Positions 1 to 64,000 of a stretch of DNA of 64,000 nucleotides are shown one piece after another (positions within the stretch are counted from its first letter, which is position 1; the number at the start of each line of letters is the position of its first letter). The notes under the pieces are model-generated. The model saw nothing but the letters and a program-made list of their open reading frames with translations. It was not told the DNA's origin and did no database searches. A program made the translations under genes and the position numbers. The stretch spans positions 12,053-76,052 of the forward strand of contig JADFZS010000004.1 of assembly GCA_015232405.1 (NCBI GenBank), read 5' to 3'. This stretch comes from Magnetococcales bacterium (GTDB lineage: Bacteria > Pseudomonadota > Magnetococcia > Magnetococcales > JADFYX01).

Positions 1-1174
1 TGCCAGTCTCAAGTTGAGCACGTAGACCGCGTTCAACCAATGTCTCCAACAGCTCATAAGGAGAACCAACGTTTGAAGATTCACCTTTTGAGTTTATCTC
101 CACCACCCGTTCAGGCTCCACCTGTACCAAAACCGCCACCCTAAAGTTGGTCTTATCACGCTCAAACTCCATTTTAATATCGGTAACAGTACCAATTTTG
201 ATACCTCTAAATTCAACAGGAGCACCAGACTTAAGTCCACGAACTGAACCGGAAAAATAGAGCAGGAATGGGATTTTTTGACTATAAGAGTTCTCTGTGA
301 TGGACAAGCGGTCTTTATGAAGAGGAAATACAGCCTCATTAACTGCTAATAGACTCTCCTCTAAAGTCTCAGGCGTTTCAAAGGCCACCCCACCCAAAAG
401 TAGTGATGCCAAGGTGGCTGTCTGTATCCTTACCCCATCGGCTCCGAAAGAGACATCAATTCCACTAACAGACCAAAAAAGGGTGTTTTCACGAACCATC
501 CAGTGGTAGGGAGATTTAATAAAAACATGTACATGTACTAGATTTTTCTCTTCTGACAGATCATAACCCAACACCTCACCCACTGGGATACCCCGATAGT
601 AGACCGGGGAGCCTATTGAGAGAGAGCCAAGAGTTGGAGTTGTCAACATCAGACGAATACCCTGGGAGTCTGAACGAACTAAAAGTGGTGTCTCCAGACC
701 ACGAAACTCTCTTTTTTGCTTACCCGGTTTTCCTGGCTCTAGCTCCAGATAGGCACCAGAAACTAAAGTGCCCAGACTTGAAACCCCCTGGAGAGAAAAG
801 CTAGGACGAACAACCCAAAACTGTGCCGATGGTGTGAGATATTTTTCCACACCTCTAACCAAACTGGCTTTTAAAGTAACCGAGGTAAAATCTTTGCTTA
901 GAGTAACCTCGTTGATTATGCCTATCGTTACATCTTTATGTTTAATTAGGGTTTTTCCAGCTTCAATACCTTCAGCAGATTTAAATGTAATGATGATCTC
1001 CGGGCCTTGTTCACTATAAGTTTTGTAGGCCAACCAGCCACCTACCAAAAGAGCAACAATGGGGATAAGCCATATAATAGAGACGCCTCTGGACTTCTCA
1101 ACCTTGGGGCTGTCAGTCGGTAGAGGAAGCACATCTTGATAATGTTGATCGTCGTGCTCTTCCAGTTCATCCAA
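1..1174 (-). CDS. pqiB: PqiB/LetB-family multi-MCE (MlaD) domain protein, runs off the window edge
   Basis: Manual translation from TTG at 1174: MDELEEH...SIIWLIPIVALLVGGWLAYKTYSEQGPEIIITFKSAEGIEAGKTLIKHKDV, a typical PqiB N-terminus. Lies downstream of two pqiA-like genes. Confidence 0.9.
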   Translation of the reverse strand, partial: MDELEEHDDQHYQDVLPLPTDSPKVEKSRGVSIIWLIPIVALLVGGWLAYKTYSEQGPEIIITFKSAEGIEAGKTLIKHKDVTIGIINEVTLSKDFTSVTLKASLVRGVEKYLTPSAQFWVVRPSFSLQGVSSLGTLVSGAYLELEPGKPGKQKREFRGLETPLLVRSDSQGIRLMLTTPTLGSLSIGSPVYYRGIPVGEVLGYDLSEEKNLVHVHVFIKSPYHWMVRENTLFWSVSGIDVSFGADGVRIQTATLASLLLGGVAFETPETLEESLLAVNEAVFPLHKDRLSITENSYSQKIPFLLYFSGSVRGLKSGAPVEFRGIKIGTVTDIKMEFERDKTNFRVAVLVQVEPERVVEINSKGESSNVGSPYELLETLVERGLRAQLETG

Positions 1175-1814
1175 TGTCGTCATCAATAACATCCCAAATT
1201 AAGCGTGGATCAAATGCGCGTGATGCAAACAACGTGACTATAACCACCGCTCCAAAATATAAAACTCCAATCCCCGGTTCAATGGTCGCTATAAAACCCA
1301 AGTCTACCAAAGCTACCAGAATTGAAACCAAAAATACATCTACCATGGACCAATGACCAAACAACTCCAAAATCCGATAGAGAGAAGTACGGTCTTTAGG
1401 GTGGTTTTTAGATCTGTTTTGTACCGAATAGAGCAGATACATTAAAACCAGCAGTTTACCAACAGGTACAATAATACTCGCCACAAAAACAATAAGTGCC
1501 AAAGGCCACATACCAGAGTGAATAAGGTGCATGACCCCACTTATAATGGTATTTGGTTCACCCTGGCCTAATTTGCTAACTGTCATTATGGGATAAATAT
1601 TTGCAGGAATATAAAGAATCACTGCAGTACAAACCAAAGCCCAGGTTCGCGAAATACTTTCAACCTTACGGGAGTGGATGGGGGTGTGGCATCTAGTGCA
1701 GCTGTTATCATCTTTTAATGTCTCAAGGCTCACAACCAAATGGCAGACATGACATGCTGCCATGCCTGACTTTCGTGCTGAAACTCCCACATAATTTCGT
1801 TGTTTGCTAATCAT
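1167..1814 (-). CDS. pqiA: Paraquat-inducible protein A (C-terminal-half type)
   Basis: CxxC...CxxC motifs, ILYIPANIYPIM, WSMVDVF, FDPRLIWD. Confidence 0.9.
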   Translation of the reverse strand: MISKQRNYVGVSARKSGMAACHVCHLVVSLETLKDDNSCTRCHTPIHSRKVESISRTWALVCTAVILYIPANIYPIMTVSKLGQGEPNTIISGVMHLIHSGMWPLALIVFVASIIVPVGKLLVLMYLLYSVQNRSKNHPKDRTSLYRILELFGHWSMVDVFLVSILVALVDLGFIATIEPGIGVLYFGAVVIVTLFASRAFDPRLIWDVIDDDIG

Positions 1815-2530
1815 GGACTATCGGGCAGGCTTACGTTATGGCTGCCTTGTGAGCTATTATCTATCTGTTTGCTATCAACCCCACCATCCGATTTTACTTG
1901 TTGTAATCTGTCTGCTGTTTGCCAGATAATACGCGGATTTAGAGTTGTAACAGCAGCCACTGAAACCAACAGTAACGATACCAAAGCGTAGAGACCCCAG
2001 CCTGGAACTACCGTTGCCAAATCACCAAGTTTTACTATAGAAACCAGCACACCAAGCATATAGACTCCAATCATACCCCAGGGCAGAAGAGCCAATGTAA
2101 ATTTAAATATGGGAATAAAATATCGGGGTCGGCGACCTGTTTTTATCGGAATCAATACATATAATAGCCCGATCATGCTCAAAAGTGGAAACAGAATGGT
2201 AGTTAAAAAAACCACAAAGCCAACTGCTCCCAGATCAAACTTTGAGAGCACGACTGCTCCATAAAAAAGGGTATAGAACTGCTCTTGACCTGCTGCTCTT
2301 AAACCCAAAATTGGATAAGCGTTGGCAATAACAAAACAGATCAGAGCTGCCATGGTAAAAGCTAGAGTGTTATCTATACTATCACCATCACCCTCAGCCA
2401 ATACAGACCCACAACGGTGACAACGGGCCAGCGTCCGCTCTTCCAAGGGTGGCAGTTTATATAGATAATCGCACTCATGACAGGCAAGTAGCTCAAAACT
2501 GTCTTGTGCATTTTCATTAGAATCTGGCAT
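1811..2530 (-). CDS. pqiA: Paraquat-inducible protein A (N-terminal-half type)
   Basis: ACHECD...ARCHRCGSVL, IANAYP, multiple TM helices. Confidence 0.88.
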   Translation of the reverse strand: MPDSNENAQDSFELLACHECDYLYKLPPLEERTLARCHRCGSVLAEGDGDSIDNTLAFTMAALICFVIANAYPILGLRAAGQEQFYTLFYGAVVLSKFDLGAVGFVVFLTTILFPLLSMIGLLYVLIPIKTGRRPRYFIPIFKFTLALLPWGMIGVYMLGVLVSIVKLGDLATVVPGWGLYALVSLLLVSVAAVTTLNPRIIWQTADRLQQVKSDGGVDSKQIDNSSQGSHNVSLPDSP

Positions 2531-2797
2531 CCGTTCATTGTATTCTACTATTGCACTGTATCAAAACCCTTAATAAGCAAATCAGTGGGTTTTTTTCTTA
2601 TTTTTGGGAAATTTGGGTGGAGTTGGATACAATCAGAGCGGTTTTTTACACTTTTGGCCTGTAAAAGCGTTTCTCCAAAACCCCACCAAGAAAAGATACT
2701 CTCATCAATCTACTAAGTGGTAGATTGATTAAAGTAGTTGCTTGATCAAAAAAAAAGAGGGGCCACACACCTATTTTGCCAAGGAAATGTAGCTAAA

Positions 2798-3742
2798 ATG
2801 GAACAAGATGCAAAGATATACATAACAGGCCATCGAGGTATGGTTGGCTCTGCAATATTTAACAGGCTTATTGATTCAGGCTACAACAACCTTCTTGTGG
2901 CAACCAGACAACAGCTTGATCTTACCAGACAGAGCAAAGTTGAAGAGTTTGTCTTGGATCAACGCCCTGACTATATGATAATTGCAGCAGCACTGGTTGG
3001 GGGTATCCATGCCAACAGCCATTTTCCTGCCGAGTTCATCAGAGATAATCTACAAATATCTGTTAATTTGATTGAAGCAGCACGTTTAGCAAAGGTTAAA
3101 AAACTGATTTTTCTTGGCTCCTCATGTATCTACCCAAAAATGGCAGAACAGCCAATTGTTGAATCATCGCTGTTAAGCGGGCCACTAGAACCAACCAACC
3201 AGTGGTATGCCATAGCAAAAATTAGCGGCATAAAGCTGTGTCAGGCATACAGGAAACAGTATAATTTCAATGCCATATCTGCCATGCCCACAAACCTATA
3301 TGGACCCAAAGATAATTTTCATGATGAAAATTCTCACGTAATACCAGCTTTGATCAACCGTTTTCACAAAGCTAAAAACAACAATAGCCCCCATGTAACA
3401 GCGTGGGGTAGTGGCTCCCCAAAGCGAGAATTTCTCCATGTTGACGATCTTGCACGAGCAGTTATCTATCTTATGAAAAATTATGAAGATAGCCTACCGA
3501 TCAATGTTGGGGTTGGAGCTGATATTACAATAAAAGAGCTGACCGAAATGGTAGCCCAAGTTGTGGGATATAAGGGTGAAATCGTGTGGGACAGAACAAA
3601 ACAGGACGGCACACCAAGAAAATTGTTGGATGTAAGCCTTATCAATAAGTTGGGCTGGAGTGCGGAAAAAAACCTGAAAGATGGTCTAACCGAGACCTAC
3701 GACTGGTATTGTAGACAGGGGAATGATATTCGCAGTAAATAG
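2798..3742 (+). CDS. fcl: GDP-L-fucose synthase
   Basis: GHRGMVGSAI, FLGSSCIYPK, YAIAK, MPTNLYGP. ATG at 2798 is a likelier start than TTG at 2738. Confidence 0.95.
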   Translation: MEQDAKIYITGHRGMVGSAIFNRLIDSGYNNLLVATRQQLDLTRQSKVEEFVLDQRPDYMIIAAALVGGIHANSHFPAEFIRDNLQISVNLIEAARLAKVKKLIFLGSSCIYPKMAEQPIVESSLLSGPLEPTNQWYAIAKISGIKLCQAYRKQYNFNAISAMPTNLYGPKDNFHDENSHVIPALINRFHKAKNNNSPHVTAWGSGSPKREFLHVDDLARAVIYLMKNYEDSLPINVGVGADITIKELTEMVAQVVGYKGEIVWDRTKQDGTPRKLLDVSLINKLGWSAEKNLKDGLTETYDWYCRQGNDIRSK

Positions 3743-3744
3743 TT

Positions 3745-5163
3745 TTAGAAGGGTGGTTTTACCTTTTTTGCTCCGCCTTTTTTCTGCTCTTTAATATCCT
3801 CTAAAACCAGATCCTTCAAGCTTTTTTTGCCCATGGATTGACCGATAACATCCTCCACCCTCTCTGCTACCCTTTTTACTGATGGAGGATAGTGGATTCT
3901 TTCATCTAGTTGATATATTTGATCCTCGGCCTTGCGAATATCTTTTAGCACATCTCGAACATGGGTAACATCAAAGGGTCGGTTGGGAATATAGGTAATA
4001 TCTGATCCATTTTCGCCAATTTTTGCTATTATTTGATTGTTAAATAGCATTTCAACTATCTCTGTTACAGTTTCGGTTGGGGCATTTGTTTTACGAACAA
4101 TATCCTCAATTGATGGTGGCGGGCTGTTTAAATAACTTTTTTGCCCCACCTCTACCAATATGGATAGAGCCAATCTCTCCTTAACTCTATTGCTTATTTT
4201 GTAAGAATCCCCATCAATTGTAAGATAGCTGTTATTCTGGCAATAAAAGGTGATATTGGCCCCAATCAAGATTATAAGCCAGTTTAGTTGCAGCCAGATC
4301 ATAAAGACAATCAAGGTGGCAAATACCGAATAGACAGCCACATAGTTAACACTACCTGCAATAAAAGCGGTAAAAAACCAGCTGGTTGTCTCCCATATTA
4401 TCCCTGAAACAAAACCACCAACCAAAGCACAACCCCAATTTACCCTGGTGTTGGGTACTATCATGTAAATAAAGGTAAAGGCAATTATAATCAAAATAAA
4501 CGGCAGCAACTTTGCCCCCACCGCCAAAAACAGCCCAAAGGGTTCTATGGTCGCTAGCTGCTGCATATAGCTGCTGATTTTAAAGGAGGCTGTAAGTCCT
4601 ATTGCGGAAAAAATAAGGATAGGCCCCACAACTATAACACTGAGATATTGGCTGAATTTTTGCGAAAAACGCCGAGTATTTTTTACATACCAGATATCAT
4701 TGAATGACTCTTCAATTTTTTGGATAAGAGAGATAACCGTGTAAAAGAGCATGAGCAGACCCATGGAACCCAGCACACTGGCATTGATATTATTTACAAA
4801 CTCTAAAATCCTAAGACGAATGACATCTCCTTGGGGACCAAGGGGAGTAAGAAAGTCTGCTAACACGGGATCAAGTTTATTATGCACCCCAAAGGCTTTT
4901 AAGGTGGAAAAGCTCACCGCCAAAAGAGGAACAAGGGATAACAAAGTTGTATAAACAAGACTGGTGGCCTGAACTGTCAGTTTTTTTGCTGACATATCCA
5001 TAAAGACCCGATAGCTGATCCTGATGGTAAGGTTTAAAACCCGCTGCAACATAGGCAATGTGGTAGTATCTGAATTCCAAAGCCATTTTTTAAATGCCGA
5101 TATACTGAATATTCCCAGCATAGAGGCTAAAAATGTACCTATTACTGTATTTTGAGAATCCAT
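3745..5163 (-). CDS. YihY/virulence factor BrkB family membrane protein with C-terminal winged-helix-like extension
   Basis: SLVYTTLLSLVPLLAV, IEESFNDIW, multiple TM helices. Confidence 0.85.
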   Translation of the reverse strand: MDSQNTVIGTFLASMLGIFSISAFKKWLWNSDTTTLPMLQRVLNLTIRISYRVFMDMSAKKLTVQATSLVYTTLLSLVPLLAVSFSTLKAFGVHNKLDPVLADFLTPLGPQGDVIRLRILEFVNNINASVLGSMGLLMLFYTVISLIQKIEESFNDIWYVKNTRRFSQKFSQYLSVIVVGPILIFSAIGLTASFKISSYMQQLATIEPFGLFLAVGAKLLPFILIIIAFTFIYMIVPNTRVNWGCALVGGFVSGIIWETTSWFFTAFIAGSVNYVAVYSVFATLIVFMIWLQLNWLIILIGANITFYCQNNSYLTIDGDSYKISNRVKERLALSILVEVGQKSYLNSPPPSIEDIVRKTNAPTETVTEIVEMLFNNQIIAKIGENGSDITYIPNRPFDVTHVRDVLKDIRKAEDQIYQLDERIHYPPSVKRVAERVEDVIGQSMGKKSLKDLVLEDIKEQKKGGAKKVKPPF

Positions 5164-5235
5164 TTTATAACCAATATTTTATCAAGAGAGGTTTCAATAC
5201 TCAACAATTGTTTGCTTGTATAATAAAGAGCTATT

Positions 5236-8200
5236 TTAAAAAGAGAAAGTTACCCGTGGCCCCTTTTTATCATCAACGTTTGGCGGTACTGGCAAACAGG
5301 AAAAAATCCTATCCATTGATACTTTTCCTTTGGTAACCAGATAGTTTTTAACCACTGCTGCTCGCTCTTTAGCCAGAGAGTTCAACTTTTGCGTTATTAA
5401 AATATCCTCCGGCTTACTGTTATCAGAAATGACATTTGTAGATGAAACAGCTGCCAACATTCCCAGTTTCTTGGCCTCAGCCCCCTTGACCTTAGCCACA
5501 AAAGAATCAGTTTTGTAGATTGTTTTAATTGTTCGGGATAGCTTTTTTGCCTCTTTAGAGGTGGGTAAAACTCCTATTGATACAGCATGCCACGTTATGC
5601 CACTCTTACCTTTTAGTTCTCTAATTAATACCTTGTGCCCTCTTTTTTGCCAAATATCACGTGATTTATTTGCCCGGGCTATTTTTTTAAATGAGGCAAC
5701 CCGTACCGTATAGAACTTCTCCAACACTCGGCTTTTTGTCACGTCAACCTGTTGAGATGGTTGATTATTTGTGGTTTCTGGTGAGCTATCATCTTTTGAC
5801 TCTTTACCAATTTTGCTGGTTAAGACCAGTTGATCTTTTGGCACCACAATACCACAAGCGGTGATACGCTTTTTTTTCTGTTTAGCCAAAAATGTTGCAA
5901 TTTCATCCAGCACTTTTTTTTCATCTTGGTTGAGAAAGCTACTGCCAGCCTTGAAATTAACGGGTTTTAAGTTGCTTTGCTGGGCGGAATCTATAGCTGC
6001 TGATCCCACCATATCAACAGCAGCAAGGGCCAAACCTACAGGGCCAAGAGCAACAATTGCAGTAGTTTTAGCTGCTTTTACCGAAACCCCACCAACTACC
6101 TTGTTTATCGCCTCACTAAAATCAACATTCGGTTTATCTATAGTACCAGAAACAGGAATGGCCATTTTAATATCACCATTATTGCTTCTTAAAAGATTGA
6201 GAGCGGCATCCATTGGCATAGGAAGTTTTTTGCTTATCTCCTTAGATTTTAAGCTCTTGGCTGAAACCAGATTAAACATTTTCAAGTTCAGTTTGTTTTT
6301 GCCATCAATTTTATTATCAGCAACCTTGGTATCGGTGCTGATGTCCAGTGTGCCACTTTTTATAAGATAACCAAGTTCAGGAACTACATATGAGGAGTAT
6401 GGCGGTAAATCAAAGGCGTTAATTGCACCTTTTACAACCAAATCAGGTGTTTCATTTAACGGTTTGGCACTGCCAGCAAAATCAAATTTGCCATATTCAC
6501 CTACACCACCAATAATTTTAAAAGCTGTTTCATCCCCTGGTGCTTCACTATCTATTGGCCCTATTTCTAATGTATCGATACGCCCATTAACCAAAACTGC
6601 CGGTTTTACCCCTTCATCAAACAGGGTAAACGTAAGACCTTTGGGTAGTGTGAGAGAGCCAAGGCTATATGCAAGAGCACTCTTTGCAGCTTGATCTTCT
6701 TGATCACTGGTTTCACCCTGATTATCAAGATCACTTTTTACAGTTTGCTCTTTAGATTCAGCATTGTCAGGGGGATCTTGTGTTAAACTCTCCTCTTTTG
6801 CTTGAGTATCACCTGGCAAGGTTTGATCTAGCTTTTCATTGTTGTCTGCAACTGCGGTTTTCTTCTCTTCCAAGGTCCAGGGCCATTTACCTGCCAAAGA
6901 GCGGTGAATATATACGCTACTATCTGTCACATTTATAGCTTGAAGAGTCAATCGGCCTTGGGAGCTGTACTGCAACTGTTGAAGATCAATCTCCTCAAGA
7001 GCCAATATTGGTTTGTTATTTCCAGTAACCTGGACATTCAACTGGCCTAGTTTAACCTCTTTAACAGCAACATTTTTATCGACACCAAATTTAAGCTCAT
7101 CTAACAACAGCCTGTTGAAAGCTAATAGACTATTTTTGTCAGGTGTCAAAGCAGCAGATCCATTGACCCCGGTTAATAAAATTGAACCATTGCCGCCTTT
7201 GGGATTTACACTACCTTTAAATGAAAAATCAGTAAGGGTAACTCCCACCGGTTTTTCTCCAGTCATATTAAATGAACCATTTTGGGTTGTCAGCTCACCC
7301 TCCACAGTACCAGTTGGGGAAGATGCTTGGGGTAGAGCAGCATATAATCCCCCTCTGAAGATAGTTAAGGGCAGTTGTAGTGCTATATTATCCTGGGTTA
7401 TTTGAAAACCCGCCAACTCAAGAGTACCATTTGCTTTTAAATTGGTAGTTTGAGTTTTTGAATAAGCGATATCAAGATCAAGGTTTGAAGAAAAACTACC
7501 CTGTAAAGAGGGTGGGATAGTGGCTACAAACTGTTTAGGAATTGCCAAAGAGAATTTGTCTATATCTAAGTGACCGTTGAACTCAACCACTGGAGTAAAA
7601 GGGGTTGCCTGACCGTATAAGGCTAAACTCCCTCTATCCAATGCCACATCAAGTGCAAGACCTATCTGACTGGCGCTATGCAAAAGACCAGGAGAGCTTA
7701 ACTGTAACCGCCTAAGAACAATGGTATTATACCTTTTTAACTCCTGTATATTAAATGTGAGTTGCGATAGTAAAATTCCTCTAAAGCCAACTCCTAGTTC
7801 ATCAATTATAAATGGGGCTTCTGCCTCTGGACTGGTGGGGGTTGAATTGTTGTTACTGGCTTCTTCCTGGCTTTTTGGTAGCTCCACTCCAGCCACCTGC
7901 CAATTCCCGCCTTCCAACTCTTTTAACCAGATTCCCCCTTTATGAAGGAGAATACGATCAACAATAATCTGTTGTTTTATTAGACTTCTTAAAGATATAT
8001 CAACAGCCAACTTAGACATTTGCAAAACTGGCTCATCTTTTTGCAAAAACTCCAAACCGATCAACTCAACCCTACCTTCAAGAGGTTTGATCTTACCCTC
8101 TTGCAAGCGAACCTCTAGACCCGGAAGCCCCTTTTCAAGTCCCCAAACCATCCAGGTTGTTGCTGTGTACAAAACCCCAGCAATTGACAGTGCAATAAAA

Positions 8201-8265
8201 ACTATTAAATAAACCAGAAATTTGCCAAAACCGGATTTTGGCTTTTCATCCAATAAATATTCCAC
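5236..8265 (-). CDS. DUF748 (AsmA-like) protein with C-terminal OmpA-like domain containing a SPOR-like insert
   Basis: N-terminal TM, long beta-rich region, ALNLLRSNNGDIKMAIPVSGTID, LAKERAAVVKNYL. Confidence 0.75.
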   Translation of the reverse strand: MEYLLDEKPKSGFGKFLVYLIVFIALSIAGVLYTATTWMVWGLEKGLPGLEVRLQEGKIKPLEGRVELIGLEFLQKDEPVLQMSKLAVDISLRSLIKQQIIVDRILLHKGGIWLKELEGGNWQVAGVELPKSQEEASNNNSTPTSPEAEAPFIIDELGVGFRGILLSQLTFNIQELKRYNTIVLRRLQLSSPGLLHSASQIGLALDVALDRGSLALYGQATPFTPVVEFNGHLDIDKFSLAIPKQFVATIPPSLQGSFSSNLDLDIAYSKTQTTNLKANGTLELAGFQITQDNIALQLPLTIFRGGLYAALPQASSPTGTVEGELTTQNGSFNMTGEKPVGVTLTDFSFKGSVNPKGGNGSILLTGVNGSAALTPDKNSLLAFNRLLLDELKFGVDKNVAVKEVKLGQLNVQVTGNNKPILALEEIDLQQLQYSSQGRLTLQAINVTDSSVYIHRSLAGKWPWTLEEKKTAVADNNEKLDQTLPGDTQAKEESLTQDPPDNAESKEQTVKSDLDNQGETSDQEDQAAKSALAYSLGSLTLPKGLTFTLFDEGVKPAVLVNGRIDTLEIGPIDSEAPGDETAFKIIGGVGEYGKFDFAGSAKPLNETPDLVVKGAINAFDLPPYSSYVVPELGYLIKSGTLDISTDTKVADNKIDGKNKLNLKMFNLVSAKSLKSKEISKKLPMPMDAALNLLRSNNGDIKMAIPVSGTIDKPNVDFSEAINKVVGGVSVKAAKTTAIVALGPVGLALAAVDMVGSAAIDSAQQSNLKPVNFKAGSSFLNQDEKKVLDEIATFLAKQKKKRITACGIVVPKDQLVLTSKIGKESKDDSSPETTNNQPSQQVDVTKSRVLEKFYTVRVASFKKIARANKSRDIWQKRGHKVLIRELKGKSGITWHAVSIGVLPTSKEAKKLSRTIKTIYKTDSFVAKVKGAEAKKLGMLAAVSSTNVISDNSKPEDILITQKLNSLAKERAAVVKNYLVTKGKVSMDRIFSCLPVPPNVDDKKGPRVTFSF

Positions 8266-8752
8266 AAATATATCCTTATTTAACCAAACCTTTACTTAAA
8301 AACTTCTTTTTGGCTGTTCTTAAGAATTTAACAGTAACATGTTTATAGCATCTTTCTTTTATAAGCTACTGTTGCTACTAAGTTTTTCATATATATGTAA
8401 CCAAAGATAAATACAAACACGACCAAACAGATGCTGAAGCCATATTTACACCAAATATAACAACATGTTACGCTATATACAGCAGATCAGATCGAGCTAA
8501 TGGTTTTTAAGTGTAATTAATGAACTAAAAATTGTATATAGTTAAAACCAAAGAGGATTATTTAATCAGTTAACAGATTAATCAACAAACCCTATCCAAA
8601 CCAATCGACTTATCAAACCCACAGAGTGGCAAAAAATTAACAAAAAATCAAACTGATATTAATTAAATTTAACTCACACAATGTTAATTTTATGATGTAT
8701 ACTGGATTAGCAAATATATTGTGTTGAACACAGAGATTTGGGGGCAGAGGTG

Positions 8753-10043
8753 ATGAACAAACTGAAAACAGGTTGGTTCATGACGTTGGGGCTTATTATT
8801 TATCTCTGTTGTCCAGGATATGCTACAGCTGATAACACAGCAGTAGATGAGGTTGATTTTTTTGACCTATCCATCGAAGAACTTTCTGAAATAACCATAA
8901 CCGCTGCCTCAGAATTTACTGAAACACCATTGAGCGTTGCCTCAAGCGTATCAACGATACAGGAAAAAGATTGGCAAAAATATGGGGCCAGACGTAGTAA
9001 CGATGCTCTATCCCACCTACCAGGAGTTGATTTTGTCTCCATAATTGAGGGTAGCCAGGCCATCCGAATTCGGGGGTATAGCTCTGTGGCTCCGAGGGGT
9101 CACGCCTATCTTTTGGACGGTGTTCCTATTAACTCATTCGCATTTAATACCAGTAGTTACAACATGAACAACGCTGGTATTTATGGGCTGCAAAATATCG
9201 AATTGATCAGGGGTCCGGTTGCTGTTCAGTACGGCACTGACGCTTTTCACGGTGCAGTTGCCATGCAGAGCTATGGGGCAGACAGTCCTGAGACCAGGAT
9301 TCATACCGCTGTTGCTTCTAACAATATGGCAACTTTAAATCTGCGCCATACCAGCGATTTTAACAACCATATCATGAATGTATCGTTACAGTCATTAAAA
9401 CAGGGAGATCAAGAACAGTCCTATTCATGGACAGACTCTTCTGCCAACCTTTCCGGAACAGGTAGTTGGGAAAACAAAGAAGAGTTTTTTATGGGTATGG
9501 TTAAATTACGCTCTCAGATTGATTCGGGCTGGTATTATGATGTTGGGCTATATTTAAAAGAGGAGGAGTTGGATAATTTTCCCGGTTACGGCAATTTTTT
9601 CGGTACATCATTAAGGGATAGAGATCTATTTTCCAACCATAATAATTTACAGATGGTCAGAGCAAAGGTGGGACACCATCTAGATAATGATATTGATATG
9701 GAGGTGGAGGGTTTTCACTGGCGATCTGGCATTCGTGATCACCGCTGGCGACAATACAGCGATCAACGTCAGTGGAGCAAAGATGAGTTTCGTAGCGGTA
9801 TTAATTTAACGGTTAAACAAGAGGATAACCCGTTAAATACCCGCTGGTCCCTAGCGCTACCTTGATACTTTTTGGCAAACAGATCTACACGCCTCTTATC
9901 TTCATAACGAAAAATACAACTTTAGCCTTGATATCCGTAATCTGTTTGATCGTGACAATGTACAGCCAAGTGTTTTTCTTACCCAAGATGGCCTACCTGG
10001 AGAACCTCTTTCGGTGATGCTATCTCTTAGGATGGATCTGTAG
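8753..10043 (+). pseudogene. TonB-dependent receptor with internal deletion and frameshift
   Basis: Plug motifs (LSIEEL, LLDGVPIN, IELIRGPVAVQYG). The ORF stops at 9865, while the receptor C-terminus (SLDIRNLFDRDN...SLRMDL*) is in another frame at ~9858-10043. Confidence 0.8.
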
Positions 10044-10118
10044 TAAAAAATAGTTCTTAAAAAACCCTTTGAAATTTTTTTTCTCCATGCTTTTAAAAAA
10101 TGGTGCTGATCAAATCAG

Positions 10119-10388
10119 TTATTTTAAATTGTTTTTAGCATAAGCTTTCATATGATCCATCCCGCGAAAAACATCAGCCATTGGTACGGCATCGCTTTTT
10201 TCTGACTCATCGGTTTCAATCTGTTGTTCCGTCTCCTGTATGCTGGCAAACCTCTCTGCTCTGCCCTCCTCTTGATCTATCAATAGGCGCAAACCTTCAC
10301 GGATCACCTCGCTAGCAGAGCTATATCGCCCCTCTTTAACTCGATCTTTGACAAATTTTTCCAATGCAGGTGGCAGACTAATATTCAT
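10119..10388 (-). CDS. ParD-like ribbon-helix-helix antitoxin (orphan)
   Basis: MNISLPPALEKFV...GRYSSASEVIREGLRLL. Confidence 0.85.
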   Translation of the reverse strand: MNISLPPALEKFVKDRVKEGRYSSASEVIREGLRLLIDQEEGRAERFASIQETEQQIETDESEKSDAVPMADVFRGMDHMKAYAKNNLK

Positions 10389-10909
10389 AAAAAATCCCTA
10401 AACAAAATTTACAATGTGTCGATTATAGCATTTATTGCTATTAATTGTTATATATTATATCGTTTGCATAATTTCTATCTATAATATTACTGATATCTCT
10501 AAATTCAAGATCTGATATATTTTGTTATTTCGTTAATTTATCCCGCCCCAAAGTCTAGACAAATCTGTATCTATTATTTCGCCGACAATCGTCGGACCAT
10601 ATGCATAAAAATAGAAATTGAAAAAGTGAGCACCCTCGCTTTTTCAAATAATAGCAAGAAACTTGCCTACTCGAATTTGATACCTACCACCCGACAACAA
10701 CAAATAATGCTATTTTCTGACATATCATGGTATATACGGTTCTTATTTGACATTATATGGCCAAAAAAAATGACCTTGTGGTTTTTGTCATCGGGCAATG
10801 TTCCACGGGCAGCACCTATCAACATGCTTTTGCATTCACTCTGTTTATTATGCAGGAGATAGAGGACAAACAAGTGATCTATAGGAATGATCCTAGAAAC
10901 AGCAGTTTT

Positions 10910-11416
10910 TTAGCCGATAGATGCAGGAATAAACTTAAGGGCCAGCCCATTATTACACCAACGGTCAAATGTAGGTTTGGGACCATCTTTAAATACATGC
11001 CCTTGATGTCCACCACACCGAGCGCAGTGATATTCGGTACGGGGAAACAGTATGCGAAAATCTTTTTTGCGCCCGACATTTTTTTCAATAGCTCGATAGA
11101 AGCTAGGCCAACCAGTACCGCTATCATATTTCATATCTGAGGTGAAAAGCCTGTTATCACAACCAGCACAAACATAATCACCTTTACGCTTTTCATGGTT
11201 TAAATGGCTGGAAAAAGGTCGTTCGGTCCCCTCCTCACGTAAGATTCGATACTGGGCTGTGGTTAGCAGCGACCGCCAATCCTCTTCACTGCGAGTTATA
11301 GGAAAGACCTTTTTTGTTGGTTTCTCCCCTGCCAGAATTTGCGGTGATATGGCTGCAACACCACCAAAGGCCAACAATTTCAAACAAAAATTTCTTCGTA
11401 ACATAATATATATCAA
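10910..11416 (-). CDS. msrB: Peptide-methionine (R)-S-oxide reductase with Tat-like signal
   Basis: GTERPF, CAGC, SGTGWPSF, CARCGGHQGHVF, RWCNNG. N-terminal RRNF. Confidence 0.95.
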   Translation of the reverse strand: MIYIMLRRNFCLKLLAFGGVAAISPQILAGEKPTKKVFPITRSEEDWRSLLTTAQYRILREEGTERPFSSHLNHEKRKGDYVCAGCDNRLFTSDMKYDSGTGWPSFYRAIEKNVGRKKDFRILFPRTEYHCARCGGHQGHVFKDGPKPTFDRWCNNGLALKFIPASIG

Positions 11417-11473
11417 GCTTGTGTGTCTTGTTTACGGTAGATAAACATCAACATACAAACCAGCTCCTGTTAT

Positions 11474-12103
11474 TTACTTGCTTTGACTCCCCCACAACTC
11501 CTTAAGTCGCTTATCCCTGCCACAATTAAATCGGTAAAATTTATATTGGTAGGGGTTGGTGTTGTGATAATTTTGATGATAATCTTCTGCTGGATAGAAA
11601 ACACCAGCCTTGGTTATCTCTGTAACTATTGGTGCGGAAAAAGTTTTTGTTTTTATCACCCTTTCGCGAGATTTCTTGGCAAGCTCCAACTGCTCATCAT
11701 TTACATAAAAAATTCCTGATCTATACTGCTCACCATAGTCACAAAATTGTCGTTTTGATGTAGTTGGGTCGACATTTACCCAAAAAATTTGTAATAGCTC
11801 TTGATAGCTCACCTTGCTAGGATCGAACATAACCTCAACAGCTTCAGTATGTCCGGTTTTGCCGGAAGAGACCTCTTTATATTTTGGGTTTACTTTATGA
11901 CCACCTATATAACCAGATATGGTGCTAGTAACCCCTTTTACTTCATCATACAGATGTTCAACACACCAGAAACAGCCCCCAGCAAAAATAGCTCTCTCAA
12001 GCTTTGCCTCCTTGGTCGCTCCGTAGACTGTCGTAACAAAAAACCCCGAAAAAAACAGAGAGCAAAAAATATATAATTTTATCATGATTTTCATGGTCCG
12101 CAA
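11474..12103 (-). CDS. msrA: Peptide-methionine (S)-S-oxide reductase with signal peptide
   Basis: FAGGCFWC, AEDYHQNY. Confidence 0.95.
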   Translation of the reverse strand: MRTMKIMIKLYIFCSLFFSGFFVTTVYGATKEAKLERAIFAGGCFWCVEHLYDEVKGVTSTISGYIGGHKVNPKYKEVSSGKTGHTEAVEVMFDPSKVSYQELLQIFWVNVDPTTSKRQFCDYGEQYRSGIFYVNDEQLELAKKSRERVIKTKTFSAPIVTEITKAGVFYPAEDYHQNYHNTNPYQYKFYRFNCGRDKRLKELWGSQSK

Positions 12104-12558
12104 AAACTTGAAGAAAGCATAACTATTTGAGATTCAATCAACTGTAAGCTTGCAGTTTTTTGCGAAATATCCTCCTCAACCTCACGACATGACTCATTTA
12201 TGAATGTCTCTATTGAAGATTGATCTACATCTCTATCTAGATTGTTACGGCGATTTTGCAGATCTTTGATTGTGTTATGACAATTTTGGATCGACACGCG
12301 CAGCTCTTCGGCCTTATGCTGAAGATCGCTTAATTCATCTTGCAAATTGCTTCCCTTGTTATGATTACCCCGGGAGAAATAGTCGGCACGACGATCCATA
12401 AAGGTCTGCTGGGCTATGCGAAAACGGATAGAAAGAGAGTCGTCATCAGCAAGATTTAATGCATGAAATTGTTGACGCAAACCCCGCATTGCTTTTGCAG
12501 TTTTACGCCAATCAGTTGAATATGCCAGCTCTTCTGCTTGTCGTACTATATCGAGCAT
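12091..12558 (-). CDS. DUF349-like coiled-coil protein
   Basis: AEELAYSTDWRKTAKAMRGLRQQF...RFRIAQQTFMDRR resembles DUF349 repeats. Confidence 0.55.
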   Translation of the reverse strand: MLDIVRQAEELAYSTDWRKTAKAMRGLRQQFHALNLADDDSLSIRFRIAQQTFMDRRADYFSRGNHNKGSNLQDELSDLQHKAEELRVSIQNCHNTIKDLQNRRNNLDRDVDQSSIETFINESCREVEEDISQKTASLQLIESQIVMLSSSFCGP

Positions 12559-12811
12559 CTCTTACCTTTCGCACCAGTTTTTTTTATTTTTTAACCGCAT
12601 ATATAATCAGGATAAATAATACAATCTTTTAAAATTTTAAATCAATAGTAAACATTCGGACACTTTATCCCGACTACCCTTGTATACTATCTGCTGGATA
12701 GGATATGAAAGCTCACGGAATAAAACAATATTTACCGATACACCTTTGCAGCTTAAAGTGTTAGATTGCTCTATTCAAAAAAATGCTCAATAAAAAAAGG
12801 AAAAATTGTTC

Positions 12812-13552
12812 ATGAACAACGCCCCAAAAAGTGGGATGGGTTATCTTTTTTATGGTTTTAGCCTGATTAGCAAACCAGACTTACGAATTTTTGTCACCAT
12901 ACCCCTAATTATCAACTCCCTTTTATTTGCTACTGGTATCTGGTTTGCCTATGGGCAGCTGCAAAATTTAGTGGTCTGGGTTGAAGGTTATCTTCCAGGT
13001 TGGCTTTCATGGTTATCCTGGCTATTGATCCCTTTATTTATCATAGCCTCTATCTTGATAATATTTTTTACCTTTTCCATTGTAGCAAACTTGATTAGCG
13101 CACCTTTTAATAGCCTTTTGGCAGAAAAGGTCGAGGAGCATTTAACAGGTAACAAAATTCCCGAAGATGAAGGAGGCTGGCAACGAGTTCTAAAAGATAT
13201 TATCCCTCTTTTCATGAATGAAATAGGCAAGAGTGTCTACTTTATAACCAGGGCCATTCCACTGCTTATTCTATTTTTAATACCAGTAGTTAACTTGGTT
13301 GCCCCATTTATCTGGATGGTTTTCTCAGCGTGGATGATGGCACAGCAATATGCAGATGTTCCCATGTCCAACCATGAGTTAAGCGGCAAAGAGGTTCGTC
13401 GTCGCCTAAACAGTGATAAATTTACATCTTTAAGTTTTGGTGGCAGTGTAATGGTGTTAACAATGATCCCAGTAATAAATTTCTTCGCCATGCCCGCAGC
13501 AGTCGCCGGAGCAACAGCTATGTGGGTTGAGAGGTTGCAGAAAATCAAATAA
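12812..13552 (+). CDS. cysZ: Sulfate transporter CysZ (EI24 domain)
   Basis: ANLISAPFNSLLAEKVE, QYADVPM, IPVINFFAMPAAVAGAT. Confidence 0.9.
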   Translation: MNNAPKSGMGYLFYGFSLISKPDLRIFVTIPLIINSLLFATGIWFAYGQLQNLVVWVEGYLPGWLSWLSWLLIPLFIIASILIIFFTFSIVANLISAPFNSLLAEKVEEHLTGNKIPEDEGGWQRVLKDIIPLFMNEIGKSVYFITRAIPLLILFLIPVVNLVAPFIWMVFSAWMMAQQYADVPMSNHELSGKEVRRRLNSDKFTSLSFGGSVMVLTMIPVINFFAMPAAVAGATAMWVERLQKIK

Positions 13553-13666
13553 TTTCCTTAATGGGAAAAATTAATGTTAGAATATTGCAGTAAACTAACA
13601 AATGCAGTGACATTAATACAATTTGTAACTTTATGATCTAATAGTAGTAATTGCGGAGAGAACATA

Positions 13667-13999
13667 ATGACCAGACAAGCTGAGGTGGAGCTTTTAAAAC
13701 AGATGCAGAGAATGAGGGATAGGTCTGGGATAAAGCCTATTCCGTTTTCTGATGCGGAGATTAACAGCGGTATGGCAGCTGCTTTTGCCTCGGCAATGGG
13801 TAGTAGTAATAAAACCCAGCAACAACAAGAACAAGAACAAGAACAACGAAAGCAACAGTTAAGAGCACTTCGTCAGGAGCTTCACACCCCTACCCCAGTT
13901 ACACCTGTGACTAACGAGATTATGGAAGTATCGGAAATTCCTAAAAGTATTGGTAGAAAACCACTGAACCACAAACGCTCATTTAGTGTAAAATGTTAG
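13667..13999 (+). CDS. Hypothetical protein with Q/E-rich low-complexity tract
   Basis: ORF with GGAG SD upstream and a short CAAGAA repeat. Confidence 0.55.
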   Translation: MTRQAEVELLKQMQRMRDRSGIKPIPFSDAEINSGMAAAFASAMGSSNKTQQQQEQEQEQRKQQLRALRQELHTPTPVTPVTNEIMEVSEIPKSIGRKPLNHKRSFSVKC

Positions 14000-14011
14000 A
14001 TAAAAACTGTA

Positions 14012-14308
14012 TCACTCCATTTTAAACATTCTGTCAATATGAGCAATCTTGATTATCTCTTTAACAACATCGTTGGTGTGAGTTAACTCAATCTGCACAT
14101 CTGCTCCCAATTTTTCCCGGAGCGCCAAAAGGCTGCCAATACCAGAGCTGTCAAGAAAACTGGCTTTTGCGAAGTTCACCTCACACTCGCTGATACCATG
14201 ATCTCCAGCCATGATGAGTTTTTTAGGCTCTGTCCAGATTTCATGGGAACATTTACCAATTAAATAAATAGTCAGTTTGCCACTGTCCAATACAGCCTCA
14301 CAACCCAT
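14012..14308 (-). CDS. STAS domain protein (anti-sigma factor antagonist)
   Basis: FLDSSGIGSLL motif. Confidence 0.9.
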   Translation of the reverse strand: MGCEAVLDSGKLTIYLIGKCSHEIWTEPKKLIMAGDHGISECEVNFAKASFLDSSGIGSLLALREKLGADVQIELTHTNDVVKEIIKIAHIDRMFKME

Positions 14309-14391
14309 GAATTTGACCTCTTAAATAAAATATAAAAACTATTCTAGCTGCTATTTTACTAGCAATCTAACACTCAGTAAATCAAGTCTTT

Positions 14392-16731
14392 TTAAAATCT
14401 TTGTGCCTCTAACAAGGAGCTTCTCACCTGGACTATGGTCTCAAGTTGAGGATGAATTAGCTCGGCTTTTGCCAGATATCTCTCTACTTTCTCCCACTCC
14501 TCAGCAGATAGAGCTGTCTGGGCCAACTCCACATAACGCTTTGCAACCCTGAGCAGACCTTCAATGGCATCTGGATTGGCGGGGTCCATAGCCAGTATAT
14601 GGTATAGGTTTTTCAGCGCATTACCAGCTGCTGGAGAACTTAGCCTGTTATTTCTTATATCCCTGTTAGCAGAAGCAAGCAACGAGCCAATGGTTCTTGG
14701 AGGGTTTTGCTCTGCTTGCCGACGGGCCTTTTCTATCTGATTTTGCTGAAAATTAGCTGCTTTTAAAATAAGTTCATGGTTTACATACGGTTGTTGAGGG
14801 GCCGCCTCTGCAACAGGAGCATCCACCATAACTGGAGGCTGTGACTCTTGGACTACTTGCACATCATCATCAACCATAGCTGGCGGCTCATATTGCTCAA
14901 CAACCTCTGGCTGACTCGGCTCTTCAACCTGAGTATAAACAGGAGGTTTGACCTCTTCTACCTGTGGAGGAGGAGCCACAACCTCATTTTTTGGCGTTAT
15001 TTCAGGGGCAGGCTGTTGGGGTTGCTGGGTGACGACGGTTTGCTGGGGAGCAACCACAGCCTCGGCCTGCCTACTATCTTTTGGTTTAAAAAATACAGGA
15101 CTAAAAGCAACAAAACATAACAGAATAAATACAGCCGCCAATATTATTGTAGTTAAACGAATTTTTTTGGCTGAAGAGGCTCTTAACTCCTCTGTTTCAA
15201 CAACTACCTCTTTTAACCTCTCCTCTTCATCGTTGAGCTTTTTACTTCTACGTTGCAGAGCAGCTCCTTGTACCTCTAGATTCTCTTTGGTCTGGCGATA
15301 CTCTGCCTCTTTGGCTTGCTGTTGTTTATCAAGCTCCTGCTCTCTGTTTTGTGTTTTTGTTGCCAGACTTTTCAACTCACTGTTTTGTTTATCTAAAGCC
15401 TCTTGAATCTGACGTAAAGAGGCCTCCTGCTCGCTGATATGGTCCTTGGCTGCGGCCTCAGTTGTTTTGAGAGCTGCTTCCCGGAGTTGCAGTTCAGTAC
15501 GATATTCATCAAGCTCCTTCTTGCTGGCAGCACTTTTTGTTTTAAGCTCATCTTCTAGCCGTTGCAACTGGGCCTTTTGTTTGGCAAAGGTATCTTGGAG
15601 CTGTTGGTTGGCGATCTGTTGAGCTTTATCCCGTTCTTGTAGCTCGACCTCTTTTGCCAACCTCTCAGACTCTAGACGTTGTAGTTCTGCGCTCTGTTTG
15701 GCAAGGCTATCCTTGATTTTCTGGTTGGCTGCCTGTTGCGCTGTCTCCATCTCTTGAGCAGCAACCTCTTTCGCCAATCTCTCGGCATCTAAACGTTGCA
15801 ACTCAATCTTCTGTTTAGCGAGATTTTCACTGATTTGCTGATTTGTTAGTTGTTGAGCTTGGCTGCTCTCTTGCAACTTCAACTCTTTGCTTTTTAATTC
15901 AGCTTCACGGCGTAGTAACTCTTTGCTCTGTCTATCCAAGGTCTCCTGCAGCTGTTTTTGTAAGCCCTCTTGCACCTTATAGCGTTCTTGAACTGCACTA
16001 TCTTTTATTTTGCACTCGGTATTTAGCCTTTGCAGTTCCCCTGCCTGTTTAATCAGGGCCTCTTTGGTCTTCTGGTTGATTCCATCTTGGGCTTTAACTG
16101 CCACTGTACGACGTTGTAGCTCTTCTCTTTGTGCTGCCAAAGATTGTCGTTCAGCTCTTAACTTATCTAGTTCACCATTCTGCTTTGCAATATTCTCCTG
16201 ACTCTGCAATAGAGCTGCTTCTTGGCTTATGATACGGGCCTGAGCTTGGGATATTTCTGCTTGAAAAGTCTCTTTTTGTTTTTCAAATGCCTCTTTTTGC
16301 TTGGCAAACTCCCCTTGGCGTTTATTTAACTCTTCACCCTGTGCCACAAGAGTCTCTTTAACCTGCTTGTAGGAGGCATACTGTTTTTTAAAATACTCCA
16401 CAGCTTCAGCCTCTCTGGTGCGAAATGCTTCGTCTAACTGCCTAAGTTCAGCACTTTTTTGCTGTAACTGTTCACGGACCAGTTGATGTGATGAAGATAG
16501 TTTAACCTTGGGCTTGGGTTGGGGCTTGACAACCTGATTGGTTTCTTGCTCTGGTTCGGGTTCCGGGGTTGTTGCTGGTATAGGGGTTTCAACCTCTTTA
16601 GGCTCCGGTTTTTCCTGGTTTGAATCTGTAATCCATGGATTTGTCAGTTGTTTTCCAGAAGTTTTTTTCTGGTCTGCATATTTTCTTTCGTTATATGTCT
16701 TATTGCTGTATGTCGGCTTTTTATAGATCAT
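14392..16731 (-). CDS. Membrane-anchored long coiled-coil protein with 39-aa repeats
   Basis: Long Q/E/K-rich helical region, single TM, Pro-rich linker, TPR-like C-terminus. Confidence 0.8.
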   Translation of the reverse strand: MIYKKPTYSNKTYNERKYADQKKTSGKQLTNPWITDSNQEKPEPKEVETPIPATTPEPEPEQETNQVVKPQPKPKVKLSSSHQLVREQLQQKSAELRQLDEAFRTREAEAVEYFKKQYASYKQVKETLVAQGEELNKRQGEFAKQKEAFEKQKETFQAEISQAQARIISQEAALLQSQENIAKQNGELDKLRAERQSLAAQREELQRRTVAVKAQDGINQKTKEALIKQAGELQRLNTECKIKDSAVQERYKVQEGLQKQLQETLDRQSKELLRREAELKSKELKLQESSQAQQLTNQQISENLAKQKIELQRLDAERLAKEVAAQEMETAQQAANQKIKDSLAKQSAELQRLESERLAKEVELQERDKAQQIANQQLQDTFAKQKAQLQRLEDELKTKSAASKKELDEYRTELQLREAALKTTEAAAKDHISEQEASLRQIQEALDKQNSELKSLATKTQNREQELDKQQQAKEAEYRQTKENLEVQGAALQRRSKKLNDEEERLKEVVVETEELRASSAKKIRLTTIILAAVFILLCFVAFSPVFFKPKDSRQAEAVVAPQQTVVTQQPQQPAPEITPKNEVVAPPPQVEEVKPPVYTQVEEPSQPEVVEQYEPPAMVDDDVQVVQESQPPVMVDAPVAEAAPQQPYVNHELILKAANFQQNQIEKARRQAEQNPPRTIGSLLASANRDIRNNRLSSPAAGNALKNLYHILAMDPANPDAIEGLLRVAKRYVELAQTALSAEEWEKVERYLAKAELIHPQLETIVQVRSSLLEAQRF

Positions 16732-16946
16732 TTTATTATTTCTATAATAGTCTTTCGCGAAAATTTTCCCACCCCAAGAACGGCGACATTAACCTATTTT
16801 CCTTCATAATACAACTTTTTAGGCAACAGTTCTTGCCCATATTGATGCTCAATTTAATAGCGGAATGATTATCAATACCCTCATTTTTAAACAAAAACAT
16901 ATTTTAAATCCGGGACTCATAGCCATGAGGGAGTTAAAATTGTTTT

Positions 16947-18632
16947 ATGCTTAACCAACTAACCATAAAAAACATAGCCTTAATTGATCAGTTATCCCTG
17001 GATCTCAACTTGGGATTAACCATCCTTACTGGTGAGACCGGTGCAGGTAAATCAATTATTTTAGATGCTCTGTCGTTGGTCCTGGGCCGGAGAGCTGATA
17101 GCACATTGATACGCAACGGGGCAGATAAGGCCATGGTTACTGCTTGTTTTCAGCTAAAAAAAGACCACCCTGCCCAGCTTTGGCTTAACAGTAAAGACCT
17201 GGAGTCTGACGAAGATATTTTAACCATTCGCCGGGTAATTGGTGTTTCAACTCCTAGTCGGGCCTATATCAATGAGACAACAGTACCCTTAGCAACACTT
17301 TTGGAGCTAGGTAGCCTACTGGTGGAGATACACGGTCAGCACGATCAGCAGATCCTCATGAATAACAGCTCTCATCTGGCTATATTGGACTCATTTGCCA
17401 ACCATGGTGAGCTGTTGGGCAAATTAAAAGAAAAGTTTGATAGCTGGCAGAGACAAAATAGTGAGCTGGAAAGTTTGCAAACATTGGCAAAAGAGGCGTT
17501 TGAACGCCGAGATTATCTTGCTTTTCAGTTGGATGAACTTACAGAGGCGGCAATTATACCGGGTGAGCTATTGGAGCTGGAAAAGCAAAAAACCCGTTTG
17601 GCCCACGCCAACCAGTTGCTTGGGGCAGGTAACAACAGCATTGCCCTTTTAACAGGCCATGGTGACGGTGGGGTTGCTGGTGCTGCAGACAATACCAATC
17701 AGGCAGCAGGTGAACTTGAAGGGGTTTGTGATATGGACCCAACCCTTGTTCCCATTGCCGAATCACTGCGCTCATTACATTATGAGTTGGAAGATATTGT
17801 TGAACGTATTGAGGACTACCGAAACTCCCTTGAGATAAACCCAGACCAGCTTGATAGCGTAGAAGAACGTATTGATTTAATTAACCGTTTAAGCCGTAAA
17901 CATCATAAAAATGCTGATGAGTTAGAGCAACTTGCCCAACAGTGGCGCGAAGAGCTAGACACCATAGACAATGCCGATGAACGCATTGCAACTGCCCAAA
18001 AGGAGATTGCAATCACCCTTGGAGAGTATAGAGCCGTTGCCAAAAAGCTCACAGCCTCCCGGATGAAAGGGAGTAGACAGCTTACAAAAGAGGTTGAAAA
18101 ACAACTTTGCGCTTTGCATATGGCTAATACACGTCTAACAATGAAAATAAGCCCACATGAAGGCTATCCGCGTCCTGGTGGAATGGAAGATGGGCAATTT
18201 TTGGTCAGTACCAATCGAGGGGAGAGTGAAAAACCGTTAAAACAGGTGGCCTCTGGTGGTGAATTATCGCGAATTATGTTGGCTTTAAAGACAGTTATGG
18301 CTGATTTAATAACTTCCACAACCCTGATTTTTGATGAGGTTGATGTGGGGGTAGGAGGCAGAGTTGCCGCTAGTATCGGTGAAAAACTGGCCCATGTCGC
18401 CAAAAACAGGCAGGTATTGACCATCACCCATCTACCCCAAGTTGCTGCTTGGGGGAGTTATCATTTAAAAGTTGAAAAAAATTCCAGCCAAGACAAAACT
18501 CGTACCAGTATATCAACACTTGATCAAGAGAATCGTATAGAGGAGTTGGCAAGAATGCTTGCTGGAAATAGAGTTACGGCACCTGCGCGAAAAAATGCCA
18601 AGGATCTGCTACAAAGCTGCAAAACCAATTGA
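16947..18632 (+). CDS. recN: DNA repair protein RecN
   Basis: LTGETGAGKS, EIHGQHD, ASGGELSRIML, IFDEVD, THLPQVAA. Confidence 0.97.
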   Translation: MLNQLTIKNIALIDQLSLDLNLGLTILTGETGAGKSIILDALSLVLGRRADSTLIRNGADKAMVTACFQLKKDHPAQLWLNSKDLESDEDILTIRRVIGVSTPSRAYINETTVPLATLLELGSLLVEIHGQHDQQILMNNSSHLAILDSFANHGELLGKLKEKFDSWQRQNSELESLQTLAKEAFERRDYLAFQLDELTEAAIIPGELLELEKQKTRLAHANQLLGAGNNSIALLTGHGDGGVAGAADNTNQAAGELEGVCDMDPTLVPIAESLRSLHYELEDIVERIEDYRNSLEINPDQLDSVEERIDLINRLSRKHHKNADELEQLAQQWREELDTIDNADERIATAQKEIAITLGEYRAVAKKLTASRMKGSRQLTKEVEKQLCALHMANTRLTMKISPHEGYPRPGGMEDGQFLVSTNRGESEKPLKQVASGGELSRIMLALKTVMADLITSTTLIFDEVDVGVGGRVAASIGEKLAHVAKNRQVLTITHLPQVAAWGSYHLKVEKNSSQDKTRTSISTLDQENRIEELARMLAGNRVTAPARKNAKDLLQSCKTN

Positions 18633-18815
18633 AAAAAAGAGCCTCCATAACCTTTGATTTTTTATTATAATTGTAAAAATGGCATTTGTAGTTTGGGATA
18701 TTTTTATAAAAAAATTTGTCTATCTTGATATTGCGGTTTGCAACCAGCCGACTTAGGAGTAAAATAAGGCTTAGATTGTTAATCGATAAATAATTTAGGG
18801 TTATACATAATTACC

Positions 18816-19130
18816 ATGAGCGAATTTAATTCTGGCGAAGATACACTGACAGCGAATAAAACCAGGAAAAAGCTTAAAGAACCGGCTTTCTATAAGATTA
18901 TTTTGTTAAATGATGACTTTACCCCCATGGATTTTGTCATCGATCTGATCTGCAAGTTTTTTAGCAAATCAGCGGAGGAAGCAACAGAAATAATGTTAAA
19001 CATCCATCATGAGGGGTATGGAGTCTGTGGTATCTACCCACTTGATATTGCAGAGACAAAAATGAATCAAGTAAACAAATTTGCCCGTAATAATGGTCAT
19101 CCATTAAAATGTCGAATAGAGAGAAACTAG
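18816..19130 (+). CDS. clpS: ATP-dependent Clp protease adaptor ClpS
   Basis: LLNDDFTPMDFV, directly upstream of clpA. Confidence 0.97.
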   Translation: MSEFNSGEDTLTANKTRKKLKEPAFYKIILLNDDFTPMDFVIDLICKFFSKSAEEATEIMLNIHHEGYGVCGIYPLDIAETKMNQVNKFARNNGHPLKCRIERN

Positions 19131-19137
19131 AGCCGCC

Positions 19138-21441
19138 ATGATTAGTAAACATCTTGAGACATCACTTAACAAAGCTATAAGAAACGCCCAGTTGCGCGGA
19201 CAGCAGTATGCCACAGTTGAACATCTGCTTTTGGCTTTGACTGAAAATCCAGAGGTTACAGGTCTTCTACTCACCTGTGGCTGTGATCTCACCAAATTAT
19301 CCTCGGATCTCGACAACCATCTAACCGCCCATGTTCCTGTGGCACGTGAAGATGACCCTATCCAGGAGATAACCCCAACTGTTGGTTTCCAAAGGGTAAT
19401 TCAAAGAGCTGTCTTTCAAGTTCAATCCTCGGGGCGCACCATGGTAACAGGGGCATATGTTCTGGTTGCCATGTTTAGTGAAAAAGAGTCCCATGCGGTC
19501 CATTTTCTAGAAAATCAGGATATCAGCCGCTTGGATATTCAATCTGCCATCTCCCATGATTCAGAGGGGGCTGACTCGGGTGCTAACAGCCCCTCCGAGG
19601 AGCCTCTATCTCCTGGGGGAACAATTCCCAAGCCTGATGATAAGCAAAATCCACTGGAGCTTTACACGGTCAACTTAAATAGGGAAGTCAAAGAGGGTCG
19701 AATTGATCCATTGATAGGCCGCGAGGATGAGATTGTCAGAACATTTCAGATTCTCTGTCGCAGGAGAAAAAACAACCCTCTGTATGTAGGTGAGGCCGGG
19801 GTGGGCAAAACCCATCTGGCTGAAGGAATTGCCCTTAAGATTGTCGAGGGTAAAGTACCTAAAGTATTGGAGAATTGTGTGATTTTCGCCCTGGATCTCG
19901 GCTCTCTTTTAGCAGGAACAAAATTTAGAGGTGATTTTGAAGCGAGGCTCAAAGGGGTATTGAAGGCTTTAAAGGATCATCCTGATGCCATTTTGTTTAT
20001 AGATGAGATACACACCATTATTGGTGCTGGTTCCACAAGTGGCAGCACCATGGATGCTTCCAACCTACTAAAACCTCTGTTGGCAAATGGCGAACTACGC
20101 TGTATTGGCTCCACAACCTATGAGGAGTTTCGCAGTGTTTTTGAGAAAGATAGTGGTCTGGCACGAAGGTTTCAAAAAATTGATGTTCCAGAACCCTCTA
20201 TGGAAGAGACCATTGCTATTTTAAAGGGTTTGAAAGGTCGTTATGAGGAGCACCACGGTATCACCTACTCCCAGGACTCCATCCAGATAGCAGCAGAGCT
20301 ATCTGGTCGCCATATTCATGATCGCAAGCATCCTGATTCGGCTATTGATGTGCTGGATGAAGCAGGTGCTGCCTGTCAACTTGTGGTTGAGGAGGAGAGG
20401 CAAAAAGAGATTGGGGTAGAGAATATCGAGACTATTGTTTCACGAATGGCAAGAATACCTGCCCGTTCTGTCTCCCATGACGATAGGTTGATTTTAAAGG
20501 ATTTAGAGGCCAATCTAAAGCTATCTTTATTTGGTCAGGACCCTGCTTTAACTCAGGTTTGTACAGCGATTAAGTTGGCCCGTGCAGGTTTGGGCAACCC
20601 TGAAAAACCCATGGGCTGTTTTTTGATGACTGGTCCAACGGGTGTGGGCAAAACTGAGCTTGCAAGGCAGTTGGCAATTGAGTTGGGTGTGGAGTTGGTA
20701 CGGTTTGATATGAGTGAGTATATGGAGAGACACACAGTCTCTCGTCTTATAGGTGCTCCTCCGGGTTATGTTGGCTTTGATCAGGCAGGACTTTTGACAG
20801 AAGCGGTAACCAAAAATCCCCATGCCATATTGCTGCTTGATGAGATAGAAAAGGCTCATCCTGATATTTATAATATACTTTTACAGGTTATGGATCATGG
20901 TAAGCTGACAGATAATAATGGTCGTCAGGCTGATTTTCGCAATGTAATTCTTATTATGACCACAAACGCTGGCGCTCAGGATGTGGACCGCTCTTCGGTT
21001 GGTTTTACCACTCAAAACCATGTTGGTGATGAGATGAAGGAGATTAAGCGGCTATTTACTCCAGAGTTTCGCAACCGCTTGGATACCATCATTGCCTTTA
21101 AATCACTTGAGCCAGAGACTATTGTGAGGGTAGTTGATAAGTTTCTCTTGGTGTTGGAGGCTGATCTTGAGAAAAAAAATGTCACCCTTAATGTTAGTGC
21201 CAGTGCAAGAAACTGGTTGGCGGAGAACGGTTATGATCGTAGCAATGGTGCTCGGCCCATGGAGAGGTTGATTAAAAAAGAGATTCGCCAACCACTATCA
21301 GAGGAGCTTCTTTTTGGTAATTTGACCGAAGGTGGTTCAGTATCGTTACGGGCGGAAAAAGATAAACTTCACTTAAACTGCAAAAAGCCCACTGCACGCA
21401 AAAAGAGAAAGTCTGCCAAGAAGGTTCCTGTAACAGCTTAA
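19138..21441 (+). CDS. clpA: ATP-dependent Clp protease ATP-binding subunit ClpA
   Basis: Two AAA+ modules ([16 protein letters not shown]), [11 protein letters not shown]. Confidence 0.97.
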
Positions 21442-21606
21442 ACCTAGAAACGGCGGTTGGCAGTGCGTACATGGCGTAACATATTGGTTTAGCTGGTGTA
21501 ACAGAGCAAATCGAAGTCACCTTGTTGGTGATGAGACTTTGCTCTGTTATGCCAGATGAATCAATAGGTTGCGTCAGGTGCGTGCTGACAACTGCTGTTT
21601 CTAGGT
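21442..21606. mobile_element. 165-bp palindromic MITE, copy 1 (ACCTAGAAAC...GTTTCTAGGT) with TAA target duplication
   Basis: Flanked by TAA at 21439-41 (the clpA stop) and 21607-09. A near-identical inverted copy lies at 48406-48573. Confidence 0.88.
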
Positions 21607-21645
21607 TAAATATAATGTAGCTACATCAAAGAATGGACAGTTAAT

Positions 21646-21697
21646 AATCCAGCATATGGTAGAAGATGATAACTTCGACCATGTGCTGGATTTTTTT
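21646..21697. terminator. Probable intrinsic terminator hairpin between convergent genes
   Basis: AATCCAGCATATGGT...ACCATGTGCTGGATT running into a T-tract. Confidence 0.6.
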
Positions 21698-21700
21698 ATA

Positions 21701-21964
21701 TTAGTTTACAAAATATGGGTGATACAGATCGTCTTCGATAGATGGTTTTTTGTTAACTACGCCTTGGCTTGGGAACTCTCCCCGCAATAAACCAAACTCT
21801 GTCTGCTCGATGAACTCTTCCGGTGTTAGAATACCGTTTAAAGCTAGTGGAAGAGGGATATTGTTGTAAGGAACTGTGGATTGGTAAGTAGTTGACTCTT
21901 GCATTTTATACTCCAAATAGAGGTATGAACAGATTGTATAATTGGGGTTCAAGAGATGTGCCAT
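21701..21964 (-). CDS. Hypothetical protein
   Basis: ORF only, no motif recognised. Confidence 0.4.
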   Translation of the reverse strand: MAHLLNPNYTICSYLYLEYKMQESTTYQSTVPYNNIPLPLALNGILTPEEFIEQTEFGLLRGEFPSQGVVNKKPSIEDDLYHPYFVN

Positions 21965-22192
21965 TTTTTTGGTTTCATTAATTTATTTTTACAAGCGATA
22001 ATAGCAGAGATGATTTGTCAAATTAAGATTTTGTAACTTACTTACTGATCTGATACGATTTTTTGTAAAAAGACGTTTGTAGCTATTATTGGCTTATTTT
22101 ATCAAGTTCCTTTTTCTAATCAGCTTGTTATGTAGTTCTATATGTAAATTGTAATAAATTGCTTTTTTTTCTATTTTTTTAGGTCTTTTTTT

Positions 22193-22624
22193 ATGGTGGG
22201 TATTCTTTCAAAGTGGTCAAAAAACCGAGACGCGGCAAAAACTCTCAAGGTTGGGCGTCAATTTCTAAAGGAAAACGCCAAAAAGAAGGGGGTTATTACC
22301 ACAAGCAGTGGTTTGCAGTATAAAGTGGTAAAAACGGGTGTCGGACAGAGAGCCAAAGGGTGGCATAAGGCTACTGTTCATTATCGGGGAACATTTATCA
22401 ACGGGGTGGAATTTGATGCTACGGACCAGGAATCTGGTCCGGCAACATTCAAGGTAAGCGAAGTTATACCTGGCTGGTCGGAGGCGTTAAAGTTAATGCA
22501 GCCTGGGAGTATATTCGAGCTATTCATACCCAGTGAGTTGGCTTATGGTAAAAAGGGAGCAGAAGATATTATTGCTCCCAACGAGACATTGATTTTTACT
22601 ACTGAATTGATAAGTTTAAGCTAG
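22193..22624 (+). CDS. FKBP-type peptidyl-prolyl isomerase
   Basis: SGLQYKV, VHYRGTFING, VIPGWSEAL, IPSELAYG. Confidence 0.95.
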   Translation: MVGILSKWSKNRDAAKTLKVGRQFLKENAKKKGVITTSSGLQYKVVKTGVGQRAKGWHKATVHYRGTFINGVEFDATDQESGPATFKVSEVIPGWSEALKLMQPGSIFELFIPSELAYGKKGAEDIIAPNETLIFTTELISLS

Positions 22625-22692
22625 CCTAGTTAACTTTTTGTTTATATGGTAAATTCAAACCAAATCTGGACAAAAAAATATTTTTATTATTA

Positions 22693-22822
22693 GGGGTGCA
22701 GGGGGATTATCTCCCTGCTGGGTTTGGGCGAAGCCCAAGGTTTTGCCTTTGTTTTTAAGTCTTTACATTCAAAAGTGTGGGGGTTTGGGGCCTGCAAGGC
22801 CTCCCAAGGTTTTGCTTTTGAC
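22693..22822 (+). repeat. REP-like half element related to the arms of the cruciform elements
   Basis: GGGGTGCAGGGGGATTATCTCCCTGC-TGGGTTTGGGCGAAGCCCAAGGTTTTG, then a second degenerate GGGTTTGGG...CCCAAGGTTTTG. Confidence 0.75.
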
Positions 22823-22845
22823 TGTATATTTTTGATTTAAAATCA

Positions 22846-23322
22846 CTATACATCGATATTTTTCAGCTCTTCATCAATTCGTGCCTGCATTTTTTTATCG
22901 GTATCGGTAGTTGGTGTTGCAGTTTTAATACTGTTTTTCTTCCATTTTTTAAATGCTGTTATCAGGGCAAGCGCACCTATGATCAGTCCGAAAGCGGGAC
23001 CAAACCAGAGCAGCATGTTCATACCGGACTTTGTAGGTTTGAGGTATATGTAGTCACCGTAGCGTTGGAAGAAATAGTCTCTTATGGAGGCTTCGCTTTC
23101 TCCGGCGTTTACTTTATCTCTGATGACCTCAAGCATATCTTTGGCGAGGTCTGAGTTAGACTCATAGATAGACTGGTTTTGGCAAACGGCACAGCGGAGA
23201 TCTTTAGCGATGGTTCTTACGAGAGCTTCGCTGGGATCTTCATTTTTGGTTGTTGCAGATAGTGGCGATGCTGTTAAAAACAGTATTGCAAACAGTATTA
23301 TAAGATTTAGATATCGTCTCAT
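22846..23322 (-). CDS. ccmH: Cytochrome c biogenesis protein CcmH
   Basis: LRCAVCQNQSI, RYGDYI. Start taken at MRRYL. Confidence 0.93.
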   Translation of the reverse strand: MRRYLNLIILFAILFLTASPLSATTKNEDPSEALVRTIAKDLRCAVCQNQSIYESNSDLAKDMLEVIRDKVNAGESEASIRDYFFQRYGDYIYLKPTKSGMNMLLWFGPAFGLIIGALALITAFKKWKKNSIKTATPTTDTDKKMQARIDEELKNIDV

Positions 23323-23323
23323 A

Positions 23324-23875
23324 TCATGTTTTCCCACCTGAGTTTGTTCCTTGGATTTGTGGCAGAGCGATTTTTTCAAACCAGCCGAAGTATAGGGGTC
23401 CGGTATGTTTTAATCTTATCATACCTGTGGGGTCCACAAGGTAAGATTCTGGTGCACCGTATACCCCCCAATCTATTGCTATTTTTTGTTTAGGGTCAAA
23501 GGCGTGTTTATAGCCGGGGTCGCCGTGACGTTGCAGAAATCTATTGGCTCCTTCTCTGGTATCGCGAAAGTCCACACCAATTATCAGAAAATCATCTCGT
23601 TTATCGGCGATTCTAGCTAGTTCCAGCAGATATGGATGTTCGGCAACACAGCTGATGCACCAGGAGCCCCAGAAGTTTACTAGCACCCATTTTCCTTTAT
23701 AGTCAGAAAGGGAGATATTACCGTTACCTTTAAGGGTAGGTGCGGTAAAATCTGATGCTGGTTTATTTACCAGTGGCGAGGGTATATCTCGGGGATCATT
23801 GCCCAAACCTCCGGCAAACAGGGCCATGATGACAACGAGAGATAGTAGCAGGATAATTTTCCAGGAATTTTTCAT
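23324..23875 (-). CDS. ccmG: Thiol:disulfide interchange protein CcmG/DsbE
   Basis: NFWGSWCISC, WGVYGAPESYL. Confidence 0.95.
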   Translation of the reverse strand: MKNSWKIILLLSLVVIMALFAGGLGNDPRDIPSPLVNKPASDFTAPTLKGNGNISLSDYKGKWVLVNFWGSWCISCVAEHPYLLELARIADKRDDFLIIGVDFRDTREGANRFLQRHGDPGYKHAFDPKQKIAIDWGVYGAPESYLVDPTGMIRLKHTGPLYFGWFEKIALPQIQGTNSGGKT

Positions 23876-23924
23876 GATATCCTAATTAAAATAACAAAAT
23901 AAAATAACAAAAAATAAAACTAAT

Positions 23925-24336
23925 GGGGGTCCAGGGGAATCATTTCCCTGGTGGGTTTGGGCGAAGCCCAAGGTTCTGTCTTTGCTTTAAGGCCGAATTT
24001 ACAAAAGGCGTTTTTTTGCCTTTGCTTTTAAAAAAACGTCTCGGCCCGTATCTTAATTTATAAGTATATAATCCCAGTCTTTTTTGGGATTATATACTTA
24101 TAAATGCTATTTACCAATCACGGGTTGGATTAAATCCGACCGTTGGTAGGTAAAGGATGCTAGCAAAGGTAGAAAACCCCCAAAAGCTGGGTTTTCTACC
24201 TTTGCTAGCGAATATACTAGCCGGGGGCTTTTTTTAAAAGGCACAAAAAAAGCCCTTTATAACTCCGGCTTTACAGCAACAGCAAAACCTTGGGCCTTGC
24301 CCAAACCCACCAGGGAAATGATTCCCCTGGACCCCC
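23925..24336. repeat. 412-bp cruciform palindromic element (REPIN/MITE-like), copy 1
   Basis: ~125-bp imperfect terminal inverted repeats (first 38 bp perfect), three internal hairpins, ACTAAT on both sides. Second copy at 34122-34528. Confidence 0.9.
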
Positions 24337-24360
24337 ACTAATACAGCCTTTTTTATATGC

Positions 24361-26325
24361 CTACTCCAGCTTTTTTTCCCTACTAATCCGCCCCTGCATA
24401 AGCGCAAATATAACACCCAACGCCATAATACCAGAACCAGTCCAAACCCAGACAATCAACGGATTTCTATAAACCCGAATAGACCAAACATCCTTCTTGA
24501 CCTCATCACCCAACACCACATAGATATCCTCAAACCACGTGGTGTGAATAGCTGCCTCAGTAGTGGGTTGCGAAGTCTCATTATAAACTCGCTTCTGCGG
24601 CCTTAACTCAACAGAAAAACCACTATCATGCTCAGCCGTTATAACCGCCTCAACCGCTCGCCAGTTGTATTTACTCGCTGTACCTACCCTGTCCAAAGTG
24701 AAATTCCAAGAACCAACCTTAACCTTGTCCCCAGATGTCATGAATAGGTTCTTCTCCTCCTGATATAAACCAGAACCGATAAAACCAGCAGCCATAACCA
24801 AAATACCAAAATGTACTACAAAACCTCCATAACGACGCTTGTTTCTACTAATAAGCTGCCACAAAGTGGTAACAGCCGAACCCGACTCCCGGTTTTTCAT
24901 ACGGGCAACAACCTTCCTGCGAGTGTCCAATATATGGGTCGCCAAAACAAAAGCCATCACCACAGATGTGCTAATTCCATAAAAATTGCCCATGCCCATA
25001 GCCCAAGCGGCAATGCCCGTAACAACAGCAAATATGGTCGGTATTAATAAATCCCGCTTTAACTGCCTGAAACTTGCCTTGCGCCACGAAATAACCGGAC
25101 CTATACCCATCATCAATATGATACCCAACATAATCGGGATGAAGACCGCATTATAATATGGAGCACCCACCGAGACCTTGGAATCAGACCAAGTCTCGAC
25201 AGCTAATGGATACAACGTGCCCAATAACACCGTTAAGGTGGCAACCAACAAAAATAGATTATTAAATAAAAATGCCGACTCCTTTGATAGTGGGTTTTCA
25301 AGCTTGATGTCGGTCTCTAGATGCTCCGATTTCATGGTCAACAGACCAAAGGAGAAAAATAGCAATACCGTCATAAATGCTAAAATATACACCCCTCGAC
25401 CAGGATCAGAAGCAAAAGAGTGGACCGAAGATAAAACCCCGGATCTCACCAAGAATGTACCCAAAATCGCCAAGGCAAACGTCATGGTAACCAAAAAGAC
25501 GTTCCAGGTTTTAAACATCTGTCGCTGCTCTTGCACCATTACCGAATGTAAAAATGCCGTCGCCGTCAACCACGGCATAAATGAGGCGTTCTCCACCGGG
25601 TCCCACGCCCAATATCCACCCCAACCAAGCTCGTAATAGGCCCAATAAGCACCAAAAACAATTCCCGTCGTCAACATGGCCCATGAAAAAAGAGTCCATC
25701 TTCTCGTTGCCACAAGCCACTCTTCATCAGCCTGACCAGTTATCAATGCTGCCATGGCAAATGCATAAGGTATGGCAAAACCAACATAACCCATGTAGAG
25801 AAATGGTGGATGAAATACCATGCCTGGATCTTGTAAAAGAGGATTTAAATCTTTTCCATCAAATGGTGGTGGTATCAATCTCTCAAATGGAGTCGATAAA
25901 AACAGCACCAACAACAAAAAGCCCACTAAAAGAGCACCCAAAATAGCCAATACATAAGGCATGGATACCGGATGGGTCTTCCAATGCCGCCATGCTGCTA
26001 CACCGATATAAACAGAAAGCAACCACGCCCAGAGTAACAAAGAGCCTTCATGACCACCCCACATAGCTGTCGCCAGATAAAATATTGGTAGATCCAACGA
26101 GGCGTGTTTGGCTACATAAAGAACTGAAAAATCATGATTTAAAAAAGAGTTGACCAAACCAACAGTGGAAACAGTCAAAAGCAGTGCGACAACAACGGCA
26201 GAATGCCTGCCAACACGTATCCATGCGTTATTACCACTTGTTACCCCATACAGAGAGGAGAATATCTGTAAAAATGTTAAGATCAGTGCCAAAAGGGCAG
26301 AAAAATGGGCAATTTCAATCCACAC
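24361..26325 (-). CDS. ccmF: Heme lyase CcmF
   Basis: HPPFLYMGYVG, WGGYWAWDPVENAS, SVHSFA. Confidence 0.97.
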   Translation of the reverse strand: MWIEIAHFSALLALILTFLQIFSSLYGVTSGNNAWIRVGRHSAVVVALLLTVSTVGLVNSFLNHDFSVLYVAKHASLDLPIFYLATAMWGGHEGSLLLWAWLLSVYIGVAAWRHWKTHPVSMPYVLAILGALLVGFLLLVLFLSTPFERLIPPPFDGKDLNPLLQDPGMVFHPPFLYMGYVGFAIPYAFAMAALITGQADEEWLVATRRWTLFSWAMLTTGIVFGAYWAYYELGWGGYWAWDPVENASFMPWLTATAFLHSVMVQEQRQMFKTWNVFLVTMTFALAILGTFLVRSGVLSSVHSFASDPGRGVYILAFMTVLLFFSFGLLTMKSEHLETDIKLENPLSKESAFLFNNLFLLVATLTVLLGTLYPLAVETWSDSKVSVGAPYYNAVFIPIMLGIILMMGIGPVISWRKASFRQLKRDLLIPTIFAVVTGIAAWAMGMGNFYGISTSVVMAFVLATHILDTRRKVVARMKNRESGSAVTTLWQLISRNKRRYGGFVVHFGILVMAAGFIGSGLYQEEKNLFMTSGDKVKVGSWNFTLDRVGTASKYNWRAVEAVITAEHDSGFSVELRPQKRVYNETSQPTTEAAIHTTWFEDIYVVLGDEVKKDVWSIRVYRNPLIVWVWTGSGIMALGVIFALMQGRISREKKLE

Positions 26326-26440
26326 AAAAACACCTCGGATTATCTACTTGTATTTACAAAAAAATTATTAAAAAACACTACCAGCAAGTACCGGGGTTGA
26401 ATCGAAGAAAAAACCCCAAAAAAATATCACCTTCAAAAAT

Positions 26441-26896
26441 CTATTGCATAGATTTCAAAATCGACTTCTTGGCCTTGGCAATACCCTCTTCACTCATCTC
26501 AACAGGCATATAATCCTCGGAGTGTTTAGCCAATATAGACTTAGCCATAAAATCTTGACCACCCTGCCACATACCCTCAACAATTACACCTTGGCCCTCC
26601 CGGAAAAGGTCCGGCAGCATACCGTCATAGCGCACAGGAAACATATTCTCCCCATCTGTAACCAAAAAGCGGATTTTCAGGGTTCCCTCCTCCTTTACCA
26701 AAGAACCCTCCTGCACCATGCCACCAATTCTCACGGTTTTACCATCCAGGTTATCACTTTTTTGGATAATTTCCGTCGGTGTATAAAAATAGACCAACGA
26801 ACCGGTAAATGAAGAGAATACCAACGATAACAATGCTCCACCCACAACCAGAACCGTGAGCATGAGAAATAGCCGTTTTTGCTTTTTTTTCATCAT
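26441..26896 (-). CDS. ccmE: Heme chaperone CcmE
   Basis: LPDLFREGQGVIVEG, LAKHSEDY. Confidence 0.95.
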   Translation of the reverse strand: MMKKKQKRLFLMLTVLVVGGALLSLVFSSFTGSLVYFYTPTEIIQKSDNLDGKTVRIGGMVQEGSLVKEEGTLKIRFLVTDGENMFPVRYDGMLPDLFREGQGVIVEGMWQGGQDFMAKSILAKHSEDYMPVEMSEEGIAKAKKSILKSMQ

Positions 26897-27024
26897 GAGG
26901 TTTTCTGCTCTTTCAACTGTTGTTGCGCCCGCTTAAGACCCCTTTGCCACTTAAGGGTGAGAACACCGTAGACCACTGTGGCAACACCATAAACAGCAAT
27001 AACGTAGGGTGTGTAATCAATCAT
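26893..27024 (-). CDS. ccmD: Heme exporter protein CcmD (43 aa, absent from the ORF track)
   Basis: MIDYTPYVIAVYGVATVVYGVLTLKWQRGLKRAQQQLKEQKTS*: TM plus basic tail, between ccmC and ccmE with overlapping start/stop codons. Confidence 0.85.
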   Translation of the reverse strand: MIDYTPYVIAVYGVATVVYGVLTLKWQRGLKRAQQQLKEQKTS

Positions 27025-27712
27025 CTTCTTCCATCCTTTCAATATCCAACGCTTCTAGCTGCCTTAATGCAGCCACCTCACGGGCCTTTACCACCACCAA
27101 ATAGGCGCCCATAAGGATAAAAGCAATAGCCATTACCAGCAGAGGTGGCAACAGATCACCAGTTATCGTGGGGTTGCCAGAAGCACCACCAAACGATGGA
27201 GGCTGATGCAAAGTACGCCACCAAACTACAGAATAATGTATAATAGGCAGATCCACCGCCCCGATTATAGCTAAAATTGCCGTAGCACGGGCCGCTTTTG
27301 TCGGCTCTTCCAATGAACTACGCAGTGCCATCAAACCCATAAATATGATCAAAAGCACCAACATGGAGGTAAGACGAGCATCCCATGCCCACCATGTACC
27401 CCACATGGGTTTTCCCCATATAGAGCCAGAAGCAAGGGTTACAGCTGTAAATGCGGCACCCACGGGAGCCGCAGCTTCCGCAATGATATCTGCTGTCTCG
27501 CTCTTTTTAACAAGATATGTGATGCTGGCAATGGTTAACAGTATATAGCTAAAAAGAGACATTTTGGCTGATGTAACATGGGCATATAATATCCGCACCG
27601 AGTTGCCCTGCTGAAAATCAATGGGGGCATTGAACACCATCCATAGACCAACACCCAACCACAACAGAGCCATGAATCCTAACGGTCGTTGTATGCGAGC
27701 TAATAAATTCAT
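27017..27712 (-). CDS. ccmC: Heme ABC exporter permease CcmC
   Basis: WGKPMWGTWWAWDARLTS. Confidence 0.97.
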   Translation of the reverse strand: MNLLARIQRPLGFMALLWLGVGLWMVFNAPIDFQQGNSVRILYAHVTSAKMSLFSYILLTIASITYLVKKSETADIIAEAAAPVGAAFTAVTLASGSIWGKPMWGTWWAWDARLTSMLVLLIIFMGLMALRSSLEEPTKAARATAILAIIGAVDLPIIHYSVVWWRTLHQPPSFGGASGNPTITGDLLPPLLVMAIAFILMGAYLVVVKAREVAALRQLEALDIERMEEDD

Positions 27713-27721
27713 TGCCTAAAT

Positions 27722-28387
27722 CTACTCCTCAACCAGCCAAGAAAAACCCCAAGGGGCCAAGGCGAGATAAACCATATCAAAAATCAGCAGCAGTTTAATC
27801 CAGGGCCAGGGTTGACCATCTGCGACCATAACACCGGCTGTGGCCTGTACTCCCGCTATTAATAGGGGAGCCACCAGAGGCAACAGAAGCAGTGCCAATA
27901 GTGTCTCTCTCGATCTTGCTGCCTGGGTCATGGCAGCCAGCAGCACTCCCAACCCGGTTAAACCCAATATTCCCAAGACCAACACCCCAAAAATATGATG
28001 TATAACATGCCATGCGTCAACATTGAAAAGGATCATGGTCAAAGGTAAAATCATAGCTTGCACAAGCAGGGTCAAAAACAGATTTCCCAACCATTTACCG
28101 AGAAAAATAATACCCCGGGGAACCGATGCCAACAACAATCCCTCAAAGGCTCCATTCTCCTCCTCGGCCTGAAACACCCGTCCCAACCCCATCAAACTGG
28201 TAAACAGAACCGTCGCCCAGACAAGACCCGGTAACAGTTTGACCGCAGCCTGCCTGTCAGGTTCAAAAGCAGCTTGAAAAACCACTAAAACTGCAATGGC
28301 AAAAAAAAGCATGGACGAAAGAGAAGAACGGCGACGAAGATCACCCACCATATCTTTCCAGGCTATTCGATAGGCTGCTTTTAACAA
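27722..28387 (-). CDS. ccmB: Heme exporter CcmB
   Basis: Multi-TM protein, EENGAFEGLLL, LLLPLVAPLLI, operon position. Confidence 0.93.
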   Translation of the reverse strand: MLKAAYRIAWKDMVGDLRRRSSLSSMLFFAIAVLVVFQAAFEPDRQAAVKLLPGLVWATVLFTSLMGLGRVFQAEEENGAFEGLLLASVPRGIIFLGKWLGNLFLTLLVQAMILPLTMILFNVDAWHVIHHIFGVLVLGILGLTGLGVLLAAMTQAARSRETLLALLLLPLVAPLLIAGVQATAGVMVADGQPWPWIKLLLIFDMVYLALAPWGFSWLVEE

Positions 28388-29040
28388 GTGACCACCTCCC
28401 CTTCCGGCAACAGGCGACCCTTCTTTAAAAATTGTGGTTTATGATCAAGAGCAGCAACCCGTTGGGGATCATGGCTTGCCATGATAATCATACCACCACC
28501 TTTGAGAAAATCTGTCAAAATGGAATTCAACCAATTAACACCCTGAGCATCTAAAGCGGAATATGGCTCATCCAACAGTAAAAGAGATGGTTTGGCTATT
28601 AGAACACGGGCCAGTGTCAGCCGTTTTTTCATGCCGGCAGAAAACCAACGGCTCGGTCTGTCGGCAAAACGACCAAGACCCACCGTTTCGATTGTTTTAC
28701 GAATAGCATCATCAGAAGGGGTCAGCTGTCTGAGATCGGCAAAAAAAAGTAGATTTTCAACCGGGGTAAGATGTCCATAAAGGTGGCTGTTATGGCTGAC
28801 AAATACCAATTTATCGCGGATTTCATCACCATGGTTTTTTGAGTCCAAACCATCAAGGGTGTACTGCCCTTTTTGTAGAGAAAAACGTGTGGACAAAAGG
28901 GTAAGAAGGGTGGATTTACCAGAGCCGTTATCACCAAACAGAACAACACAATCGCCAGCGTGCATGGTCAATTCGATGCCTTGCAATACTTTATGTCTGC
29001 CAAATCGGTGATGCAAACCTGTTACTGCTAACTTAACCAT
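28381..29040 (-). CDS. ccmA: Heme ABC exporter ATPase CcmA
   Basis: GDNGSGKS, FSAGMKKR, LLLDEP. Confidence 0.93.
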   Translation of the reverse strand: MVKLAVTGLHHRFGRHKVLQGIELTMHAGDCVVLFGDNGSGKSTLLTLLSTRFSLQKGQYTLDGLDSKNHGDEIRDKLVFVSHNSHLYGHLTPVENLLFFADLRQLTPSDDAIRKTIETVGLGRFADRPSRWFSAGMKKRLTLARVLIAKPSLLLLDEPYSALDAQGVNWLNSILTDFLKGGGMIIMASHDPQRVAALDHKPQFLKKGRLLPEGEVVTC

Positions 29041-29134
29041 ATATGCACTTAGCTCGGACAGTTAAAGATATCCGGGTTGGGAATTAAATAAAGTGTAGAG
29101 ATGCTTTGATCCCAAAAAATGGTAGTTGAAACTG

Positions 29135-30220
29135 TTATCGCTTAGAAGGTTTAATCAGACGGCCTTCCATACCAATTTTTTCTTTAATCAGTCGCCCTGC
29201 CTTTTCGGCCTTGGTTCTTGTGGAAAAAGGCCCCAAACGAACCCGGTAGTACGTCTTGGACCGGATATTGGCAGTCTCCTGATAAACTGGCATTCTCTTA
29301 CCGTTGAACATAACAGAGCGTAGCTTGCTTTGCAACGCCCTGGACCGTTCAGCATTGGATAAGGAGGCTATCTGCATGGAGTAACCATTTTTTGGGGTTA
29401 CACTACCACTGGGCTCAACAGCTCTTGCTGGCTCTTTTTTCGCAACTGGTTTTACACTGTTTAGCTGTTTTTTGGCTACATACTGTTTCGGCTGCTGATT
29501 TTGTTGCGCCTTTTTTTGTTTAGCTAAAGCGTCAGCTATAGCTTTGCTGAAATCTATATTTGTCGGTGGCAACTCTTTTGCCCTATTGGTCACAGGCTGC
29601 TGTTTTGCTGCTTTACTTCTCTCCAATGCCCTTTTACTTGCTAGCTCAGCCTCTCTTATCCTTCTGGCAGCTTCCTGTTTTGCCTCCTGGGCTTTTTTCA
29701 ATTTTTCGGCATTGGCCTGTTTTAATTTATCCGCTTCGGCTTTTTTCTTTTTGGCCTCAGCCAGTTTTCTTGCCTCTTCCTTTTTAAAGGCCACCTCTTT
29801 ACGAACCGCCTCTAGTTCAGCTGGAGAACGGTTCCACCCACCTTGCAACTCCTCATCAGGAGTTTGACCACCTAGAACATGTCCCTCCTCAGGGGGAGCC
29901 TCTGCATTTTGTTGCTCTTTTGTAGGCAGACTCTCTCCAGGTTTAAGAACAGTACGATTGTTTAATTTTTCATAATTAAGTTCATCGTTGACATGGTTAC
30001 TAAACACCGCAGCTGTTCCAGACAACCCCTTATTCTGATATCTATCTGAACGCCCCATTCTGTCGGTCAATTTGACCATGGGCCGTTTTGCCACATCCTC
30101 TTCGACCAGATCTGATGGAGAGCTGACCATATTGAAGATGACAACAACGAGTATCAACAGAAGGATGACACCGCCAGTTATCAAAAAAAGTTGCTGTTCT
30201 CTGTTGGGTGAAGCTTTCAT
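29135..30220 (-). CDS. SPOR-domain protein (FtsN/DedD-like)
   Basis: N-terminal TM, charged linker, C-terminal YSMQIASL...YYRVRLGPF. Confidence 0.85.
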   Translation of the reverse strand: MKASPNREQQLFLITGGVILLLILVVVIFNMVSSPSDLVEEDVAKRPMVKLTDRMGRSDRYQNKGLSGTAAVFSNHVNDELNYEKLNNRTVLKPGESLPTKEQQNAEAPPEEGHVLGGQTPDEELQGGWNRSPAELEAVRKEVAFKKEEARKLAEAKKKKAEADKLKQANAEKLKKAQEAKQEAARRIREAELASKRALERSKAAKQQPVTNRAKELPPTNIDFSKAIADALAKQKKAQQNQQPKQYVAKKQLNSVKPVAKKEPARAVEPSGSVTPKNGYSMQIASLSNAERSRALQSKLRSVMFNGKRMPVYQETANIRSKTYYRVRLGPFSTRTKAEKAGRLIKEKIGMEGRLIKPSKR

Positions 30221-30285
30221 TTTAGGATATGAGACCCCTATTTTTACCTTGACGAAACAATAATTTTTCTTGCATTATTCCATCT

Positions 30286-30831
30286 ATGAAACATTGTGCA
30301 CTACTAACTATTTTTGGTAACGATCGCCCAGGCATTGTTGCCCAGGTGACCAAAGTCCTCTTTGAGACAGGCTGCAATATTGCAGACTCCAGTATGACCC
30401 GTCTGGGTGGGGAGTTTACAATAATGCTGATAGTCTGCTACCCAGAAGGTTTCACTTCTGAGCAATTATCCAATAAACTTATACCTGTCGTCAACGAAAT
30501 GGCACTTGAACACCATGTCAAAGATATTGAAACTTCCGCTGCTCTAAATCCTAATCCAACACAGCCCGAAAGGGAATGTATAATTAGCGTTCTAGGTGCG
30601 GATCAGCCCGGTATCGTCTATCGGGTGGCCGAAGCAATTCAAGATACAGGCGGAAATGTAAGCGATTTATACACGCAAGTCATTGGTTCACCTGATCGGC
30701 CAGTCTATACTATGATCATTGAAACAGAGTATTCCAGCAATATTGAGGCCATACAGAAGCGTTTAGATAAATTGGCTGTTGAGTTGCAGGTTGAAATCTC
30801 ATTGCGTATTGCGCAATCGGACCCACTATAG
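30286..30831 (+). CDS. GcvR-like double ACT domain protein
   Basis: GNDRPGIVA and GADQPGIVY ACT motifs. Confidence 0.88.
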   Translation: MKHCALLTIFGNDRPGIVAQVTKVLFETGCNIADSSMTRLGGEFTIMLIVCYPEGFTSEQLSNKLIPVVNEMALEHHVKDIETSAALNPNPTQPERECIISVLGADQPGIVYRVAEAIQDTGGNVSDLYTQVIGSPDRPVYTMIIETEYSSNIEAIQKRLDKLAVELQVEISLRIAQSDPL

Positions 30832-30860
30832 CAGACTTTTTATATTTTATGTGATTCCCC

Positions 30861-31397
30861 ATGGCTGTGCTGGACATTCTTATCTACCCTGATGAAAGGT
30901 TGCGAGGTATTTCTGAGGAGGTTGTCGATTTTGCCGACCCCCAACTGCAACAATTCATTGATGATCTAATCGATACCATGCATGCTGGTCCCGCCTGTGT
31001 AGGAGTAGCTGCTCCCCAGACTGGAAAACAGATCCGCTTGGTTTTAATGGACTGTTCCCTGGCTCGCAAGCCACCAGAAAATAACCATGGTCAACTTGTG
31101 GTGATAAATCCGGTAATACTTAATTGGGACGGTATGGATGTCGCTCGTGAGGGATGTCTCTCCCTGCCGGATTATACTGGTAATGTTATGCGAGCGGTTG
31201 ATATCACGGTACAATTTCAAGATCGCCATGGTAAAGAACATGCCCTTACCATGACCGAATTTGAAGCAAGGGTATTACAACATGAGATGGACCACCTTGA
31301 CGGCAAGCTTTTTACCGACCGTATAGTGAGCCGTAAAGCCGACCTGTTTCGCCGTAAAGTTCGTGGAGTAAAAAAGAAAAAAACTGCTCAACAATAG
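30861..31397 (+). CDS. def: Peptide deformylase
   Basis: GVAAPQ, EGCLS, QHEMDH. Confidence 0.96.
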   Translation: MAVLDILIYPDERLRGISEEVVDFADPQLQQFIDDLIDTMHAGPACVGVAAPQTGKQIRLVLMDCSLARKPPENNHGQLVVINPVILNWDGMDVAREGCLSLPDYTGNVMRAVDITVQFQDRHGKEHALTMTEFEARVLQHEMDHLDGKLFTDRIVSRKADLFRRKVRGVKKKKTAQQ

Positions 31398-31636
31398 CTG
31401 CCTTCCTTTTTTTTAGTTAAGGACAAGTAACCATCTCTTTAATTAACGATGTGTGGACTATTTGGTTTTTTTACAAATAGAGGCGGAAATTTGCTTGACG
31501 GCAAGCTAATATTGATTCAGAATTAACCGTTTTTCATCTAGTTGCTGTAAAAAATCATTTTTTGCTAGCTGGATACTTGACTAATAACAGACTCTTTATG
31601 GTAGTTACCATTTAAGAATTTTGTGAGGAAATAGCC

Positions 31637-31771
31637 GTGAAAAGAACTTTTCAACCCAGTACAATACGTCGTAGCCGTACCCACGGTTTTCGCTCTCGTA
31701 TGGCCACAAGAGCAGGACGCAAATTGCTCTCTCGCCGTCGCGCCCGTGGTCGTAAGCGTCTCTGTCCGTAA
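31637..31771 (+). CDS. rpmH: 50S ribosomal protein L34 (absent from the ORF track)
   Basis: GTG start: [44 protein letters not shown]. Confidence 0.98.
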
Positions 31772-31804
31772 AGCTGTAGCTTTAAAAAATGATAGCATAG
31801 GCTT

Positions 31805-32194
31805 TTGAAGGTTGAAAAACAGGGGCTTTTGGGGGTAGGCAATAAATTTCCCAAATCGGCCCGTATATTGACCTCTGCTGGTTATCGTCATGTAACTGGT
31901 AGAAACACTAAAAAAAGCGTATCACCCCATTTTTTGCTATTTGTTTTGCTTAATAAAGGTGGTAAAGAGCCAAGATTGGGCATGACTGTAAGCAAAAAAG
32001 TTGGTAATGCTGTTGTGCGTAATCGGATTAAAAGGGTTGTCAGGGAATTTTTCCGGCAGAACAGATCCCTGCTTACTTCCTCATTTGATTGTGTAGTTAT
32101 CGCACGACCTCGTGCTGGCAAAACCAGTGGGGCTGAGTTAACAAAAAGTTTAGCTAAACTTTTTAGGCCATATCAAAAATCAATTGGTACTTAA
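31805..32194 (+). CDS. rnpA: Ribonuclease P protein component
   Basis: RLGMTVSKKVGNAVVRNRIKR. Confidence 0.97.
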   Translation: MKVEKQGLLGVGNKFPKSARILTSAGYRHVTGRNTKKSVSPHFLLFVLLNKGGKEPRLGMTVSKKVGNAVVRNRIKRVVREFFRQNRSLLTSSFDCVVIARPRAGKTSGAELTKSLAKLFRPYQKSIGT

Positions 32195-32200
32195 GAGCTT

Positions 32201-32425
32201 GTGAAACCTGTAATTTTAGCTTTAATTAAGTGTTATCGCTATTGTATCTCGCCGATGCTACCGCGCAGTTGTAGATTTTATCCCAGCTGTTCGGAGTATG
32301 CTGCGGAGGCAGTTACGGATTATGGCGCGTTAAAAGGCAGTTGGTTGGCTATGCGTCGTTTGGCAAAATGTCACCCTTTCCATCCCGGTGGAGTAGATCC
32401 CGTTCCCGAAAAAGTCAAGAACTAG
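32201..32425 (+). CDS. yidD: Membrane protein insertion efficiency factor YidD
   Basis: [24 protein letters not shown]. Confidence 0.97.
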
Positions 32426-32433
32426 GAATTCCC

Positions 32434-34101
32434 ATGGACCAGCGTACAATTCTGGCCATCAGCTTGTCATTTATTTTGCTGGTGTCCTATCAAACCTATA
32501 TGGACACTTATTATCCACCTGCGCCTATGGAGCAGCAGATGGAGCAACCTTTGGAGGATGAGAGCAGAAATCTTTCTGAATCTGGGCCACGTCCTAGTAC
32601 TGTTGACGGGGTACGTGTTGGCAAGGGGCCTGATGGGCCGGTAGCCGAAGAGGCAGCACCTGAAATTACTACCAAGGTAGCTCCCAGCGGCCCAGGCGAA
32701 ATTTTTAAATTTGAGGATGGTGTCGTAAGAGGTGAGATTGCCCAAACTGGTGGTCGCATTGCAAAGCTATCATTTTTAAAACATTTAGATGAGCTACCCC
32801 CGGAAGGGCAGCCTATTCAATATATGGATCAAGATTCCCGTGAGTTTTTCTTTGCGGAGTCTGGATTTTTAGGTTCAGCTGGTTTTGTTGCCCCGAATCG
32901 TGAGACCATGTGGCAACTAGTTAGTGGTGAGGGCCTTGTTGGTAGTGGCGACTTACATTTAAGCTGGAACAATGGCAAAGGGGTAACATTTGAAAAAATC
33001 TATTCTTTTACTGAGGATTCCTATCTATTTACAGTAACCGACCGGATTATCAATAAAAGTCAAAAGGCCTTTGAGTTTTATCATTATTCTCAGTTTGTGC
33101 GTGTTGAGCCGGGTGTTGGTGATGGGGAGCAGATGTTAGCCATTGCTGATTTTGAAGGACCAATGGGCTATTTGGATGAGGCGCGAGTACAGCATGAGTA
33201 TTCTGATTTAAAAGAGGCGGATCAGCGTCAGAGGGCAAAATCCGGCTGGATTGGTATTAGTGATAAATTTTTTCTAGCAGCTTTAATTCCGCCCAAGGGT
33301 GAAAAAGAGAACAATTTCTATTTTGATTATGATGTCCCGGCCCATCGAGCTGGTACTGTTTCCAATAAAGAGGTTATAAGTGCTGGTGGTGAGGTATCGG
33401 TTGCCACGCAGATGTATATTGGCCCCAAGGAGGTTAAGACACTTGAGAGCCATAACCTAAATTTACAGCGAGCTATTGATTATGGTTGGTTTCATTTCCT
33501 AGCGGAGCCAATTGTTCAGGTGTTGTTGTATTTAAACGGTATTTTCCACAATTTTGGTGTTGCCATTATTCTTTTGACCTTTGGCATCAAGATAGTTCTA
33601 TTTCCATTGGCCAACAAGAGCTATGTCTCTATGAACGCCATGAAGAAGCTACAGCCCAAGATTGAGGAGTTAAAAACCAAGCATGGGGACAATAAAAAGG
33701 CTTTAAACGAAGATATGATGAAGCTTTACCAGACCAACAAGGTTAATCCGTTGGGTGGTTGTCTACCGATGATAGTGCAGATTCCGGTATTTTTTGCTCT
33801 TTATAAGGTTCTATTTTTATCGGTTGAGATGCGTCATGCGCCGTTTATGTTATGGATAGATGATTTATCGGTGATGGACCCATATTTTGTTTTACCGATA
33901 TTGATGGGTGCTTCGATGTTTTTCCAGTCTAAGTTAAACCCGACTCCGGCTGATCCGATTCAGGCGAAGATCATGATGTTTTTACCGTTGATTTTTACCT
34001 TTATGTTCATGACGTTCCCTGCTGGTTTGGTTCTGTATTGGTTGCTTAACAATGTCTTATCCATAGCACAGCAGATGTATATTCTTAAAAAAGAAGGCTA
34101 A
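32434..34101 (+). CDS. yidC: Membrane protein insertase YidC
   Basis: YIGPK, NPLGGCLPMIVQIPVF, FPAGLVLYW. ATG at 32434 is the likely start. Confidence 0.97.
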   Translation: MDQRTILAISLSFILLVSYQTYMDTYYPPAPMEQQMEQPLEDESRNLSESGPRPSTVDGVRVGKGPDGPVAEEAAPEITTKVAPSGPGEIFKFEDGVVRGEIAQTGGRIAKLSFLKHLDELPPEGQPIQYMDQDSREFFFAESGFLGSAGFVAPNRETMWQLVSGEGLVGSGDLHLSWNNGKGVTFEKIYSFTEDSYLFTVTDRIINKSQKAFEFYHYSQFVRVEPGVGDGEQMLAIADFEGPMGYLDEARVQHEYSDLKEADQRQRAKSGWIGISDKFFLAALIPPKGEKENNFYFDYDVPAHRAGTVSNKEVISAGGEVSVATQMYIGPKEVKTLESHNLNLQRAIDYGWFHFLAEPIVQVLLYLNGIFHNFGVAIILLTFGIKIVLFPLANKSYVSMNAMKKLQPKIEELKTKHGDNKKALNEDMMKLYQTNKVNPLGGCLPMIVQIPVFFALYKVLFLSVEMRHAPFMLWIDDLSVMDPYFVLPILMGASMFFQSKLNPTPADPIQAKIMMFLPLIFTFMFMTFPAGLVLYWLLNNVLSIAQQMYILKKEG

Positions 34102-34121
34102 AAAAATAGCTTTTAACTAGT

Positions 34122-34528
34122 GGGGGTCCAGGGGAATCATTTCCCTGGTGGGTTTGGGCGAAGCCCAAGGTTTTGTAGTTGCTGTAAAGCCGAATATTAA
34201 AAGTCGTTTTTTTGCCTTTGCTTTTCAAAAAACGTCTCGGCTAGTCTATTAACCCCCAAAGCAATAAAACCCCGTCTTTTTGGGGTTTTATTGCTTTGGG
34301 GGTGTCCTTTACTCTCCATTGGTGGGAGTTAATTTAATCCCTTGCTAGGTATAGGACACATATCAAGAGACAAAAACCAAAAGGACGGTTTTTGTCTCTT
34401 AATATGCTAATAGATTAGCCGGGAGCTTTTTTTGAAAAGCACAAAAAAAGCTCTTTTAAATTCCGGCTTTACAGCAAAACCTTGGGCTTTGCCCAAACCC
34501 ACCAGGGAAATGATTTCCCTGGACCCTC
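34122..34528. repeat. 407-bp cruciform palindromic element (REPIN/MITE-like), copy 2
   Basis: Same arms as 23925-24336, different internal hairpin stems, flanked by ACTAGT and ACTAAT. Confidence 0.9.
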
Positions 34529-34567
34529 ACTAATGGGAGCATACCCACTAGTATCGGTATATTTATT

Positions 34568-35968
34568 ATGCGTCATATTAACTCCACAGATCCCATAGCA
34601 GCCCTCGCTACCCCCCCCGGTCGCTCCGGTGTAGCCATAATCCGCATAAGTGGTAAAAATGTCTGGAAAAAATTAACCCCTCTGCTTAAATATCCAAACT
34701 CAAAACCCATAAGCCCAACACCACCAACCCCCAGAGTTTTACAACGTATTGATCTTATAGACGCAAACAACCAAACCCTAGATCAAGCACTGGTTGTCTA
34801 TTTCAAAGGACCCAACTCCTTTACAGGTGAAGACCAAATAGAGATCCAAGGCCACGGCTCCCCCGTTGTTATCGCCCGAACCATGGAACGACTTTCCCAA
34901 CTAGGTATCAGACCCGCCGACCCCGGTGAGTTCTCCCGTAGAGCCTTTCTAAACGGTAAAACCGATCTGGCCCAAGCAGAAGCACTGATGAACCTAATCA
35001 ATGCCTCTTCCCTAAGAGCAGCAAGAGAGGCCACTAAACAGATGGAGGGAACCCTCTCCCAAAGATTGCAAAACAACCAAGCCCTGCTACTAGAAGCTCT
35101 GGCACACCTGGAAGCAACATTAGACTTTGCCGACGAAGATATTTCACCAGATGATCAACTAGCCATAGCAGGCCGACTAACAAAAGTAGCCGAAGATATC
35201 GGTCAACTACTACAAGGATCAACACTTGGAAAACAGCTGGCCCACGGCTTTGAACTGGCAATAATTGGTAGACCAAATGTCGGAAAATCCACCCTGTTCA
35301 ACCGTCTATCAGGCCATAACAGAGCCATAGTTACCCCACTACCAGGCACAACCAGAGATATCCTGGAAAGCCCCATCGAAATACACGGTATACCCGTACA
35401 ACTTACCGATACCGCTGGTCTAAGAGAAACAGACGAAATAATTGAAGAAGAGGGTATAAAAAGAGCAAAAGAGAGACTACAAAAAGCCGATGCCGTACTG
35501 CTACTGCTTGATATATCAAAAGAAATTACAAATGAAGATCAAGAGATCATCAAGCTTGCTCCTCTCGATAGAACAATAATAGTTTGGAATAAACAGGATT
35601 TAACTGAATCCAACAAAATACCAGATACAAATAAACTAGGTGTAGATCAAGCCGTTGCCTCAGTGGTAATATCATGCAAAAAAGACAGAGGTATCAACCA
35701 ACTAACCGAAAAAATAGCCAGCTTTTTCGGCTCCCAGCCCATAGATGGCGAAGGGAGCGTGGTTATGGTAGCCAGACAAAAAGAGAACCTACAAAAAACC
35801 ATTTCACATCTGGCAAGCGCAGAAGCTCTCCTTCTCCACTGCGAAAATGAAGAGCTAGTAGCAATCGCAATAAGAGAAGCCCTAAACTCCATAGGTGAAC
35901 TAATAGGCAAAACTACCCATGACGACCTCCTAGACCTGATTTTCAGCTCCTTTTGTATAGGTAAGTAG
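34568..35968 (+). CDS. mnmE: tRNA modification GTPase MnmE
   Basis: GRPNVGKS, GTTRD, DTAG, C-terminal FCIGK. Confidence 0.98.
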   Translation: MRHINSTDPIAALATPPGRSGVAIIRISGKNVWKKLTPLLKYPNSKPISPTPPTPRVLQRIDLIDANNQTLDQALVVYFKGPNSFTGEDQIEIQGHGSPVVIARTMERLSQLGIRPADPGEFSRRAFLNGKTDLAQAEALMNLINASSLRAAREATKQMEGTLSQRLQNNQALLLEALAHLEATLDFADEDISPDDQLAIAGRLTKVAEDIGQLLQGSTLGKQLAHGFELAIIGRPNVGKSTLFNRLSGHNRAIVTPLPGTTRDILESPIEIHGIPVQLTDTAGLRETDEIIEEEGIKRAKERLQKADAVLLLLDISKEITNEDQEIIKLAPLDRTIIVWNKQDLTESNKIPDTNKLGVDQAVASVVISCKKDRGINQLTEKIASFFGSQPIDGEGSVVMVARQKENLQKTISHLASAEALLLHCENEELVAIAIREALNSIGELIGKTTHDDLLDLIFSSFCIGK

Positions 35969-36108
35969 GGATATATTTTTATAAATTTATACCATGTAAG
36001 CTTGTATACGTTTCTGGTTAACTCTCTTTACAAATAATTTGACTTTTTAAGCACAAAGTATACATTGTAGTTATATGTTTACGGTTTGTGCTCAAAGGAG
36101 TCTTGTTG

Positions 36109-36390
36109 ATGTCTGCAAAACCATTCTCAGTCCGTCTTCCTGATGAAGTCCGCGCAGACCTTGCGTATCTTAGTGAGGTTACCCACCGCTCACAATCCTC
36201 TATTGCCATACAATTGTTGGCAGAAGAGGCAAAAAAGAAAAGTGACAAGTTACGCGCCATCGAGGCAGCTAAGGAGGATATCAAATCTGGGGTGCTTCAT
36301 TCTGGAGAACAGATTATAGAGTGGATGGATACCTGGGGCAGCAAAAATGAAAAACCATCTCCTAAGCCTGATATAATTGATATCAGCTAA
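36109..36390 (+). CDS. Ribbon-helix-helix antitoxin (CopG-like)
   Basis: FSVRLPDEV...RSQSSIA, directly upstream of the toxin gene. Confidence 0.8.
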   Translation: MSAKPFSVRLPDEVRADLAYLSEVTHRSQSSIAIQLLAEEAKKKSDKLRAIEAAKEDIKSGVLHSGEQIIEWMDTWGSKNEKPSPKPDIIDIS

Positions 36391-36397
36391 TTGCATA

Positions 36398-36691
36398 ATG
36401 AAAAAAATCAGATTTTCCCGCCTGGCTAAACAAGATCTTGAAAATATAAGAAATTTCTACATTAAGATCAATCCAGAGGTGGCCGTAACTATCAAGGATC
36501 ATCTAAAAAAAAGCTTCTTACTACTACAAAACAATCCTAACATTGGTCACATAACTGGTGATTATGATGTTTTTGAATGGCATGTCCCAGGAACCAAATA
36601 CTCCATTCCCTATATGATAGAGAACCAAACCGTGATCATTCTAAGGGTTTTTGATGAAAGACAAAATAGGCCAGATTCTTGGAAAATTTAA
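36398..36691 (+). CDS. RelE/ParE family toxin
   Basis: IRFSRLAKQDLENI...NPNIG...IILRVFDERQ. Confidence 0.85.
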   Translation: MKKIRFSRLAKQDLENIRNFYIKINPEVAVTIKDHLKKSFLLLQNNPNIGHITGDYDVFEWHVPGTKYSIPYMIENQTVIILRVFDERQNRPDSWKI

Positions 36692-36716
36692 TTCATTACA
36701 AATTATTATAATATTC

Positions 36717-36945
36717 TCAACCTAATTTTTTTGATATTTTCTCTACTACAGCCAACGCAGTCTCAAGCTCTTTTTCAGTTAGATCACCAGCTGATTTTTC
36801 CGCCCATGGTATATGTTTTTGAAATAGCTGAAGGTAAATATCCTCTCCTTTGGGTGTCAGCTCTATATATTTTGCCCGTTTATGGTTTGGATTGTCTATT
36901 AGATTAAGCAAGCCATCCTTGGTCATAACATCAAATGTTGCTTGA
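36717..36945 (-). pseudogene. MarR-family regulator, C-terminal remnant
   Basis: DGLLNLIDNPNHKRAKYIELTPKG wing motif. N-terminus and HTH are missing, and the upstream gene leaves no room for them. Confidence 0.65.
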
Positions 36946-36963
36946 AAAACAAAAAACAGCTTT

Positions 36964-37887
36964 TTAATTTAGTTCAGCTAAACTAACAATGGCCTTAACT
37001 TCACTACCTGTACCTAAAAATTCCAACCTGTCAAATGAGATATGGTTGCTCAATGCTATACCACGTCCGTGGTTATCGAAGGCTCTTTCAGGGGCGAAAT
37101 CCATGTAGGGCCGCCAATCAAACCCTTTACCCTGATCCTTGATTATAACGGTTATCTCTTTATCATCCCTGGTAAATTGTACATCAACTATTCGATCTAC
37201 ATATTCCGGCATAGTTAAGCGACGCTCTAACTCTTTTGCCCATGTTCCTTTACGGTTTAACAATGTTTTTTCCCTGTAGGTTATCTCAAGATTTCCATGT
37301 TCAACAGCATTTAATAACAGCTCATGCAGACCAGTCATAACCCGCTGGGGATTGGGATATGCTTGCGCCATAATTGTTGTTATATTATTGACATCATCAA
37401 TATTTTTGAATTGTAACTGCCATTTTTGCTTAAGAGCCATTAGCGACGTTATTTTTTTTGTTGATATATTTAAAAGCTCGTCACGTAGTAGAAGATAACG
37501 TTTATAATCTTCTATTGCTGAACGAACTATAGCTAGCAGTATGTCATCTTCAGGAAAAGGCTTGGTTACATAATAGAACGCTCCGGCTTGCAAACCCTCA
37601 ACAACTTCATGGGTTTGTGCCAGAGCAGTTTGAAAAATAACAGGAATATGTTTTAATCGTTTATCCCTTTTCATCCATTGCAGAACCTCCATGCCATCCA
37701 TTTCTGGCATCATCCGATCCAACAGTACGGTAACAAAACGGTCCGGCTCTTTCTCCAATATAGCACACGCCTCTCGACCATTTTGCGCCATGGTGACTAT
37801 AAAATTTTCATCTTCTAAAATATCCTGCAACAAAAGTCTGTTTTGGCGTTTATCGTCAACAACTAAAATATCCATTTTACATTCCAT
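36964..37887 (-). CDS. Response regulator fused to an RsbW-like HATPase domain
   Basis: REC (VVDD, LLDRMMP, TKP), then ELLLNAVEHGN, DQGKGF, GRGI. Confidence 0.85.
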   Translation of the reverse strand: MECKMDILVVDDKRQNRLLLQDILEDENFIVTMAQNGREACAILEKEPDRFVTVLLDRMMPEMDGMEVLQWMKRDKRLKHIPVIFQTALAQTHEVVEGLQAGAFYYVTKPFPEDDILLAIVRSAIEDYKRYLLLRDELLNISTKKITSLMALKQKWQLQFKNIDDVNNITTIMAQAYPNPQRVMTGLHELLLNAVEHGNLEITYREKTLLNRKGTWAKELERRLTMPEYVDRIVDVQFTRDDKEITVIIKDQGKGFDWRPYMDFAPERAFDNHGRGIALSNHISFDRLEFLGTGSEVKAIVSLAELN

Positions 37888-37949
37888 GTTATTACCATTT
37901 GCGCTGATATTATTCGATTTTTAGGGTTTTATCTTAAACTATGAATAGA

Positions 37950-38987
37950 TTAGTTGGAATAACGATCTTTTATCTCTAATATTTGTGGCAACACTCTTTT
38001 AAATGCATCAACTATCTCAGGATCAAATTGAGTACCTGCGCATTTTTCCAGTTCAATCACAGCATTTTCCACACTCCAAGCACTTTTATATGGACGGCTG
38101 GAGGTCAAAGCATCAAAAACATCTGCCACTGCAACAATTCGCCCTATAAGTGGAATATCTACCCCCTTTAACCCTAACGGATAGCCGCTTCCATCCCATT
38201 TTTCGTGATGGCAGGCAGCAACACTACGAGCCATCTTTAGCAGTTCAGTATCTCCTCCAGATAAAATCTCGTTACCTATATCTGTGTGAGTTTGCATTAT
38301 CTGCCATTCGTCACGATCCAATTTGCCGGGCTTGAGAAGTATATTGTCAGGAATACCAATTTTTCCTATGTCATGCATCGGTGCGCTCTGCAATAACAGA
38401 TTGCATTGGGCTCCTGAAAGTCCACACTCTCTGGCAATTATAGCCGAAAAATTCGCCATTCTTTGCACATGCATACCGGTTTCATTATCCCGATATTCTG
38501 CAGCTCTTCCAAGACGCTCCAGCACCTCAAGCTTGGTTCGCTCCACCTCTTTGGTTCCTTTTAAAACCAAATCCTGGAGATGATTTTTCAGATAAGCTGA
38601 TTGTGCCTGATTGGATACCCTAACCAATACCTCCTCCTCATCGATGGGTTTGGTCAAAAAGTCCGCCGCGCCCTCTCGTAACGCACGTAAACGAACCTCC
38701 CGGTCGTTCAAAGCAGTGATAACCAATACCTGAACCTCCTCTAACGGTTTTATTTTTGCAAACCGCTTTAAAACCTCAAAACCATCAATGGCAGGCATCA
38801 TTATATCAAGTAAAACCAAAGAAAAATCGTTTTGAGCAAACAGTTCAATGGCTTCTGCCGGATCCTGACAGCAGCGTAAACTGCTATAACCATTGGAGTG
38901 GAGAATATCCTCCAAAAGTCTGATATTTGCATGTTCATCATCAATGATGAGAATGGGTTCGTGTAGATAATCTTCTTTAATGCTCAA
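37950..38987 (-). CDS. RpfG-type response regulator with HD-GYP c-di-GMP phosphodiesterase
   Basis: REC, HDIGK, HHEKWDGSGYP. Confidence 0.93.
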   Translation of the reverse strand: MSIKEDYLHEPILIIDDEHANIRLLEDILHSNGYSSLRCCQDPAEAIELFAQNDFSLVLLDIMMPAIDGFEVLKRFAKIKPLEEVQVLVITALNDREVRLRALREGAADFLTKPIDEEEVLVRVSNQAQSAYLKNHLQDLVLKGTKEVERTKLEVLERLGRAAEYRDNETGMHVQRMANFSAIIARECGLSGAQCNLLLQSAPMHDIGKIGIPDNILLKPGKLDRDEWQIMQTHTDIGNEILSGGDTELLKMARSVAACHHEKWDGSGYPLGLKGVDIPLIGRIVAVADVFDALTSSRPYKSAWSVENAVIELEKCAGTQFDPEIVDAFKRVLPQILEIKDRYSN

Positions 38988-39046
38988 CGATATATACTCT
39001 TTTTAAAGTTGGTTGTTTTTATTTGTTTTATATAAACCGATCATTT

Positions 39047-42000
39047 TCAGCCTGTCTCCTCCTGATGATTTCGACACGGAAGAGCTATAGTAAAGGTTGT
39101 ACCTGCTTCATTTATATTGTTTTCTGCTTTTATAGTGCCGTCATGGCGAAGCATTATCTCTTGGGAAATCGCCAAGCCAAGACCAGTACCACCAGCACTA
39201 TTTTTAGTATTGCTGGATTGAACAAACTTTTTAAAAATCGATTTCAACTCATCAGGTGGTATCCCTGCACCCTGATCTTTTACCTTAACTAATATCGCAG
39301 GGATTGGCCAACTCTCTTCAATTATACCATTTTCATCTTTTTCAATTAGTATTGATATATAACTATTCTCCGGACTGAATTTTATAGCGTTTGATACCAA
39401 ATTTACAAGTACTTGAATAATCATGCCAATATCACACATTACTTTGGCATCACTCTCTTTGCCAATAACCCGAAACTGTTGCCCTTTTTCATCTAATAAA
39501 GAGTCTGTTTCACGACATACCGTTGCCACAATATCCCCCATATTGTGCCATTGAATGTGAAATGGAGAGTGTCCTGCTTCTAGTTTGGAGAGATCCAAAA
39601 GATTGTTCAAAAGCCCCAAAAGACGTTCAGAACTACTTGCGACAAAGTTTGAATATTCCAAAAGATTTTCTTTTAATTTTGGCTCTAGATCACTGTTGCT
39701 GACCTTTTTCTTGATCCGTCGATTAAAACCGATTATGGAGTTCATGGGGCTGCGTAGTTCATGGCTCATGTTAGCCAAAAATGTACTCTTTGCCTGGTTG
39801 GCAGAGACCGCCTCCTTCTGACTTTGCAAAAGCTCTTCTTGGATCTGTTTTAGTTCGGTGATATCAACTCGAACTCCCACACGCCCACCATCGGGGGTGG
39901 AACGTTCTTGGATTCTAATCCAGCGACCATCACTCAAAAGCTCATCAAAAACTTCATCACTATTGAGGTGCTTGGACAGACGCTGTTTGATCCATCCCTC
40001 TTGATCACCTTTAGAGAGATTTTTACCATCGGCATAGTGTCCATGCTCTATACCTGTGCGAACGATCTTCTCATAACTAACCCCCTCTTTAATGATATCT
40101 TCAAATCCATGATACATTTTTTTAAAATAGGAGTTGGATAAAACCAATCTATCATCTTCATCAAACAGGGCAAAACCATCACCAATAGCCTCCACAGCTG
40201 AGGTAAGTCGCTTTTGGTTTTTATCTAACTCTGCTGTACGAGTTTCGACTAGCTGTTCAAGATGGTATCTATGGTTGCTCAAATTTTCATCAGCTTTATT
40301 GTGCTCTATGGCTTTTGCTAAAATATTAGCAATAATTAGCAAAAAACCATCCTCTTCTGGGTCCCGTTGATAATTAATGGGCAGATATATGCTGATCAAC
40401 CCTAGTAGCTGCCTACCAAAAAGTATGGGGACGAAATAGTGTTTATGAGGAGGTAGGCTACTGCATATACCATCAAAATTGTGTTTTTTATGCTCCATGA
40501 AATGGAGCTGTTGAGAGATACTTGAATGCCATATTTTGCTATTATTTGCTATATTTTGATTATAATCTGCTACAATATGGTCTGGCAGGTTACGATAACA
40601 GTTTAACTGCATCTGACCACTTTCACCGTCCCACATAAAAATACTGCCTCTACCTTCAATAGCAAAACCGGGAATAGACAGAACAAGCTCTAGAGCATGG
40701 TCCAATATTTCGTTTATTGTTTGGGGGTTGATTACAGCCTGTAGCAGATGGCTTATTATTGTTTGAAACTCAAGGGCGTTATTGATCTGTTTTTCTATCT
40801 GTTTGCGTTTGGTGATATCCTCTTTAATCGATAGATAATGGGTGATTACACCCAAAGAATTTTTAATTGGAGAGATGGATACCAACTCCCAGAACAGTTC
40901 ACCATTTTTCTTTTTGTTAAAAAACTCACCACGCCACTCTCTGCCAGAGGTTATGGTCTCCCACATTATTTGGTAATCTTTTGCTGAGGTTCTTCCAGCT
41001 TTCAAAATTCGTGGATTTTTACCAATAACCTCTTGATGACTGTAACCTGTCACTTCAGTAAATTTTGGGTTTATATATTCTATGTCACCCTTGGTATCTG
41101 TGATGATAACCGAAGTCGGGCTCTGTTCTACAGCATGGTAGAGATGTAAAATTTTTTCTTTGGAACTTGTGATCTTTTTTTCTGCAGCTTGTAGTTCAGC
41201 AATGTGTCGCTGTTGCCTGTTTAAATAGAGCAACAACAATATGGTGAGCAAAATCACCAGGGCAGAAGCTAAAATATGGAGGTTTTTCAACTCTTGTCCA
41301 CTACGAAAATGGGCAGTTTTAGTACTGACAAACTCCCATTGTTGATCGCCTACGCTAATAGTTTCTGTTATTTGTGGGTTTTTCCAACGTTGCCACTCTT
41401 CTATTGCTACATCTACCGATAGCTTGGAGTGACGTTTGCGACTGGAGTGAAAATAGAGAAAACTTTCATCTTTTTTAGCCCTGCTATCACGGAGAAGAAA
41501 ATCTACCCCTCTGGGTGCCAGCTGTTTTATGGCATTTTCAGCAACATCCCTTATGCGAAAAACTCCAACGGCAAAACCGATTAAATTTCGTCGACGCTCA
41601 GATATTGTGGAACTAGGAAAACCGTTATGGTAAATAGGCTGTAAAACAAGAAAACCATAATGTTGTGAACTACCCTGTAGCATGGTAATTCGACTGCTAA
41701 CAACAATTTTTCCACTATCACGTGCCTTTTTTATCGCTGCCAGCCGTACAGGATTGGAAGAGAGATCAAAACCCATTGCTATTTTATTGGCTTCATAAGG
41801 CTCCATATAGTATATCGGATAATATACCTCCCGCTCCGAAGCCCTAACCATCTCACCTTTTGGTGAATGTTCTGTAAATTGAAACCCTGGGAAATGGGCC
41901 TTTGCTTCCTTTTCATAGTTTAAACGTTGCGAAGCATAGACACGTGGAACCCACTCTAAAGCTTGGATATGCTGGTTATGAGCAAAAATGGATTGGGCAA

Positions 42001-42259
42001 ATATTTTAAACTCTGATCTGTTAACATTATCAGATGATAAAAATAGTCGATGAATACCACGTACCGCTTCAATACCCTCTTCAATCCCTTTTTGCACAGC
42101 TCTATGACGGTTTTGTGCTGCCCATTCAAACTCAACCATCAAGCCGTTATGGGTCTGTTTCTGGATAACCACAAAAGCAATATATGAAAAAACAGCTCCC
42201 AAAAAGGCTACCAATAAAAATGAGATATTTTTTTTGAAAAACAAAAAAATACTGTTCAT
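39047..42259 (-). CDS. CHASE-PAS-GAF-PAS sensor histidine kinase
   Basis: CHASE (MGFDLSS), PAS (YINPKF), ANMSHELRSP, GGTGLGL. Confidence 0.92.
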   Translation of the reverse strand: MNSIFLFFKKNISFLLVAFLGAVFSYIAFVVIQKQTHNGLMVEFEWAAQNRHRAVQKGIEEGIEAVRGIHRLFLSSDNVNRSEFKIFAQSIFAHNQHIQALEWVPRVYASQRLNYEKEAKAHFPGFQFTEHSPKGEMVRASEREVYYPIYYMEPYEANKIAMGFDLSSNPVRLAAIKKARDSGKIVVSSRITMLQGSSQHYGFLVLQPIYHNGFPSSTISERRRNLIGFAVGVFRIRDVAENAIKQLAPRGVDFLLRDSRAKKDESFLYFHSSRKRHSKLSVDVAIEEWQRWKNPQITETISVGDQQWEFVSTKTAHFRSGQELKNLHILASALVILLTILLLLYLNRQQRHIAELQAAEKKITSSKEKILHLYHAVEQSPTSVIITDTKGDIEYINPKFTEVTGYSHQEVIGKNPRILKAGRTSAKDYQIMWETITSGREWRGEFFNKKKNGELFWELVSISPIKNSLGVITHYLSIKEDITKRKQIEKQINNALEFQTIISHLLQAVINPQTINEILDHALELVLSIPGFAIEGRGSIFMWDGESGQMQLNCYRNLPDHIVADYNQNIANNSKIWHSSISQQLHFMEHKKHNFDGICSSLPPHKHYFVPILFGRQLLGLISIYLPINYQRDPEEDGFLLIIANILAKAIEHNKADENLSNHRYHLEQLVETRTAELDKNQKRLTSAVEAIGDGFALFDEDDRLVLSNSYFKKMYHGFEDIIKEGVSYEKIVRTGIEHGHYADGKNLSKGDQEGWIKQRLSKHLNSDEVFDELLSDGRWIRIQERSTPDGGRVGVRVDITELKQIQEELLQSQKEAVSANQAKSTFLANMSHELRSPMNSIIGFNRRIKKKVSNSDLEPKLKENLLEYSNFVASSSERLLGLLNNLLDLSKLEAGHSPFHIQWHNMGDIVATVCRETDSLLDEKGQQFRVIGKESDAKVMCDIGMIIQVLVNLVSNAIKFSPENSYISILIEKDENGIIEESWPIPAILVKVKDQGAGIPPDELKSIFKKFVQSSNTKNSAGGTGLGLAISQEIMLRHDGTIKAENNINEAGTTFTIALPCRNHQEETG

Positions 42260-42728
42260 AACTTTGATATTGCCTTTTTTGTATTCTGCTGGAATTTAAT
42301 TATAGTATTACCGTTTGTTACCCTGATGAATACCGCCCTATACCGAAGTATATTTTTGCTTCAAAGATGGCTGATGACCATCAAAATGAATTAATCTAGG
42401 GATCTATTAATGGAAAAATTTAATGTACACTCAAAATAATGATTTTAAGTTAGACAATTAACACAAAATTTTCAAGGAAAAATAAGTGGTGTATATTTCT
42501 TGTTAATACAATGACTTGCAATATCTCAAAAATGTGTTTTACCAATGTTTACATCACAAAACCGTAATGAAACTTCCAATATTTGATCAATCCATAAGTG
42601 GCAACCAACTATATTAATCTGTTACACTGCAATAGAATGTTTTTTCAAGCCTGAATTTAGCGGTTGATATTTTCTTTATATAACTGATGTTATATTTATA
42701 ATATTGCATAGACAACAGACCGGGCAAA

Positions 42729-43616
42729 ATGGTTGAAGCTCAAAATCAAGGAATAGTTGTCACCGATCCTGAAGAGATTATCAAGATATTCACCCAGGCT
42801 TTATTGGAAGATAACCCTTTTCAATTACAGATTGGTAAGCAGGTCTTTGTCTACTACAGCCGTTTTACCATAGATCCCCAACTAGCAGAATATATTGAAA
42901 ATGGTGAGCGGCTCCTGATTGCACCCCTTGATCCCCCCATTGGCAACATAAAGATAATAAAAAGTAAATTTGTCACTTTGGAGCTTTTTACCGAATTTCA
43001 TCTGGTCAATACCAAACTCCAATTTCTCTCTCGTCCCAACCCTGAATCCATTGAACTGAGTTTTCCCACCAAGCTACAGCTTGGTAAACAGAAAAGAGAC
43101 TCCATTAGAGTTGCCATAGATCCTATATGGGGTTTGGAGGTTAAGGCAGTTCGCCCCTCTGGAATCACATTTAATGGTAGACCTACAGATTTAAGTACCG
43201 GGGGAATATGTTTTTCTACTGAAGCAGCAATTCCAATTTTAACCAAGCAGTTTCGTTTACTGCTTATAATTACGTGGCCTTCTCGAAATGTTGAGGTACA
43301 GGCAAAAGCTATTCTGATTAAATTTCATGACAAAGATGGTGATATTTATTTTAGAGCAAAATTTCTTTTTGAAAATTACGACGAGGCCCGTGCAATGGAG
43401 GAGCTGGCCTCGGCCCTGCAATTAAGGGAGATTAAAAAACGGGAGGATCTATTTGGCATCAAGAAGGTTATGGACAATGCCAGTAAAGAAGACAAGGCAT
43501 TGATGGCTGAAGGCAGCAATAAACCGAAACCGGAAAATCAGGACAAAAAAAAGCTGAAACTAAAAAAGCTCCTAAAACTGCCCAAGCTGGCAAAAAAGAA
43601 AAAGCAGAAATCCTAA
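42729..43616 (+). CDS. PilZ-domain (YcgR-like) protein
   Basis: KRDSIR (RxxxR) and DLSTGG (DxSxxG). Confidence 0.85.
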   Translation: MVEAQNQGIVVTDPEEIIKIFTQALLEDNPFQLQIGKQVFVYYSRFTIDPQLAEYIENGERLLIAPLDPPIGNIKIIKSKFVTLELFTEFHLVNTKLQFLSRPNPESIELSFPTKLQLGKQKRDSIRVAIDPIWGLEVKAVRPSGITFNGRPTDLSTGGICFSTEAAIPILTKQFRLLLIITWPSRNVEVQAKAILIKFHDKDGDIYFRAKFLFENYDEARAMEELASALQLREIKKREDLFGIKKVMDNASKEDKALMAEGSNKPKPENQDKKKLKLKKLLKLPKLAKKKKQKS

Positions 43617-43711
43617 AAAGCCACAGATATTAATTTTTTTTCAACCAATGTATCATGGGAAGCACTTTATACCGTTTTACTTAAGTTAACTTACCCATGA
43701 TACCGCAATTA

Positions 43712-43724
43712 ACCTAGAAACGGC
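43712..43724. repeat. 13-bp remnant of the palindromic MITE terminus abutting the feoB stop
   Basis: TTA-ACCTAGAAACGGC-TTA. The 13-mer is identical to 21442-21454. Confidence 0.55.
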
Positions 43725-45932
43725 TTAAAAAAACATACCTCCCACAGAGACGATAGTTGCTGAGAGAGTCCAGGCCAATAGCAGGGAGAAAAGTACCGAA
43801 AATCCTGCCCATGACCAGCCTGCCTCTCTTTTAATTGCTGCTATTGTTGACAGGCATGGACTGTATAGGAGAAGAAAAACCATCAAGGCAAATGCCGTTA
43901 CCGGAGTCATTGCTTGGGAGATGGCGCTGCGAAGACCTGCCGATCCGGTCTCGCTACCGTCATCCTGTCCGTAGAGAACACCATAACTGGCTACAACCAC
44001 CTCTTTAGCAAAAATACCGGAGATAATTGCCACAGAGTCCTTCCAGTCAAAACCCTGGACGCTGAACATCGGTGCTATGGATTGACCAATTCTACCCAGA
44101 TAACTTTTTTCCATGCGCTCACGCTCTTTTTGATCGTTCAGCTCTGCTACAGCTAATTCACTCTGGGTTGTATCTGGTATGGCCTGGGCCTGGGCTATGG
44201 AGCTTTCATAGTTGACGCTATAGGTGATATCCCGTGGAAATTGCTGGAGAAACCATATAGTGATGGAGCCGACAACAATCACTCCGCCAACCATACGGAC
44301 AAAATCATAGGCACGTGAGCCAATGTGGGTCAATATCGACCCAAATGTTGGTAGTCGATAAGGGGGCAGCTCCATAACAAATGACTCTTTACCACCTTTT
44401 ATCACCACCTTGCTCAAGAAAACAGCCGATCCCATGGCTGTTGCAATGCTGATCATATACATTATAAAAATCATGCGTCCTGCATTGTCTGGAAAAAAAG
44501 CTCCACTCAGTAGAATAAATGCTGGTAAACGTTGGGAACATGACATAAAAGGATTGATCAAAACCGCCACTAAACGGGCGCGGGGACTCTCAATGGTTCG
44601 GGTTGCCATAACCGCAGGGACGTTACAGCCAAACCCCATAACCAGAGGTATAAATGCCTTACCATGAAGACCAAAAACATGCATAATTCTATCGAGAAGA
44701 AACGATGTGCGAGCTAGATAGCCGGTCTCACTGAACATGGCGATAAAAAAGAAAAGAATCAGAATATAGGGTAAAAAGACCACCACCGCCCCAATACCCA
44801 TGATCATGCCATCCATTATCAGATCTCGTACCAAGCCGTGGGGCATCAAATCCCCTACTCCAGCTGACAAAGCTCTAACTCCCTGATCAATCCAATCCGC
44901 TGGGTAGGCTCCCAATGTAAACGTGGATTCAAACATCATCCACATCAACAAAACAAATATTGGTAGCCCTAAAAGCCTATGGAGAAAAATTTGATCGATG
45001 CGACGAGTTAACTGCATGCTTTTTTCAGGATTTTTATCAATGGTGCGGACCTCCAAAAGCAGACCATGGATAAAACCGTATCGGGTATCGGCAAACATGC
45101 TGTCACATGACTCACCATGGCTGTGGGAGAGGTCATAGCGGGCGCGACGAACCAGTTCAATAAGGTGGCTATGTTCACCCTCACGGCGCAATAACTCGTC
45201 ATCACCCTCTAGCAGTTTTAGAGATAACCAGCGACTTTGATGCTGATCCATCTCACCCGGATGGAGTTTTGTTATTAGCTCTTGAACATTGTTAATTGCC
45301 TCTTCTAAATGGCTATCGTAAGGTAGTTTGATTGGGTGGACCTCACCATGGGGTCTATCAGCCATCTCTATAATGGCATCCAACACCTTATCCATCCCCA
45401 CACCAAGCTTGGCATTGGTCTCAACCACAGGACCATTTAACATACTAGCTAGATCTTTGGTATTTATGTGAATACCCTTCTGCTTAGCCTCATCAATCAT
45501 ATTTAGTACATAAACAGTCGCCTGACCCATCTCAAGAAGTTGAGTGGTAAAAAATAGGGAGCGGTCCAGATTGCCAGCATCGAGAATATTTAAAAGTACA
45601 TCGGCCTCTTCGGAGTGGAGATAATCACGTCCAATGCGCTCTTCCGGGGAGGTAGATGTTAATGAGTAGATTCCTGGCAGATCAACTATACGAATCTCAA
45701 TCCCTTTGTAATCGATACGACTTTCTTGGATTTCAACTGTTACCCGGGGATAGTTACCTATACTTCCCTGACTATTGGATAGTTTATTATAAAGTGAAGT
45801 CTTTCCACAGTTGGGGTTGCCAACCAATCCCACGGTAATAACCCGTTTTTTTTCTGTTGCAGCTGTTTTGCTCTCTTTTTTAGAGGGTTTTTGGAGTATG
45901 GACGGCTTGAGAGATTTTTTTTGAGCATTCAT
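43725..45932 (-). CDS. feoB: Ferrous iron transporter FeoB
   Basis: GNPNCGKT, DLPGIYSL, GFGCNVPA, FVMELPPYR. Confidence 0.97.
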   Translation of the reverse strand: MNAQKKSLKPSILQKPSKKESKTAATEKKRVITVGLVGNPNCGKTSLYNKLSNSQGSIGNYPRVTVEIQESRIDYKGIEIRIVDLPGIYSLTSTSPEERIGRDYLHSEEADVLLNILDAGNLDRSLFFTTQLLEMGQATVYVLNMIDEAKQKGIHINTKDLASMLNGPVVETNAKLGVGMDKVLDAIIEMADRPHGEVHPIKLPYDSHLEEAINNVQELITKLHPGEMDQHQSRWLSLKLLEGDDELLRREGEHSHLIELVRRARYDLSHSHGESCDSMFADTRYGFIHGLLLEVRTIDKNPEKSMQLTRRIDQIFLHRLLGLPIFVLLMWMMFESTFTLGAYPADWIDQGVRALSAGVGDLMPHGLVRDLIMDGMIMGIGAVVVFLPYILILFFFIAMFSETGYLARTSFLLDRIMHVFGLHGKAFIPLVMGFGCNVPAVMATRTIESPRARLVAVLINPFMSCSQRLPAFILLSGAFFPDNAGRMIFIMYMISIATAMGSAVFLSKVVIKGGKESFVMELPPYRLPTFGSILTHIGSRAYDFVRMVGGVIVVGSITIWFLQQFPRDITYSVNYESSIAQAQAIPDTTQSELAVAELNDQKERERMEKSYLGRIGQSIAPMFSVQGFDWKDSVAIISGIFAKEVVVASYGVLYGQDDGSETGSAGLRSAISQAMTPVTAFALMVFLLLYSPCLSTIAAIKREAGWSWAGFSVLFSLLLAWTLSATIVSVGGMFF

Positions 45933-46107
45933 GGGTAAACAATTCCTTGATATAAACTCTTGCTATTTTCTCTGGACAAACAGCGAACAGAATATATTTT
46001 CACTCTGCTTTATGATAGGTCTGTTATAAGTATTTTTGCTTAAGCTAGGCGAAACAATTTCTTGAAATATTGCCTAAATTAAGGTAATTTCTAGACTTTT
46101 CATCCTT

Positions 46108-47208
46108 ATGGGAGAGCAAGCTAAAGTGGAATCTTCTTCGCTAGAATTAATTGACAGACTGCTTAAAACCATCGATTCCCTCATTGCAGTAGGAGATCTC
46201 AAACAGGCTGAAGAGCTTTGCAACTCTATATTGGCTAAAGATATAAATGCCGCTTCTGGTGAATTTTTATATCTAAAAGGGCTGATCACCCTTAAAAATG
46301 AACATTATCAAGATGCTGTTATTTTGTTGACAGAAGCTGTAAATAACAATCCCACAAACAAAAAATTTAAAGAAGAGCTTACAGTAGCTTTGATGAAAGC
46401 AGGTCAAAGTTGCCAGGATAGTGGCTCGTTTGACGAAGCTAGAAACTATTACCGCTGCACACTTATGATCAACCCAAACCATGAAGAGGCTCCAGAGGCT
46501 TTGGTTGCCATGGACATGTCTGGGGATTATTATTTAGATGTTCTAGAACAAATACATATATGGCTGAAACCCACTGCTTATCTTGAAATAGGTGTATCAA
46601 GGGGAGAGTCCATGACCCTCGCCAAACCGCCAACTTTTTGTGTTGGTATTGATCCTACACCGTTGATAAAAGTACCTTTTCACACCCAAACTGAGCTTTT
46701 TAAAATTGAGAGCGATCGTTTTTTTGCCGAGCATGATCTACCTGCTATTCTGGAAGGTAGAAAAGTTGATTTGTCATTCATAGATGGCCTTCACACCTTT
46801 GAACAGGTTTTTAGGGATTTTATAAATGTTGAGAGTTACTGCCACCCAGATACTATTATTGTTCTCCACGACTGCCTACCTTCAGACCCTATTACCTCTG
46901 CCCGTAACAGAATCTCTGGCTGGTGGACTGGTGATGTATGGAAGGTGTTACCATGTTTAATGAAATATCGACCGGATCTTGCCATAATTATCATTCCTGC
47001 TCCACCATCTGGGTTGGCGATTATTACCAGACTTGATCCAGAATCAACATTATTGGAAAAAAGGTATAATGAGCTTGTTGAAGAGTTCCAAGGGCTAACA
47101 TTCAAAGAGTTTGAAAAGATAAGAGATGAATCTTTCAACCTGGTAACAAATGAGTGGGAGACCATTGAAAAACATATTAAAGAGGCAAGAACCAACCATC
47201 AAAAATAG
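46108..47208 (+). CDS. TPR protein fused to a class I SAM methyltransferase (Methyltransf_24-like)
   Basis: TPR helices, then YLEIGV, FIDGLH, VLHD. Confidence 0.85.
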   Translation: MGEQAKVESSSLELIDRLLKTIDSLIAVGDLKQAEELCNSILAKDINAASGEFLYLKGLITLKNEHYQDAVILLTEAVNNNPTNKKFKEELTVALMKAGQSCQDSGSFDEARNYYRCTLMINPNHEEAPEALVAMDMSGDYYLDVLEQIHIWLKPTAYLEIGVSRGESMTLAKPPTFCVGIDPTPLIKVPFHTQTELFKIESDRFFAEHDLPAILEGRKVDLSFIDGLHTFEQVFRDFINVESYCHPDTIIVLHDCLPSDPITSARNRISGWWTGDVWKVLPCLMKYRPDLAIIIIPAPPSGLAIITRLDPESTLLEKRYNELVEEFQGLTFKEFEKIRDESFNLVTNEWETIEKHIKEARTNHQK

Positions 47209-47255
47209 TTAAAAGAGCGTCCATTTATGTTGATAATATTGTCGGGTTATAAATA

Positions 47256-48101
47256 TTAAACCTGATGCCCATCAATTTTGTTTAAAATTTGTTTAATTGC
47301 GGGATAGCCAATTGCGTCATAGTAGTCTACCAGTCCAGCATTGCACTTCATAATAACATAGAAAATCATTTTATTATGTTTATTCCAACTATAAAACTCA
47401 GCTAAACTGGAAGCTCTCTCTATTCTGTGGGTATTTGTCTTACCTACAGCAAAAACCTGATCCAGATAATCTTGGCTACAGGTAAGATATCCTTGGGTAA
47501 AATAGTTAAACAATGTTTTAAAATGTTCGGGGTCGGTTGTATAATCCTCCATTTTGAATGTCTCTGCTTTGGAGGCCAAGATAGAGGCTTCAAAATGCAT
47601 GGCGTGGCCGACATTCCAGGTAAACAGTAGCTCCATATCTGTTGTAGATATCTGTTCATTTTCAGCAATATTTGGAAAACAGTTTAGAGATACCAAATAC
47701 TGTATCATATCAGCATTAACTCTGCTGAACTGGTCCAACATTATTTTATAGTTATGGTGGTTTTGTGGTTTTTGGGATTCAGATAGATGGTGGTTGAACA
47801 GGGAAGATATCCTCTGTATGGGATCTCTTGTTAAAAATCCAAAGGAGCCTCCCAAATCACTAATGGGTTTTTCCATATGGCTGCCGTGATAACCATGGAT
47901 ACCACCCACCCATAGACCGTTTTTCGCTCTGGCTTTCAGCCCTTTAGCAAAATCTAAACAGGTTAGTTCTTCAGTATTTCCACTATCTTCAAAATGCCTG
48001 GTCCCATGATAACATTGTAAATCTTCATGTATACTCAGAACTTTAGCCAACCAACTTGTGGCTGTTCCTCCCCAGGAAGAGGCATAAAAAATGTTTCCCA
48101 T
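47256..48101 (-). CDS. Hypothetical protein, possibly sulfotransferase-like fold
   Basis: N-terminal GGTATSWLAKVLSIH and a later LTRDP motif resemble degenerate PAPS-binding motifs. Confidence 0.5.
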   Translation of the reverse strand: MGNIFYASSWGGTATSWLAKVLSIHEDLQCYHGTRHFEDSGNTEELTCLDFAKGLKARAKNGLWVGGIHGYHGSHMEKPISDLGGSFGFLTRDPIQRISSLFNHHLSESQKPQNHHNYKIMLDQFSRVNADMIQYLVSLNCFPNIAENEQISTTDMELLFTWNVGHAMHFEASILASKAETFKMEDYTTDPEHFKTLFNYFTQGYLTCSQDYLDQVFAVGKTNTHRIERASSLAEFYSWNKHNKMIFYVIMKCNAGLVDYYDAIGYPAIKQILNKIDGHQV

Positions 48102-48377
48102 ATCACCCTGTAATGTTTTTTTTCCATATTAAAAAAAGATTATAATCCCATGACTTAGTTTCATACTATATGCTTATAACCCACTTAGCAAAAATGTATT
48201 TGGTATTCAGTAGATATGTAAAAGAGGTTTGTATAACCTTAAATTTTATTTACAAACGATAATAAGCCTTAAAAATAAATGCGTGTTTTTATTCCCATTT
48301 ATATGAAAGTGGACTTTATTTTATAATAAATGCAGGATGGTTGTTTATCAGGATGTTGAATTTATGAAACTGTTGGT

Positions 48378-49676
48378 GTGGGAGTGAGCCAATTGAATGC
48401 CATAAACCTAGAAACAGCAGTTGTCAGCACGCACCTGACGCAACCTATTGATTCATCTGGCATAACAGATCAAAGTCTCATCACCAATAATAAGGTGACT
48501 TCGATTTGCTCTGTTACACCAGCTAAACCAATATGTTACGCCATGCACGCACCGCCAACCGCCGTTTCTAGGTTAAAAGTTTTCATCATTTTGTTTTTAT
48601 TGTTAATATTCTACTCTGTTGGGGTTGTTAATGCTGCTGTAAACAAACATCGTATTATGATAGTCAGCAGTTATCACAAGAGCTATCTGTGGTCTCAGGA
48701 CACCAACAAGGGTGTATGTGCTGCTCTGTTGGACTTTGCATATCTGGACAGTTTGCAGCAAGCAGAGATTTTGACAAACAATAATTTTGTTGAAAGCTCC
48801 CGGGCAATTATCAAAAAATTGTGGATGGATACCAAACGCAAAAACTCTCGCCATGAGTTGGCAATAACCTCAGCAAGGATTGTTAAAGCGATAGAGCTTT
48901 TTAAACCAGATATATTACTGCTAGGTGATGATAACGCCACAAATTATATAGGAAATTATTATTACAACACAAGCTTACCCATTGTTTTTTGGGGCATGAA
49001 CGGAACCCCTCCGAAATATGGCCTTATAGATTCTGTAGCAACACCTGGACACAACATAACAGGGGTATATCAAGCAGGATATCTAAGGGAAGGGGTTGAG
49101 TTTCTTGTAAAACTGTTGCCACACATTAAGACTATGGCTATTCTTTCGGACAAATCCCCAACTGGACGCTCAAAAACAAAAATTCTGCATAAATTGGCCC
49201 AGGATGGAAAACTACCAGTTAGATTGGTTGGTACCGTGGGAACAAACAACCTTACAAGATGGCAAGTCAGGGCTTTGGAGTTGGCAAGTAAAGCCGATGC
49301 TTTTTTTGTACTTAATCACAACACAATAAAGGATGAAATGGGCCGCTCTGTACCACAGTTGCAGTTAGGTGCGTGGTATCTACGTAATATTAATAAACCA
49401 GATATCGGCCATGAAAAGCAGTTTGTTGAAGAGGGTCTACTGGGTGCTGTTGATGATTCTGGCTATAAGCAGGGATATGAAGCTGTCCGTATCGCCAATA
49501 GAATAATTGGCAAAGGGGCAAATCCTGCTTTTATATCATCCTACGCCCCATCAAGGGGTAAATTTATTGTTAATCTGCAACGGGCAAAAATGTTGGGGTT
49601 AGACCATTTAATTAAAGGCAACCCGATAGTTGAGGAAACAATTGAAAGAGCCTTGGCTCTGGATACATACCCATGA
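48378..49676 (+). CDS. ABC-type substrate-binding protein carrying an in-frame MITE in its signal peptide
   Basis: LLLGDDNA, PIVFWG, NITGV. N-terminus contains 57 MITE-encoded residues. Confidence 0.8.
   Translation: MGVSQLNAINLETAVVSTHLTQPIDSSGITDQSLITNNKVTSICSVTPAKPICYAMHAPPTAVSRLKVFIILFLLLIFYSVGVVNAAVNKHRIMIVSSYHKSYLWSQDTNKGVCAALLDFAYLDSLQQAEILTNNNFVESSRAIIKKLWMDTKRKNSRHELAITSARIVKAIELFKPDILLLGDDNATNYIGNYYYNTSLPIVFWGMNGTPPKYGLIDSVATPGHNITGVYQAGYLREGVEFLVKLLPHIKTMAILSDKSPTGRSKTKILHKLAQDGKLPVRLVGTVGTNNLTRWQVRALELASKADAFFVLNHNTIKDEMGRSVPQLQLGAWYLRNINKPDIGHEKQFVEEGLLGAVDDSGYKQGYEAVRIANRIIGKGANPAFISSYAPSRGKFIVNLQRAKMLGLDHLIKGNPIVEETIERALALDTYP
48406..48573. mobile_element. 168-bp palindromic MITE, copy 2 (inverted relative to copy 1) with TAA target duplication
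   Basis: TAA at 48403-05 and 48574-76. Differs from copy 1 by 4 substitutions plus a 3-nt indel. Confidence 0.9.
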
Positions 49677-49770
49677 GAACTTATTGAAATATTTGACTGA
49701 ATGTAGTAAAAGATCTACTTGACTTGAGAAAAGCAATCATTATCACTTAGAAGTTTATTCAGGATAACTA

Positions 49771-50796
49771 ATGAAGGCATTAAGATTTTATACATATTTG
49801 GTATTTGGATTGATCATTGCTTCTTTTCATCCAAATATTGGTCATAGCGCAGAAAACAGACTGCCACTGCAGGGAGCTGGCTTCTCTGATCCCAATGCAA
49901 CTGTAAAAAAACCTTTGGCCTGGAGTCAAAAAGCTATAACCTATCCTAAATGGGCAAAGAGTGCTGATCTTGCCATGGTGCTGGATCAACAGGTCTACCA
50001 CTCATTGCTAACTGATGTGCAGAGCTATGCCAAAGAGCAAAATATCAAGGTTGCGGTTTCAGAAGGTCGCTGTGGAAATACCAAAAAGCTTCTTAACAAA
50101 CGAGGAGTTGATATTGGAGGTTGGTGTTGTCCACCGGGAAACTTTGATCGACTGCCCGGCCTTAAATTCCACACCATTGGTATTGGTGCTTTGGCAATTA
50201 TTGTTCATAAAGATAACCCCATAGATAACCTGACTTTGCAACAGGTAAGAGATATATTCCAGGGAAAAATTACCAATTGGAATCAGATAGTTGATGGCTC
50301 AGCTTTGAAAGGTGGCAACCTTCCTATACGTCCATCTGTTCGCCTCCATTGCAAACCACGCCCTGGTCACTGGCGACTCATCTTGGACAACGAAAATCTT
50401 TTCGGCTTTAATGTTGAGGAGACGGGAACCATCCCCAATATGATCCTAAAGAGTGTCTCCAACTATCCCGGTTCCATAGGGTTTGAAACTTTGGGCCATC
50501 TTGACCGCTACAAGAATGAAAGTTTTTTGAAGGTTCTTAAAATAGACGGTGTTGACCCCAACGATTCCAAAGCCTTGGCCCAGGGACGCTACCCTTTTTA
50601 TAGAACCCACAGCCTGACCACCTGGCAGCAAGAATCAGCAGCCAACCCCCATGCAGATAAGATGGTCTCCTATGTTATCAAACTTATAGAGTCCAAAGGT
50701 TTAATGAACAACCCCTACAAGATTGTCCCTGCAAGTTATCTAAGAGAAGCTAAATGGCAGTTTAAAGGGGAAGAGTTGGTTGGTATCCCTAAATGA
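49771..50796 (+). CDS. PstS-like periplasmic binding protein
   Basis: Signal peptide, ALAIIVHKDNPIDNLTLQQVRDIFQGKITNW, GRYPFYR. Confidence 0.85.
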   Translation: MKALRFYTYLVFGLIIASFHPNIGHSAENRLPLQGAGFSDPNATVKKPLAWSQKAITYPKWAKSADLAMVLDQQVYHSLLTDVQSYAKEQNIKVAVSEGRCGNTKKLLNKRGVDIGGWCCPPGNFDRLPGLKFHTIGIGALAIIVHKDNPIDNLTLQQVRDIFQGKITNWNQIVDGSALKGGNLPIRPSVRLHCKPRPGHWRLILDNENLFGFNVEETGTIPNMILKSVSNYPGSIGFETLGHLDRYKNESFLKVLKIDGVDPNDSKALAQGRYPFYRTHSLTTWQQESAANPHADKMVSYVIKLIESKGLMNNPYKIVPASYLREAKWQFKGEELVGIPK

Positions 50797-52700
50797 CAGA
50801 ACCACAAATAGAGGTTGACTCCCCTCCAGTCAGGAAAAAGGGGCGGTTATCTCTCACAGTAAAACTAATTTTTCCCGCTATGATAGCTGCCCTTATATCA
50901 TGGTTATTACTGGACTATCTGCAAAACCAAACAACAAAAAAAACATCTGACAACCATCTAATGCAGATGATCAAGCAGCAGTCCTTGGAAGATAGAAATA
51001 AGCTGGATGGATATTTTAAACAACAGAGTGATATAGTTAAAATATTTGTGCGTTTAGCTGTATTTAGAGACTATATGGAGGAACAGGAAGCTGTAGGCTG
51101 GACAGAACAAAACCCCAGTGAAGTTTTAACCTGGACCGGATACACACCATGGATGCCGGATCGGGCATCTACCCGAAAATTTGCTGGTGGTGCTCCTATA
51201 TTTCTCCTTTTTGACCCCCAAGACAGGCTGCGTGAAATTTTTATGGGGATGCCAAATAGAGCTTTTCAAGGATTTATAGCTGATATCGATCCCAGCATGT
51301 TGGTTTTAGAAGAGGAGGAGACCACCCTGCTGGAGCACAAAAAAAAGCTCTACCTCATTTCTACAGCCAAAGCCCCCATGAATGAAATGGGTATGCCCAG
51401 AGCCACCCTTGCTATGGTGATTCCCATTGATGACAGCTTTCTTTTGAGCTTTCACCGCCGTGAGTTGGCCAAAGGAATCGTTGCTTTTTTAGATGTACGT
51501 AACAAAAAAGTAATTGCTAGCAGCCACCCTTTAAAAGTTCCCGATGGAATTTCAACTACCAAGCTCAAGAATACATACAATGTGGATTCCACATCCTACT
51601 TTGATTTTGATTATGCCTCGGATCTACCGATTGAATTTGCCTCCTTAACTCCTCTTATTGATATGCAGATGTTGGCCCAGGAGATGGTCTCATCACAACG
51701 TACCTACCGTTTTTTCACGGCAGGCCTGTTAATAGTCGCCTTCGGGGGTATTTTAACCTGGGTAGCTGGCAAACTGCGCAATTTTAGCCAACAGATGATC
51801 AGCTATTCACGACAACACCTTGGCATTATCGGTCAAAGAGAAGAGGTAGAGCGGGATGAACTCGAACGAATTGGCAGCCAGTTTATCCGACTTGTGGATG
51901 AAATGGTATTGACAAGAAAGAGGGAGGAACTACAGCAGGATAAATTAATTGAAACAGAAAAAATGGCTGCTTTAGGTAGCTTGGTCGCTGGAGTTGCCCA
52001 TGAAATCAACACCCCCATAGGAATTGCCTTTACAGCATCCTCTTTTTTAGAAAAAGAGAGCATTGATATAAAAGTAAAATATGACAACCAAAAGTTAAGC
52101 AGGTCTGATCTGGACAGATATATCGATCTATCCCGTGAATCATCCCAGCTGATCTTTTCCAACCTTGATAAAGCTGCCAATCTTGTACGCAGTTTCAAAC
52201 AGGTCGCTGTGGACCAATCTAGTGAGCAGATAAGGACATTTTTAGTAAAAGAATTTATTGCAGGCGTTTTGGATACCTTAAGCCCTCTGCTAAAACGTAC
52301 CCAACACACAGTGGATTTGGAATGTGCCGAGGATTTAAAGATCACCAGCTATCCTGGAGCCTTTTCGCAAATAATAACCAACATGATTAATAACAGCTTA
52401 CAACACGGCTTTGAAGAGGATACAGCTGGCAAGATCAAAATATCTGTCTATATGAAAAACAACCTTTTTGAATTTCATTTTTCAGATAACGGAAAAGGTA
52501 TGGATGAAGATCTTTTAAATAAACTTTATGAACCTTTTCACACAACGAAACGTTCAGAGGGTGGAACCGGACTGGGTATGCACATTGTGTATAATCTTGT
52601 ATCACAAACCATCGGCGGCTCCATCAACTGCCAAAGCAGCCCTAGCAAAGGCACCCATTTTATCATTCACAAAGAATTTGTGGATAATACCTCCTTATAA
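50793..52700 (+). CDS. Membrane sensor histidine kinase
   Basis: EKMAALGSLVAGVAHEINTP, DNGKG, GGTGLG. Confidence 0.93.
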   Translation: MTEPQIEVDSPPVRKKGRLSLTVKLIFPAMIAALISWLLLDYLQNQTTKKTSDNHLMQMIKQQSLEDRNKLDGYFKQQSDIVKIFVRLAVFRDYMEEQEAVGWTEQNPSEVLTWTGYTPWMPDRASTRKFAGGAPIFLLFDPQDRLREIFMGMPNRAFQGFIADIDPSMLVLEEEETTLLEHKKKLYLISTAKAPMNEMGMPRATLAMVIPIDDSFLLSFHRRELAKGIVAFLDVRNKKVIASSHPLKVPDGISTTKLKNTYNVDSTSYFDFDYASDLPIEFASLTPLIDMQMLAQEMVSSQRTYRFFTAGLLIVAFGGILTWVAGKLRNFSQQMISYSRQHLGIIGQREEVERDELERIGSQFIRLVDEMVLTRKREELQQDKLIETEKMAALGSLVAGVAHEINTPIGIAFTASSFLEKESIDIKVKYDNQKLSRSDLDRYIDLSRESSQLIFSNLDKAANLVRSFKQVAVDQSSEQIRTFLVKEFIAGVLDTLSPLLKRTQHTVDLECAEDLKITSYPGAFSQIITNMINNSLQHGFEEDTAGKIKISVYMKNNLFEFHFSDNGKGMDEDLLNKLYEPFHTTKRSEGGTGLGMHIVYNLVSQTIGGSINCQSSPSKGTHFIIHKEFVDNTSL

Positions 52701-52882
52701 TTCAATCAGTTACACATCAGCATAACAAACTTTGTTAACATCAATTAATTTATTAATAGGATAAATTAAAACATTGATGTACTATGGGCAGACTAACAGG
52801 ATTTTATTGCATTATAGTTTTAAATATCAACATGTTATCTCCATTGATCTGGGGGGTTCTTTAGCTTGAGAAGGGCAAATAT

Positions 52883-55252
52883 ATGAATCTTTTTGTATCT
52901 TTACTTAACGTAAGAGGCCGGGTTAATCTGATAATTGTACTTGCTGTACTAGGAATGGTTGTTAGCGGTGTAGTATCAATAAGCGGAAAAGAGAAAGAGC
53001 TGTTAGAAGACCGTAAAACCCAGACAAAAAATCTGGTTGAAACAGCATTTGGAGCTATTAAACATTTCTATGAGCTTGAACAGGGTGGCAAAATGACCCG
53101 CTCTCAGGCCCAGCTACAGGCCAAATCGGTCATTAAATCACTCCGTTATGCCGGTACAAACTATTTTTGGATCAACGACTATTCTGCAGTAATCGTCATG
53201 CACCCCATCAAACCAAAACTTGATGGTAAGGATCTTTCAGAATTTAAAGATAAAGGGGGTAAAAAACTTTTTACCGAATTTACCACGGTTGTCAAAAAGC
53301 ATGGTGAGGGATTTGTTGACTATCTCTGGCCAAAACCGGGGCTGGAAGAACCAGCTGGTAAAATATCATTTGTTAAAGGTTTTAAACCCTGGGGATGGAT
53401 TGTCGGTTCCGGCATATATGTCGATGATATCAAGGCAAAATTTTGGCAAGATGCCCAAGATTTAGCCAAGACATTGGTGGTTATTGCCATCATTCTAGCC
53501 TTTGTAGCTTATGTTCTCTCTTTGACCATCATAAACCCCATAAAAAAAATATCTGCCGTGATAGCCGATATGGCTGAGGGAGACTTAACCCAGCGCATTG
53601 ATATTCCAACAAAATCTGACGAGATATACAATATTGGTCATCTGGTAAACAAAATGGCAGACAGTCTTTCTGACAATACCCGCTCCATTCGTCTGCAAGC
53701 CCAGACAGTTTTGGCAGTAGTCAGAGGGTTGAGCAGATCGGGAAAAATGCTTGAGTCCGACTCCTCTCATATCCATGAAATGATAATCCAATCCATCAAA
53801 GATAACGATGAAATTGATGTTGAGACTACCAACCTTAAAAATAGTGTTGATGAGGCAGCCGATGATATTCAAGGGGTTAGTGGCAGGGTTGGTCAACTAT
53901 CGGGAGAGATACAGACCATTGCGACTGATTCTGACAATGCCAGTACCAATGTTACCAATATGGCATCTGCAGCCGAGGAGATGACCGCAAATATCACTAG
54001 TGTAAATGATAGCTTGGAGAAGGTCAGTGGCTCTGTTACCACCATTGCTACCTCTATAAAAGAGATGACCGACTCATTGGAGGGGGTCAGGGTATTGTGT
54101 GAATCGGCCTCCACCATATCAAATCAGGCTAGCGGCCTAGTTGAAGAGAACCAGACCATTATGACCTCCCTTTCAGACTCTGCACAAAAAATCGGTAACG
54201 TGGTGGAGATTATAAGTGGTATCGCAGAACAGACCAACATGCTGGCACTAAACGCTGCAATTGAAGCAGCTGGAGCTGGAGAGGCTGGTAAAGGCTTTGC
54301 CGTGGTTGCCAACGAGGTTAAAGAGTTGGCTCGGCAGACCGTTGATGCCACCATGGAAATTTCAAACATGGTAAACGAGATCCAGAAAAAATCCTCCGAG
54401 GCTACCAATACAACAGATCAGGTAACAGATGCGTTTAAAAATATCAACAAGTCCAACCAGGAGATAACCACAGCCATTACCGAACAGAGTGATACAGTTG
54501 TCAATATCTCTACCACCATGAACAATGTCGAACAGGCATCAGGTGAGGTGAGTCGCAACATGCAGGAGCTGGCAAGTGCAGCCCAGGAGGTCTCCCATAA
54601 CGCTCAAGAGGCGGCATCCAACACCTCTTCCATTGCCTCCTCTTCCAATAGAGCAGCAACCGAGGCCGATACTTTCTCCCAGGAGGTTAGTAGCATCAGT
54701 GATAAAACCCAACAGATAAAGGGGTTGGGTGATGGCATTTTTACAGCTTCTGCTGCTGTTAAGGAGAACTTTATCAAAATAAGTGATCTAAACTCTTTAA
54801 TAGCAAACATGATCAACCATACTGTGCAGATGACTCATGTAGTTGAAAATGCAGGTGTCAGTCTACAAGAGGAAGTTAAAAGCCTGGATATTGGCAAACT
54901 GCCTTTGGATATCCAGACCATTAAACACCACCACCTGACTTGGATGAGCAACTTAAGCCAGTTGACAATGGGTCGTGAGAGCAAACACTCCATTGATAAT
55001 GTTCGTTCATCCAAAGATTGTGACTTTGGTAAATGGTATGAAGGTGAGGGTAAAAAACTACTTGGTCATCAACCGATATATGCCCAATTGGGTAGTGTAC
55101 ATAGAAAACTTCATGAACAGGGAGCCAAGGTATTGGATGCCTGTCGAGGAGATAACCCAGATCAAGCAGGGCAGATGTACGAGGATATGGAGCCAACGAG
55201 AGATGAGTTATTTAAATTGTTGGATGATCTATATCTATTGCAATCCAATTAA
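52883..55252 (+). CDS. Methyl-accepting chemotaxis protein (Cache_2-HAMP-MCP-CZB)
   Basis: YFWIND...[18 protein letters not shown]-terminal HHLTW...CDFGKWY...H. Confidence 0.93.
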
Positions 55253-55316
55253 TGGGTGAAGTTACAGTTAAGAGCATTTGTCTTGTAATTTAGATTTTGC
55301 GAAAAAGGAGGAAGAT

Positions 55317-56492
55317 GTGAGTCCACTAGCTAAATTGGGTAATGGGAAATCAGACCACTCAGATACCATTAGTCAATCCACATTTTTAATTGGAGGAAAA
55401 GCTTTAAGACTTGCTAATATTTCTGAGGAGATCAACGCAATTACCCACTCTCTGCAAAGTTGTGATACACAGGGAGCAACATCAAATATAAGCAGATTAA
55501 ATGATCAAGTCAGTCAAATGCGTGAGCTATTGGACAATGCTCTCTCAATCCTTGCCGTTGTTAAAAATGGTAGTAAGGCCATAGGGTTGATTGCCGATCA
55601 AACAAACATATTATCAGTAAACGCAGCTATTCAAGCGGCCCAATCAATAGGCGTTTCCGGTATGCGCTTCTCGGTTGTGGCCCACGAAGTAAAACAGCTT
55701 GCCACCCGCTCCAAAGAGACAGCAATTGATATTTCAACACAGCTTGAAGCTTTGATAGATAGCTTTAACAAACTACAGCTAGAGATTGATAAAAGTATAG
55801 AAGGGGCAGTTTTAGCAAGAGAAAAAGTTGCGGGAATAACCACAACAAACAACGATTCCAGCCAGCGACTTGATAGGGTTGGGGAGCTGTTAAAAGAGGC
55901 TTTTGAACGTGAAAATCAGCAGCTTAAACTACTGATAAAAACCGGTGTAGAGACTGAGCACTCCCCATATTGTGAAAAAGCCATGGAGACAGCAGCACTA
56001 ATTGGTGAAACATTTGCCCAAGCCATCAAAGATAAAAAGCTAACAGAAGATGCGCTCTTCAGCTCTGAGTATACTAAAATTGATGGAACCAACCCGGAAC
56101 AGTTTACAACCCCATATATAGAATTTACCGACCGGATTCTGCCAACCATTCAAGAGCCAGTCTGTGAATGGGACCCCAGAATTGCGTTTTGTGCTGCTGT
56201 AAGAACTGACTCTTTTCTGCCGACCCATATACTCAAGGTCTCAAACCCCCAACGACTCTATGCAAAAACAGCTGAAGATATTGCATGGAATGATGCCAAC
56301 TGTCGTAACCACAGGTTTTTCAAGGATCCGACAGGTTTGGCTGCTGGGCAAAATCGTGAACCATGTATGGTACGGGTTTACGATAGAAAAGTAGGGGAAA
56401 ACACAGTTATCATGTATGATGTATCAGCACCAATAATGGTGAATGGCAAACATTGGGGCGGACTGCGCATTGGCTATAAAGCAACTGAATAG
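55317..56492 (+). CDS. Cytoplasmic MCP-like protein with C-terminal sensor domain
   Basis: QTNILSVNAAIQAA...EVKQLA, no TM, C-terminal DVSAPIMVNGKHWGGLRIGY. GTG start follows an AGGAGG SD. Confidence 0.8.
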   Translation: MSPLAKLGNGKSDHSDTISQSTFLIGGKALRLANISEEINAITHSLQSCDTQGATSNISRLNDQVSQMRELLDNALSILAVVKNGSKAIGLIADQTNILSVNAAIQAAQSIGVSGMRFSVVAHEVKQLATRSKETAIDISTQLEALIDSFNKLQLEIDKSIEGAVLAREKVAGITTTNNDSSQRLDRVGELLKEAFERENQQLKLLIKTGVETEHSPYCEKAMETAALIGETFAQAIKDKKLTEDALFSSEYTKIDGTNPEQFTTPYIEFTDRILPTIQEPVCEWDPRIAFCAAVRTDSFLPTHILKVSNPQRLYAKTAEDIAWNDANCRNHRFFKDPTGLAAGQNREPCMVRVYDRKVGENTVIMYDVSAPIMVNGKHWGGLRIGYKATE

Positions 56493-56502
56493 CTATGTTT
56501 AA

Positions 56503-58977
56503 TTACTGATAAAGCTCATCCTCTAGATCCTGGAGATCTTCGACAACCCCTTTGTCTTTGGCAGGGTTTGGTTTTTGCCCCTTTTTGAAAGCCTCCATCA
56601 CCCAATGTTTATCACCTTGGGCCAAGGTCTCCCCTGTCTCATAGTCTACCGCCTCTAGATGTATCCCTTCAGGTACGGGAAAATCGGTTCTGGGGCGATC
56701 TTTTAGACCTGCCCGCATAACATCGATCCAGATAGGTAGAGCAGCGGTTGCTCCTGTCTCCCGATAACCCAACGGTGTGGAGTCATCCATACCAACCCAA
56801 ACTCCAGTTACCAACGATGGGCTGAAACCCATAAACCATGCATCACGAAGATCGTTGGTGGTTCCGGTTTTTCCTGCTAATGGTCGGCGCAATTTTTTTG
56901 CCCGTCGCCCAGTACCATGATGAACTACACCTTTTAACAGATTTGTTGTTTGATAGGCGGTTGTAGGATCTAAAACCCGAGAACCAAACATAGATGCCAT
57001 TTCTGGCTCTTTTTCCAGGCTTTTGACGTTATGACTAGGTCTATCCTTTAGTGGTTCTTGATGGCACAAAAGACAGTCACCCCCCTTATGACGATAGACA
57101 GTACGCCCAAAACGGTCTTGGACCCTGGCTATATAGACAGGCTCTACCAGCTTGCCACCGTTGGCAAAAACAGCATAAGCCGATGTCATATCCAGGGGAG
57201 TAAAGCCTATAGAGCCGAGGGAGAGGGAGAGATCCTGACGGAATTTAGGAATGGGCAGGCCAAATTTATCTAAAAACGGAACCATCTTGGAGATACCGAT
57301 ATTTTTTACCAATCTAATGGTAACCAAATTACGGGAGTGGGCCAGACCAGTGCGCAGGGTTGTAGGTCCATAGAATTTTTTCTCATAGTTCTCTGCTCGC
57401 CAAACCTTCAGTTCACCAGTATCTGGATCACGATATTTAATGGGTAGAGGACTATCGTCAATTTTATCTACCGGAGAGTATTGTTGATCCAAACCAGCTG
57501 CATAGAGAAATGGTTTAAAAGCAGAACCCGGTTGTCGTTTGCTCTGTGTGGCCCGGTTAAATTCACTGTTGGCAAAATTGTAACCACCAACCATGGCTAA
57601 AATCTGTCCGGTATGTGGGTCAAGACTGATGGAGGCAGCTTCTGCTTCTGGCTCTTGGGCCAAACGGTAAAAACCATCTTTTTTGCGTGGTTTTTCCACT
57701 AAAATAATATCACCAACCCCCAGTACATCATTGATATGTTTAATTTTTGCTCCCGGTTTTTTGTCATCACCTTCAAGTCTTGGTCTAGCCCATTCCACCC
57801 CTTTAAAGGGTAGCTCTACCACTTTATCATCTTTAAATAGTTGGATTTTAGCAGGAGATTTTTTCGCTGTTTCAATAACCAAACCATAAAAATAGTTGGA
57901 GGTAGAAACTGTTTTTTCCGGGTTGTCTGAAAGCCATTTTTTTATGGTTTCTGGTTCTAAATCATCAAGATGATCAAGAACTCCACGATATCCATGGCGA
58001 CGATCCAGGGCTAACAATCCATCACGAACCGCCTTTTGCGATGCTCTTTGTAGGTCTGGGTCCAAGGTGGTGTAGACATCCAACCCCCCCCTATAGAGCT
58101 GGTTATATCCCCATTCAGAATGGATGGTTCGTCTAACATGTTCCAAAAAGTGGGGAGCGATCTGCTCCAGAGGTTTTGGTGGTCGAGCAAGACCAAAGGG
58201 GGCTGTCTTTGCAATCTGGGCCTGCTCTTTGGTAATCACCCCCACCGCTTCCATTCTGCTTAGTACTTTAATCTGTCTCTTTCTAGCCCGTTCCGGTTTA
58301 TGCCATGGATTATAACGGTTGGGTGCTTGGGGCAGACCTGCTAAAAGAGCCATCTGACCCAGACTTAACTCTGAGACATCCTTATTAAAATAGATACGAG
58401 ATGCCGCCCCCACTCCATACGCCCCTGAGCCTAGCAGAACCTGATTAAGATATAGCTCAATAATTTCATCTTTAGAAAAACGCTGCTCTATGCGTAAGGA
58501 GAGAATAATCTCTTTAATTTTACGTTCCCAGGTTTTAATTCCCGTCAAAAGAAATGTTCTGGCAACCTGTTGGGTGATGGTTGAAGCCCCCTGCACCTTG
58601 CGACCTGCCCGTACGTTGGCAATTGCAGCGCGAAACATACCCATGGGGTCAATACCGGGATGTTTGTAAAATTTCCAATCTTCAATAGCCAATAGAGCAA
58701 GCACAAGCTGATTGGGTATTTTTTCAAAAGGGACAAACTGCCGTCTTTGAATGTAAAACTCTCCCAACATCTGGTAATCTCGTGCGAATACCCTGGTTAC
58801 CAAACTGGGTTTATAGTGGGCAAGATCATCGAGTGTTGGTAGATCCTTGCTGTAAATTTTATATACCTTCCAAACGCCACCAAGCCCTATCAAGCCCGTG
58901 ATAAAGAACAGGACTGTTAGGTAGAAAAGCCAGCCACGTTTTTTTTTGGTTTTAACTTTTTTTATATTTTTACCCAT
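56503..58977 (-). CDS. mrcA: Penicillin-binding protein 1A
   Basis: GASTITQQ, QPGSAFKP, SRN, KTG. Divergent from pilM as is typical. Confidence 0.96.
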   Translation of the reverse strand: MGKNIKKVKTKKKRGWLFYLTVLFFITGLIGLGGVWKVYKIYSKDLPTLDDLAHYKPSLVTRVFARDYQMLGEFYIQRRQFVPFEKIPNQLVLALLAIEDWKFYKHPGIDPMGMFRAAIANVRAGRKVQGASTITQQVARTFLLTGIKTWERKIKEIILSLRIEQRFSKDEIIELYLNQVLLGSGAYGVGAASRIYFNKDVSELSLGQMALLAGLPQAPNRYNPWHKPERARKRQIKVLSRMEAVGVITKEQAQIAKTAPFGLARPPKPLEQIAPHFLEHVRRTIHSEWGYNQLYRGGLDVYTTLDPDLQRASQKAVRDGLLALDRRHGYRGVLDHLDDLEPETIKKWLSDNPEKTVSTSNYFYGLVIETAKKSPAKIQLFKDDKVVELPFKGVEWARPRLEGDDKKPGAKIKHINDVLGVGDIILVEKPRKKDGFYRLAQEPEAEAASISLDPHTGQILAMVGGYNFANSEFNRATQSKRQPGSAFKPFLYAAGLDQQYSPVDKIDDSPLPIKYRDPDTGELKVWRAENYEKKFYGPTTLRTGLAHSRNLVTIRLVKNIGISKMVPFLDKFGLPIPKFRQDLSLSLGSIGFTPLDMTSAYAVFANGGKLVEPVYIARVQDRFGRTVYRHKGGDCLLCHQEPLKDRPSHNVKSLEKEPEMASMFGSRVLDPTTAYQTTNLLKGVVHHGTGRRAKKLRRPLAGKTGTTNDLRDAWFMGFSPSLVTGVWVGMDDSTPLGYRETGATAALPIWIDVMRAGLKDRPRTDFPVPEGIHLEAVDYETGETLAQGDKHWVMEAFKKGQKPNPAKDKGVVEDLQDLEDELYQ

Positions 58978-59279
58978 GGCTCAACCTTAACAAATTACAA
59001 CACTCGATACCAGAAACCTATGACACAAACCTATACAGCAAACCAAACAGTGAAAAAGAAAAAGGTTAATGGAAATACACAAAACACAAATGGAAATTTA
59101 GAAATTTTCTTGATACACTTGATATATCAATATATTACACAAAGGACATGCTGCCAACTACCCTATTAAGGTTTGTGAACCTTATTTGGTTTTATTGATA
59201 GACAGTTAGTCTTGCAAATTGGTAATGTAAACAGAGACAAATTTGTTTTAATAATAATGGAACAGTTAATAACTATCTC

Positions 59280-60395
59280 ATGCTGTCTTTTTTATCAAAA
59301 TATAAACCTATCATCGGTCTAGATATAGGTACAACTGCCATAAGAGCAATAGAAATCCGCCCTTCGGGTTCGAGTTGGCGTCTGCACCGTTGGGGCAACC
59401 AACCTCTGCCACCTGATGTTGTGGTGGATGGCAAGATCAAAAACAGCGAAGAGGTTGTCTTAGCACTACAGACCCTTATAGCCAAAGTCGGCTTTACCAC
59501 CAAGCGTGTTGCCCTTTCAGTTGGCGGTCCATCGGTTGTCGTTAAAAATATTCAACTTCCCGTTATGTCAGAAATGGACACGGAAGACCAGATCTCCTTG
59601 GAAGCTGAAGAACACATACCCTTTGGGATCGATGATGTTCATCTTGATTTTCAGATTTTAAATCAAGACCAAGAAAACATGAACGTTCTATTGACTGCAT
59701 GCAAAAAAGAGTCCTTAGACGATTATATCAAAATTATCCAAGAGGCAGGTTTAGAAACTGCGGTATGTGATTTGGAGATTTGCTGTTTGGTGAATGCCCA
59801 TGATGCCTTTATCTCTCCTGGTATATTTACCCCTAATAAAAAGAAAAAAAAGGCGAAAAAAAAATCTGCCGACATGCCAGAAAAAAAAGTTGCGCCCGCT
59901 GTTGTTTTACTGGCCAACAGTGGTGAATCATACCTGAATGTTGTGATTTTGATTGACGGTGTGCCAACTTTTACCCGTGATTATAACCTCGGAACCAAAC
60001 AGTTGATCAAACAGGTTGCCGATGAGTTGGAAATTCCATTCAACGAGGCAGAAAAACTACTAAAAGGTACTGAAATACCAGAACAAAAAGAGGTTTTAGA
60101 GCAAAATATACAACAATTTGAGGAGCAGCTAACCAGTACTATTCAACAGTCCATTGATTTTTTTGGCAAAAGCAACCCTGGCCATGAAGTGAGTGAGCTT
60201 GCTCTCAGCGGAGCAGCAACCCAGATTCCTGGTATAGAACAGCGACTCTCTGAGAAGTTGACTATTCAGGTTGTCTGTAGCAACCCAATAACTGGCCTTA
60301 AACCCGGAAGTGGCAAAGGATTTGTACCCATGCCCAAAGATATGGCTTCACGCTTTATCATTGCCTTGGGTTTAGCTCTACGGGGGGATATGTAA
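59280..60395 (+). CDS. pilM: Type IV pilus assembly protein PilM
   Basis: IGLDIGT, EAEEHIPF, ALGLALR. Confidence 0.95.
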   Translation: MLSFLSKYKPIIGLDIGTTAIRAIEIRPSGSSWRLHRWGNQPLPPDVVVDGKIKNSEEVVLALQTLIAKVGFTTKRVALSVGGPSVVVKNIQLPVMSEMDTEDQISLEAEEHIPFGIDDVHLDFQILNQDQENMNVLLTACKKESLDDYIKIIQEAGLETAVCDLEICCLVNAHDAFISPGIFTPNKKKKKAKKKSADMPEKKVAPAVVLLANSGESYLNVVILIDGVPTFTRDYNLGTKQLIKQVADELEIPFNEAEKLLKGTEIPEQKEVLEQNIQQFEEQLTSTIQQSIDFFGKSNPGHEVSELALSGAATQIPGIEQRLSEKLTIQVVCSNPITGLKPGSGKGFVPMPKDMASRFIIALGLALRGDM

Positions 60396-60991
60396 TGATT
60401 TTACATGTAAATTTACTCCCCTACCGGGAAGCTCGCCGGGAAAAAATGATCCAGAAAATTTTAATTGCCTGGGGAATGACTGTAGCATTGGGTGTGGGGG
60501 GAATTATCATGACTAATTCCATGATTTCCGACCACGTTTTAGAACAAAAAGCGATAAAAAAACAAAAACAGGCGACTATTGCTCAGCTGGATGCCAAATT
60601 GGGTGAGATAAAAGATATAAATGTACGTAAGCAACAGGTTAAGGCCCGGCTGGCTGTAATTGAAACCCTGGGACTACAGCGCAACCTCCCGGTTCATCTG
60701 CTGGAGGCCATAAGTACAGCGATACCGGATAAGGTCTGGCTGCGGGAAATATCAACTACCCAGAACACCATAACCATAAGCGGTTTTACTCTTTCCAATG
60801 CCATGGTAGCTGATTTTATGCGCAAATTGGATAGCTCTGATCATATTACCAATGTAAATCTAAACAATATTGCCCAATCCAAGTTGGCTAGTATCAACAA
60901 CAAGCTGCGAAACTTCAAACTTAGTGCCAATATTGTCTTACCAACCCCACAAAACCAGCCAGCACCCGGTAAAAGGAGGGGTAGGAGATAG
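60395..60991 (+). CDS. pilN: Type IV pilus assembly protein PilN
   Basis: VNLLPYR motif. Confidence 0.95.
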   Translation: MILHVNLLPYREARREKMIQKILIAWGMTVALGVGGIIMTNSMISDHVLEQKAIKKQKQATIAQLDAKLGEIKDINVRKQQVKARLAVIETLGLQRNLPVHLLEAISTAIPDKVWLREISTTQNTITISGFTLSNAMVADFMRKLDSSDHITNVNLNNIAQSKLASINNKLRNFKLSANIVLPTPQNQPAPGKRRGRR

Positions 60992-60993
60992 CC

Positions 60994-61587
60994 ATGGAAT
61001 TAGGTTTTGATCCAACGGATATTCTTCGTCTGCCACTGTTTAAAAAAGTTGGTATTGGACTGCTGATTTTATTGATTATGTTGGCAGCATATTGGCATTT
61101 TTCCTTAAGGGACCAGCTACAGGTAGTAGAGGCCAACAAAAACTCAATTGCCTCCTTGGATAACAGCATAGCCTCAAAAAAACGTATGCTGCTGCAACTA
61201 CCAAGGCTGCGTAAGGAGTTAATAGAACTTAAACAAAGAGAGGCAAAGGCTGCCCGTAAATTACCATCACAAAAAGAGATTCCAGCTCTGTTGACCGATA
61301 TTTCCAACGCAGGTCACGAACAGGGGTTGGAGTTCACCCTGTTTGCACCAAAACCTGAGCTGCCCATGAATGTCTATGCCAAGGTTCCTGTGGAGGTAAA
61401 GGTACGTGGTCCATATCATGAGACCCTGCTCTTCATGAATCAGGTTGCAAGACTCTCCAGGATAGTTACATTTTCCAACATTAAAATGCAACCCAGTGGC
61501 GAGATCCTCAATACCCAAGCTTGGGTTACAACCTATCGGTTTTTGAATGTAAATAATCAGCCCGGTAAAAAAAGGGGTAAAAGATGA
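60994..61587 (+). CDS. pilO: Type IV pilus assembly protein PilO
   Basis: LPSQKEIPALLTDI, LSRIV. Confidence 0.95.
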   Translation: MELGFDPTDILRLPLFKKVGIGLLILLIMLAAYWHFSLRDQLQVVEANKNSIASLDNSIASKKRMLLQLPRLRKELIELKQREAKAARKLPSQKEIPALLTDISNAGHEQGLEFTLFAPKPELPMNVYAKVPVEVKVRGPYHETLLFMNQVARLSRIVTFSNIKMQPSGEILNTQAWVTTYRFLNVNNQPGKKRGKR

Positions 61588-62102
61588 GCAACTCCTATAT
61601 TTACCCTGTGCAAAACTTGTTTAAAACATTGACCTGCTTAACTATTTTATTTATCCCTTGGTCAACGGCTATTGCTGCCAACAAAAAAGCAGAAGCACAA
61701 AAAGCTGCTAAAGAAGATGCACCCTACATATACAACGCCGAGGGTAAACGAAATCCATTTCAGGTTCCCAAGGGCATAGGTTTACGCCCGGAAGAGAGAG
61801 TTCCCAAAAAAGGCGAGATTGCAAAACCTGTGAGAATCCGCGAATATCTTGAACAGTTTCAACTTGATAGCTTAAAGTTAGTAGCAATACTTTTTCATAT
61901 AGAAGGTCAACAAGCAGCAGCTATGGTGCGGGATCCAGAAGGCAAGGGTCACATGATTCATGTAGGTCAGTATATCGGAGTAAATGAGGGACGTATTTCT
62001 GATATAAGTGATGGAACCGTGACAATAGTTGAGCCAACCCCTGCACTGATAAAAAAAGAACGAACCATTACTCTGCGGTTGCATAAAAAGGATGAAAAAT
62101 GA
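61584..62102 (+). CDS. pilP: Type IV pilus assembly protein PilP
   Basis: KRNPF, LEQFQLDSLKLVAI, GQYIGVNEGRI. Confidence 0.93.
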   Translation: MSNSYIYPVQNLFKTLTCLTILFIPWSTAIAANKKAEAQKAAKEDAPYIYNAEGKRNPFQVPKGIGLRPEERVPKKGEIAKPVRIREYLEQFQLDSLKLVAILFHIEGQQAAAMVRDPEGKGHMIHVGQYIGVNEGRISDISDGTVTIVEPTPALIKKERTITLRLHKKDEK

Positions 62103-64000
62103 GAGTTAAGAGACAATATCCTTGGCATACTCTGCTAGCAATTACACTGCTTTTTATTCCGCTTTTGTTTGCTGGTTGCAAAACAACCAACGAAGAAAAA
62201 AAATGGGCTGGTTTGAGTGACAATGAAAAAAGCGAACAACCTGACGGAATAACTATTGCGCGGATGGTTCATGCAAGAACACAAAAAGGGGATAAAATCT
62301 CCCTAGCCTCCAACAAACCCCTTACTTATCAGGTGTTTCGTTTAAACAACCCCAACAGGGTGGTGTTGATTTTTCCCAAGACCACTTTGGGTCCAACCAT
62401 ACAACCCACAGTTATCAGGGAAAGTAAGTTGACTGGCCTGTTTCCCTCTGAGGAAAAAAGCGGAGGCAGCCGTATTGAAGTAACCCTGAAAAAACCGCTG
62501 GAGTATGAGGTTATAGAGCGTGACGATGGGTTGGATATTACCTTTTTAAGTGAAAATAAGCTGCTATTAAATGCAAAAGCGGTTGTAGACAATTTGGCAG
62601 TTAATCATCTACAAAACAGTACCGAATTACGACTGTTGGGAAGTGGCAAAGTTGATACGGTTCCCAAAGTATATCGTTTGAACAACCCCCCACGACTTGT
62701 TATAGATATGGTTGGGGTTGATGGCCCACCCCATGGACGGCGATTTGTCGTCAATTCTCCCTATGTGTTGAATGCTCTTTTGATGGGTGGTCCACAAAAA
62801 ACCAGGTTGGTAGTTGAGCTGGTTGATGCAATTGTTGGCTATAAGGTAGAAAACGAAGCAGGTATGCCGGTAATCCATCTGGGTCAACAGTTGGGTGGTG
62901 GTAACTATAGCGAGAAAGAAAAACAGGCAATACAGAATGGTGTGCACAACATACAGTTTACCCGTGATGGACAAGGTGCGTTGGTACGTGTTCTGCTCAA
63001 TAATCGAGGGGGTCAGTTAAGAACTCGTCGTGAAGGGGATAAACTTTTTCTCTCATTAGCCAACACTCCGGTAGCAAAACAGCTATTGCGACGGATGGAT
63101 GTCCGCTCTTATGGTGGCCCGGTACTCTACATTGATACAGAAAGCCGGGAAGAAAGCACCTTTGTGGTAGTTACCATGAACAAGGCCGCCAGTCGCCATG
63201 AAGTGCTGGAAAAAGGTGGGGAGATTCTAGTTCGCATTCATCCTGCCCCGGTTGATAACGATGAGAATGACTCACCATTTACCGGCAGCAAAATTTCCTT
63301 GGATTTTAAAGATATCGATGTTCAAAATGCACTGCGGATTATTGCCGAAGTGAGCGATTTGAATATAATCCTCTCCGATACCGTAAGTGGCACAATTACC
63401 ATGCGTCTGGTGGATGTTCCGTGGGACCATGCCCTGGAGTTGATCTTGGAGGCCAAGGGGCTGGGCAGGGTCAAACAGGGTAATGTACTGCGGGTTGCCC
63501 CACTTGCTGAGATCAAATCCACAACTCAGGCCCGTCTCCAGGCCAAACAGAGTGTGCAACAGTTAGAACCATTTGTAACAGAGATGATTCCTGTGAGCTT
63601 TGCTACGGGGGAAGAAATCAAGACTTTGTTGATGGAAGGGGACCAAAAACGTGGCACACGTCTGGTTTCCAGTGCTGGAACCGTATCGATAGATAAGCGG
63701 ACCAACACCCTTATTATCAAGGATACCGCAGAAAATATTCCAAAAATCCGAGCTATGGTTAAAAAGCTGGACAAACCCATAGCCCAGGTATTGATTGAAG
63801 CACGTATTGTTGAAGTTGACCGTAACAGTAAAGATGAGTTTGGCATCAACTGGGGCTTTGCGACAAAATCCACAGAGGGTGGATTTGGCGTATCAGACAA
63901 TGCTGCCAATGCCTATGAAGCGCATATGGCTACCGCAGGTACTAGCAATCCACGGGCAAGGTTGACCACTGCTACCCCCTCCAATATAAATTTAATGCCA
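62099..64000 (+). CDS. pilQ: Type IV pilus secretin PilQ, runs off the window edge
   Basis: Manual translation: AMIN motifs (FRLNNPNRVVL, YRLNNPPRLVID), ISLDFKDIDV, VPWDHAL, QVLIEARIVEV. Confidence 0.96.
   Translation, partial: MRVKRQYPWHTLLAITLLFIPLLFAGCKTTNEEKKWAGLSDNEKSEQPDGITIARMVHARTQKGDKISLASNKPLTYQVFRLNNPNRVVLIFPKTTLGPTIQPTVIRESKLTGLFPSEEKSGGSRIEVTLKKPLEYEVIERDDGLDITFLSENKLLLNAKAVVDNLAVNHLQNSTELRLLGSGKVDTVPKVYRLNNPPRLVIDMVGVDGPPHGRRFVVNSPYVLNALLMGGPQKTRLVVELVDAIVGYKVENEAGMPVIHLGQQLGGGNYSEKEKQAIQNGVHNIQFTRDGQGALVRVLLNNRGGQLRTRREGDKLFLSLANTPVAKQLLRRMDVRSYGGPVLYIDTESREESTFVVVTMNKAASRHEVLEKGGEILVRIHPAPVDNDENDSPFTGSKISLDFKDIDVQNALRIIAEVSDLNIILSDTVSGTITMRLVDVPWDHALELILEAKGLGRVKQGNVLRVAPLAEIKSTTQARLQAKQSVQQLEPFVTEMIPVSFATGEEIKTLLMEGDQKRGTRLVSSAGTVSIDKRTNTLIIKDTAENIPKIRAMVKKLDKPIAQVLIEARIVEVDRNSKDEFGINWGFATKSTEGGFGVSDNAANAYEAHMATAGTSNPRARLTTATPSNINLMP

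Follow-up and report, generated by a model that had tools for sequence, protein, structure and literature searches.

Mirror-image strand skew at synonymous sites around composite palindromic repeats in a Magnetococcales bacterium

What makes the synonymous composition of core genes reverse its strand bias from one side of a short intergenic repeat to the other? The question is raised by two composite palindromic elements in a 64,000-nucleotide stretch of a Magnetococcales draft genome (the window, by which we mean the whole stretch analyzed). Bacterial strand skew is usually read as a signature of replication, and weakly of transcription, at the scale of the replichore. An earlier note made from the letters of this DNA had claimed that, on either strand, the DNA 5' of each element is G/T-rich and the DNA 3' of it is A/C-rich. 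Here, we follow that claim through the window, the genome, and the relatives of the organism.

A local skew on both sides of two elements

The first element, E1 (23918..24342, 425 nt; composite C280:35976-36388), lies between ccmF and ccmG in a minus-strand operon. It has two ~84-nt end modules, inverted to each other, and a center with two more hairpins. The second, E2 (34115..34534, 420 nt), lies between yidC and mnmE in a plus-strand operon and, as single-stranded DNA, is predicted to fold into one long branched hairpin (-162 kcal/mol, 119 end-to-end pairs). Within 600 nt, plus-strand G+T at fourfold-degenerate sites is.61 to the left of E1 and.20 to its right; the corresponding values for E2 are.70 and.29.

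The hand counts of G+T at fourfold-degenerate third positions of the coding strand, on which the claim was founded, are reproduced almost exactly. Specifically, the yidC 3' end (33841-34101, 24/30), the ccmF 3' end (24361-24669, 38/45), the mnmE end (35702-35968, 10/39), the ccmG start (23582-23875, 19/50), and, as a control, the first 52 sites of pilM (29/52) gave identical numbers; the mnmE start (34568-34879) gave 16/56, previously 16/57, and the last 35 sites of the control clpA gave 20/35, previously 21/35. By Fisher test, the yidC end differs from the mnmE start with p=9e-6, and the ccmF end from the ccmG start with p=4e-6. Whole genes carry the bias: fourfold G+T is 142/245 (.58) in yidC and 203/317 (.64) in ccmF, versus 65/229 (.28) in mnmE and 34/89 (.38) in ccmG. 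Across the 3631 open reading frames of the genome with at least 120 amino acids and at least 60 fourfold sites, the mean is.50 (SD.065), the 0.5th percentile.30, and the 99th.654. This distribution therefore places mnmE below the 0.5th percentile and ccmF at about the 98th. G+C at fourfold sites is hardly altered near the elements.

The bias follows the gene order. Located 5' of E2, an rnpA-like open reading frame and yidC (31805..34101, plus strand) are G/T-rich on the coding strand, and G+T climbs toward the element, from.55 at 32000-33499 to.68 at 33500-34249. The frame at 31805-32194 is a putative rnpA; 32341-34098 matches Pfam YidC_periplas and 60KD_IMP, identifying yidC. Located 3' of E2, mnmE (34568..35968, plus strand; Pfam MnmE_helical and TrmE_N) is A/C-rich on the coding strand along its full length. 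At E1, ccmF (24364-26325; Pfam CcmF_C and Cytochrom_C_asm) and four upstream frames (together 24361..29040, minus strand) read toward the element and are G/T-rich on the coding strand (.58-.65), and the genes for a ccmG-like thioredoxin and ccmH (22846..23875, minus strand; Pfam AhpC-TSA/Redoxin and CcmH), downstream of the element, are A/C-rich (.38 and.37). Two further repeats in the window have no such effect. A solo 84-nt module of the E1/E2 family (22691..22773, plus strand; C280:34743-34825), which has no inverted partner, shows no flip, with plus-strand values of.60 in the left gene and.63 in the right. Likewise, an unrelated ~175-nt palindrome family, which served as a negative control, has copies at 21438..21610 and 48394-48585, and no flip occurs at its junction C280:33493-34245 (d=-0.01, where d is left-minus-right plus-strand fourfold G+T).

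A meta-profile of five full-length copies from the genome defines the shape of the skew. The strand with its 3' end toward the element has 76-77% G+T at nearby fourfold sites, and from 0 to 10 kb the values run.76,.77,.72,.69,.67,.65,.59,.61,.55,.59,.57,.55,.51,.49. The skew thus decays to.50 by about 5-7 kb, with a single-exponential length of ~1.7 kb, and it is two-sided and symmetric at all five copies. Its reach, previously put at 1.4 kb or more, extends to about 5 kb. Deviations of G+T over whole contigs of 30-106 kb amount to at most 5.5 points. By site class, G+T is.76 at fourfold sites,.68 at other third positions,.57 at first positions, and.54 at second positions; thus, beyond the reshaping of core-gene codon usage that had been proposed, amino-acid usage is slightly affected. 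Near the elements, A is depleted about as much as C.

The sign of the skew is set by position relative to the element, not by the direction of transcription. In all five co-directional operons, A and C prevail on the coding strand of the downstream gene; in convergent pairs, both genes are G/T-rich on theirs; and in the sole divergent case (C110:5591-6392), both coding strands are A/C-rich. The polarity described in the earlier note, in which the strand running 5' to 3' toward the element is G/T-rich on both sides, as at a terminus and opposite to an origin, therefore holds irrespective of gene strand. An actual replication terminus was considered and rejected: it should produce a persistent step, one per chromosome. 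Here, G+T returns to.50 by 5-7 kb in the meta-profile, and the genome has at least 11 such sites, including two that lie 10 kb from each other in the window. Nor does the palindrome extend into its flanks, which at five of five copies have no mirror complementarity above shifted controls (.23-.27 versus.25-.27).

Inverted module pairs across the genome

The modules form a large family, with 93 loci found by blastn and 117 modules by nhmmer. In spacers between genes or cistrons, they are found singly, as tandem copies, or paired in inverted orientation around a linker. A composite copy consists of two ~84-nt hairpin modules as an inverted pair spanning ~300-480 nt; the five full-length copies measure ~420-475 nt. 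Element ends read TAATGG/TAGTGG ... CACTAAT, and each module terminates in a GC hairpin followed by T runs. The inverted termini of 96-97 nt, with 85-95% complementarity, and the dispersed copies are those of miniature inverted-repeat transposable elements (MITEs); the short palindromic intergenic module, solo and in inverted pairs, is that of REP/BIME sequences; and the full-length copies, with predicted DNA folds of -131 to -190 kcal/mol and 68-119 end-to-end pairs, are long hairpin-forming inverted repeats, as are the palindromes that SbcCD cleaves. A search for an autonomous parent in this draft genome (90% complete) found no transposase-like unit within inverted module pairs up to 5 kb apart, and any frames enclosed by inverted modules look ordinary and of the operon-neighbor type, as judged without a Pfam scan. 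The six PF01797 (Y1) matches in the genome (one each on C157 and C290, two on C313 including C313:61142, and two on C266 including C266:8349) do not adjoin modules as a RAYT association would require; on C313 and C266, over 30 kb separates them from the closest module. Against Rfam, the best relevant match at 34000-34650 of the window is Clostridiales-2, at 19.4 bits versus a gathering score of 58.6. Ten loci in other phyla that hold the module core yielded no Rfam match for the module, and its gene neighbors there have no gene in common.

Ranking all 3589 gene junctions of the genome by d links the skew to the composites, as had been proposed from two copies. Every one of the top seven junctions carries a long element copy, a coincidence that, with only 13 such junctions in the genome, has a chance of ~1e-18 (hypergeometric); 11 of the top 12 contain a member of the family or one from a diverged subfamily. 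The jump at the top seven is.40-.54, versus a 99.5th percentile of.224 among 3519 element-free junctions. Thus, other long copies flip too, and random junctions do not flip equally; the earlier note had named the opposite of both results as grounds for refuting its proposal. Among eight testable inverted module pairs, six exceed the 99.5th percentile of the background and two barely flip (C111,.13; C97,.09).

The composite structure, that is, the inverted module pair, is needed for the flip. At 99 solo modules there is none (.48 and.52), and a one-sided effect according to module orientation was sought there and not found. Inverted repeats in general were rejected as the cause: 44 short high-identity repeats have a mean d of.00, and the unrelated ~175-nt family, with ~88-nt arms and one copy that folds at -58 kcal/mol, has a mean d of -.03 at 42 junctions (arms of 70-200 nt). 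Because these unrelated palindromes show no flip, hairpin potential alone is not enough, or a length threshold exists.

Lineage specificity and persistence

Among 56 genomes of the order, long copies occur in three only, those of this species (G000) and two sister species (G001 and G002), and it is from this clade alone that the effect is known; five other genomes of the order have only 45-60-nt matches to the element. The skew recurs at long copies in both sister species, in separate assemblies. For mnmE, orthologous G+T is.22 with the element (G001) versus.47 (G004) and.60 (G003) without a long element. At five junctions where congeners G003 and G004 have short modules only, left and right values are.51|.50,.63|.59,.61|.49,.59|.53,.61|.45,.59|.42,.52|.47, and.50|.60, compared with.64-.77|.19-.38 in G000. 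Conversely, a copy present only in G002 has.67/.70, and the element-free orthologues in G000 have.32/.42.

Would orthologues without the element carry the same bias, as they should if the element were irrelevant? In congeners without long copies they do not, the bias being absent or weak. Within the three-species clade, by contrast, junctions that retain only remnants (40-110 nt, collapsed or degenerate) keep it, with values of.77|.30,.81|.14,.74|.17, and.78|.16, which equals the skew of full copies; at fabI|aroC, two full copies show less of it (.64|.50 and.62|.40). Since skew strength in this clade does not track the present state of the element, the skew at remnants must be either a relic that fades slowly or the product of remnants that are still active.

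The earlier note had called the elements long-lived local mutational foci. Long-lived they are: orthologous junctions carry long copies in three species that are ~0.8-1.0 substitutions per fourfold site apart. A raised rate does not follow. Composition-corrected synonymous divergence is.95 and.68 within 300 nt and.82-1.11 at 4-12 kb, and so is no higher near the elements. The values fit a shift in mutational direction, accompanied at most by a modest increase in rate. If one direction is modeled as 2-3-fold in excess, the predicted divergence rises only ~1.3-1.5-fold, an increase compatible with the data. The earlier note had put forward C>T and A>G deamination; when substitutions are polarized against outgroups G004 and G003, in a comparison that is saturated (fourfold identity.34 and.31 versus ~.27 expected), C and A each lose, on balance, to G as well as to T.

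Routes to the skew and known parallels

An explanation has to cover the pattern, its symmetry and decay, its link to composite copies, its lineage specificity, and its independence of transcription. We regard it as an even proposition that composite palindromes recurrently cause two-sided exposure of the flanking strands that end 3' at the element; breakage or nicking, resection, and the underlying chemistry would be the inferred parts of that account. The notion is that a composite copy is a long-lived site at which DNA is repeatedly opened alike on both sides, such that strands with 3' ends toward the element stay single-stranded, or are copied again only late, over one to a few kilobases. 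In the simplest route, the folded palindrome would be cut or nicked, for which a putative SbcCD-type nuclease is a candidate (its SbcD part, TIGR00619, exceeds its cut-off in all five genomes of the genus), both ends would be resected 5' to 3', and repair from the sister chromosome would follow, with synthesis converging on the element. A profile search returned no RecB above cut-off. On the exposed strands, base damage in single-stranded DNA and gap-filling errors would deplete C and A and enrich T and G. Over the long term, a mirror-image equilibrium could result in which, on either strand, G and T prevail 5' of the element and A and C prevail 3' of it, with synonymous sites driven most and amino acids to a small degree. 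Resection that leaves 3' tails would be expected to give the observed polarity. Cytosine deaminates spontaneously far faster than adenine does; because A and C are depleted about equally, deamination alone is insufficient. A missing uracil glycosylase was dropped as a cause: family-1 Ung is found in none of the five genomes of the genus (completeness 65-99%), and a UDG-superfamily protein is present in four of the five.

The folded palindrome could act without any breakage by stalling the polymerase. Past the hairpin, the template, here the strand with its 3' end toward the element, would then stay uncopied as a post-replicative gap whose filling is often error-prone. This geometry should yield the observed polarity on both strands, the 1-2 kb scale resembles the distances of Okazaki fragments or repriming, no nuclease is required, and the absence of a large rate rise agrees with it. 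We nevertheless consider stalling unlikely: hairpins should form chiefly on the lagging-strand template and so mark one flank per locus, whereas five of five copies are about equal on both sides, and the unrelated palindrome family has no effect. That last result is what would be expected if the fold were irrelevant and a family-specific transposase or nuclease cut or excised the inverted module pair, with sister repair resecting the flanks. The restriction of the effect to inverted pairs of this family, the 96-nt terminal inverted repeats, and the many copies speak for such an enzyme. Still, no transposase gene is evident between inverted modules up to 5 kb apart, the Y1 matches are not next to modules, and occupation of the same junctions in three species implies that movement is rare; we judge this reading improbable.

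Transcription offers a third route, in which the modules are terminators and R-loops or paused polymerases expose the non-template strand. Each module does have a GC hairpin with T runs, and the G/T-rich coding strands of the upstream genes are what transcription-coupled deamination would lead one to expect. Yet the downstream genes are oppositely and equally strongly skewed in five of five operons, which would take antisense transcription as mutagenic as sense, and both coding strands are A/C-rich in the divergent case, leaving this route very doubtful. Selection or mosaic origin, by way of expression, membrane location, foreign genes, or mRNA pairing of the flanks, seems slightly more remote again. 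It is true that yidC and ccmF encode membrane proteins and that codon usage varies for many reasons, but the signal depends on how far a site lies from the element, both inside a gene and from one gene to the next, its sign is constant over unrelated gene pairs, it is absent from congener orthologues, and the flanks have neither mirror complementarity beyond controls nor much change in fourfold G+C. An assembly or sequencing artifact, through chimeric joins or strand-specific errors at hairpins in a 335-contig draft whose repeats disturb assembly, can be set aside almost entirely, as errors would strike all codon positions, whereas fourfold sites far exceed first and second ones, reading frames are intact, and gene order over the elements is canonical and common to three assemblies.

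Returning to recurrent exposure by the composites, we entertain, at slightly under even confidence, a bolder form of it: that the composites act as naturally fragile sites that renew themselves, with breakage and repair recurring at fixed chromosomal positions since before the three species split, and that the skew is an equilibrium "resection footprint" with a half-effect distance of ~1 kb and a reach of ~5 kb. If so, recurrent breaks could be located from base composition alone, in the genomes of cultured and uncultured organisms alike, and long palindromes would prove able to survive cutting over millions of generations. Locally, a 0.4-kb repeat sets a skew ~5 times any contig-wide value inside essential operons, and that skew is kept through speciation. 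A mobile-element family also alters the synonymous and, slightly, the amino-acid composition of core genes without interrupting them. Such skew may allow sites that are repeatedly single-stranded or broken to be recognized by computation alone in organisms that have not been cultured. It also yields an estimate of exposed-tract length and lets one test, in nature, whether long palindromes undergo the cutting and repair known from E. coli constructs. Finally, it is a warning for codon-usage analysis and for prediction of horizontal transfer, origins, and termini, in which genes like mnmE would be misread as foreign or as skew switch points.

A literature search found no bacterial precedent for a local skew centered on an element. 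The closest familiar phenomenon is bacterial replication skew, in which the leading strand is rich in G and T. There, the same two bases are raised and synonymous sites respond most strongly, which is put down to asymmetric copying and to how long a strand stays single-stranded; in sign, the flip at each element matches a terminus. A terminus step, however, persists over the replichore, whereas here a local cusp fades in ~5 kb at many sites, each centered on a 0.4-kb repeat, and departs from.50 by ±.27, versus at most ±.055 for whole contigs. REP/BIME sequences and MITEs such as Correia and ERIC share the short hairpin module repeated in spacers, of which there are 117 here. They differ in that these modules have no Y1 (RAYT) or other transposase beside them and the composites are far longer than BIMEs; we know of no flanking compositional effect of those families, and our literature search returned none.

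In vertebrate mitochondrial DNA, fourfold C>T and A>G gradients on the heavy strand are proportional to single-stranded time. There too, synonymous composition is a clock of single-strand exposure, recorded in pyrimidine and purine transitions, but the cause is the replication mode of a small circle, with one gradient per genome and no repeat element. Work on E. coli from the Leach laboratory reportedly established that a long palindrome folds during replication, that SbcCD cuts it, and that the ends are resected and repaired from the sister with converging synthesis, the exact geometry that our proposed mechanism needs. That palindrome is said to be an engineered one of 246 bp, studied on the laboratory time scale, and to our knowledge no compositional consequence of its cleavage has been described. 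With regard to the skew itself, a parallel comes from programmed meiotic double-strand breaks at human hotspots. Within ~2 kb of a fixed break site, one side shows C>N and A>N changes on a given strand and the opposite side the complementary changes, a mirror-image asymmetry attributed to gap filling and to the single-stranded DNA that resection exposes (Hinch et al., Science 2023, PMC7615360). The human signal is a spectrum of new mutations at short-lived hotspots cut by SPO11. In this bacterium, by contrast, the cutting enzyme is only putative, the sites are conserved between species, and the record is an equilibrium composition.

A composite palindromic repeat between housekeeping genes

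The cruciform elements described in the earlier note are two copies of one repeat, located at window positions 23918-24342 (E1, between ccmF and ccmG) and 34115-34534 (E2, between yidC and mnmE). E1 and E2 are ~77% identical, and each possesses ~96-nt inverted termini and further central hairpins. An nhmmer profile seeded with the first 100 nt of E2 revealed 117 copies of an 84-nt module in the host genome (G000), a 5.86-Mb draft of 335 contigs and 42% G+C. The module has a G-rich end, a first hairpin whose sequence varies, a second hairpin that is conserved, and a T-rich tail. Of the 117 copies, 99 occur singly or in tandem, and nine inverted pairs are spaced by 269-483 nt. All five full-length copies (~420-475 nt) reside between co-directional housekeeping genes identified by Pfam: CcmF and a thioredoxin-like CcmG-type protein (E1), YidC and MnmE (E2), enoyl-ACP reductase (fabI) and chorismate synthase (aroC), a glucose-1-phosphate nucleotidyltransferase-type protein (rfbA) and dTDP-sugar epimerase (rfbC), and a dethiobiotin-synthetase-type AAA_26 protein (bioD) and class-III aminotransferase (bioA). 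Pfam also supports the name CcmH; fabI, aroC, rfbA, rfbC, bioD, and bioA are our own labels for Pfam results. Folding predictions for ssDNA give each full-length copy a single long, branched hairpin in which 68-119 pairs link both ends (-131 to -190 kcal/mol).

The central hairpins of E1 and E2 (24055-24105 versus 34252-34303; 24160-24210 versus 34365-34400) differ in sequence and keep their positions, with perfect or near-perfect pairing (the E2 stem is 22 nt), as though it were the structure that is conserved and not the sequence. On the strand running into the element, the outer module ends (window 23920-23965, 34118-34160, and the mirror ends) each contain four or five runs of G, and a G-quadruplex there could compete with the hairpin. 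A second, unrelated palindrome family (~175-190 nt, arms ~88 nt, ~72% complementary by blastn) occurs at window positions 21438-21610 and 48394-48585, with 60-70 related junctions each.

Outside the order, the conserved module core (a variable hairpin and, after it, a fixed 27-nt hairpin-plus-T-run) is present in records L081, L085, L086, L089, L091, L093, L095-L097, L100, L102, L105, L107, L108, L110, L111, L113, and L116. It is intergenic in records from Clostridia, Lachnospiraceae, Anaerotignaceae, Bacillus, Enterococcus, and Neomarinimicrobiota; by chance, that collection would be expected to yield about 0.004 matches. The first hairpin there differs in sequence and retains pairing. Two Hylemonella matches resemble coding sequence. 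In Rfam, no family reaches gathering score for the module, which shows weak likeness to Clostridiales-2 (19.4 bits).

Extent, shape, and sign of the skew

The earlier note reported, from hand counts, that coding-strand G+T at fourfold-degenerate third positions flips at each element. Our recount of every named stretch reproduced those values, with one-site differences in the mnmE start (16/56, previously 16/57) and the clpA end (20/35, previously 21/35). The yidC end differs from the mnmE start (Fisher p = 9e-6), and the ccmF end from the ccmG start (4e-6). Across 3631 long ORFs, fourfold coding-strand G+T has a mean of.50 and an SD of.065; mnmE (.28) lies under the 0.5th percentile (.30) and ccmF (.64) near the 98th.

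The observation is confirmed and extends genome-wide. For each of 3589 neighboring-ORF junctions, we subtracted plus-strand fourfold G+T in the right-hand 600 nt from that in the left-hand 600 nt, and call this difference d. Junctions without an element have a mean d of -.008 (SD.092, 99.5th percentile.224), whereas the genome's seven top values (.40-.54) all occur at junctions with a long (≥140 nt) copy. The 13 long-copy junctions average.318, and the five full-length copies rank 1, 2, 3, 5, and 6. Rank 8 (contig C95) has no recognizable element at its junction, rank 9 is a diverged subfamily, and ranks 10-12 are further family copies. The subfamily copy (C110:5591-6392) has the same module architecture with a different sequence, adjoins a copy of the second palindrome family, lies between divergent genes, and escaped both blastn and the module profile. 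Both flanks could be scored for eight inverted pairs, six of which exceed the 99.5th background percentile; those on C111 (d.13) and C97 (d.09) fall below it. Short-copy junctions (n = 57) average -.018, and solo modules oriented by their own strand give.48 and.52 on the two sides, i.e., no flip.

When the two flanks of each full-length copy are read on the strand that ends 3' at the element and the five copies are pooled, a mirror-image skew appears that decays over kilobases. Fourfold G+T is.76 (0-150 nt),.77,.72, and.69 (450-600 nt), then.67,.65 (0.9-1.2 kb),.59,.61, and.55 (2-2.5 kb), and finally.59,.57 (3-4 kb),.55,.51 (5-7 kb), and.49 (7-10 kb), with left and right flanks matching in each bin. 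The locality claimed earlier is borne out: the skew is centered on the element and returns to ~.50 by 5-7 kb. For entire contigs (30-106 kb), the mean departure from.50 is.024 and the largest.055. Expressed as an excess of one change direction over background, the skew amounts to about 2.3-fold at the element; a one-exponential fit gives a length constant of ~1.7 kb and underestimates the first 300 nt. Base fractions by the element are A.12-.17, C.06-.11, G.33-.40, and T.37-.43, versus A.29, C.22, G.20, and T.29 at a distance. Thus, depletion of C and A is matched by similar gains of G and T, and G+C is little altered.

At other codon sites, G+T is.68 (non-fourfold third),.57 (first), and.54 (second), compared with.76 at fourfold sites. 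That the skew grows as constraint weakens argues for mutation pressure filtered by selection and disfavors read or assembly errors. The skew extends to protein composition. As a share of the G/T-rich and A/C-rich codon classes combined, residues encoded by G/T-rich codons account for.497 in the five downstream genes of G000 versus.563 in the orthologues of the congener G004 (lower in 5/5 genes), and for.606 versus.585 in the upstream genes (higher in 4/5 genes).

On the plus strand, every long copy has a G/T-rich left flank and an A/C-rich right flank, regardless of gene orientation, which is the sign of a terminus and, as the earlier note said, opposite to that of an origin. In all five co-directional operons, the coding strand is G/T-rich in the upstream gene and A/C-rich in the downstream gene; in convergent pairs (C30, C110:8048, C194), both coding strands are G/T-rich; at the sole divergent junction (C110:5591-6392), both are A/C-rich. 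A true replication terminus matches in sign alone: it gives a persistent step, whereas the signal here is a cusp that recurs at eleven or more sites in the genome, including two in the window separated by 10 kb. Transcription-coupled damage to the non-template strand cannot account for the sign pattern across gene orientations, nor would it be equal for sense and antisense.

Relatives, remnants, and mutation rate

We compared four other genomes of the genus and 56 genomes of the order. The sister species G001 and G002 harbor long copies, the congeners G003 and G004 possess only ~60-nt modules, and no long copies exist beyond G000, G001, and G002 among the 56 genomes. Most long copies occupy the same junctions in these three, and fourfold divergence among them is about 0.8-1.0 substitutions per site. 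Thus, the insertions are old, consistent with the long life originally ascribed to them. Four full-length copies in G001/G002 also flip over 600 nt (.83/.19,.70/.39,.67/.30, and a weaker.51/.38).

Orthologues without the long element show absent or weak bias in G003 and G004. Coding-strand fourfold G+T (upstream/downstream gene) for fabI/aroC is.72/.29,.64/.50, and.62/.40 in G000, G001, and G002 (all full copies), and.51/.50 in G004 and.63/.59 in G003, which lack the element. For rfbA/rfbC, the values are.71/.19 in G000 and.80/.19 in G002 (full),.78/.16 in G001 (remnant), and.61/.49 in G004. For ccmF/ccmG, they are.64/.38 in G000 (full),.58/.30 and.74/.17 in G001 and G002 (remnants),.59/.53 in G004, and.61/.45 in G003. 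For bioD/bioA, they are.77/.26 in G000 (full),.77/.30 and.81/.14 in G001 and G002 (remnants),.59/.42 in G004, and.43 in G003 (bioA not found). For yidC/mnmE, they are.65/.28 in G000 and -/.22 in G001 (full),.52/.47 in G004 (38-nt remnant), and.50/.60 in G003; mnmE of other families (n = 16) spans.34 to.71. For a full copy present only in G002, the two 3'-ended strands score.67 and.70; the G000 orthologues of its flanks, 6.4 kb apart without an element, have.32 and.42. By these comparisons, the bias is a derived trait of the clade with composite elements.

Every "empty" G001 or G002 junction keeps a piece of the element, either a 40-nt mini-palindrome in which the outermost ends are joined or a degenerate version of it. 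Composite elements in general decay to such ~40-nt mini-palindromes (L061:2098-2143, L062:1372-1501, L065:2088-2192, L066:2085-2111, L058:1326-1501, L003:1416-1453), apparently through a deletion that runs from the near-palindromic first hairpin of one module to that of the other. Some remnants are pristine, others heavily mutated. Remnant junctions are as strongly skewed as full copies, and this skew could be a slowly fading fossil, the work of active remnants, or a sign that presence varies within populations. By our estimate, a fossil skew would take about one substitution per site to decay, and, judging from the most degenerate remnants, roughly a quarter of that seems to have accumulated since collapse.

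Composition-corrected synonymous divergence of G000 from G001/G002 is.95/.68 within 300 nt,.88/.92 at 300-600 nt, and.82-1.11 beyond 4 kb, and so reveals no rate hotspot near elements. A 2-3-fold excess in one direction lifts the total rate only 1.3-1.5-fold at equilibrium, which is inside the noise. The earlier interpretation was right on polarity, locality, and longevity, tentative on mechanism, and too strong where "mutational foci" implied a raised mutation rate. We favor a picture in which the elements impose a lasting bias in mutation direction, not a mutational burst.

Candidate processes at the element

The process needed is anchored at the composite, two-sided, and strand-mirrored, reaches 1-5 kb, and makes the 3'-ended strand act as an extreme lagging-strand template. 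Our favored candidate is a break or nick followed by resection. A two-ended break, or nicks, at the folded composite element would allow 5'-to-3' resection to expose the strands ending 3' at the element; error-prone synthesis would refill them, and deamination would add changes. Favoring this candidate, both flanks of every full-length copy are hit equally, the predicted hairpins are of a size cut by SbcCD in E. coli, and SbcD is encoded. Repair forks converging on a break, or gaps beyond a polymerase-blocking hairpin, also possess the right geometry and would fit. A block confined to the lagging strand does not predict the equal effect on both flanks seen at every full-length copy. The opposite sign is expected of any process that moves outward from the element, be it an origin, strand-displacement or rolling-circle synthesis, or outward promoters.

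Net flows relative to G004, a saturated comparison, are C>T 91 versus 39, A>G 101 versus 51, C>G 50 versus 7, and A>T 86 versus 53. Together with the equal loss of A and C, flows to both G and T point to error-prone filling as well as deamination. The unrelated palindromes with ~88-nt arms have no effect at 42 junctions, which suggests a length or perfection threshold, or a family-specific factor. No transposase or Y1 enzyme tied to the modules was found in G000. Among the five genus genomes (completeness 65-99%), family-1 uracil-DNA glycosylase (TIGR00628) was not found, and four of five encode a UDG-superfamily protein (PF03167). RecB (TIGR00609) had no match above cut-off in G000-G004, where the strongest candidates are ORFs of ~1140 aa that match weakly.

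We found no description of an element-centered compositional skew in bacteria in the openly accessible literature. What appears to be new is that a repeat element imprints a stable, terminus-like local skew on core genes; the ingredients are known. A parallel that further favors a break or nick with resection comes from human meiotic breaks, around which the same mirror-image depletion of C and A, spanning about 2 kb, has been measured (PMC7615360).

Follow-up and report, generated by a model that had tools for sequence, protein, structure and literature searches.

What are the two stretches of about 410 bases that fold back on themselves between ccmF and ccmG, and again between yidC and mnmE, in this window (the whole 64,000-nucleotide stretch of DNA analysed)? 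The preliminary description took each for a cruciform whose arms close a junction of three hairpins. An inverted-repeat finder reproduced both elements, with their coordinates and inverted arms, and returned exactly the same stem counts. The flanking genes were also those named: Element A lies between a CcmG-like thioredoxin (23324-23875, minus strand) and CcmF (24361-26325, minus), and Element B between YidC (32341-34101, plus) and MnmE (34568-35968, plus). The Element A arms (23921-24016 and 24245-24340) are 96 nt long and 85% complementary, and its hairpins pair 24056-24076 with 24085-24105 (21/21, 8-nt loop) and 24159-24179 with 24189-24209 (21/21, 9-nt loop). The Element B arms fall into two blocks (34118-34175 with 34475-34532, 58 nt, 95%; 34179-34214 with 34442-34477, 36 nt, 83%), with hairpins at 34252-34273/34282-34303 (22/22) and 34359-34378/34387-34406 (19/20). 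A 24-nt arm motif occurred four times in the window (three or fewer mismatches) compared with zero times in 100 shuffles, and Element A folded as single-stranded DNA reached -147.5 kcal/mol versus -53.1 +/- 4.7 for shuffles (z = -20).

The single junction was not supported. Both cruciforms consist of two copies of a hairpin-rich intergenic unit of about 215 nt, inverted and joined tail to tail. Each element is thus a dimer of inverted units, and its arms are two independent multi-hairpin structures; the unit is also found alone elsewhere. In the forward sense, the unit comprises GGGGGT and the P1 hairpin, P2 (a G+C hairpin with a T-rich tail, terminator-like), P3 (a clamp around a T7/A7 hairpin), P4 (a 20-22-bp hairpin in which apex and loop are conserved and the base is free to vary) and a conserved tail. 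The features in the window are as follows.

22649-22846, plus strand: copy of a second, commoner repeat (about 200 bp, MITE-like, own terminal inverted repeats), with the P1-P2 module internal at 22695-22740
23925-24130, plus: Element A, left unit (P1-P2-P3-P4-tail); nhmmer unit match C280:35965-36187, window 23913-24135; alignment A2
23931-23951, plus: left P1, 10-bp stem (one G.T pair) and 1-nt loop, following GGGGGT
23952-23973, plus: left P2, 7-bp G+C stem, 3-nt loop, T-rich tail; terminator-like call at 23956-23972; module common to ssoT origins (23-nt, 95.7% match to the pTA1060 sso)
23991-24046, plus: left P3, GGCCG/CGGCC clamp enclosing the T7/A7 hairpin
24056-24105, plus: left P4, variable hairpin, 21/21, loop GTCTTTTT (inverted-repeat finder)
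24106-24158, no strand: both unit tails of Element A, forming the central hairpin (folding)
24131-24336, minus: Element A, right unit; nhmmer match C280:36400-36181, window 24348-24129
24159-24209, minus: right P4, variable hairpin, 21/21 (inverted-repeat finder)
24220-24269, minus: right P3
24288-24330, minus: right P2 (24288-24309) and P1 (24310-24330)
34122-34325, plus: Element B, left unit, with P1 34128-34148, P2 34149-34170, P3 34189-34241, P4 34252-34303 (22/22)
34326-34528, minus: Element B, right unit, with P4 34359-34406 (19/20), P3 34418-34467, P2 34480-34501, P1 34502-34522

We searched the genome with nhmmer, using a profile built from 12 units, and obtained 107 matches, of which 23 spanned at least 150 nt of the unit and the remainder covered P1-P2 only. 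The arm family was confirmed genome-wide and is larger than the two copies first described: about 23 units form 5 inverted pairs and 14 solo sites. A third full pair lies at C166:25330-25767, and the two further pairs have spacers. Beyond the units there are about 80 extra P1-P2 copies, mostly inside the separate MITE of about 200 bp. Many loci are orthologous with those of the congeners G001 and G002, so the elements are old and chromosomal; the repeat is one of a magnetotactic-coccus lineage. Such recurrence also bears on whether the palindromes could be chimeric inverted joins from amplification or assembly. Palindromes do break assemblies, and in G001 Element B is divided between two contig ends. 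However, the halves are not the same (their arms share 81-89% identity and their P4s are different) and the paired loci recur in the separately assembled G001 and G002 with compensated substitutions, which leaves an artefact scarcely credible.

To assess the P4 stems, we compared 40 hairpins from three genomes. Stem length was 18-22 bp, and 813 of 832 pairs were Watson-Crick, in agreement with the claim that sequence varies at fixed length while pairing is kept. Of these stems, 26 were perfect and 14 carried one or two mismatches. Across 24 units, 19 of the 21 helix pairs showed changes on both sides, and 97.6% of cells were paired compared with 81.5% in shuffles, with 0 out of 500 shuffles reaching 97.6%; sliding the partners by 1-3 columns lowered pairing to 40-65%. 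P4 is hypervariable only in a relative sense, since its 5' arms retain a consensus (mean identity among paralogues 69%, versus 85% for P1-P3). Over P1-P3, orthologues were 88.5% identical and 190 paralogue pairs 84.6% identical, values that equal or exceed the identity of the flanking coding DNA (72-86%) and lie far above that of the tail and spacer (about 39-76%). P1-P3 is kept near consensus at every locus; in P4, only length and pairing are under constraint. The suggestion that P4 captures short sequences was not supported, because a consensus persists in P4 and essentially none of its 13-mers recurs elsewhere in the genome; orthologous P4s are also closer (81%) than paralogous ones (69%).

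The unit is not symmetrical between strands. Wobble pairs in P1 were 18 G.T and 0 A.C (41 hairpins), and those in P3 were 14 G.T and 6 A.C. Among the 40 P4 hairpins, most loops read G(T/G)C(T/C)TTTT in the forward sense and a few diverged from it, but none read as the reverse complement of this consensus. Since wobble pairs and loop are both strand-specific, we infer that what is recognised is the forward strand, folded while single-stranded, as either RNA or single-stranded DNA.

How P4 changes is most visible in nine orthologous comparisons, in which 144 stem pairs were unchanged, 33 had changed on both sides while staying Watson-Crick, 6 had changed on one side and none was doubly broken. 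Among the 33 compensated changes, 22 were transversion pairs, unable to pass through G.U, and 17 adjoined another double change, a pattern that hints at block events without proving them. Template switching is able to create and maintain perfect hairpins (PMC8794818). The units might be functionless palindromic DNA, kept paired purely by intra-hairpin template switching or extruded-hairpin repair and with arms that look conserved only through copy exchange; the transversion and adjacency counts fit this account, as do two non-orthologous P4s in G001 that are 86% identical. We nevertheless consider it very unlikely. Orthologues are closer than paralogues for both arms and P4, so homogenisation is weak; P1-P3 is conserved at least as much as neighbouring genes; and the unpaired P4 loop, the linker and the start of the tail are conserved strand-specifically, which arm-to-arm copying cannot explain. 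Template switching would account for simultaneous clustered changes in both arms (PMC8794818), but it is a mutational process rather than an element, and the loop inversions expected from it were not seen. P4 pairing possibly reflects selection alone, or selection together with arm-to-arm copying.

The P1-P2 module has relatives well outside this lineage. Its counterparts are the stem-loops at the 3' end of two functional ssoT-type single-strand origins, those of pTA1060 (NC_001766:6349-6549) and pTA1040 (NC_001764:5109-5307), whose function, according to PMC4595007, is orientation-specific. In both regions the last features are a hairpin and then the P2 sequence, which matches the left units of Elements A and B over 23 nt at 95.7%. 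The module was present in 183 plasmid records, 156 of them typed mobilizable, and in all five MOBV plasmids inspected it preceded mobV on the same strand by 83-145 nt, adjoining an oriT-like inverted repeat. The module lies upstream of mobV in Bacillus-group plasmids and is dispersed across several phyla; P1-P2 is older and far wider than the whole unit, and this same module ends the ssoT of Bacillus rolling-circle plasmids. The units, or at least P1-P2, could be sso-like signals in single-stranded DNA. As with ssoT on plasmids, the folded forward strand would bring in a host enzyme (RNA polymerase or primase) that primes synthesis of the complementary strand, and inverted pairs would signal on both strands. 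The strand-specific G.T pairs, the multi-hairpin layout and the structure-only stems are in keeping with this, the last having a precedent in sso stems where structure, not sequence, matters (PMC4595007). However, only the last 45-64 nt of the origin of about 200 nt are shared: the unit lacks the 5' part of about 150 nt, including the Rfam RF01691 stem-loop, which was not found in the genome but was detected in a B. subtilis control, and it places P1-P2 first, followed by unrelated P3 and P4. P1-P2 orientation followed GC skew at 45 of 94 sites, indicating no lagging-template bias; MobV relaxase was found in 0 out of 41 genomes of the order; and a chromosome would have no evident reason to carry about 100 sites of this kind. 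Within ssoT, moreover, P1-P2 may itself be a terminator rather than a priming site. Taken together, we regard a role as sso-like signals as improbable.

A mobile origin would fit several of these observations. In such a scheme, the unit is a non-autonomous MITE- or REPIN-like element whose folded single strand is moved in trans by an enzyme whose gene lies elsewhere or has since disappeared, with P1-P3 as the recognition site, P4 as a passenger hairpin, pairs as the mobile form and solos as decay products. Singlets and inverted doublets coexist in a multi-copy family, the G.T asymmetry resembles that of hairpins recognised as single-stranded DNA, and P1-P2 travels within a true MITE having terminal inverted repeats. 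Orthologous sites also differ: at the Element A site, G002 has only a 32-nt GGGGGT-P1-ACCCCC palindrome and G001 a degenerate one; at the Element B site, G004 has only P1-P2 and G003 nothing; and for five units of relatives the corresponding site here is empty of any unit. C160 carries a tandem partial duplication and C194 a nested insertion. By contrast, the unit had neither clean terminal inverted repeats nor a target duplication, its ACTAAT/ACTAGT flanks being equally readable as palindrome extension. The absence of a mobilising gene from the window was confirmed, and no transposase-like protein recurred among 462 ORFs near the 107 matches. Of 31 Y1-transposase loci in the 41 genomes, 0 had a P1 hairpin within about 1.5 kb, so no RAYT flanked by P1 was found, and the one RAYT-like ORF in the genome (C266) has different flanking repeats. 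Most examined loci are common to congeners and paralogues are about 15% apart, which excludes a recent burst, and a deletion between the two P1 copies, near-direct repeats as well as inverted ones, offers a simple explanation of the Element A site difference. Many units are inherited vertically within the genus, some being lost or trimmed through deletion. We consider mobility unlikely.

Placement points instead to gene boundaries. The 75 classifiable P1-P2 sites comprised 35 convergent, 36 co-directional and 4 divergent spacers (genome-wide baseline 420, 1871 and 393), and in co-directional spacers 26 were sense and 10 antisense (p = 0.011). Solo units started within 100 nt after a same-strand ORF stop in 12 out of 14 cases, plus one judged by eye, a count that admits two (C12, C194:2166) lying up to about 190 nt away, with P1-P2 copies or a nested insertion in between. 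P2 is predicted to be terminator-like. We lean towards a host-beneficial cis-acting structural element that most likely acts on transcripts, through 3'-end formation, insulation or stabilisation, with inverted pairs serving both directions; P4 pairing would be maintained because selection favours a hairpin about two helical turns long, possibly with help from intra-hairpin template switching. Several points count against this. The bias towards sense and convergent sites was not replicated in other genomes, where 37 classifiable sites were 11 convergent, 11 divergent, 4 sense and 11 antisense (86 P1 sites at 80 loci, classified by a crude ORF heuristic and including some non-Magnetococcales loci). 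All 5 inverted pairs lie between co-directional genes, one of them within the ccmF-ccmG-ccmH cluster, where a strong terminator would be awkward for a termination reading. Within pairs, conservation of the unit that runs antisense to the genes on either side (0.93-0.94) matches that of the sense unit (0.82-0.91), which is easier to reconcile with a role at the DNA level or in two directions than with one in sense RNA alone. In addition, the one function demonstrated for P1-P2 is that of an sso, in single-stranded DNA and not RNA, and the differences in presence between congeners also fit a mobile element.

Among known systems, the unit is best read as a REP/BIME/MITE-like mosaic repeat. Its architecture, unrecognised at first, matched no Rfam model, and a literature search returned no published description of the unit; the suspected resemblance to REPIN and MITE repeats was borne out. 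REP/BIME and ERIC-type repeats act on transcripts, in 3'-end formation, insulation or stabilisation. Like the RAYT-associated REP/BIME/REPIN sequences of proteobacteria, the unit is intergenic and hairpin-forming with a G-rich hairpin foot, occurs as singlets and inverted doublets, is mosaic with other motifs and lies mostly at gene 3' ends. It differs in having four hairpins over about 215 nt rather than 20-40 nt, in lacking a RAYT flanked by P1 and in lacking a tag of the GTAG/CGTC type (names as in PMC3733652). Bacterial MITEs and mosaic repeats, of which Correia/NEMIS, ERIC, BOX and RUP form the comparison set, share its size range (100-400 bp), long inverted symmetry when paired, modularity, intergenic position and possible RNA-level effects; unlike them, the unit lacks terminal inverted repeats and target duplications, commonly occurs as half-elements, occupies loci mostly orthologous between species and contains an internal hairpin under structure-only constraint. 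The ssoT origins (pBAA1, pTA1040, pTA1060; sso1 of ICEBs1) resemble it in P1-P2, a hairpin followed by a conserved 22-mer hairpin, which is their 3' end; they are likewise multi-hairpin and orientation-specific, with stems in which structure counts rather than sequence. Intrinsic terminators share the P2 stem and T-rich tail just past stop codons, and an inverted pair would work both ways, as bidirectional terminators do; however, the P2 stem is short (7 bp) and its 22-nt sequence is conserved across phyla, which termination does not need. In other genera of the order, P1/P2-type hairpins form tandem arrays.

An inverted-repeat finder exactly reproduced the coordinates and stem counts of the two palindromes that the preliminary description had read as cruciform repeats with paired, hypervariable internal hairpins:

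23925-24336, between ccmF and ccmG: element A, a ~410-bp palindrome
34122-34528, between yidC and mnmE: element B, a ~410-bp palindrome

The arms of element A spanned 96 nt with 85% complementarity, and its internal hairpins were paired at 21/21 and 21/21 positions; the arms of element B comprised 58 nt (95%) and 36 nt (83%), with internal hairpins of 22/22 and 19/20. The window held four copies of a 24-nt arm motif, compared with none in 100 shuffles. As one DNA strand, element A folded at -147.5 kcal/mol (shuffles, -53 +/- 5). Its neighbours encode CcmF and a CcmG-like thioredoxin, followed by CcmH; those of element B encode YidC and MnmE.

A genome-wide search showed the halves of each "cruciform" to be units that are also found singly, the central hairpin of an inverted pair being the two unit tails meeting. 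Alignment of 24 units, together with its consensus fold, gave the following layout:

Unit start: GGGGGT, followed by P1, a 10-bp hairpin
P2: 7-bp G+C hairpin with a T-rich tail
P3: GCCGG/CCGGC clamp enclosing a T7/A7 hairpin, followed by a conserved linker
P4: ~21-bp hairpin with a conserved apex (A-run, CCC, loop G(T/G)C(T/C)TTTT, GGG, T-run) and ~14 variable basal bp
Unit end: conserved tail after P4

P1 alone measures 21 nt and is flanked by GGGGGT and TGGG.

In the genome (G000; 5.86 Mb, 335 contigs), nhmmer returned 107 matches, of which 23 spanned most of the unit and the rest covered P1-P2 only. Most of the P1-P2-only copies (~80) sat in a separate ~200-bp element that has terminal inverted repeats of its own and is represented in the window by a copy with an internal P1-P2 module and a second P2-like hairpin:

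22649-22846, between an FKBP gene and ccmH: ~200-bp MITE-like element flanked by TA/TATA, with imperfect terminal inverted repeats and a promoter-like stretch

Loci L050-L055, which duplicate other loci, were excluded from unit counts. G000 had 14 solo sites and five inverted pairs, namely elements A and B, C166:25330-25767 and one each on contigs C155 and C265 with ~50-70-nt spacers. All five pairs lay between co-directional open reading frames (ORFs). No transposase-like protein recurred near the 107 matches. One gene on contig C194, between two inverted units, was considered as a transposase candidate and rejected, as it encodes a membrane protein. On the same contig, P1 of a solo unit is interrupted by a ~180-bp palindromic element (G000:C194:2340-2515) that belongs to another family. 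At C160:136-456, a full unit stands in tandem with a partial copy that has no P4, which suggests local duplication or deletion inside units.

The P4 hairpins varied in sequence and kept their pairing. In the alignment of 24 units, 97.6% of cells paired, compared with 81.5% after shuffling, and none of 500 shuffles scored as high; sliding the partners by 1-3 columns reduced pairing to 40-65%. Both sides had changed at 19 of the 21 pairs of the helix. Across 40 P4 hairpins (20 from G000 and 20 from the related genomes G001, G002 and G004), 813 out of 832 pairs were Watson-Crick, the others being 4 G.T, 3 A.C and 12 of other kinds; 26 stems were perfect, and lengths ranged from 18 to 22 bp. Nine orthologous comparisons yielded 144 unchanged pairs, 33 double-changed pairs that were still Watson-Crick, 6 one-sided changes and no doubly broken pair. 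The structure-only selection on the stems offered in the preliminary description is supported.

Its suggestion that the stems capture short sequences found no support: the 5' arms of P4 share a consensus and are not random, and P4 13-mers had no other home in G000, being essentially confined to their own hairpin. Identity in P4 was 81% between orthologues and 69% between paralogues (88.5% and 84.6%, respectively, for P1-P3). The P4 stems thus drift away from a shared ancestor while being constrained to pair. The P4 data are explained by selection for a hairpin; a process that rewrites one stem half from its partner, also raised initially, is possible. Intra-hairpin template switching is expected to give clustered, transversion-rich double changes (PMC8794818). 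Among the 33 compensated changes, 22 were transversion pairs and 17 adjoined another double change; the loop inversions expected under template switching were absent from the P4 hairpins. Orthologous copies in sister species make compensatory evolution and possible template switching directly measurable.

Between species, P1-P3 was conserved at least as well as neighbouring coding DNA (72-86%) and far better than the tail plus spacer. Orthologues were closer than paralogues; thus, this conservation is not merely copy-to-copy exchange. The repeat is a clean natural case of sequence-constrained parts beside structure-only parts, at dozens of loci. Wobble pairs were one-sided, with 18 G.T versus 0 A.C in P1 and 14 versus 6 in P3, as computed with automatic hairpin detection that mis-anchored 2 out of 41 P1 rows and ~6 out of 42 P3 rows. 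Together with the single orientation held by the P4 loop, this asymmetry points to a unit that acts as a folded single forward strand, either RNA or single-stranded DNA (ssDNA).

P1-P2 sites in G000 favoured gene ends, with 35 in convergent, 36 in co-directional and 4 in divergent spacers against a genome baseline of 420/1871/393. P2 scored as terminator-like and fits the intrinsic-terminator pattern of a T run after a G+C stem-loop. In co-directional spacers, 26 sites were sense and 10 were antisense (p = 0.011); orientation showed no bias relative to GC skew in G000 (45/94). By contrast, P1 sites in other genomes (37 classifiable) gave a sense/antisense ratio of 4:11, so that the bias of G000 was not replicated. 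This result argues against a plain terminator, as do the antisense halves of inverted pairs, which were conserved equally with the sense halves, and the placement of pairs between co-directional genes, including within the ccm cluster. In its mode of action the family comes closest to a cis-acting structural element that is read single-stranded, and we infer, as our preferred choice, that it would function as an RNA-level boundary element.

Among named genomes, the long arm pattern was confined to Magnetococcales metagenome-assembled genomes (MAGs). Unit matches occurred in 23 out of 41 genomes of the order, G000 included, and outside three close congeners they comprised the P1-P2 stretch only. 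Flank searches showed many unit loci to be orthologous between congeners. The C166 pair was also present in G001 and G002, element B in G001 (there split at a contig end), and the C265 pair and solo unit and the units on contigs C144, C30 and C160 had counterparts in G002 or G001. Five units of relatives had no counterpart in G000, where one such site retains a lone P4 relic. At the B site, G004 carried P1-P2 alone and G003 carried none of it. The A site held a degenerate palindrome in G001, nothing in G004 and, in G002, just a 32-nt palindrome, GGGGGT-P1-ACCCCC, within the same ACTAAT flanks. The left and right P1 copies of a pair also form near-direct repeats; a deletion between them is therefore the simplest account of the A-site difference, and an insertion is possible. 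The A site of G002 was the one clean case in the empty-site comparison, and it leaves a P1 palindrome, which is what a deletion between P1 copies predicts; the other spacers were too diverged to read. In other genera of the order with higher G+C, four loci (L033, L035, L036 and L047) showed a BIME-like arrangement in which 2-4 short G+C hairpins, with GGG between them, form tandem arrays after P1.

The units could instead be relics of a mobile element. They occur as inverted doublets plus singlets, as REPIN-like repeats do, and the ~200-bp P1-P2-carrying family does have the terminal inverted repeats of a MITE, as well as TA/TATA flanks. However, solo units have no terminal inverted repeats, and the ACTAAT/ACTAGT at pair flanks is either repeat extension or the target-site duplication expected of a MITE. 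No IS partner for the unit was found in G000. A REP is a short 20-40-nt palindrome with a 5' tetranucleotide tag, whereas the unit is ~215 nt long and has no GTAG/CGTC tag. The preliminary description had proposed looking for a HUH, RAYT or IS transposase flanked by the same arms; no RAYT was flanked by a P1-like hairpin at any of 31 Y1_Tnp loci (41 genomes of the order, 6 loci in G000), as judged from fetched flanks in fragmented assemblies. A RAYT-like ORF of 222 aa in G000 (G000:C266:8311-8975; Y1_Tnp, 50.8 bits) has its own inverted repeats, unrelated to P1, and many genomes of the order encode similar ORFs of ~225 aa.

Rfam (4227 models, gathering threshold) gave no match in the window; the best sub-threshold match was Clostridiales-2 (RF02937) on P1, at 21.1 versus 58.6 bits. 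Literature searches on Magnetococcales and magnetotactic repeats, MITE/REP, sequence strings and Clostridiales-2, with supplements outside the search, returned no paper on these repeats. The family is real and undescribed, with no Rfam model and no paper in the searches made. It did not show the defining features of REP-RAYT systems, classical MITEs or ssoT plasmid origins, and is best placed among REP/BIME/MITE-like mosaic intergenic repeats. We regard this structural and evolutionary description as well supported.

A further candidate for the function is an ssDNA signal like a plasmid single-strand origin (sso). In blastn searches with element A against plasmids, P1-P2 alone matched, with 63 records in the first search; an 81-nt query matched 183 records, of which 152 were from Bacillus and 156 were typed mobilizable. 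In all five MOBV plasmids inspected, P1-P2 shared the strand of mobV and preceded that gene by 83-145 nt; in a sixth plasmid, mobC and a relaxase gene lay downstream of it. The plasmid P1-P2 is the end of a ~230-nt conserved region that starts with the Rfam "Bacillus-plasmid" motif (RF01691), located as follows:

L133 (pTA1060), 155-210: RF01691, first stem-loop of ssoT
L134 (pTA1040), 165-220: RF01691, first stem-loop of ssoT
L127 (pMA67), 1333-1401: RF01691

pTA1060 and pTA1040 carry functional, orientation-specific single-strand origins with defined coordinates, relatives of the pBAA1 sso and ICEBs1 sso1 (PMC4595007). Their sso regions have RF01691 at the start and a hairpin and then the P2 sequence at the end, and a 23-nt stretch matched the left units of elements A and B at 95.7%. 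As RF01691 falls on the first stem-loop of experimentally defined ssoT origins, this "Bacillus-plasmid RNA" is probably an ssDNA origin element and not an RNA gene. An ssoT is a ~200-nt region beginning with RF01691, whereas the G000 units match only its last 23-64 nt, the P1-P2 module being the sole common part. RF01691 was absent from G000 (a B. subtilis control genome was positive), and no MobV relaxase was found in the 41 genomes of the order. The RNA-level boundary element remains our preferred function. Through this match, the stem-loops that close Gram-positive plasmid single-strand origins are linked with repeats lying between chromosomal genes in an uncultured order of proteobacteria.

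A 22-mer of P2 occurred in at least 111 stretches of species-representative genomes, compared with a chance expectation of ~0.3 by our own arithmetic. Its carriers included Clostridia, Bacilli, Akkermansia, Porphyromonadaceae, Flavobacterium and Bradymonadia. Several Clostridia MAGs were multi-copy, with the 22-mer on at least 12 contigs of one Ruminococcus MAG and three times in tandem in a Lachnospiraceae MAG. A variable-sequence hairpin stood 5' of the 22-mer in almost all of 22 loci inspected. Rfam gave no relevant match on 10 P2-carrying loci of other phyla. At 79 P2 loci of other taxa (L135-L213), MobV was the only recurrent partner (13 loci). That Clostridia, Bacteroidota, Verrucomicrobiota and other groups all carry the same 22-mer suggests a signal that is read widely. 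A much bolder proposal, which we consider unlikely, is that P1-P2, a hairpin plus the conserved 22-mer hairpin, would be an unrecognised cross-phylum signal that a universal host enzyme reads in folded, single-stranded form; to date it has been known solely as the 3' end of Gram-positive ssoT origins, a part that drew no comment. Some 100 chromosomal copies would then have been domesticated in the Magnetococcales lineage, and these in this genus would have been extended to the ~215-nt unit, with P4 as a length-measured, sequence-free helix of about two turns whose pairing would be kept partly by arm-to-arm copying. If P1-P2 is merely a dispersed terminator or a relic MITE, the result is an ordinary one.

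The whole element had no match in phages. The P1 pattern occurred in at least 118 stretches, mainly of Magnetococcales and also of Clostridia, Desulfovibrionaceae and Acidobacteriota. It was also present in four viral IMG/VR contigs (L123-L126; 52-67% G+C), and a P2-like hairpin came next in three of them (L123, L124 and L125).

What the first reader, a model, noticed from the sequence alone, without database searches (positions are those of the whole stretch)
48378..48640. Palindromic MITE inserted in-frame into a signal peptide (RPE-like coding repeat)
Seen: the 168-bp element plus its 3-bp TAA duplication totals 171 nt and adds 57 stop-free codons (NLETAVVSTH...PPTAVSRL). Removing it restores a normal Sec signal, MSQLNAI|KVFIILFLLLIFYSVGVVNA. 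The intergenic copy is 165 bp, also a multiple of 3 and open in the same frame, and the only indel between copies is 3 nt. An internal ATG (48543, MHAPPTAVSRLKVFIILF...) could instead supply a new n-region, although it lacks a clear SD. Established: Rickettsia palindromic elements insert in-frame into proteins. Inference: this may be an analogous peptide-donating repeat family.
Basis: partly seen in the sequence, partly recalled or inferred. Interest (0 to 1): 0.75.

Follow-up and report, generated by a model that had tools for sequence, protein, structure and literature searches.

The report
Hairpin transposon inside a signal peptide
A small, recently inserted mobile DNA hairpin sits in frame inside the export signal of a periplasmic binding-protein gene; this kind of tolerated in-frame insertion is already known from other bacteria, so it is a clear but fairly ordinary example.

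Summary
A 166-bp MITE (48407-48572, CCTAG...CTAGG ends) with a 5-bp target duplication (ATAAA/TTAAA) adds 171 nt, or 57 stop-free codons. It lies between the start region and the hydrophobic core of the signal peptide of a PF04392 binding protein. None of 11 aligned homologues has these residues.

The element belongs to a genus-wide family: 59 full copies here, 20 mini derivatives of 48 bp, and copies in 4 of 4 same-genus genomes.

One frame is open in 38 of 58 copies here and in 32 of 60 copies from relatives. In-frame copies occur in other real proteins: NIR_SIR reductase, GluQRS-like synthetase, NIT sensor, REC-Hpt, Hpre_diP_synt_I. One sits in the signal peptide of a ModA-like protein.

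I found no sign that the peptide is selected:
- Stop-creating variants: 6 seen, 6.9 expected.
- Variation is even across codon positions (p=0.74).
- About 97% of copies are not read through by a real gene.
- This copy differs from its subfamily consensus by only two substitutions and one 3-nt insertion.

Best reading: a young insertion that survived because it is in frame, and a new member of a known kind. How the gene is now translated and exported is unresolved.

The parts
48298..48327 (+). Promoter-like site upstream of the gene (TTTATA, 18 nt, TATAAT); candidate native promoter
   Evidence: Consensus scan, 10 of 12 matches. The region gave 6 sites against 2.8 +/- 1.8 in shuffles, so this is weak evidence.
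48380..48384 (+). Shine-Dalgarno-like GGGAG, 8 nt before the TTG at 48393
   Evidence: Read from the sequence; it lies in an unpaired loop in the RNA fold. Function is inferred.
48393..48395 (+). Most likely ancestral start codon (TTG). In-frame alternatives are GTG at 48378 and GTG at 48384; the protein on record (430 aa) uses 48384.
   Evidence: These are the only in-frame start codons between the upstream stop and the insertion site. The 430-aa database protein is P0001. Homologues start 2-5 residues before the hydrophobic core.
48402..48406 (.). Left copy of the 5-bp target-site duplication (ATAAA)
   Evidence: 5-bp duplications are perfect in 72 of 99 copies, consensus WTNAW. Here 4 of 5 bases match the right copy.
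48407..48572 (+). MITE copy, 166 bp, CCTAG...CTAGG ends, long imperfect hairpin. It is read in its one stop-free frame as 55 of the 57 inserted codons.
   Evidence: 59 full copies in the genome. Its arms are inverted repeats. The RNA hairpin is -56.6 kcal/mol, z = -8.0. Stops per frame are 0, 6, 5, 2, 7, 3. It differs from the subfamily consensus by 2 substitutions plus the AAT.
48486..48491 (+). AATAAT at the hairpin tip, made by a 3-nt AAT insertion unique to this copy. It keeps the frame and also makes a -10-like hexamer, 18 nt after the -35-like ATAACA at 48462-48467.
   Evidence: Alignment of 58 copies, consensus comparison, promoter scan with 9 of 12 matches. Promoter function is speculative.
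48543..48545 (+). In-frame ATG inside the 3' arm of the element. Starting here gives MHAPPTAVSRLK plus the hydrophobic core, a conventional 31-residue signal peptide.
   Evidence: Read from the sequence. There is no SD-like motif upstream, and the codon lies in the hairpin stem in the fold.
48573..48577 (.). Right copy of the target-site duplication (TTAAA)
48576..48635 (+). The rest of the ancestral signal peptide: Lys, the hydrophobic core VFIILFLLLIFYSVGVV, then ..VNA before the likely cleavage site
   Evidence: It aligns with the signal peptides of 11 homologues. The model has a helix at residues 61-78. The cleavage site is read by eye; no signal-peptide predictor was available.
48636..49676 (+). 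Mature periplasmic binding protein (PF04392 ABC_sub_bind), intact
   Evidence: Pfam E = 2.2e-18. It is 59-72% identical to the aligned homologues, without stops or frameshifts. This part of the model is confident.
21438..21610 (-). Second copy of the family in the window: element 21443-21605, 163 bp, with TTAAA on both sides (+ strand). No long ORF reads through it.

Best explanation
A young copy of a genus-wide hairpin MITE family landed in the Lys-codon-rich start of the signal peptide of a PF04392 periplasmic binding-protein gene. The family is 163 bp as a rule, has CCTAG ends and makes a 5-bp WTNAW target duplication. No transposase partner is assembled. The insertion lies after about codon 4, counting from the TTG at 48393.

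It landed in the only orientation and phase in which the element has no stop. Element plus duplication is a multiple of three (171 nt), so the reading frame runs on. The inserted 57 residues lie in the part of the pre-protein that is normally cut off, so the mature protein is unchanged.

The open frame is a passive property of the family's founder sequence. It persists because few single changes in that frame create a stop. In-frame copies in genes are survivors of selection on the host genes, not evidence of a function for the peptide.

How the gene is now expressed is inferred, not shown. The likeliest route is translation from the old SD and start through the element, giving a roughly 84-residue signal peptide with a long disordered front. 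The alternative is a start at the internal ATG at 48543, which gives a conventional signal peptide.
For: MITE identity:
- 59 full copies, 28 half copies at contig ends and 20 mini derivatives of 48 bp.
- Perfect 5-bp duplications in 72 of 99 copies.
- A hairpin with z = -8.0.
- Copies at 73-85% identity in 4 of 4 same-genus genomes.

Insertion in the coding sequence:
- 11 of 11 aligned homologues (59-72% identity, 367-375 aa) lack the 57 residues and begin 2-5 residues before the hydrophobic core.
- No start codon lies between the element and the core.

Youth: 2 substitutions plus one 3-nt insertion from the subfamily consensus.

Survivorship rather than selection on the peptide:
- 2 of 59 copies here are read through by long ORFs.
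- The other copies near 5' ends lie upstream of the real ATG.
- In relatives, 2 of 60 are in frame in real genes and 0 split a gene.
- The 48-bp minis, which would shift the frame, are in no long ORF: 0 of 20.
- Stop-creating variants in the open frame: 6 observed against 6.9 expected. Only 12 of 486 possible single changes create a stop there, against 16-25 in the other frames.
- Codon positions vary equally, p = 0.74.
- The frame carries stops in 14 of 18 copies of the oldest subfamilies here.
- An open frame arises in 14-18% of composition-matched simulations.

Parallel case: a ModA-like binding protein (P0181) carries the same peptide directly before the Lys and hydrophobic core of its signal peptide. 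Its orthologues in three same-genus genomes begin MKH.../MRY... with no insert.

The inserted residues 1-55 have pLDDT below 50 and no predicted secondary structure. This is weak evidence, because those alignment columns hold only this sequence.
Against: - No expression data: no sequencing run could be listed, and no signal-peptide predictor was available. That the gene still yields exported protein is inference.
- The insertion is so young that the intact downstream ORF says little about tolerance.
- The open frame is far commoner than any other: 70 of 118 copies against at most 4 of 118. Element plus duplication is a multiple of three in 52 of 58 copies. These could reflect selection at the level of the element, which my variant test cannot exclude. 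That test looks at drift among copies, not at the choice of founder sequences.
- The only indel in this copy is 3 nt. That is what selection for read-through would give, at 1 in 3 by chance.
- No same-genus orthologue of this gene was found, so no true empty site was seen for this locus.
Confidence: 0.7

Rival explanations
1. The family is an RPE-like coding-competent repeat. Its founder sequences have been selected, at the level of the element, to be translatable: a stop-free frame that starts at the first base of the target duplication, a total length that is a multiple of three, and codons that rarely mutate to stops. Copies can then settle inside genes, even at start codons, and donate a tolerated disordered peptide.
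For: - The same frame is open in 38 of 58 copies here and 32 of 60 in four related genomes. Every other frame is open in at most 4 of 118.
- 52 of 58 copies are exactly 163 bp, 168 nt with the duplication.
- Only 12 of 486 single changes create a stop in that frame, against 16-25 in the others.
- In-frame copies lie in at least seven further real proteins: NIR_SIR, tRNA-synt_1c (GluQRS-like), NIT, REC-Hpt, Hpre_diP_synt_I, a CHASE5 sensor N-terminus and ModA-like.
- Two independent insertions lie at the very start of signal peptides.
Against: - Stop-creating variants are not depleted (6 against 6.9 expected) and codon positions vary equally.
- 14 of 18 copies of the older subfamilies here carry stops in that frame.
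- Only about 3% of copies lie in frame in genes, against nearly half for RPEs (review PMC10969869, passages read).
- An open frame arises by chance in 14-18% of simulations, about 5% together with the length condition.
- The protein-database hits were found with the peptide itself, so they can only show the open frame.
Confidence: 0.15
2. The insertion has in effect crippled the gene. A stable hairpin 12 nt after the start codon and a roughly 66-residue front on the signal peptide block translation or export. The ORF looks intact only because too little time has passed for it to decay.
For: - The copy is only 2 substitutions and one indel from its consensus.
- The hairpin is -56.6 kcal/mol.
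- None of 11 aligned homologues has a long front region.
- The internal ATG lacks an SD and lies in the stem.
Against: - The one indel in the copy keeps the frame.
- No stop has arisen in the frame.
- An independent ModA-like gene carries the same arrangement at 70% peptide identity, an insertion from another subfamily.
- Elongating ribosomes open hairpins (established knowledge).
- The SD and start lie outside the stem.
Confidence: 0.25
3. Rescue from within the element. The unique AAT insertion turned AATAAG into a -10-like AATAAT, 18 nt after a -35-like ATAACA. Transcripts would then start in the 3' arm, form no hairpin and be translated from the ATG at 48543, giving a conventional 31-residue signal peptide.
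For: - The promoter scan lists this site, 9 of 12 matches.
- The AAT is absent from the other 57 copies here and from 60 in relatives.
- The ATG is conserved in the subfamily and is followed by Arg/Lys and the hydrophobic core.
Against: - Consensus matches are weak evidence: 6 sites against 2.8 +/- 1.8 in shuffles.
- There is no SD before the ATG.
- A 3-nt slip in AAT-AAG is an ordinary mutation.
- The promoter rules of this uncultured lineage are unknown.
Confidence: 0.1
4. Assembly artefact: two different loci were joined through a shared repeat in this 335-contig draft genome.
For: 28 half copies end contigs, so the repeat does trouble the assembler.
Against: - The flanking 5-mers match at 4 of 5 positions.
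- The left flank supplies exactly an SD, a start and 4-9 codons in frame with the right flank.
- The copy has a private 3-nt insertion, so it is not a collapsed consensus.
Confidence: 0.04

Closest known systems
Rickettsia palindromic elements (RPE-1 and related; Ogata et al. 2000 and 2002, as summarised in the review PMC10969869, passages read)
   Same: Both are short palindromic dispersed repeats with one stop-free frame. Both are found in frame inside unrelated genes, where the host protein stays recognisable on both sides.
   Different: - No sequence or peptide similarity: no NCBIfam or Pfam hit.
- A different host lineage. Names attached to homologues point to Magnetococcales.
- Clear CCTAG ends and 5-bp duplications.
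- Only about 3% of copies are in frame in genes, against nearly half for RPEs.
- No sign of constraint on the peptide.
Other bacterial MITEs that carry ORFs and make in-frame fusions: intragenic ERIC elements, pneumococcal BOX, QMITE1 of Coxiella, MITEb and MITEe of Anabaena PCC 7120 (listed in PMC10969869, passages read)
   Same: The same phenomenon. The review says in-frame fusions by intragenic MITEs are not unusual.
   Different: This is a different family in a different lineage. The positions here (the front of a cleavable signal peptide, and in P0181 the start codon itself) were not mentioned in the passages I read. A five-term search for MITE, signal peptide, insertion, in-frame and periplasmic returned 3 papers. 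I opened one, which was not relevant, and judged the other two from the listing only.
Extended signal peptides of autotransporters
   Same: These are signal peptides of 50 residues or more, with an extra N-terminal stretch before a normal charged region and hydrophobic core, and they still direct Sec export.
   Different: Those extensions are conserved and functional. This one is a recent transposon-derived stretch with no evidence of function.

Membership tests
Bacterial MITE | Short (under about 500 bp), with no transposase gene | tested here: met
   166 bp here; 163 bp in 52 of 58 copies. The only open frame matches no protein family.
Bacterial MITE | Terminal inverted repeats | tested here: met
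   The arms are 78% complementary over 73 nt in the sister copy (pair I6). The whole element folds as a hairpin, z = -8.0.
Bacterial MITE | Target-site duplication of fixed length | tested here: met
   Perfect 5-bp duplications in 72 of 99 copies and one mismatch in 17 more; consensus WTNAW.
Bacterial MITE | Many dispersed copies at unrelated sites | tested here: met
   59 full copies on many contigs; copies in 4 of 4 same-genus genomes.
Bacterial MITE | A parent insertion sequence with the same ends | tested here: inconclusive
   No pair of ends 0.2-6 kb apart encloses a transposase. Four internal half copies have no transposase nearby. The one long insert in a copy is a nested IS110-type element, not a parent. 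The draft assembly may have lost it.
Rickettsia palindromic elements (RPE) | Sequence or peptide similarity to an RPE family | tested here: not met
   The 57-residue peptide has no significant hit in NCBIfam (best E = 0.048, an unrelated model) or in Pfam. That RPE models are part of NCBIfam is recalled, not verified.
Rickettsia palindromic elements (RPE) | A large share of copies in frame inside genes (nearly half, per PMC10969869) | tested here: not met
   2 of 58 copies here and 2 of 60 in relatives.
Rickettsia palindromic elements (RPE) | The host protein stays intact on both sides of the insert | tested here: met
   Pfam domains continue on both sides in the NIR_SIR protein, tRNA-synt_1c, Hpre_diP_synt_I and REC-Hpt. 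The mature PF04392 domain is intact here.
Sec-type cleavable signal peptide | Short charged front, hydrophobic core and small-residue cleavage motif at the N-terminus | not testable with these tools
   No signal-peptide predictor was available. By eye and by alignment with homologues, the core and VNA|A motif are present. The front is about 66 residues if read from the old start and 12 if read from the ATG at 48543.
PF04392 ABC_sub_bind | Match above Pfam's gathering score | tested here: met
   67 bits against a cut-off of 25.9.

The most novel reading that the evidence does not exclude
The family has been shaped to be translatable. Its stop-free frame begins at the first base of the target duplication, and element plus duplication is a multiple of three. 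Its WTNAW target includes ATGAA and ATAAA, the Met-Lys and Lys-rich starts of exported proteins. It can therefore land on a start codon or a signal-peptide front, duplicate it, and leave the gene readable from the old ribosome-binding site. This would make it a MITE specialised for harmless entry at the 5' ends of genes. In this copy a private 3-nt insertion may also have created an internal promoter.
Probability: 0.15. Interest if true: 0.6.

Novelty: new member of a known kind. Interest (0 to 1): 0.4.

Why it matters
- It is a well-documented case of how a mobile hairpin can enter a gene without breaking it. It also points to a class of position where such insertions should be cheapest: the cleaved pre-sequence of exported proteins. 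A second independent case in a ModA-like protein fits this.
- It matters for annotation. Of 57 database clusters that match the element's peptide, most are 46-133-residue proteins. Three of that size scanned with Pfam had no domain, so they are probably ORFs called on intergenic copies. N-termini of real genes are extended through the element.
- The family breaks this assembly at 28 contig ends.
- It is a natural starting point for testing how long a front region a Sec signal peptide tolerates.

Tried and rejected
- Rfam scan of 48000-49000: only weak microRNA-hairpin look-alikes far below their gathering scores. Not a known RNA family.
- Sequencing runs for 48200-49700: none was listed, and no RNA holder was listed. 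Expression and population polymorphism could not be examined.
- Same-genus orthologue with an empty site: not found with this query in G001-G004. The best matches, E = 8e-7 to 8e-11, are paralogues, and G003 had none.
- Parent IS: not found.
- The top hit of the peptide search is a 5720-residue protein with 22 matching stretches. It is a repeat protein with 33-38% identity per 42-residue stretch; I read this as chance likeness multiplied by the repeats, not a relative.
- DNA of the ModA-like protein P0181: the metagenome scan found no relative. Its duplication and start codon are therefore inferred from the protein and from orthologues.
- An apparently gene-splitting copy in a relative (L107) proved to lie upstream of a tyrosyl-tRNA synthetase start in a G+C-rich region with long chance frames.
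I replaced it with a blastn search using a stretch taken by coordinates.
Full report
**What is there.** The window is part of contig C280 of a 5.86-Mb draft genome of 335 contigs and 42% G+C. Names attached to homologues place it among Magnetococcales-like bacteria. ORF 48378-49676 (+) is 432 codons long and is a PF04392 ABC_sub_bind periplasmic binding protein. A PBP_like_2 protein and a histidine-kinase-like ORF follow it. The protein on record for this ORF is 430 residues long, so its caller read through the repeat.

**The repeat.** A 31-nt probe from its end occurs twice in the window, against none expected. blastn of the 177-nt stretch gives 213 hits that collapse to 160 loci. Of these, 59 are full length. 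A profile search gives the same 59, plus 28 half copies at contig ends, 19 internal half copies and 8 short pieces. There are also 20 mini derivatives of 48 bp that keep only the two ends.

Aligning 58 copies with their flanks shows that the element starts CCTAG and ends CTAGG, and that 52 of 58 are exactly 163 bp. One copy lay too near a contig end to include. The five bases on either side are identical in 72 of 99 copies (58 from this genome, 41 from relatives) and differ at one base in 17 more. The consensus is W-T-N-A-W, with T and A invariant.

The total, 171 nt or 57 codons, stands. The element folds into one long hairpin of -56.6 kcal/mol, z = -8.0 against shuffles. No transposase-bearing parent was found. 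One copy on contig C277 carries a nested IS110-type element in its loop. Copies at 73-85% identity occur in all four same-genus genomes held, and weaker ones occur in three other genomes of the order.

**The insertion is in the coding sequence.** I aligned eleven homologues taken from the best 120 of 750 hits. They are 59-72% identical and 367-375 residues long. All lack the 57 residues and begin M-K/R-x only 2-5 residues before the hydrophobic core. Six orthologous loci from another family of the order show the same.

In this gene no start codon lies between the element and the core. With the element and one duplication copy removed, the frame reads ...NAIKVFIILFLLLIFYSVGVVNA|AVNKHR. The in-frame starts are TTG at 48393 (8 nt after GGGAG) and GTG at 48384 and 48378. 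The mature part has no stop or frameshift. It is modelled with confidence, whereas residues 1-55 have pLDDT below 50 and no secondary structure. That last point is weak evidence, because those alignment columns hold only this sequence.

No same-genus orthologue was found, so a true empty site for this locus was not seen.

**Is the family a peptide donor?** Three kinds of evidence bear on this.

*Where the copies lie.*
- Of 59 full copies, long ORFs read through two. One is this copy. The other is on C111, inside a 749-residue NIR_SIR / NIR_SIR_ferr reductase, between the catalytic core and a C-terminal extension. Homologues of that reductase in four other genomes have open frames of 686-723 residues.
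- After removal in silico, several other copies fall 5-31 codons inside long stop-to-stop frames. In each of these the real ATG lies downstream of the insertion point, so they sit in 5' leaders.
- One copy abuts the stop codon of a MutS-like gene. Another, in the opposite orientation, replaces the last 23 residues of an FGase gene.
- In a sample of 60 copies taken from four same-genus genomes by nucleotide similarity, two lie in frame in real genes. These are a tRNA-synt_1c (GluQRS-like) enzyme whose domain is split by the insert, and a NIT sensor. Three are read through only because they sit just upstream of a start. None splits a gene; the one suspect, L107, lies upstream of a tyrS start.
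- None of the 20 frame-shifting mini copies lies in a long ORF.

*Which frame is open.* The frame that starts at the first base of the left duplication is open in 38 of 58 copies here and 32 of 60 in relatives. Every other frame is open in at most 4 of 118. For the commonest target, TTAAA, two of the six orientation-phase combinations cannot occur inside a gene, because the target itself would be a stop. The open combination is therefore one of four (reasoning from the sequence). All four internal intragenic copies are in that one combination. Selection on the host genes would leave exactly this.

*Whether the peptide is constrained.*
- Among 93 copies of 163 bp there are 307 distinct variants. 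Six create a stop in the open frame, against 6.9 expected from the transition and transversion spectrum. The other five frames also match expectation.
- The frame is simply hard to break. Only 12 of 486 possible single changes create a stop, against 16-25 in the other frames.
- Variants are spread evenly over codon positions: 107/96/104, p = 0.74.
- In the oldest subfamilies here, 14 of 18 copies carry stops in this frame.
- With the ends fixed and composition-matched sequence between them, the frame is open in 14-18% of simulations.

**The peptide in databases.** Searching 1.84 billion representative proteins with the 57 residues gave 57 hits at E <= 0.001. Most are 46-133 residues long and are probably ORFs called on intergenic copies. 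I scanned eight with Pfam, and four are real proteins with the peptide in frame:
- a REC-Hpt protein, with the insert in the linker;
- an Hpre_diP_synt_I membrane protein, with the domain split;
- a NIT sensor;
- the N-terminus of a CHASE5 sensor.

The other 49 hits were not examined. The top hit, a 5720-residue repeat protein, I read as chance likeness.

A second search for longer proteins added a ModA-like binding protein, P0181. There the peptide lies directly before the Lys and hydrophobic core of the signal peptide. Its orthologues in three same-genus genomes, at 71-80% identity, match only from residue 57 on and begin MKH... or MRY.... This is an independent insertion at or next to the start codon of another exported binding protein. 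These database hits were found with the peptide itself, so they can only show the open frame and give no rate.

**Age and private changes.** This copy differs from the consensus of its 34-member subfamily by two substitutions, one of them a common variant, and by an AAT insertion at the hairpin tip. The two duplication copies also differ at one base. The insertion is therefore recent, and an intact downstream ORF says little about tolerance.

The AAT is the only change of its kind among 118 copies. It keeps the frame, at 1 in 3 by chance. It also turns AATAAG into a -10-like AATAAT, 18 nt after ATAACA. The consensus scan lists this as promoter-like, in a region with 6 sites against 2.8 +/- 1.8 in shuffles.

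**How it most likely works.** Shown: the anatomy, the in-frame state, the absence of the insert in homologues, the youth of the copy and the lack of constraint on the peptide. Inferred: expression.

- The native promoter-like site (48298-48327), the SD and the TTG lie outside the hairpin. The simplest course is translation from the old start through the element. The inserted residues then lie in the part removed at VNA|A, so the mature protein is unchanged and only the efficiency of initiation and export is at stake.
- The in-frame ATG at 48543 would give a conventional signal peptide. It lacks an SD and is paired in the stem, unless transcripts start inside the element.
- A crippled gene cannot be excluded.

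**Comparison with what is known.** A 2024 review (PMC10969869; I read the passages found with my search terms) states that in-frame fusions by intragenic MITEs are not unusual. It names ERIC, BOX, QMITE1 and Anabaena MITEb/MITEe, and gives RPEs as the extreme case, with nearly half of the copies inside ORFs.

This family works like those but is not an RPE. It has no peptide similarity to any Pfam or NCBIfam model, it comes from another lineage, and only about 3% of its copies are intragenic.

- No paper in the searched library holds both 'miniature inverted-repeat' and 'Magnetococc'.
- Three papers hold MITE, signal peptide, insertion, in-frame and periplasmic together. I opened one, which does not describe such a case. 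I judged the other two from the listing only.
- These searches cover only the held open-access library.

**Verdict.** This is a new member of a known kind, of moderate interest, mainly for the recurrent landing at the 5' end of exported-protein genes and for its effect on annotation.

Noticed in passing
G000 contig C277:3115-4520 (outside the window): A copy of the same MITE is split at its hairpin tip by a 1.2-kb insert that encodes a 387-residue frame beginning MNKEIFVGIDVSK. By recall this looks like an IS110-family transposase (not scanned against Pfam). It is a nested insertion aimed at the loop of the hairpin.
   Followed up: partly
window 22674-24354 and 34115-34534: A second, unrelated family of inverted and direct repeats of about 60-120 nt (families D1, D2, D5 and pairs I2, I4, I7-I9), with 76-95% identity between copies about 10 kb apart. 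Not examined.
   Followed up: no
G000, 20 sites, e.g. C199:35052-35108: Mini derivatives of 48 bp that keep only the two ends of the MITE, each with its own 5-bp flanking repeat. The deletion lies between two copies of the short repeat GCACGCACC inside the element. None lies in a long ORF.
   Followed up: partly
G000, 28 contig ends: Contigs stop in the middle of the hairpin: half copies of 73-146 nt lie at contig ends. This MITE family is a main cause of the fragmentation of the assembly.
   Followed up: partly
G000 contig C99:6002-6173: A copy abuts the stop codon of an 896-codon MutS-like gene; its TTAAA target overlaps the TAA stop.
   Followed up: partly
G000 contig C283:34132-34301 (locus L037): A copy in the opposite orientation replaces the last 23 residues of an FGase (PF05013) gene with 13 element-encoded residues and a new stop.
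   Followed up: partly
protein P0179 (metagenome, 103 aa): A called protein made of one MITE peptide, then a short signal-peptide-like stretch (MKISLFLFFLVAFPFIPAEA), then the start of a second MITE peptide. Two copies seem to flank a gene start.
   Followed up: no
proteins P0002-P0021: About twenty homologues of the binding protein are roughly 700 residues long, twice the usual length, with PF04392 as the only listed domain. They may be tandem or fused forms. Not examined.
   Followed up: no
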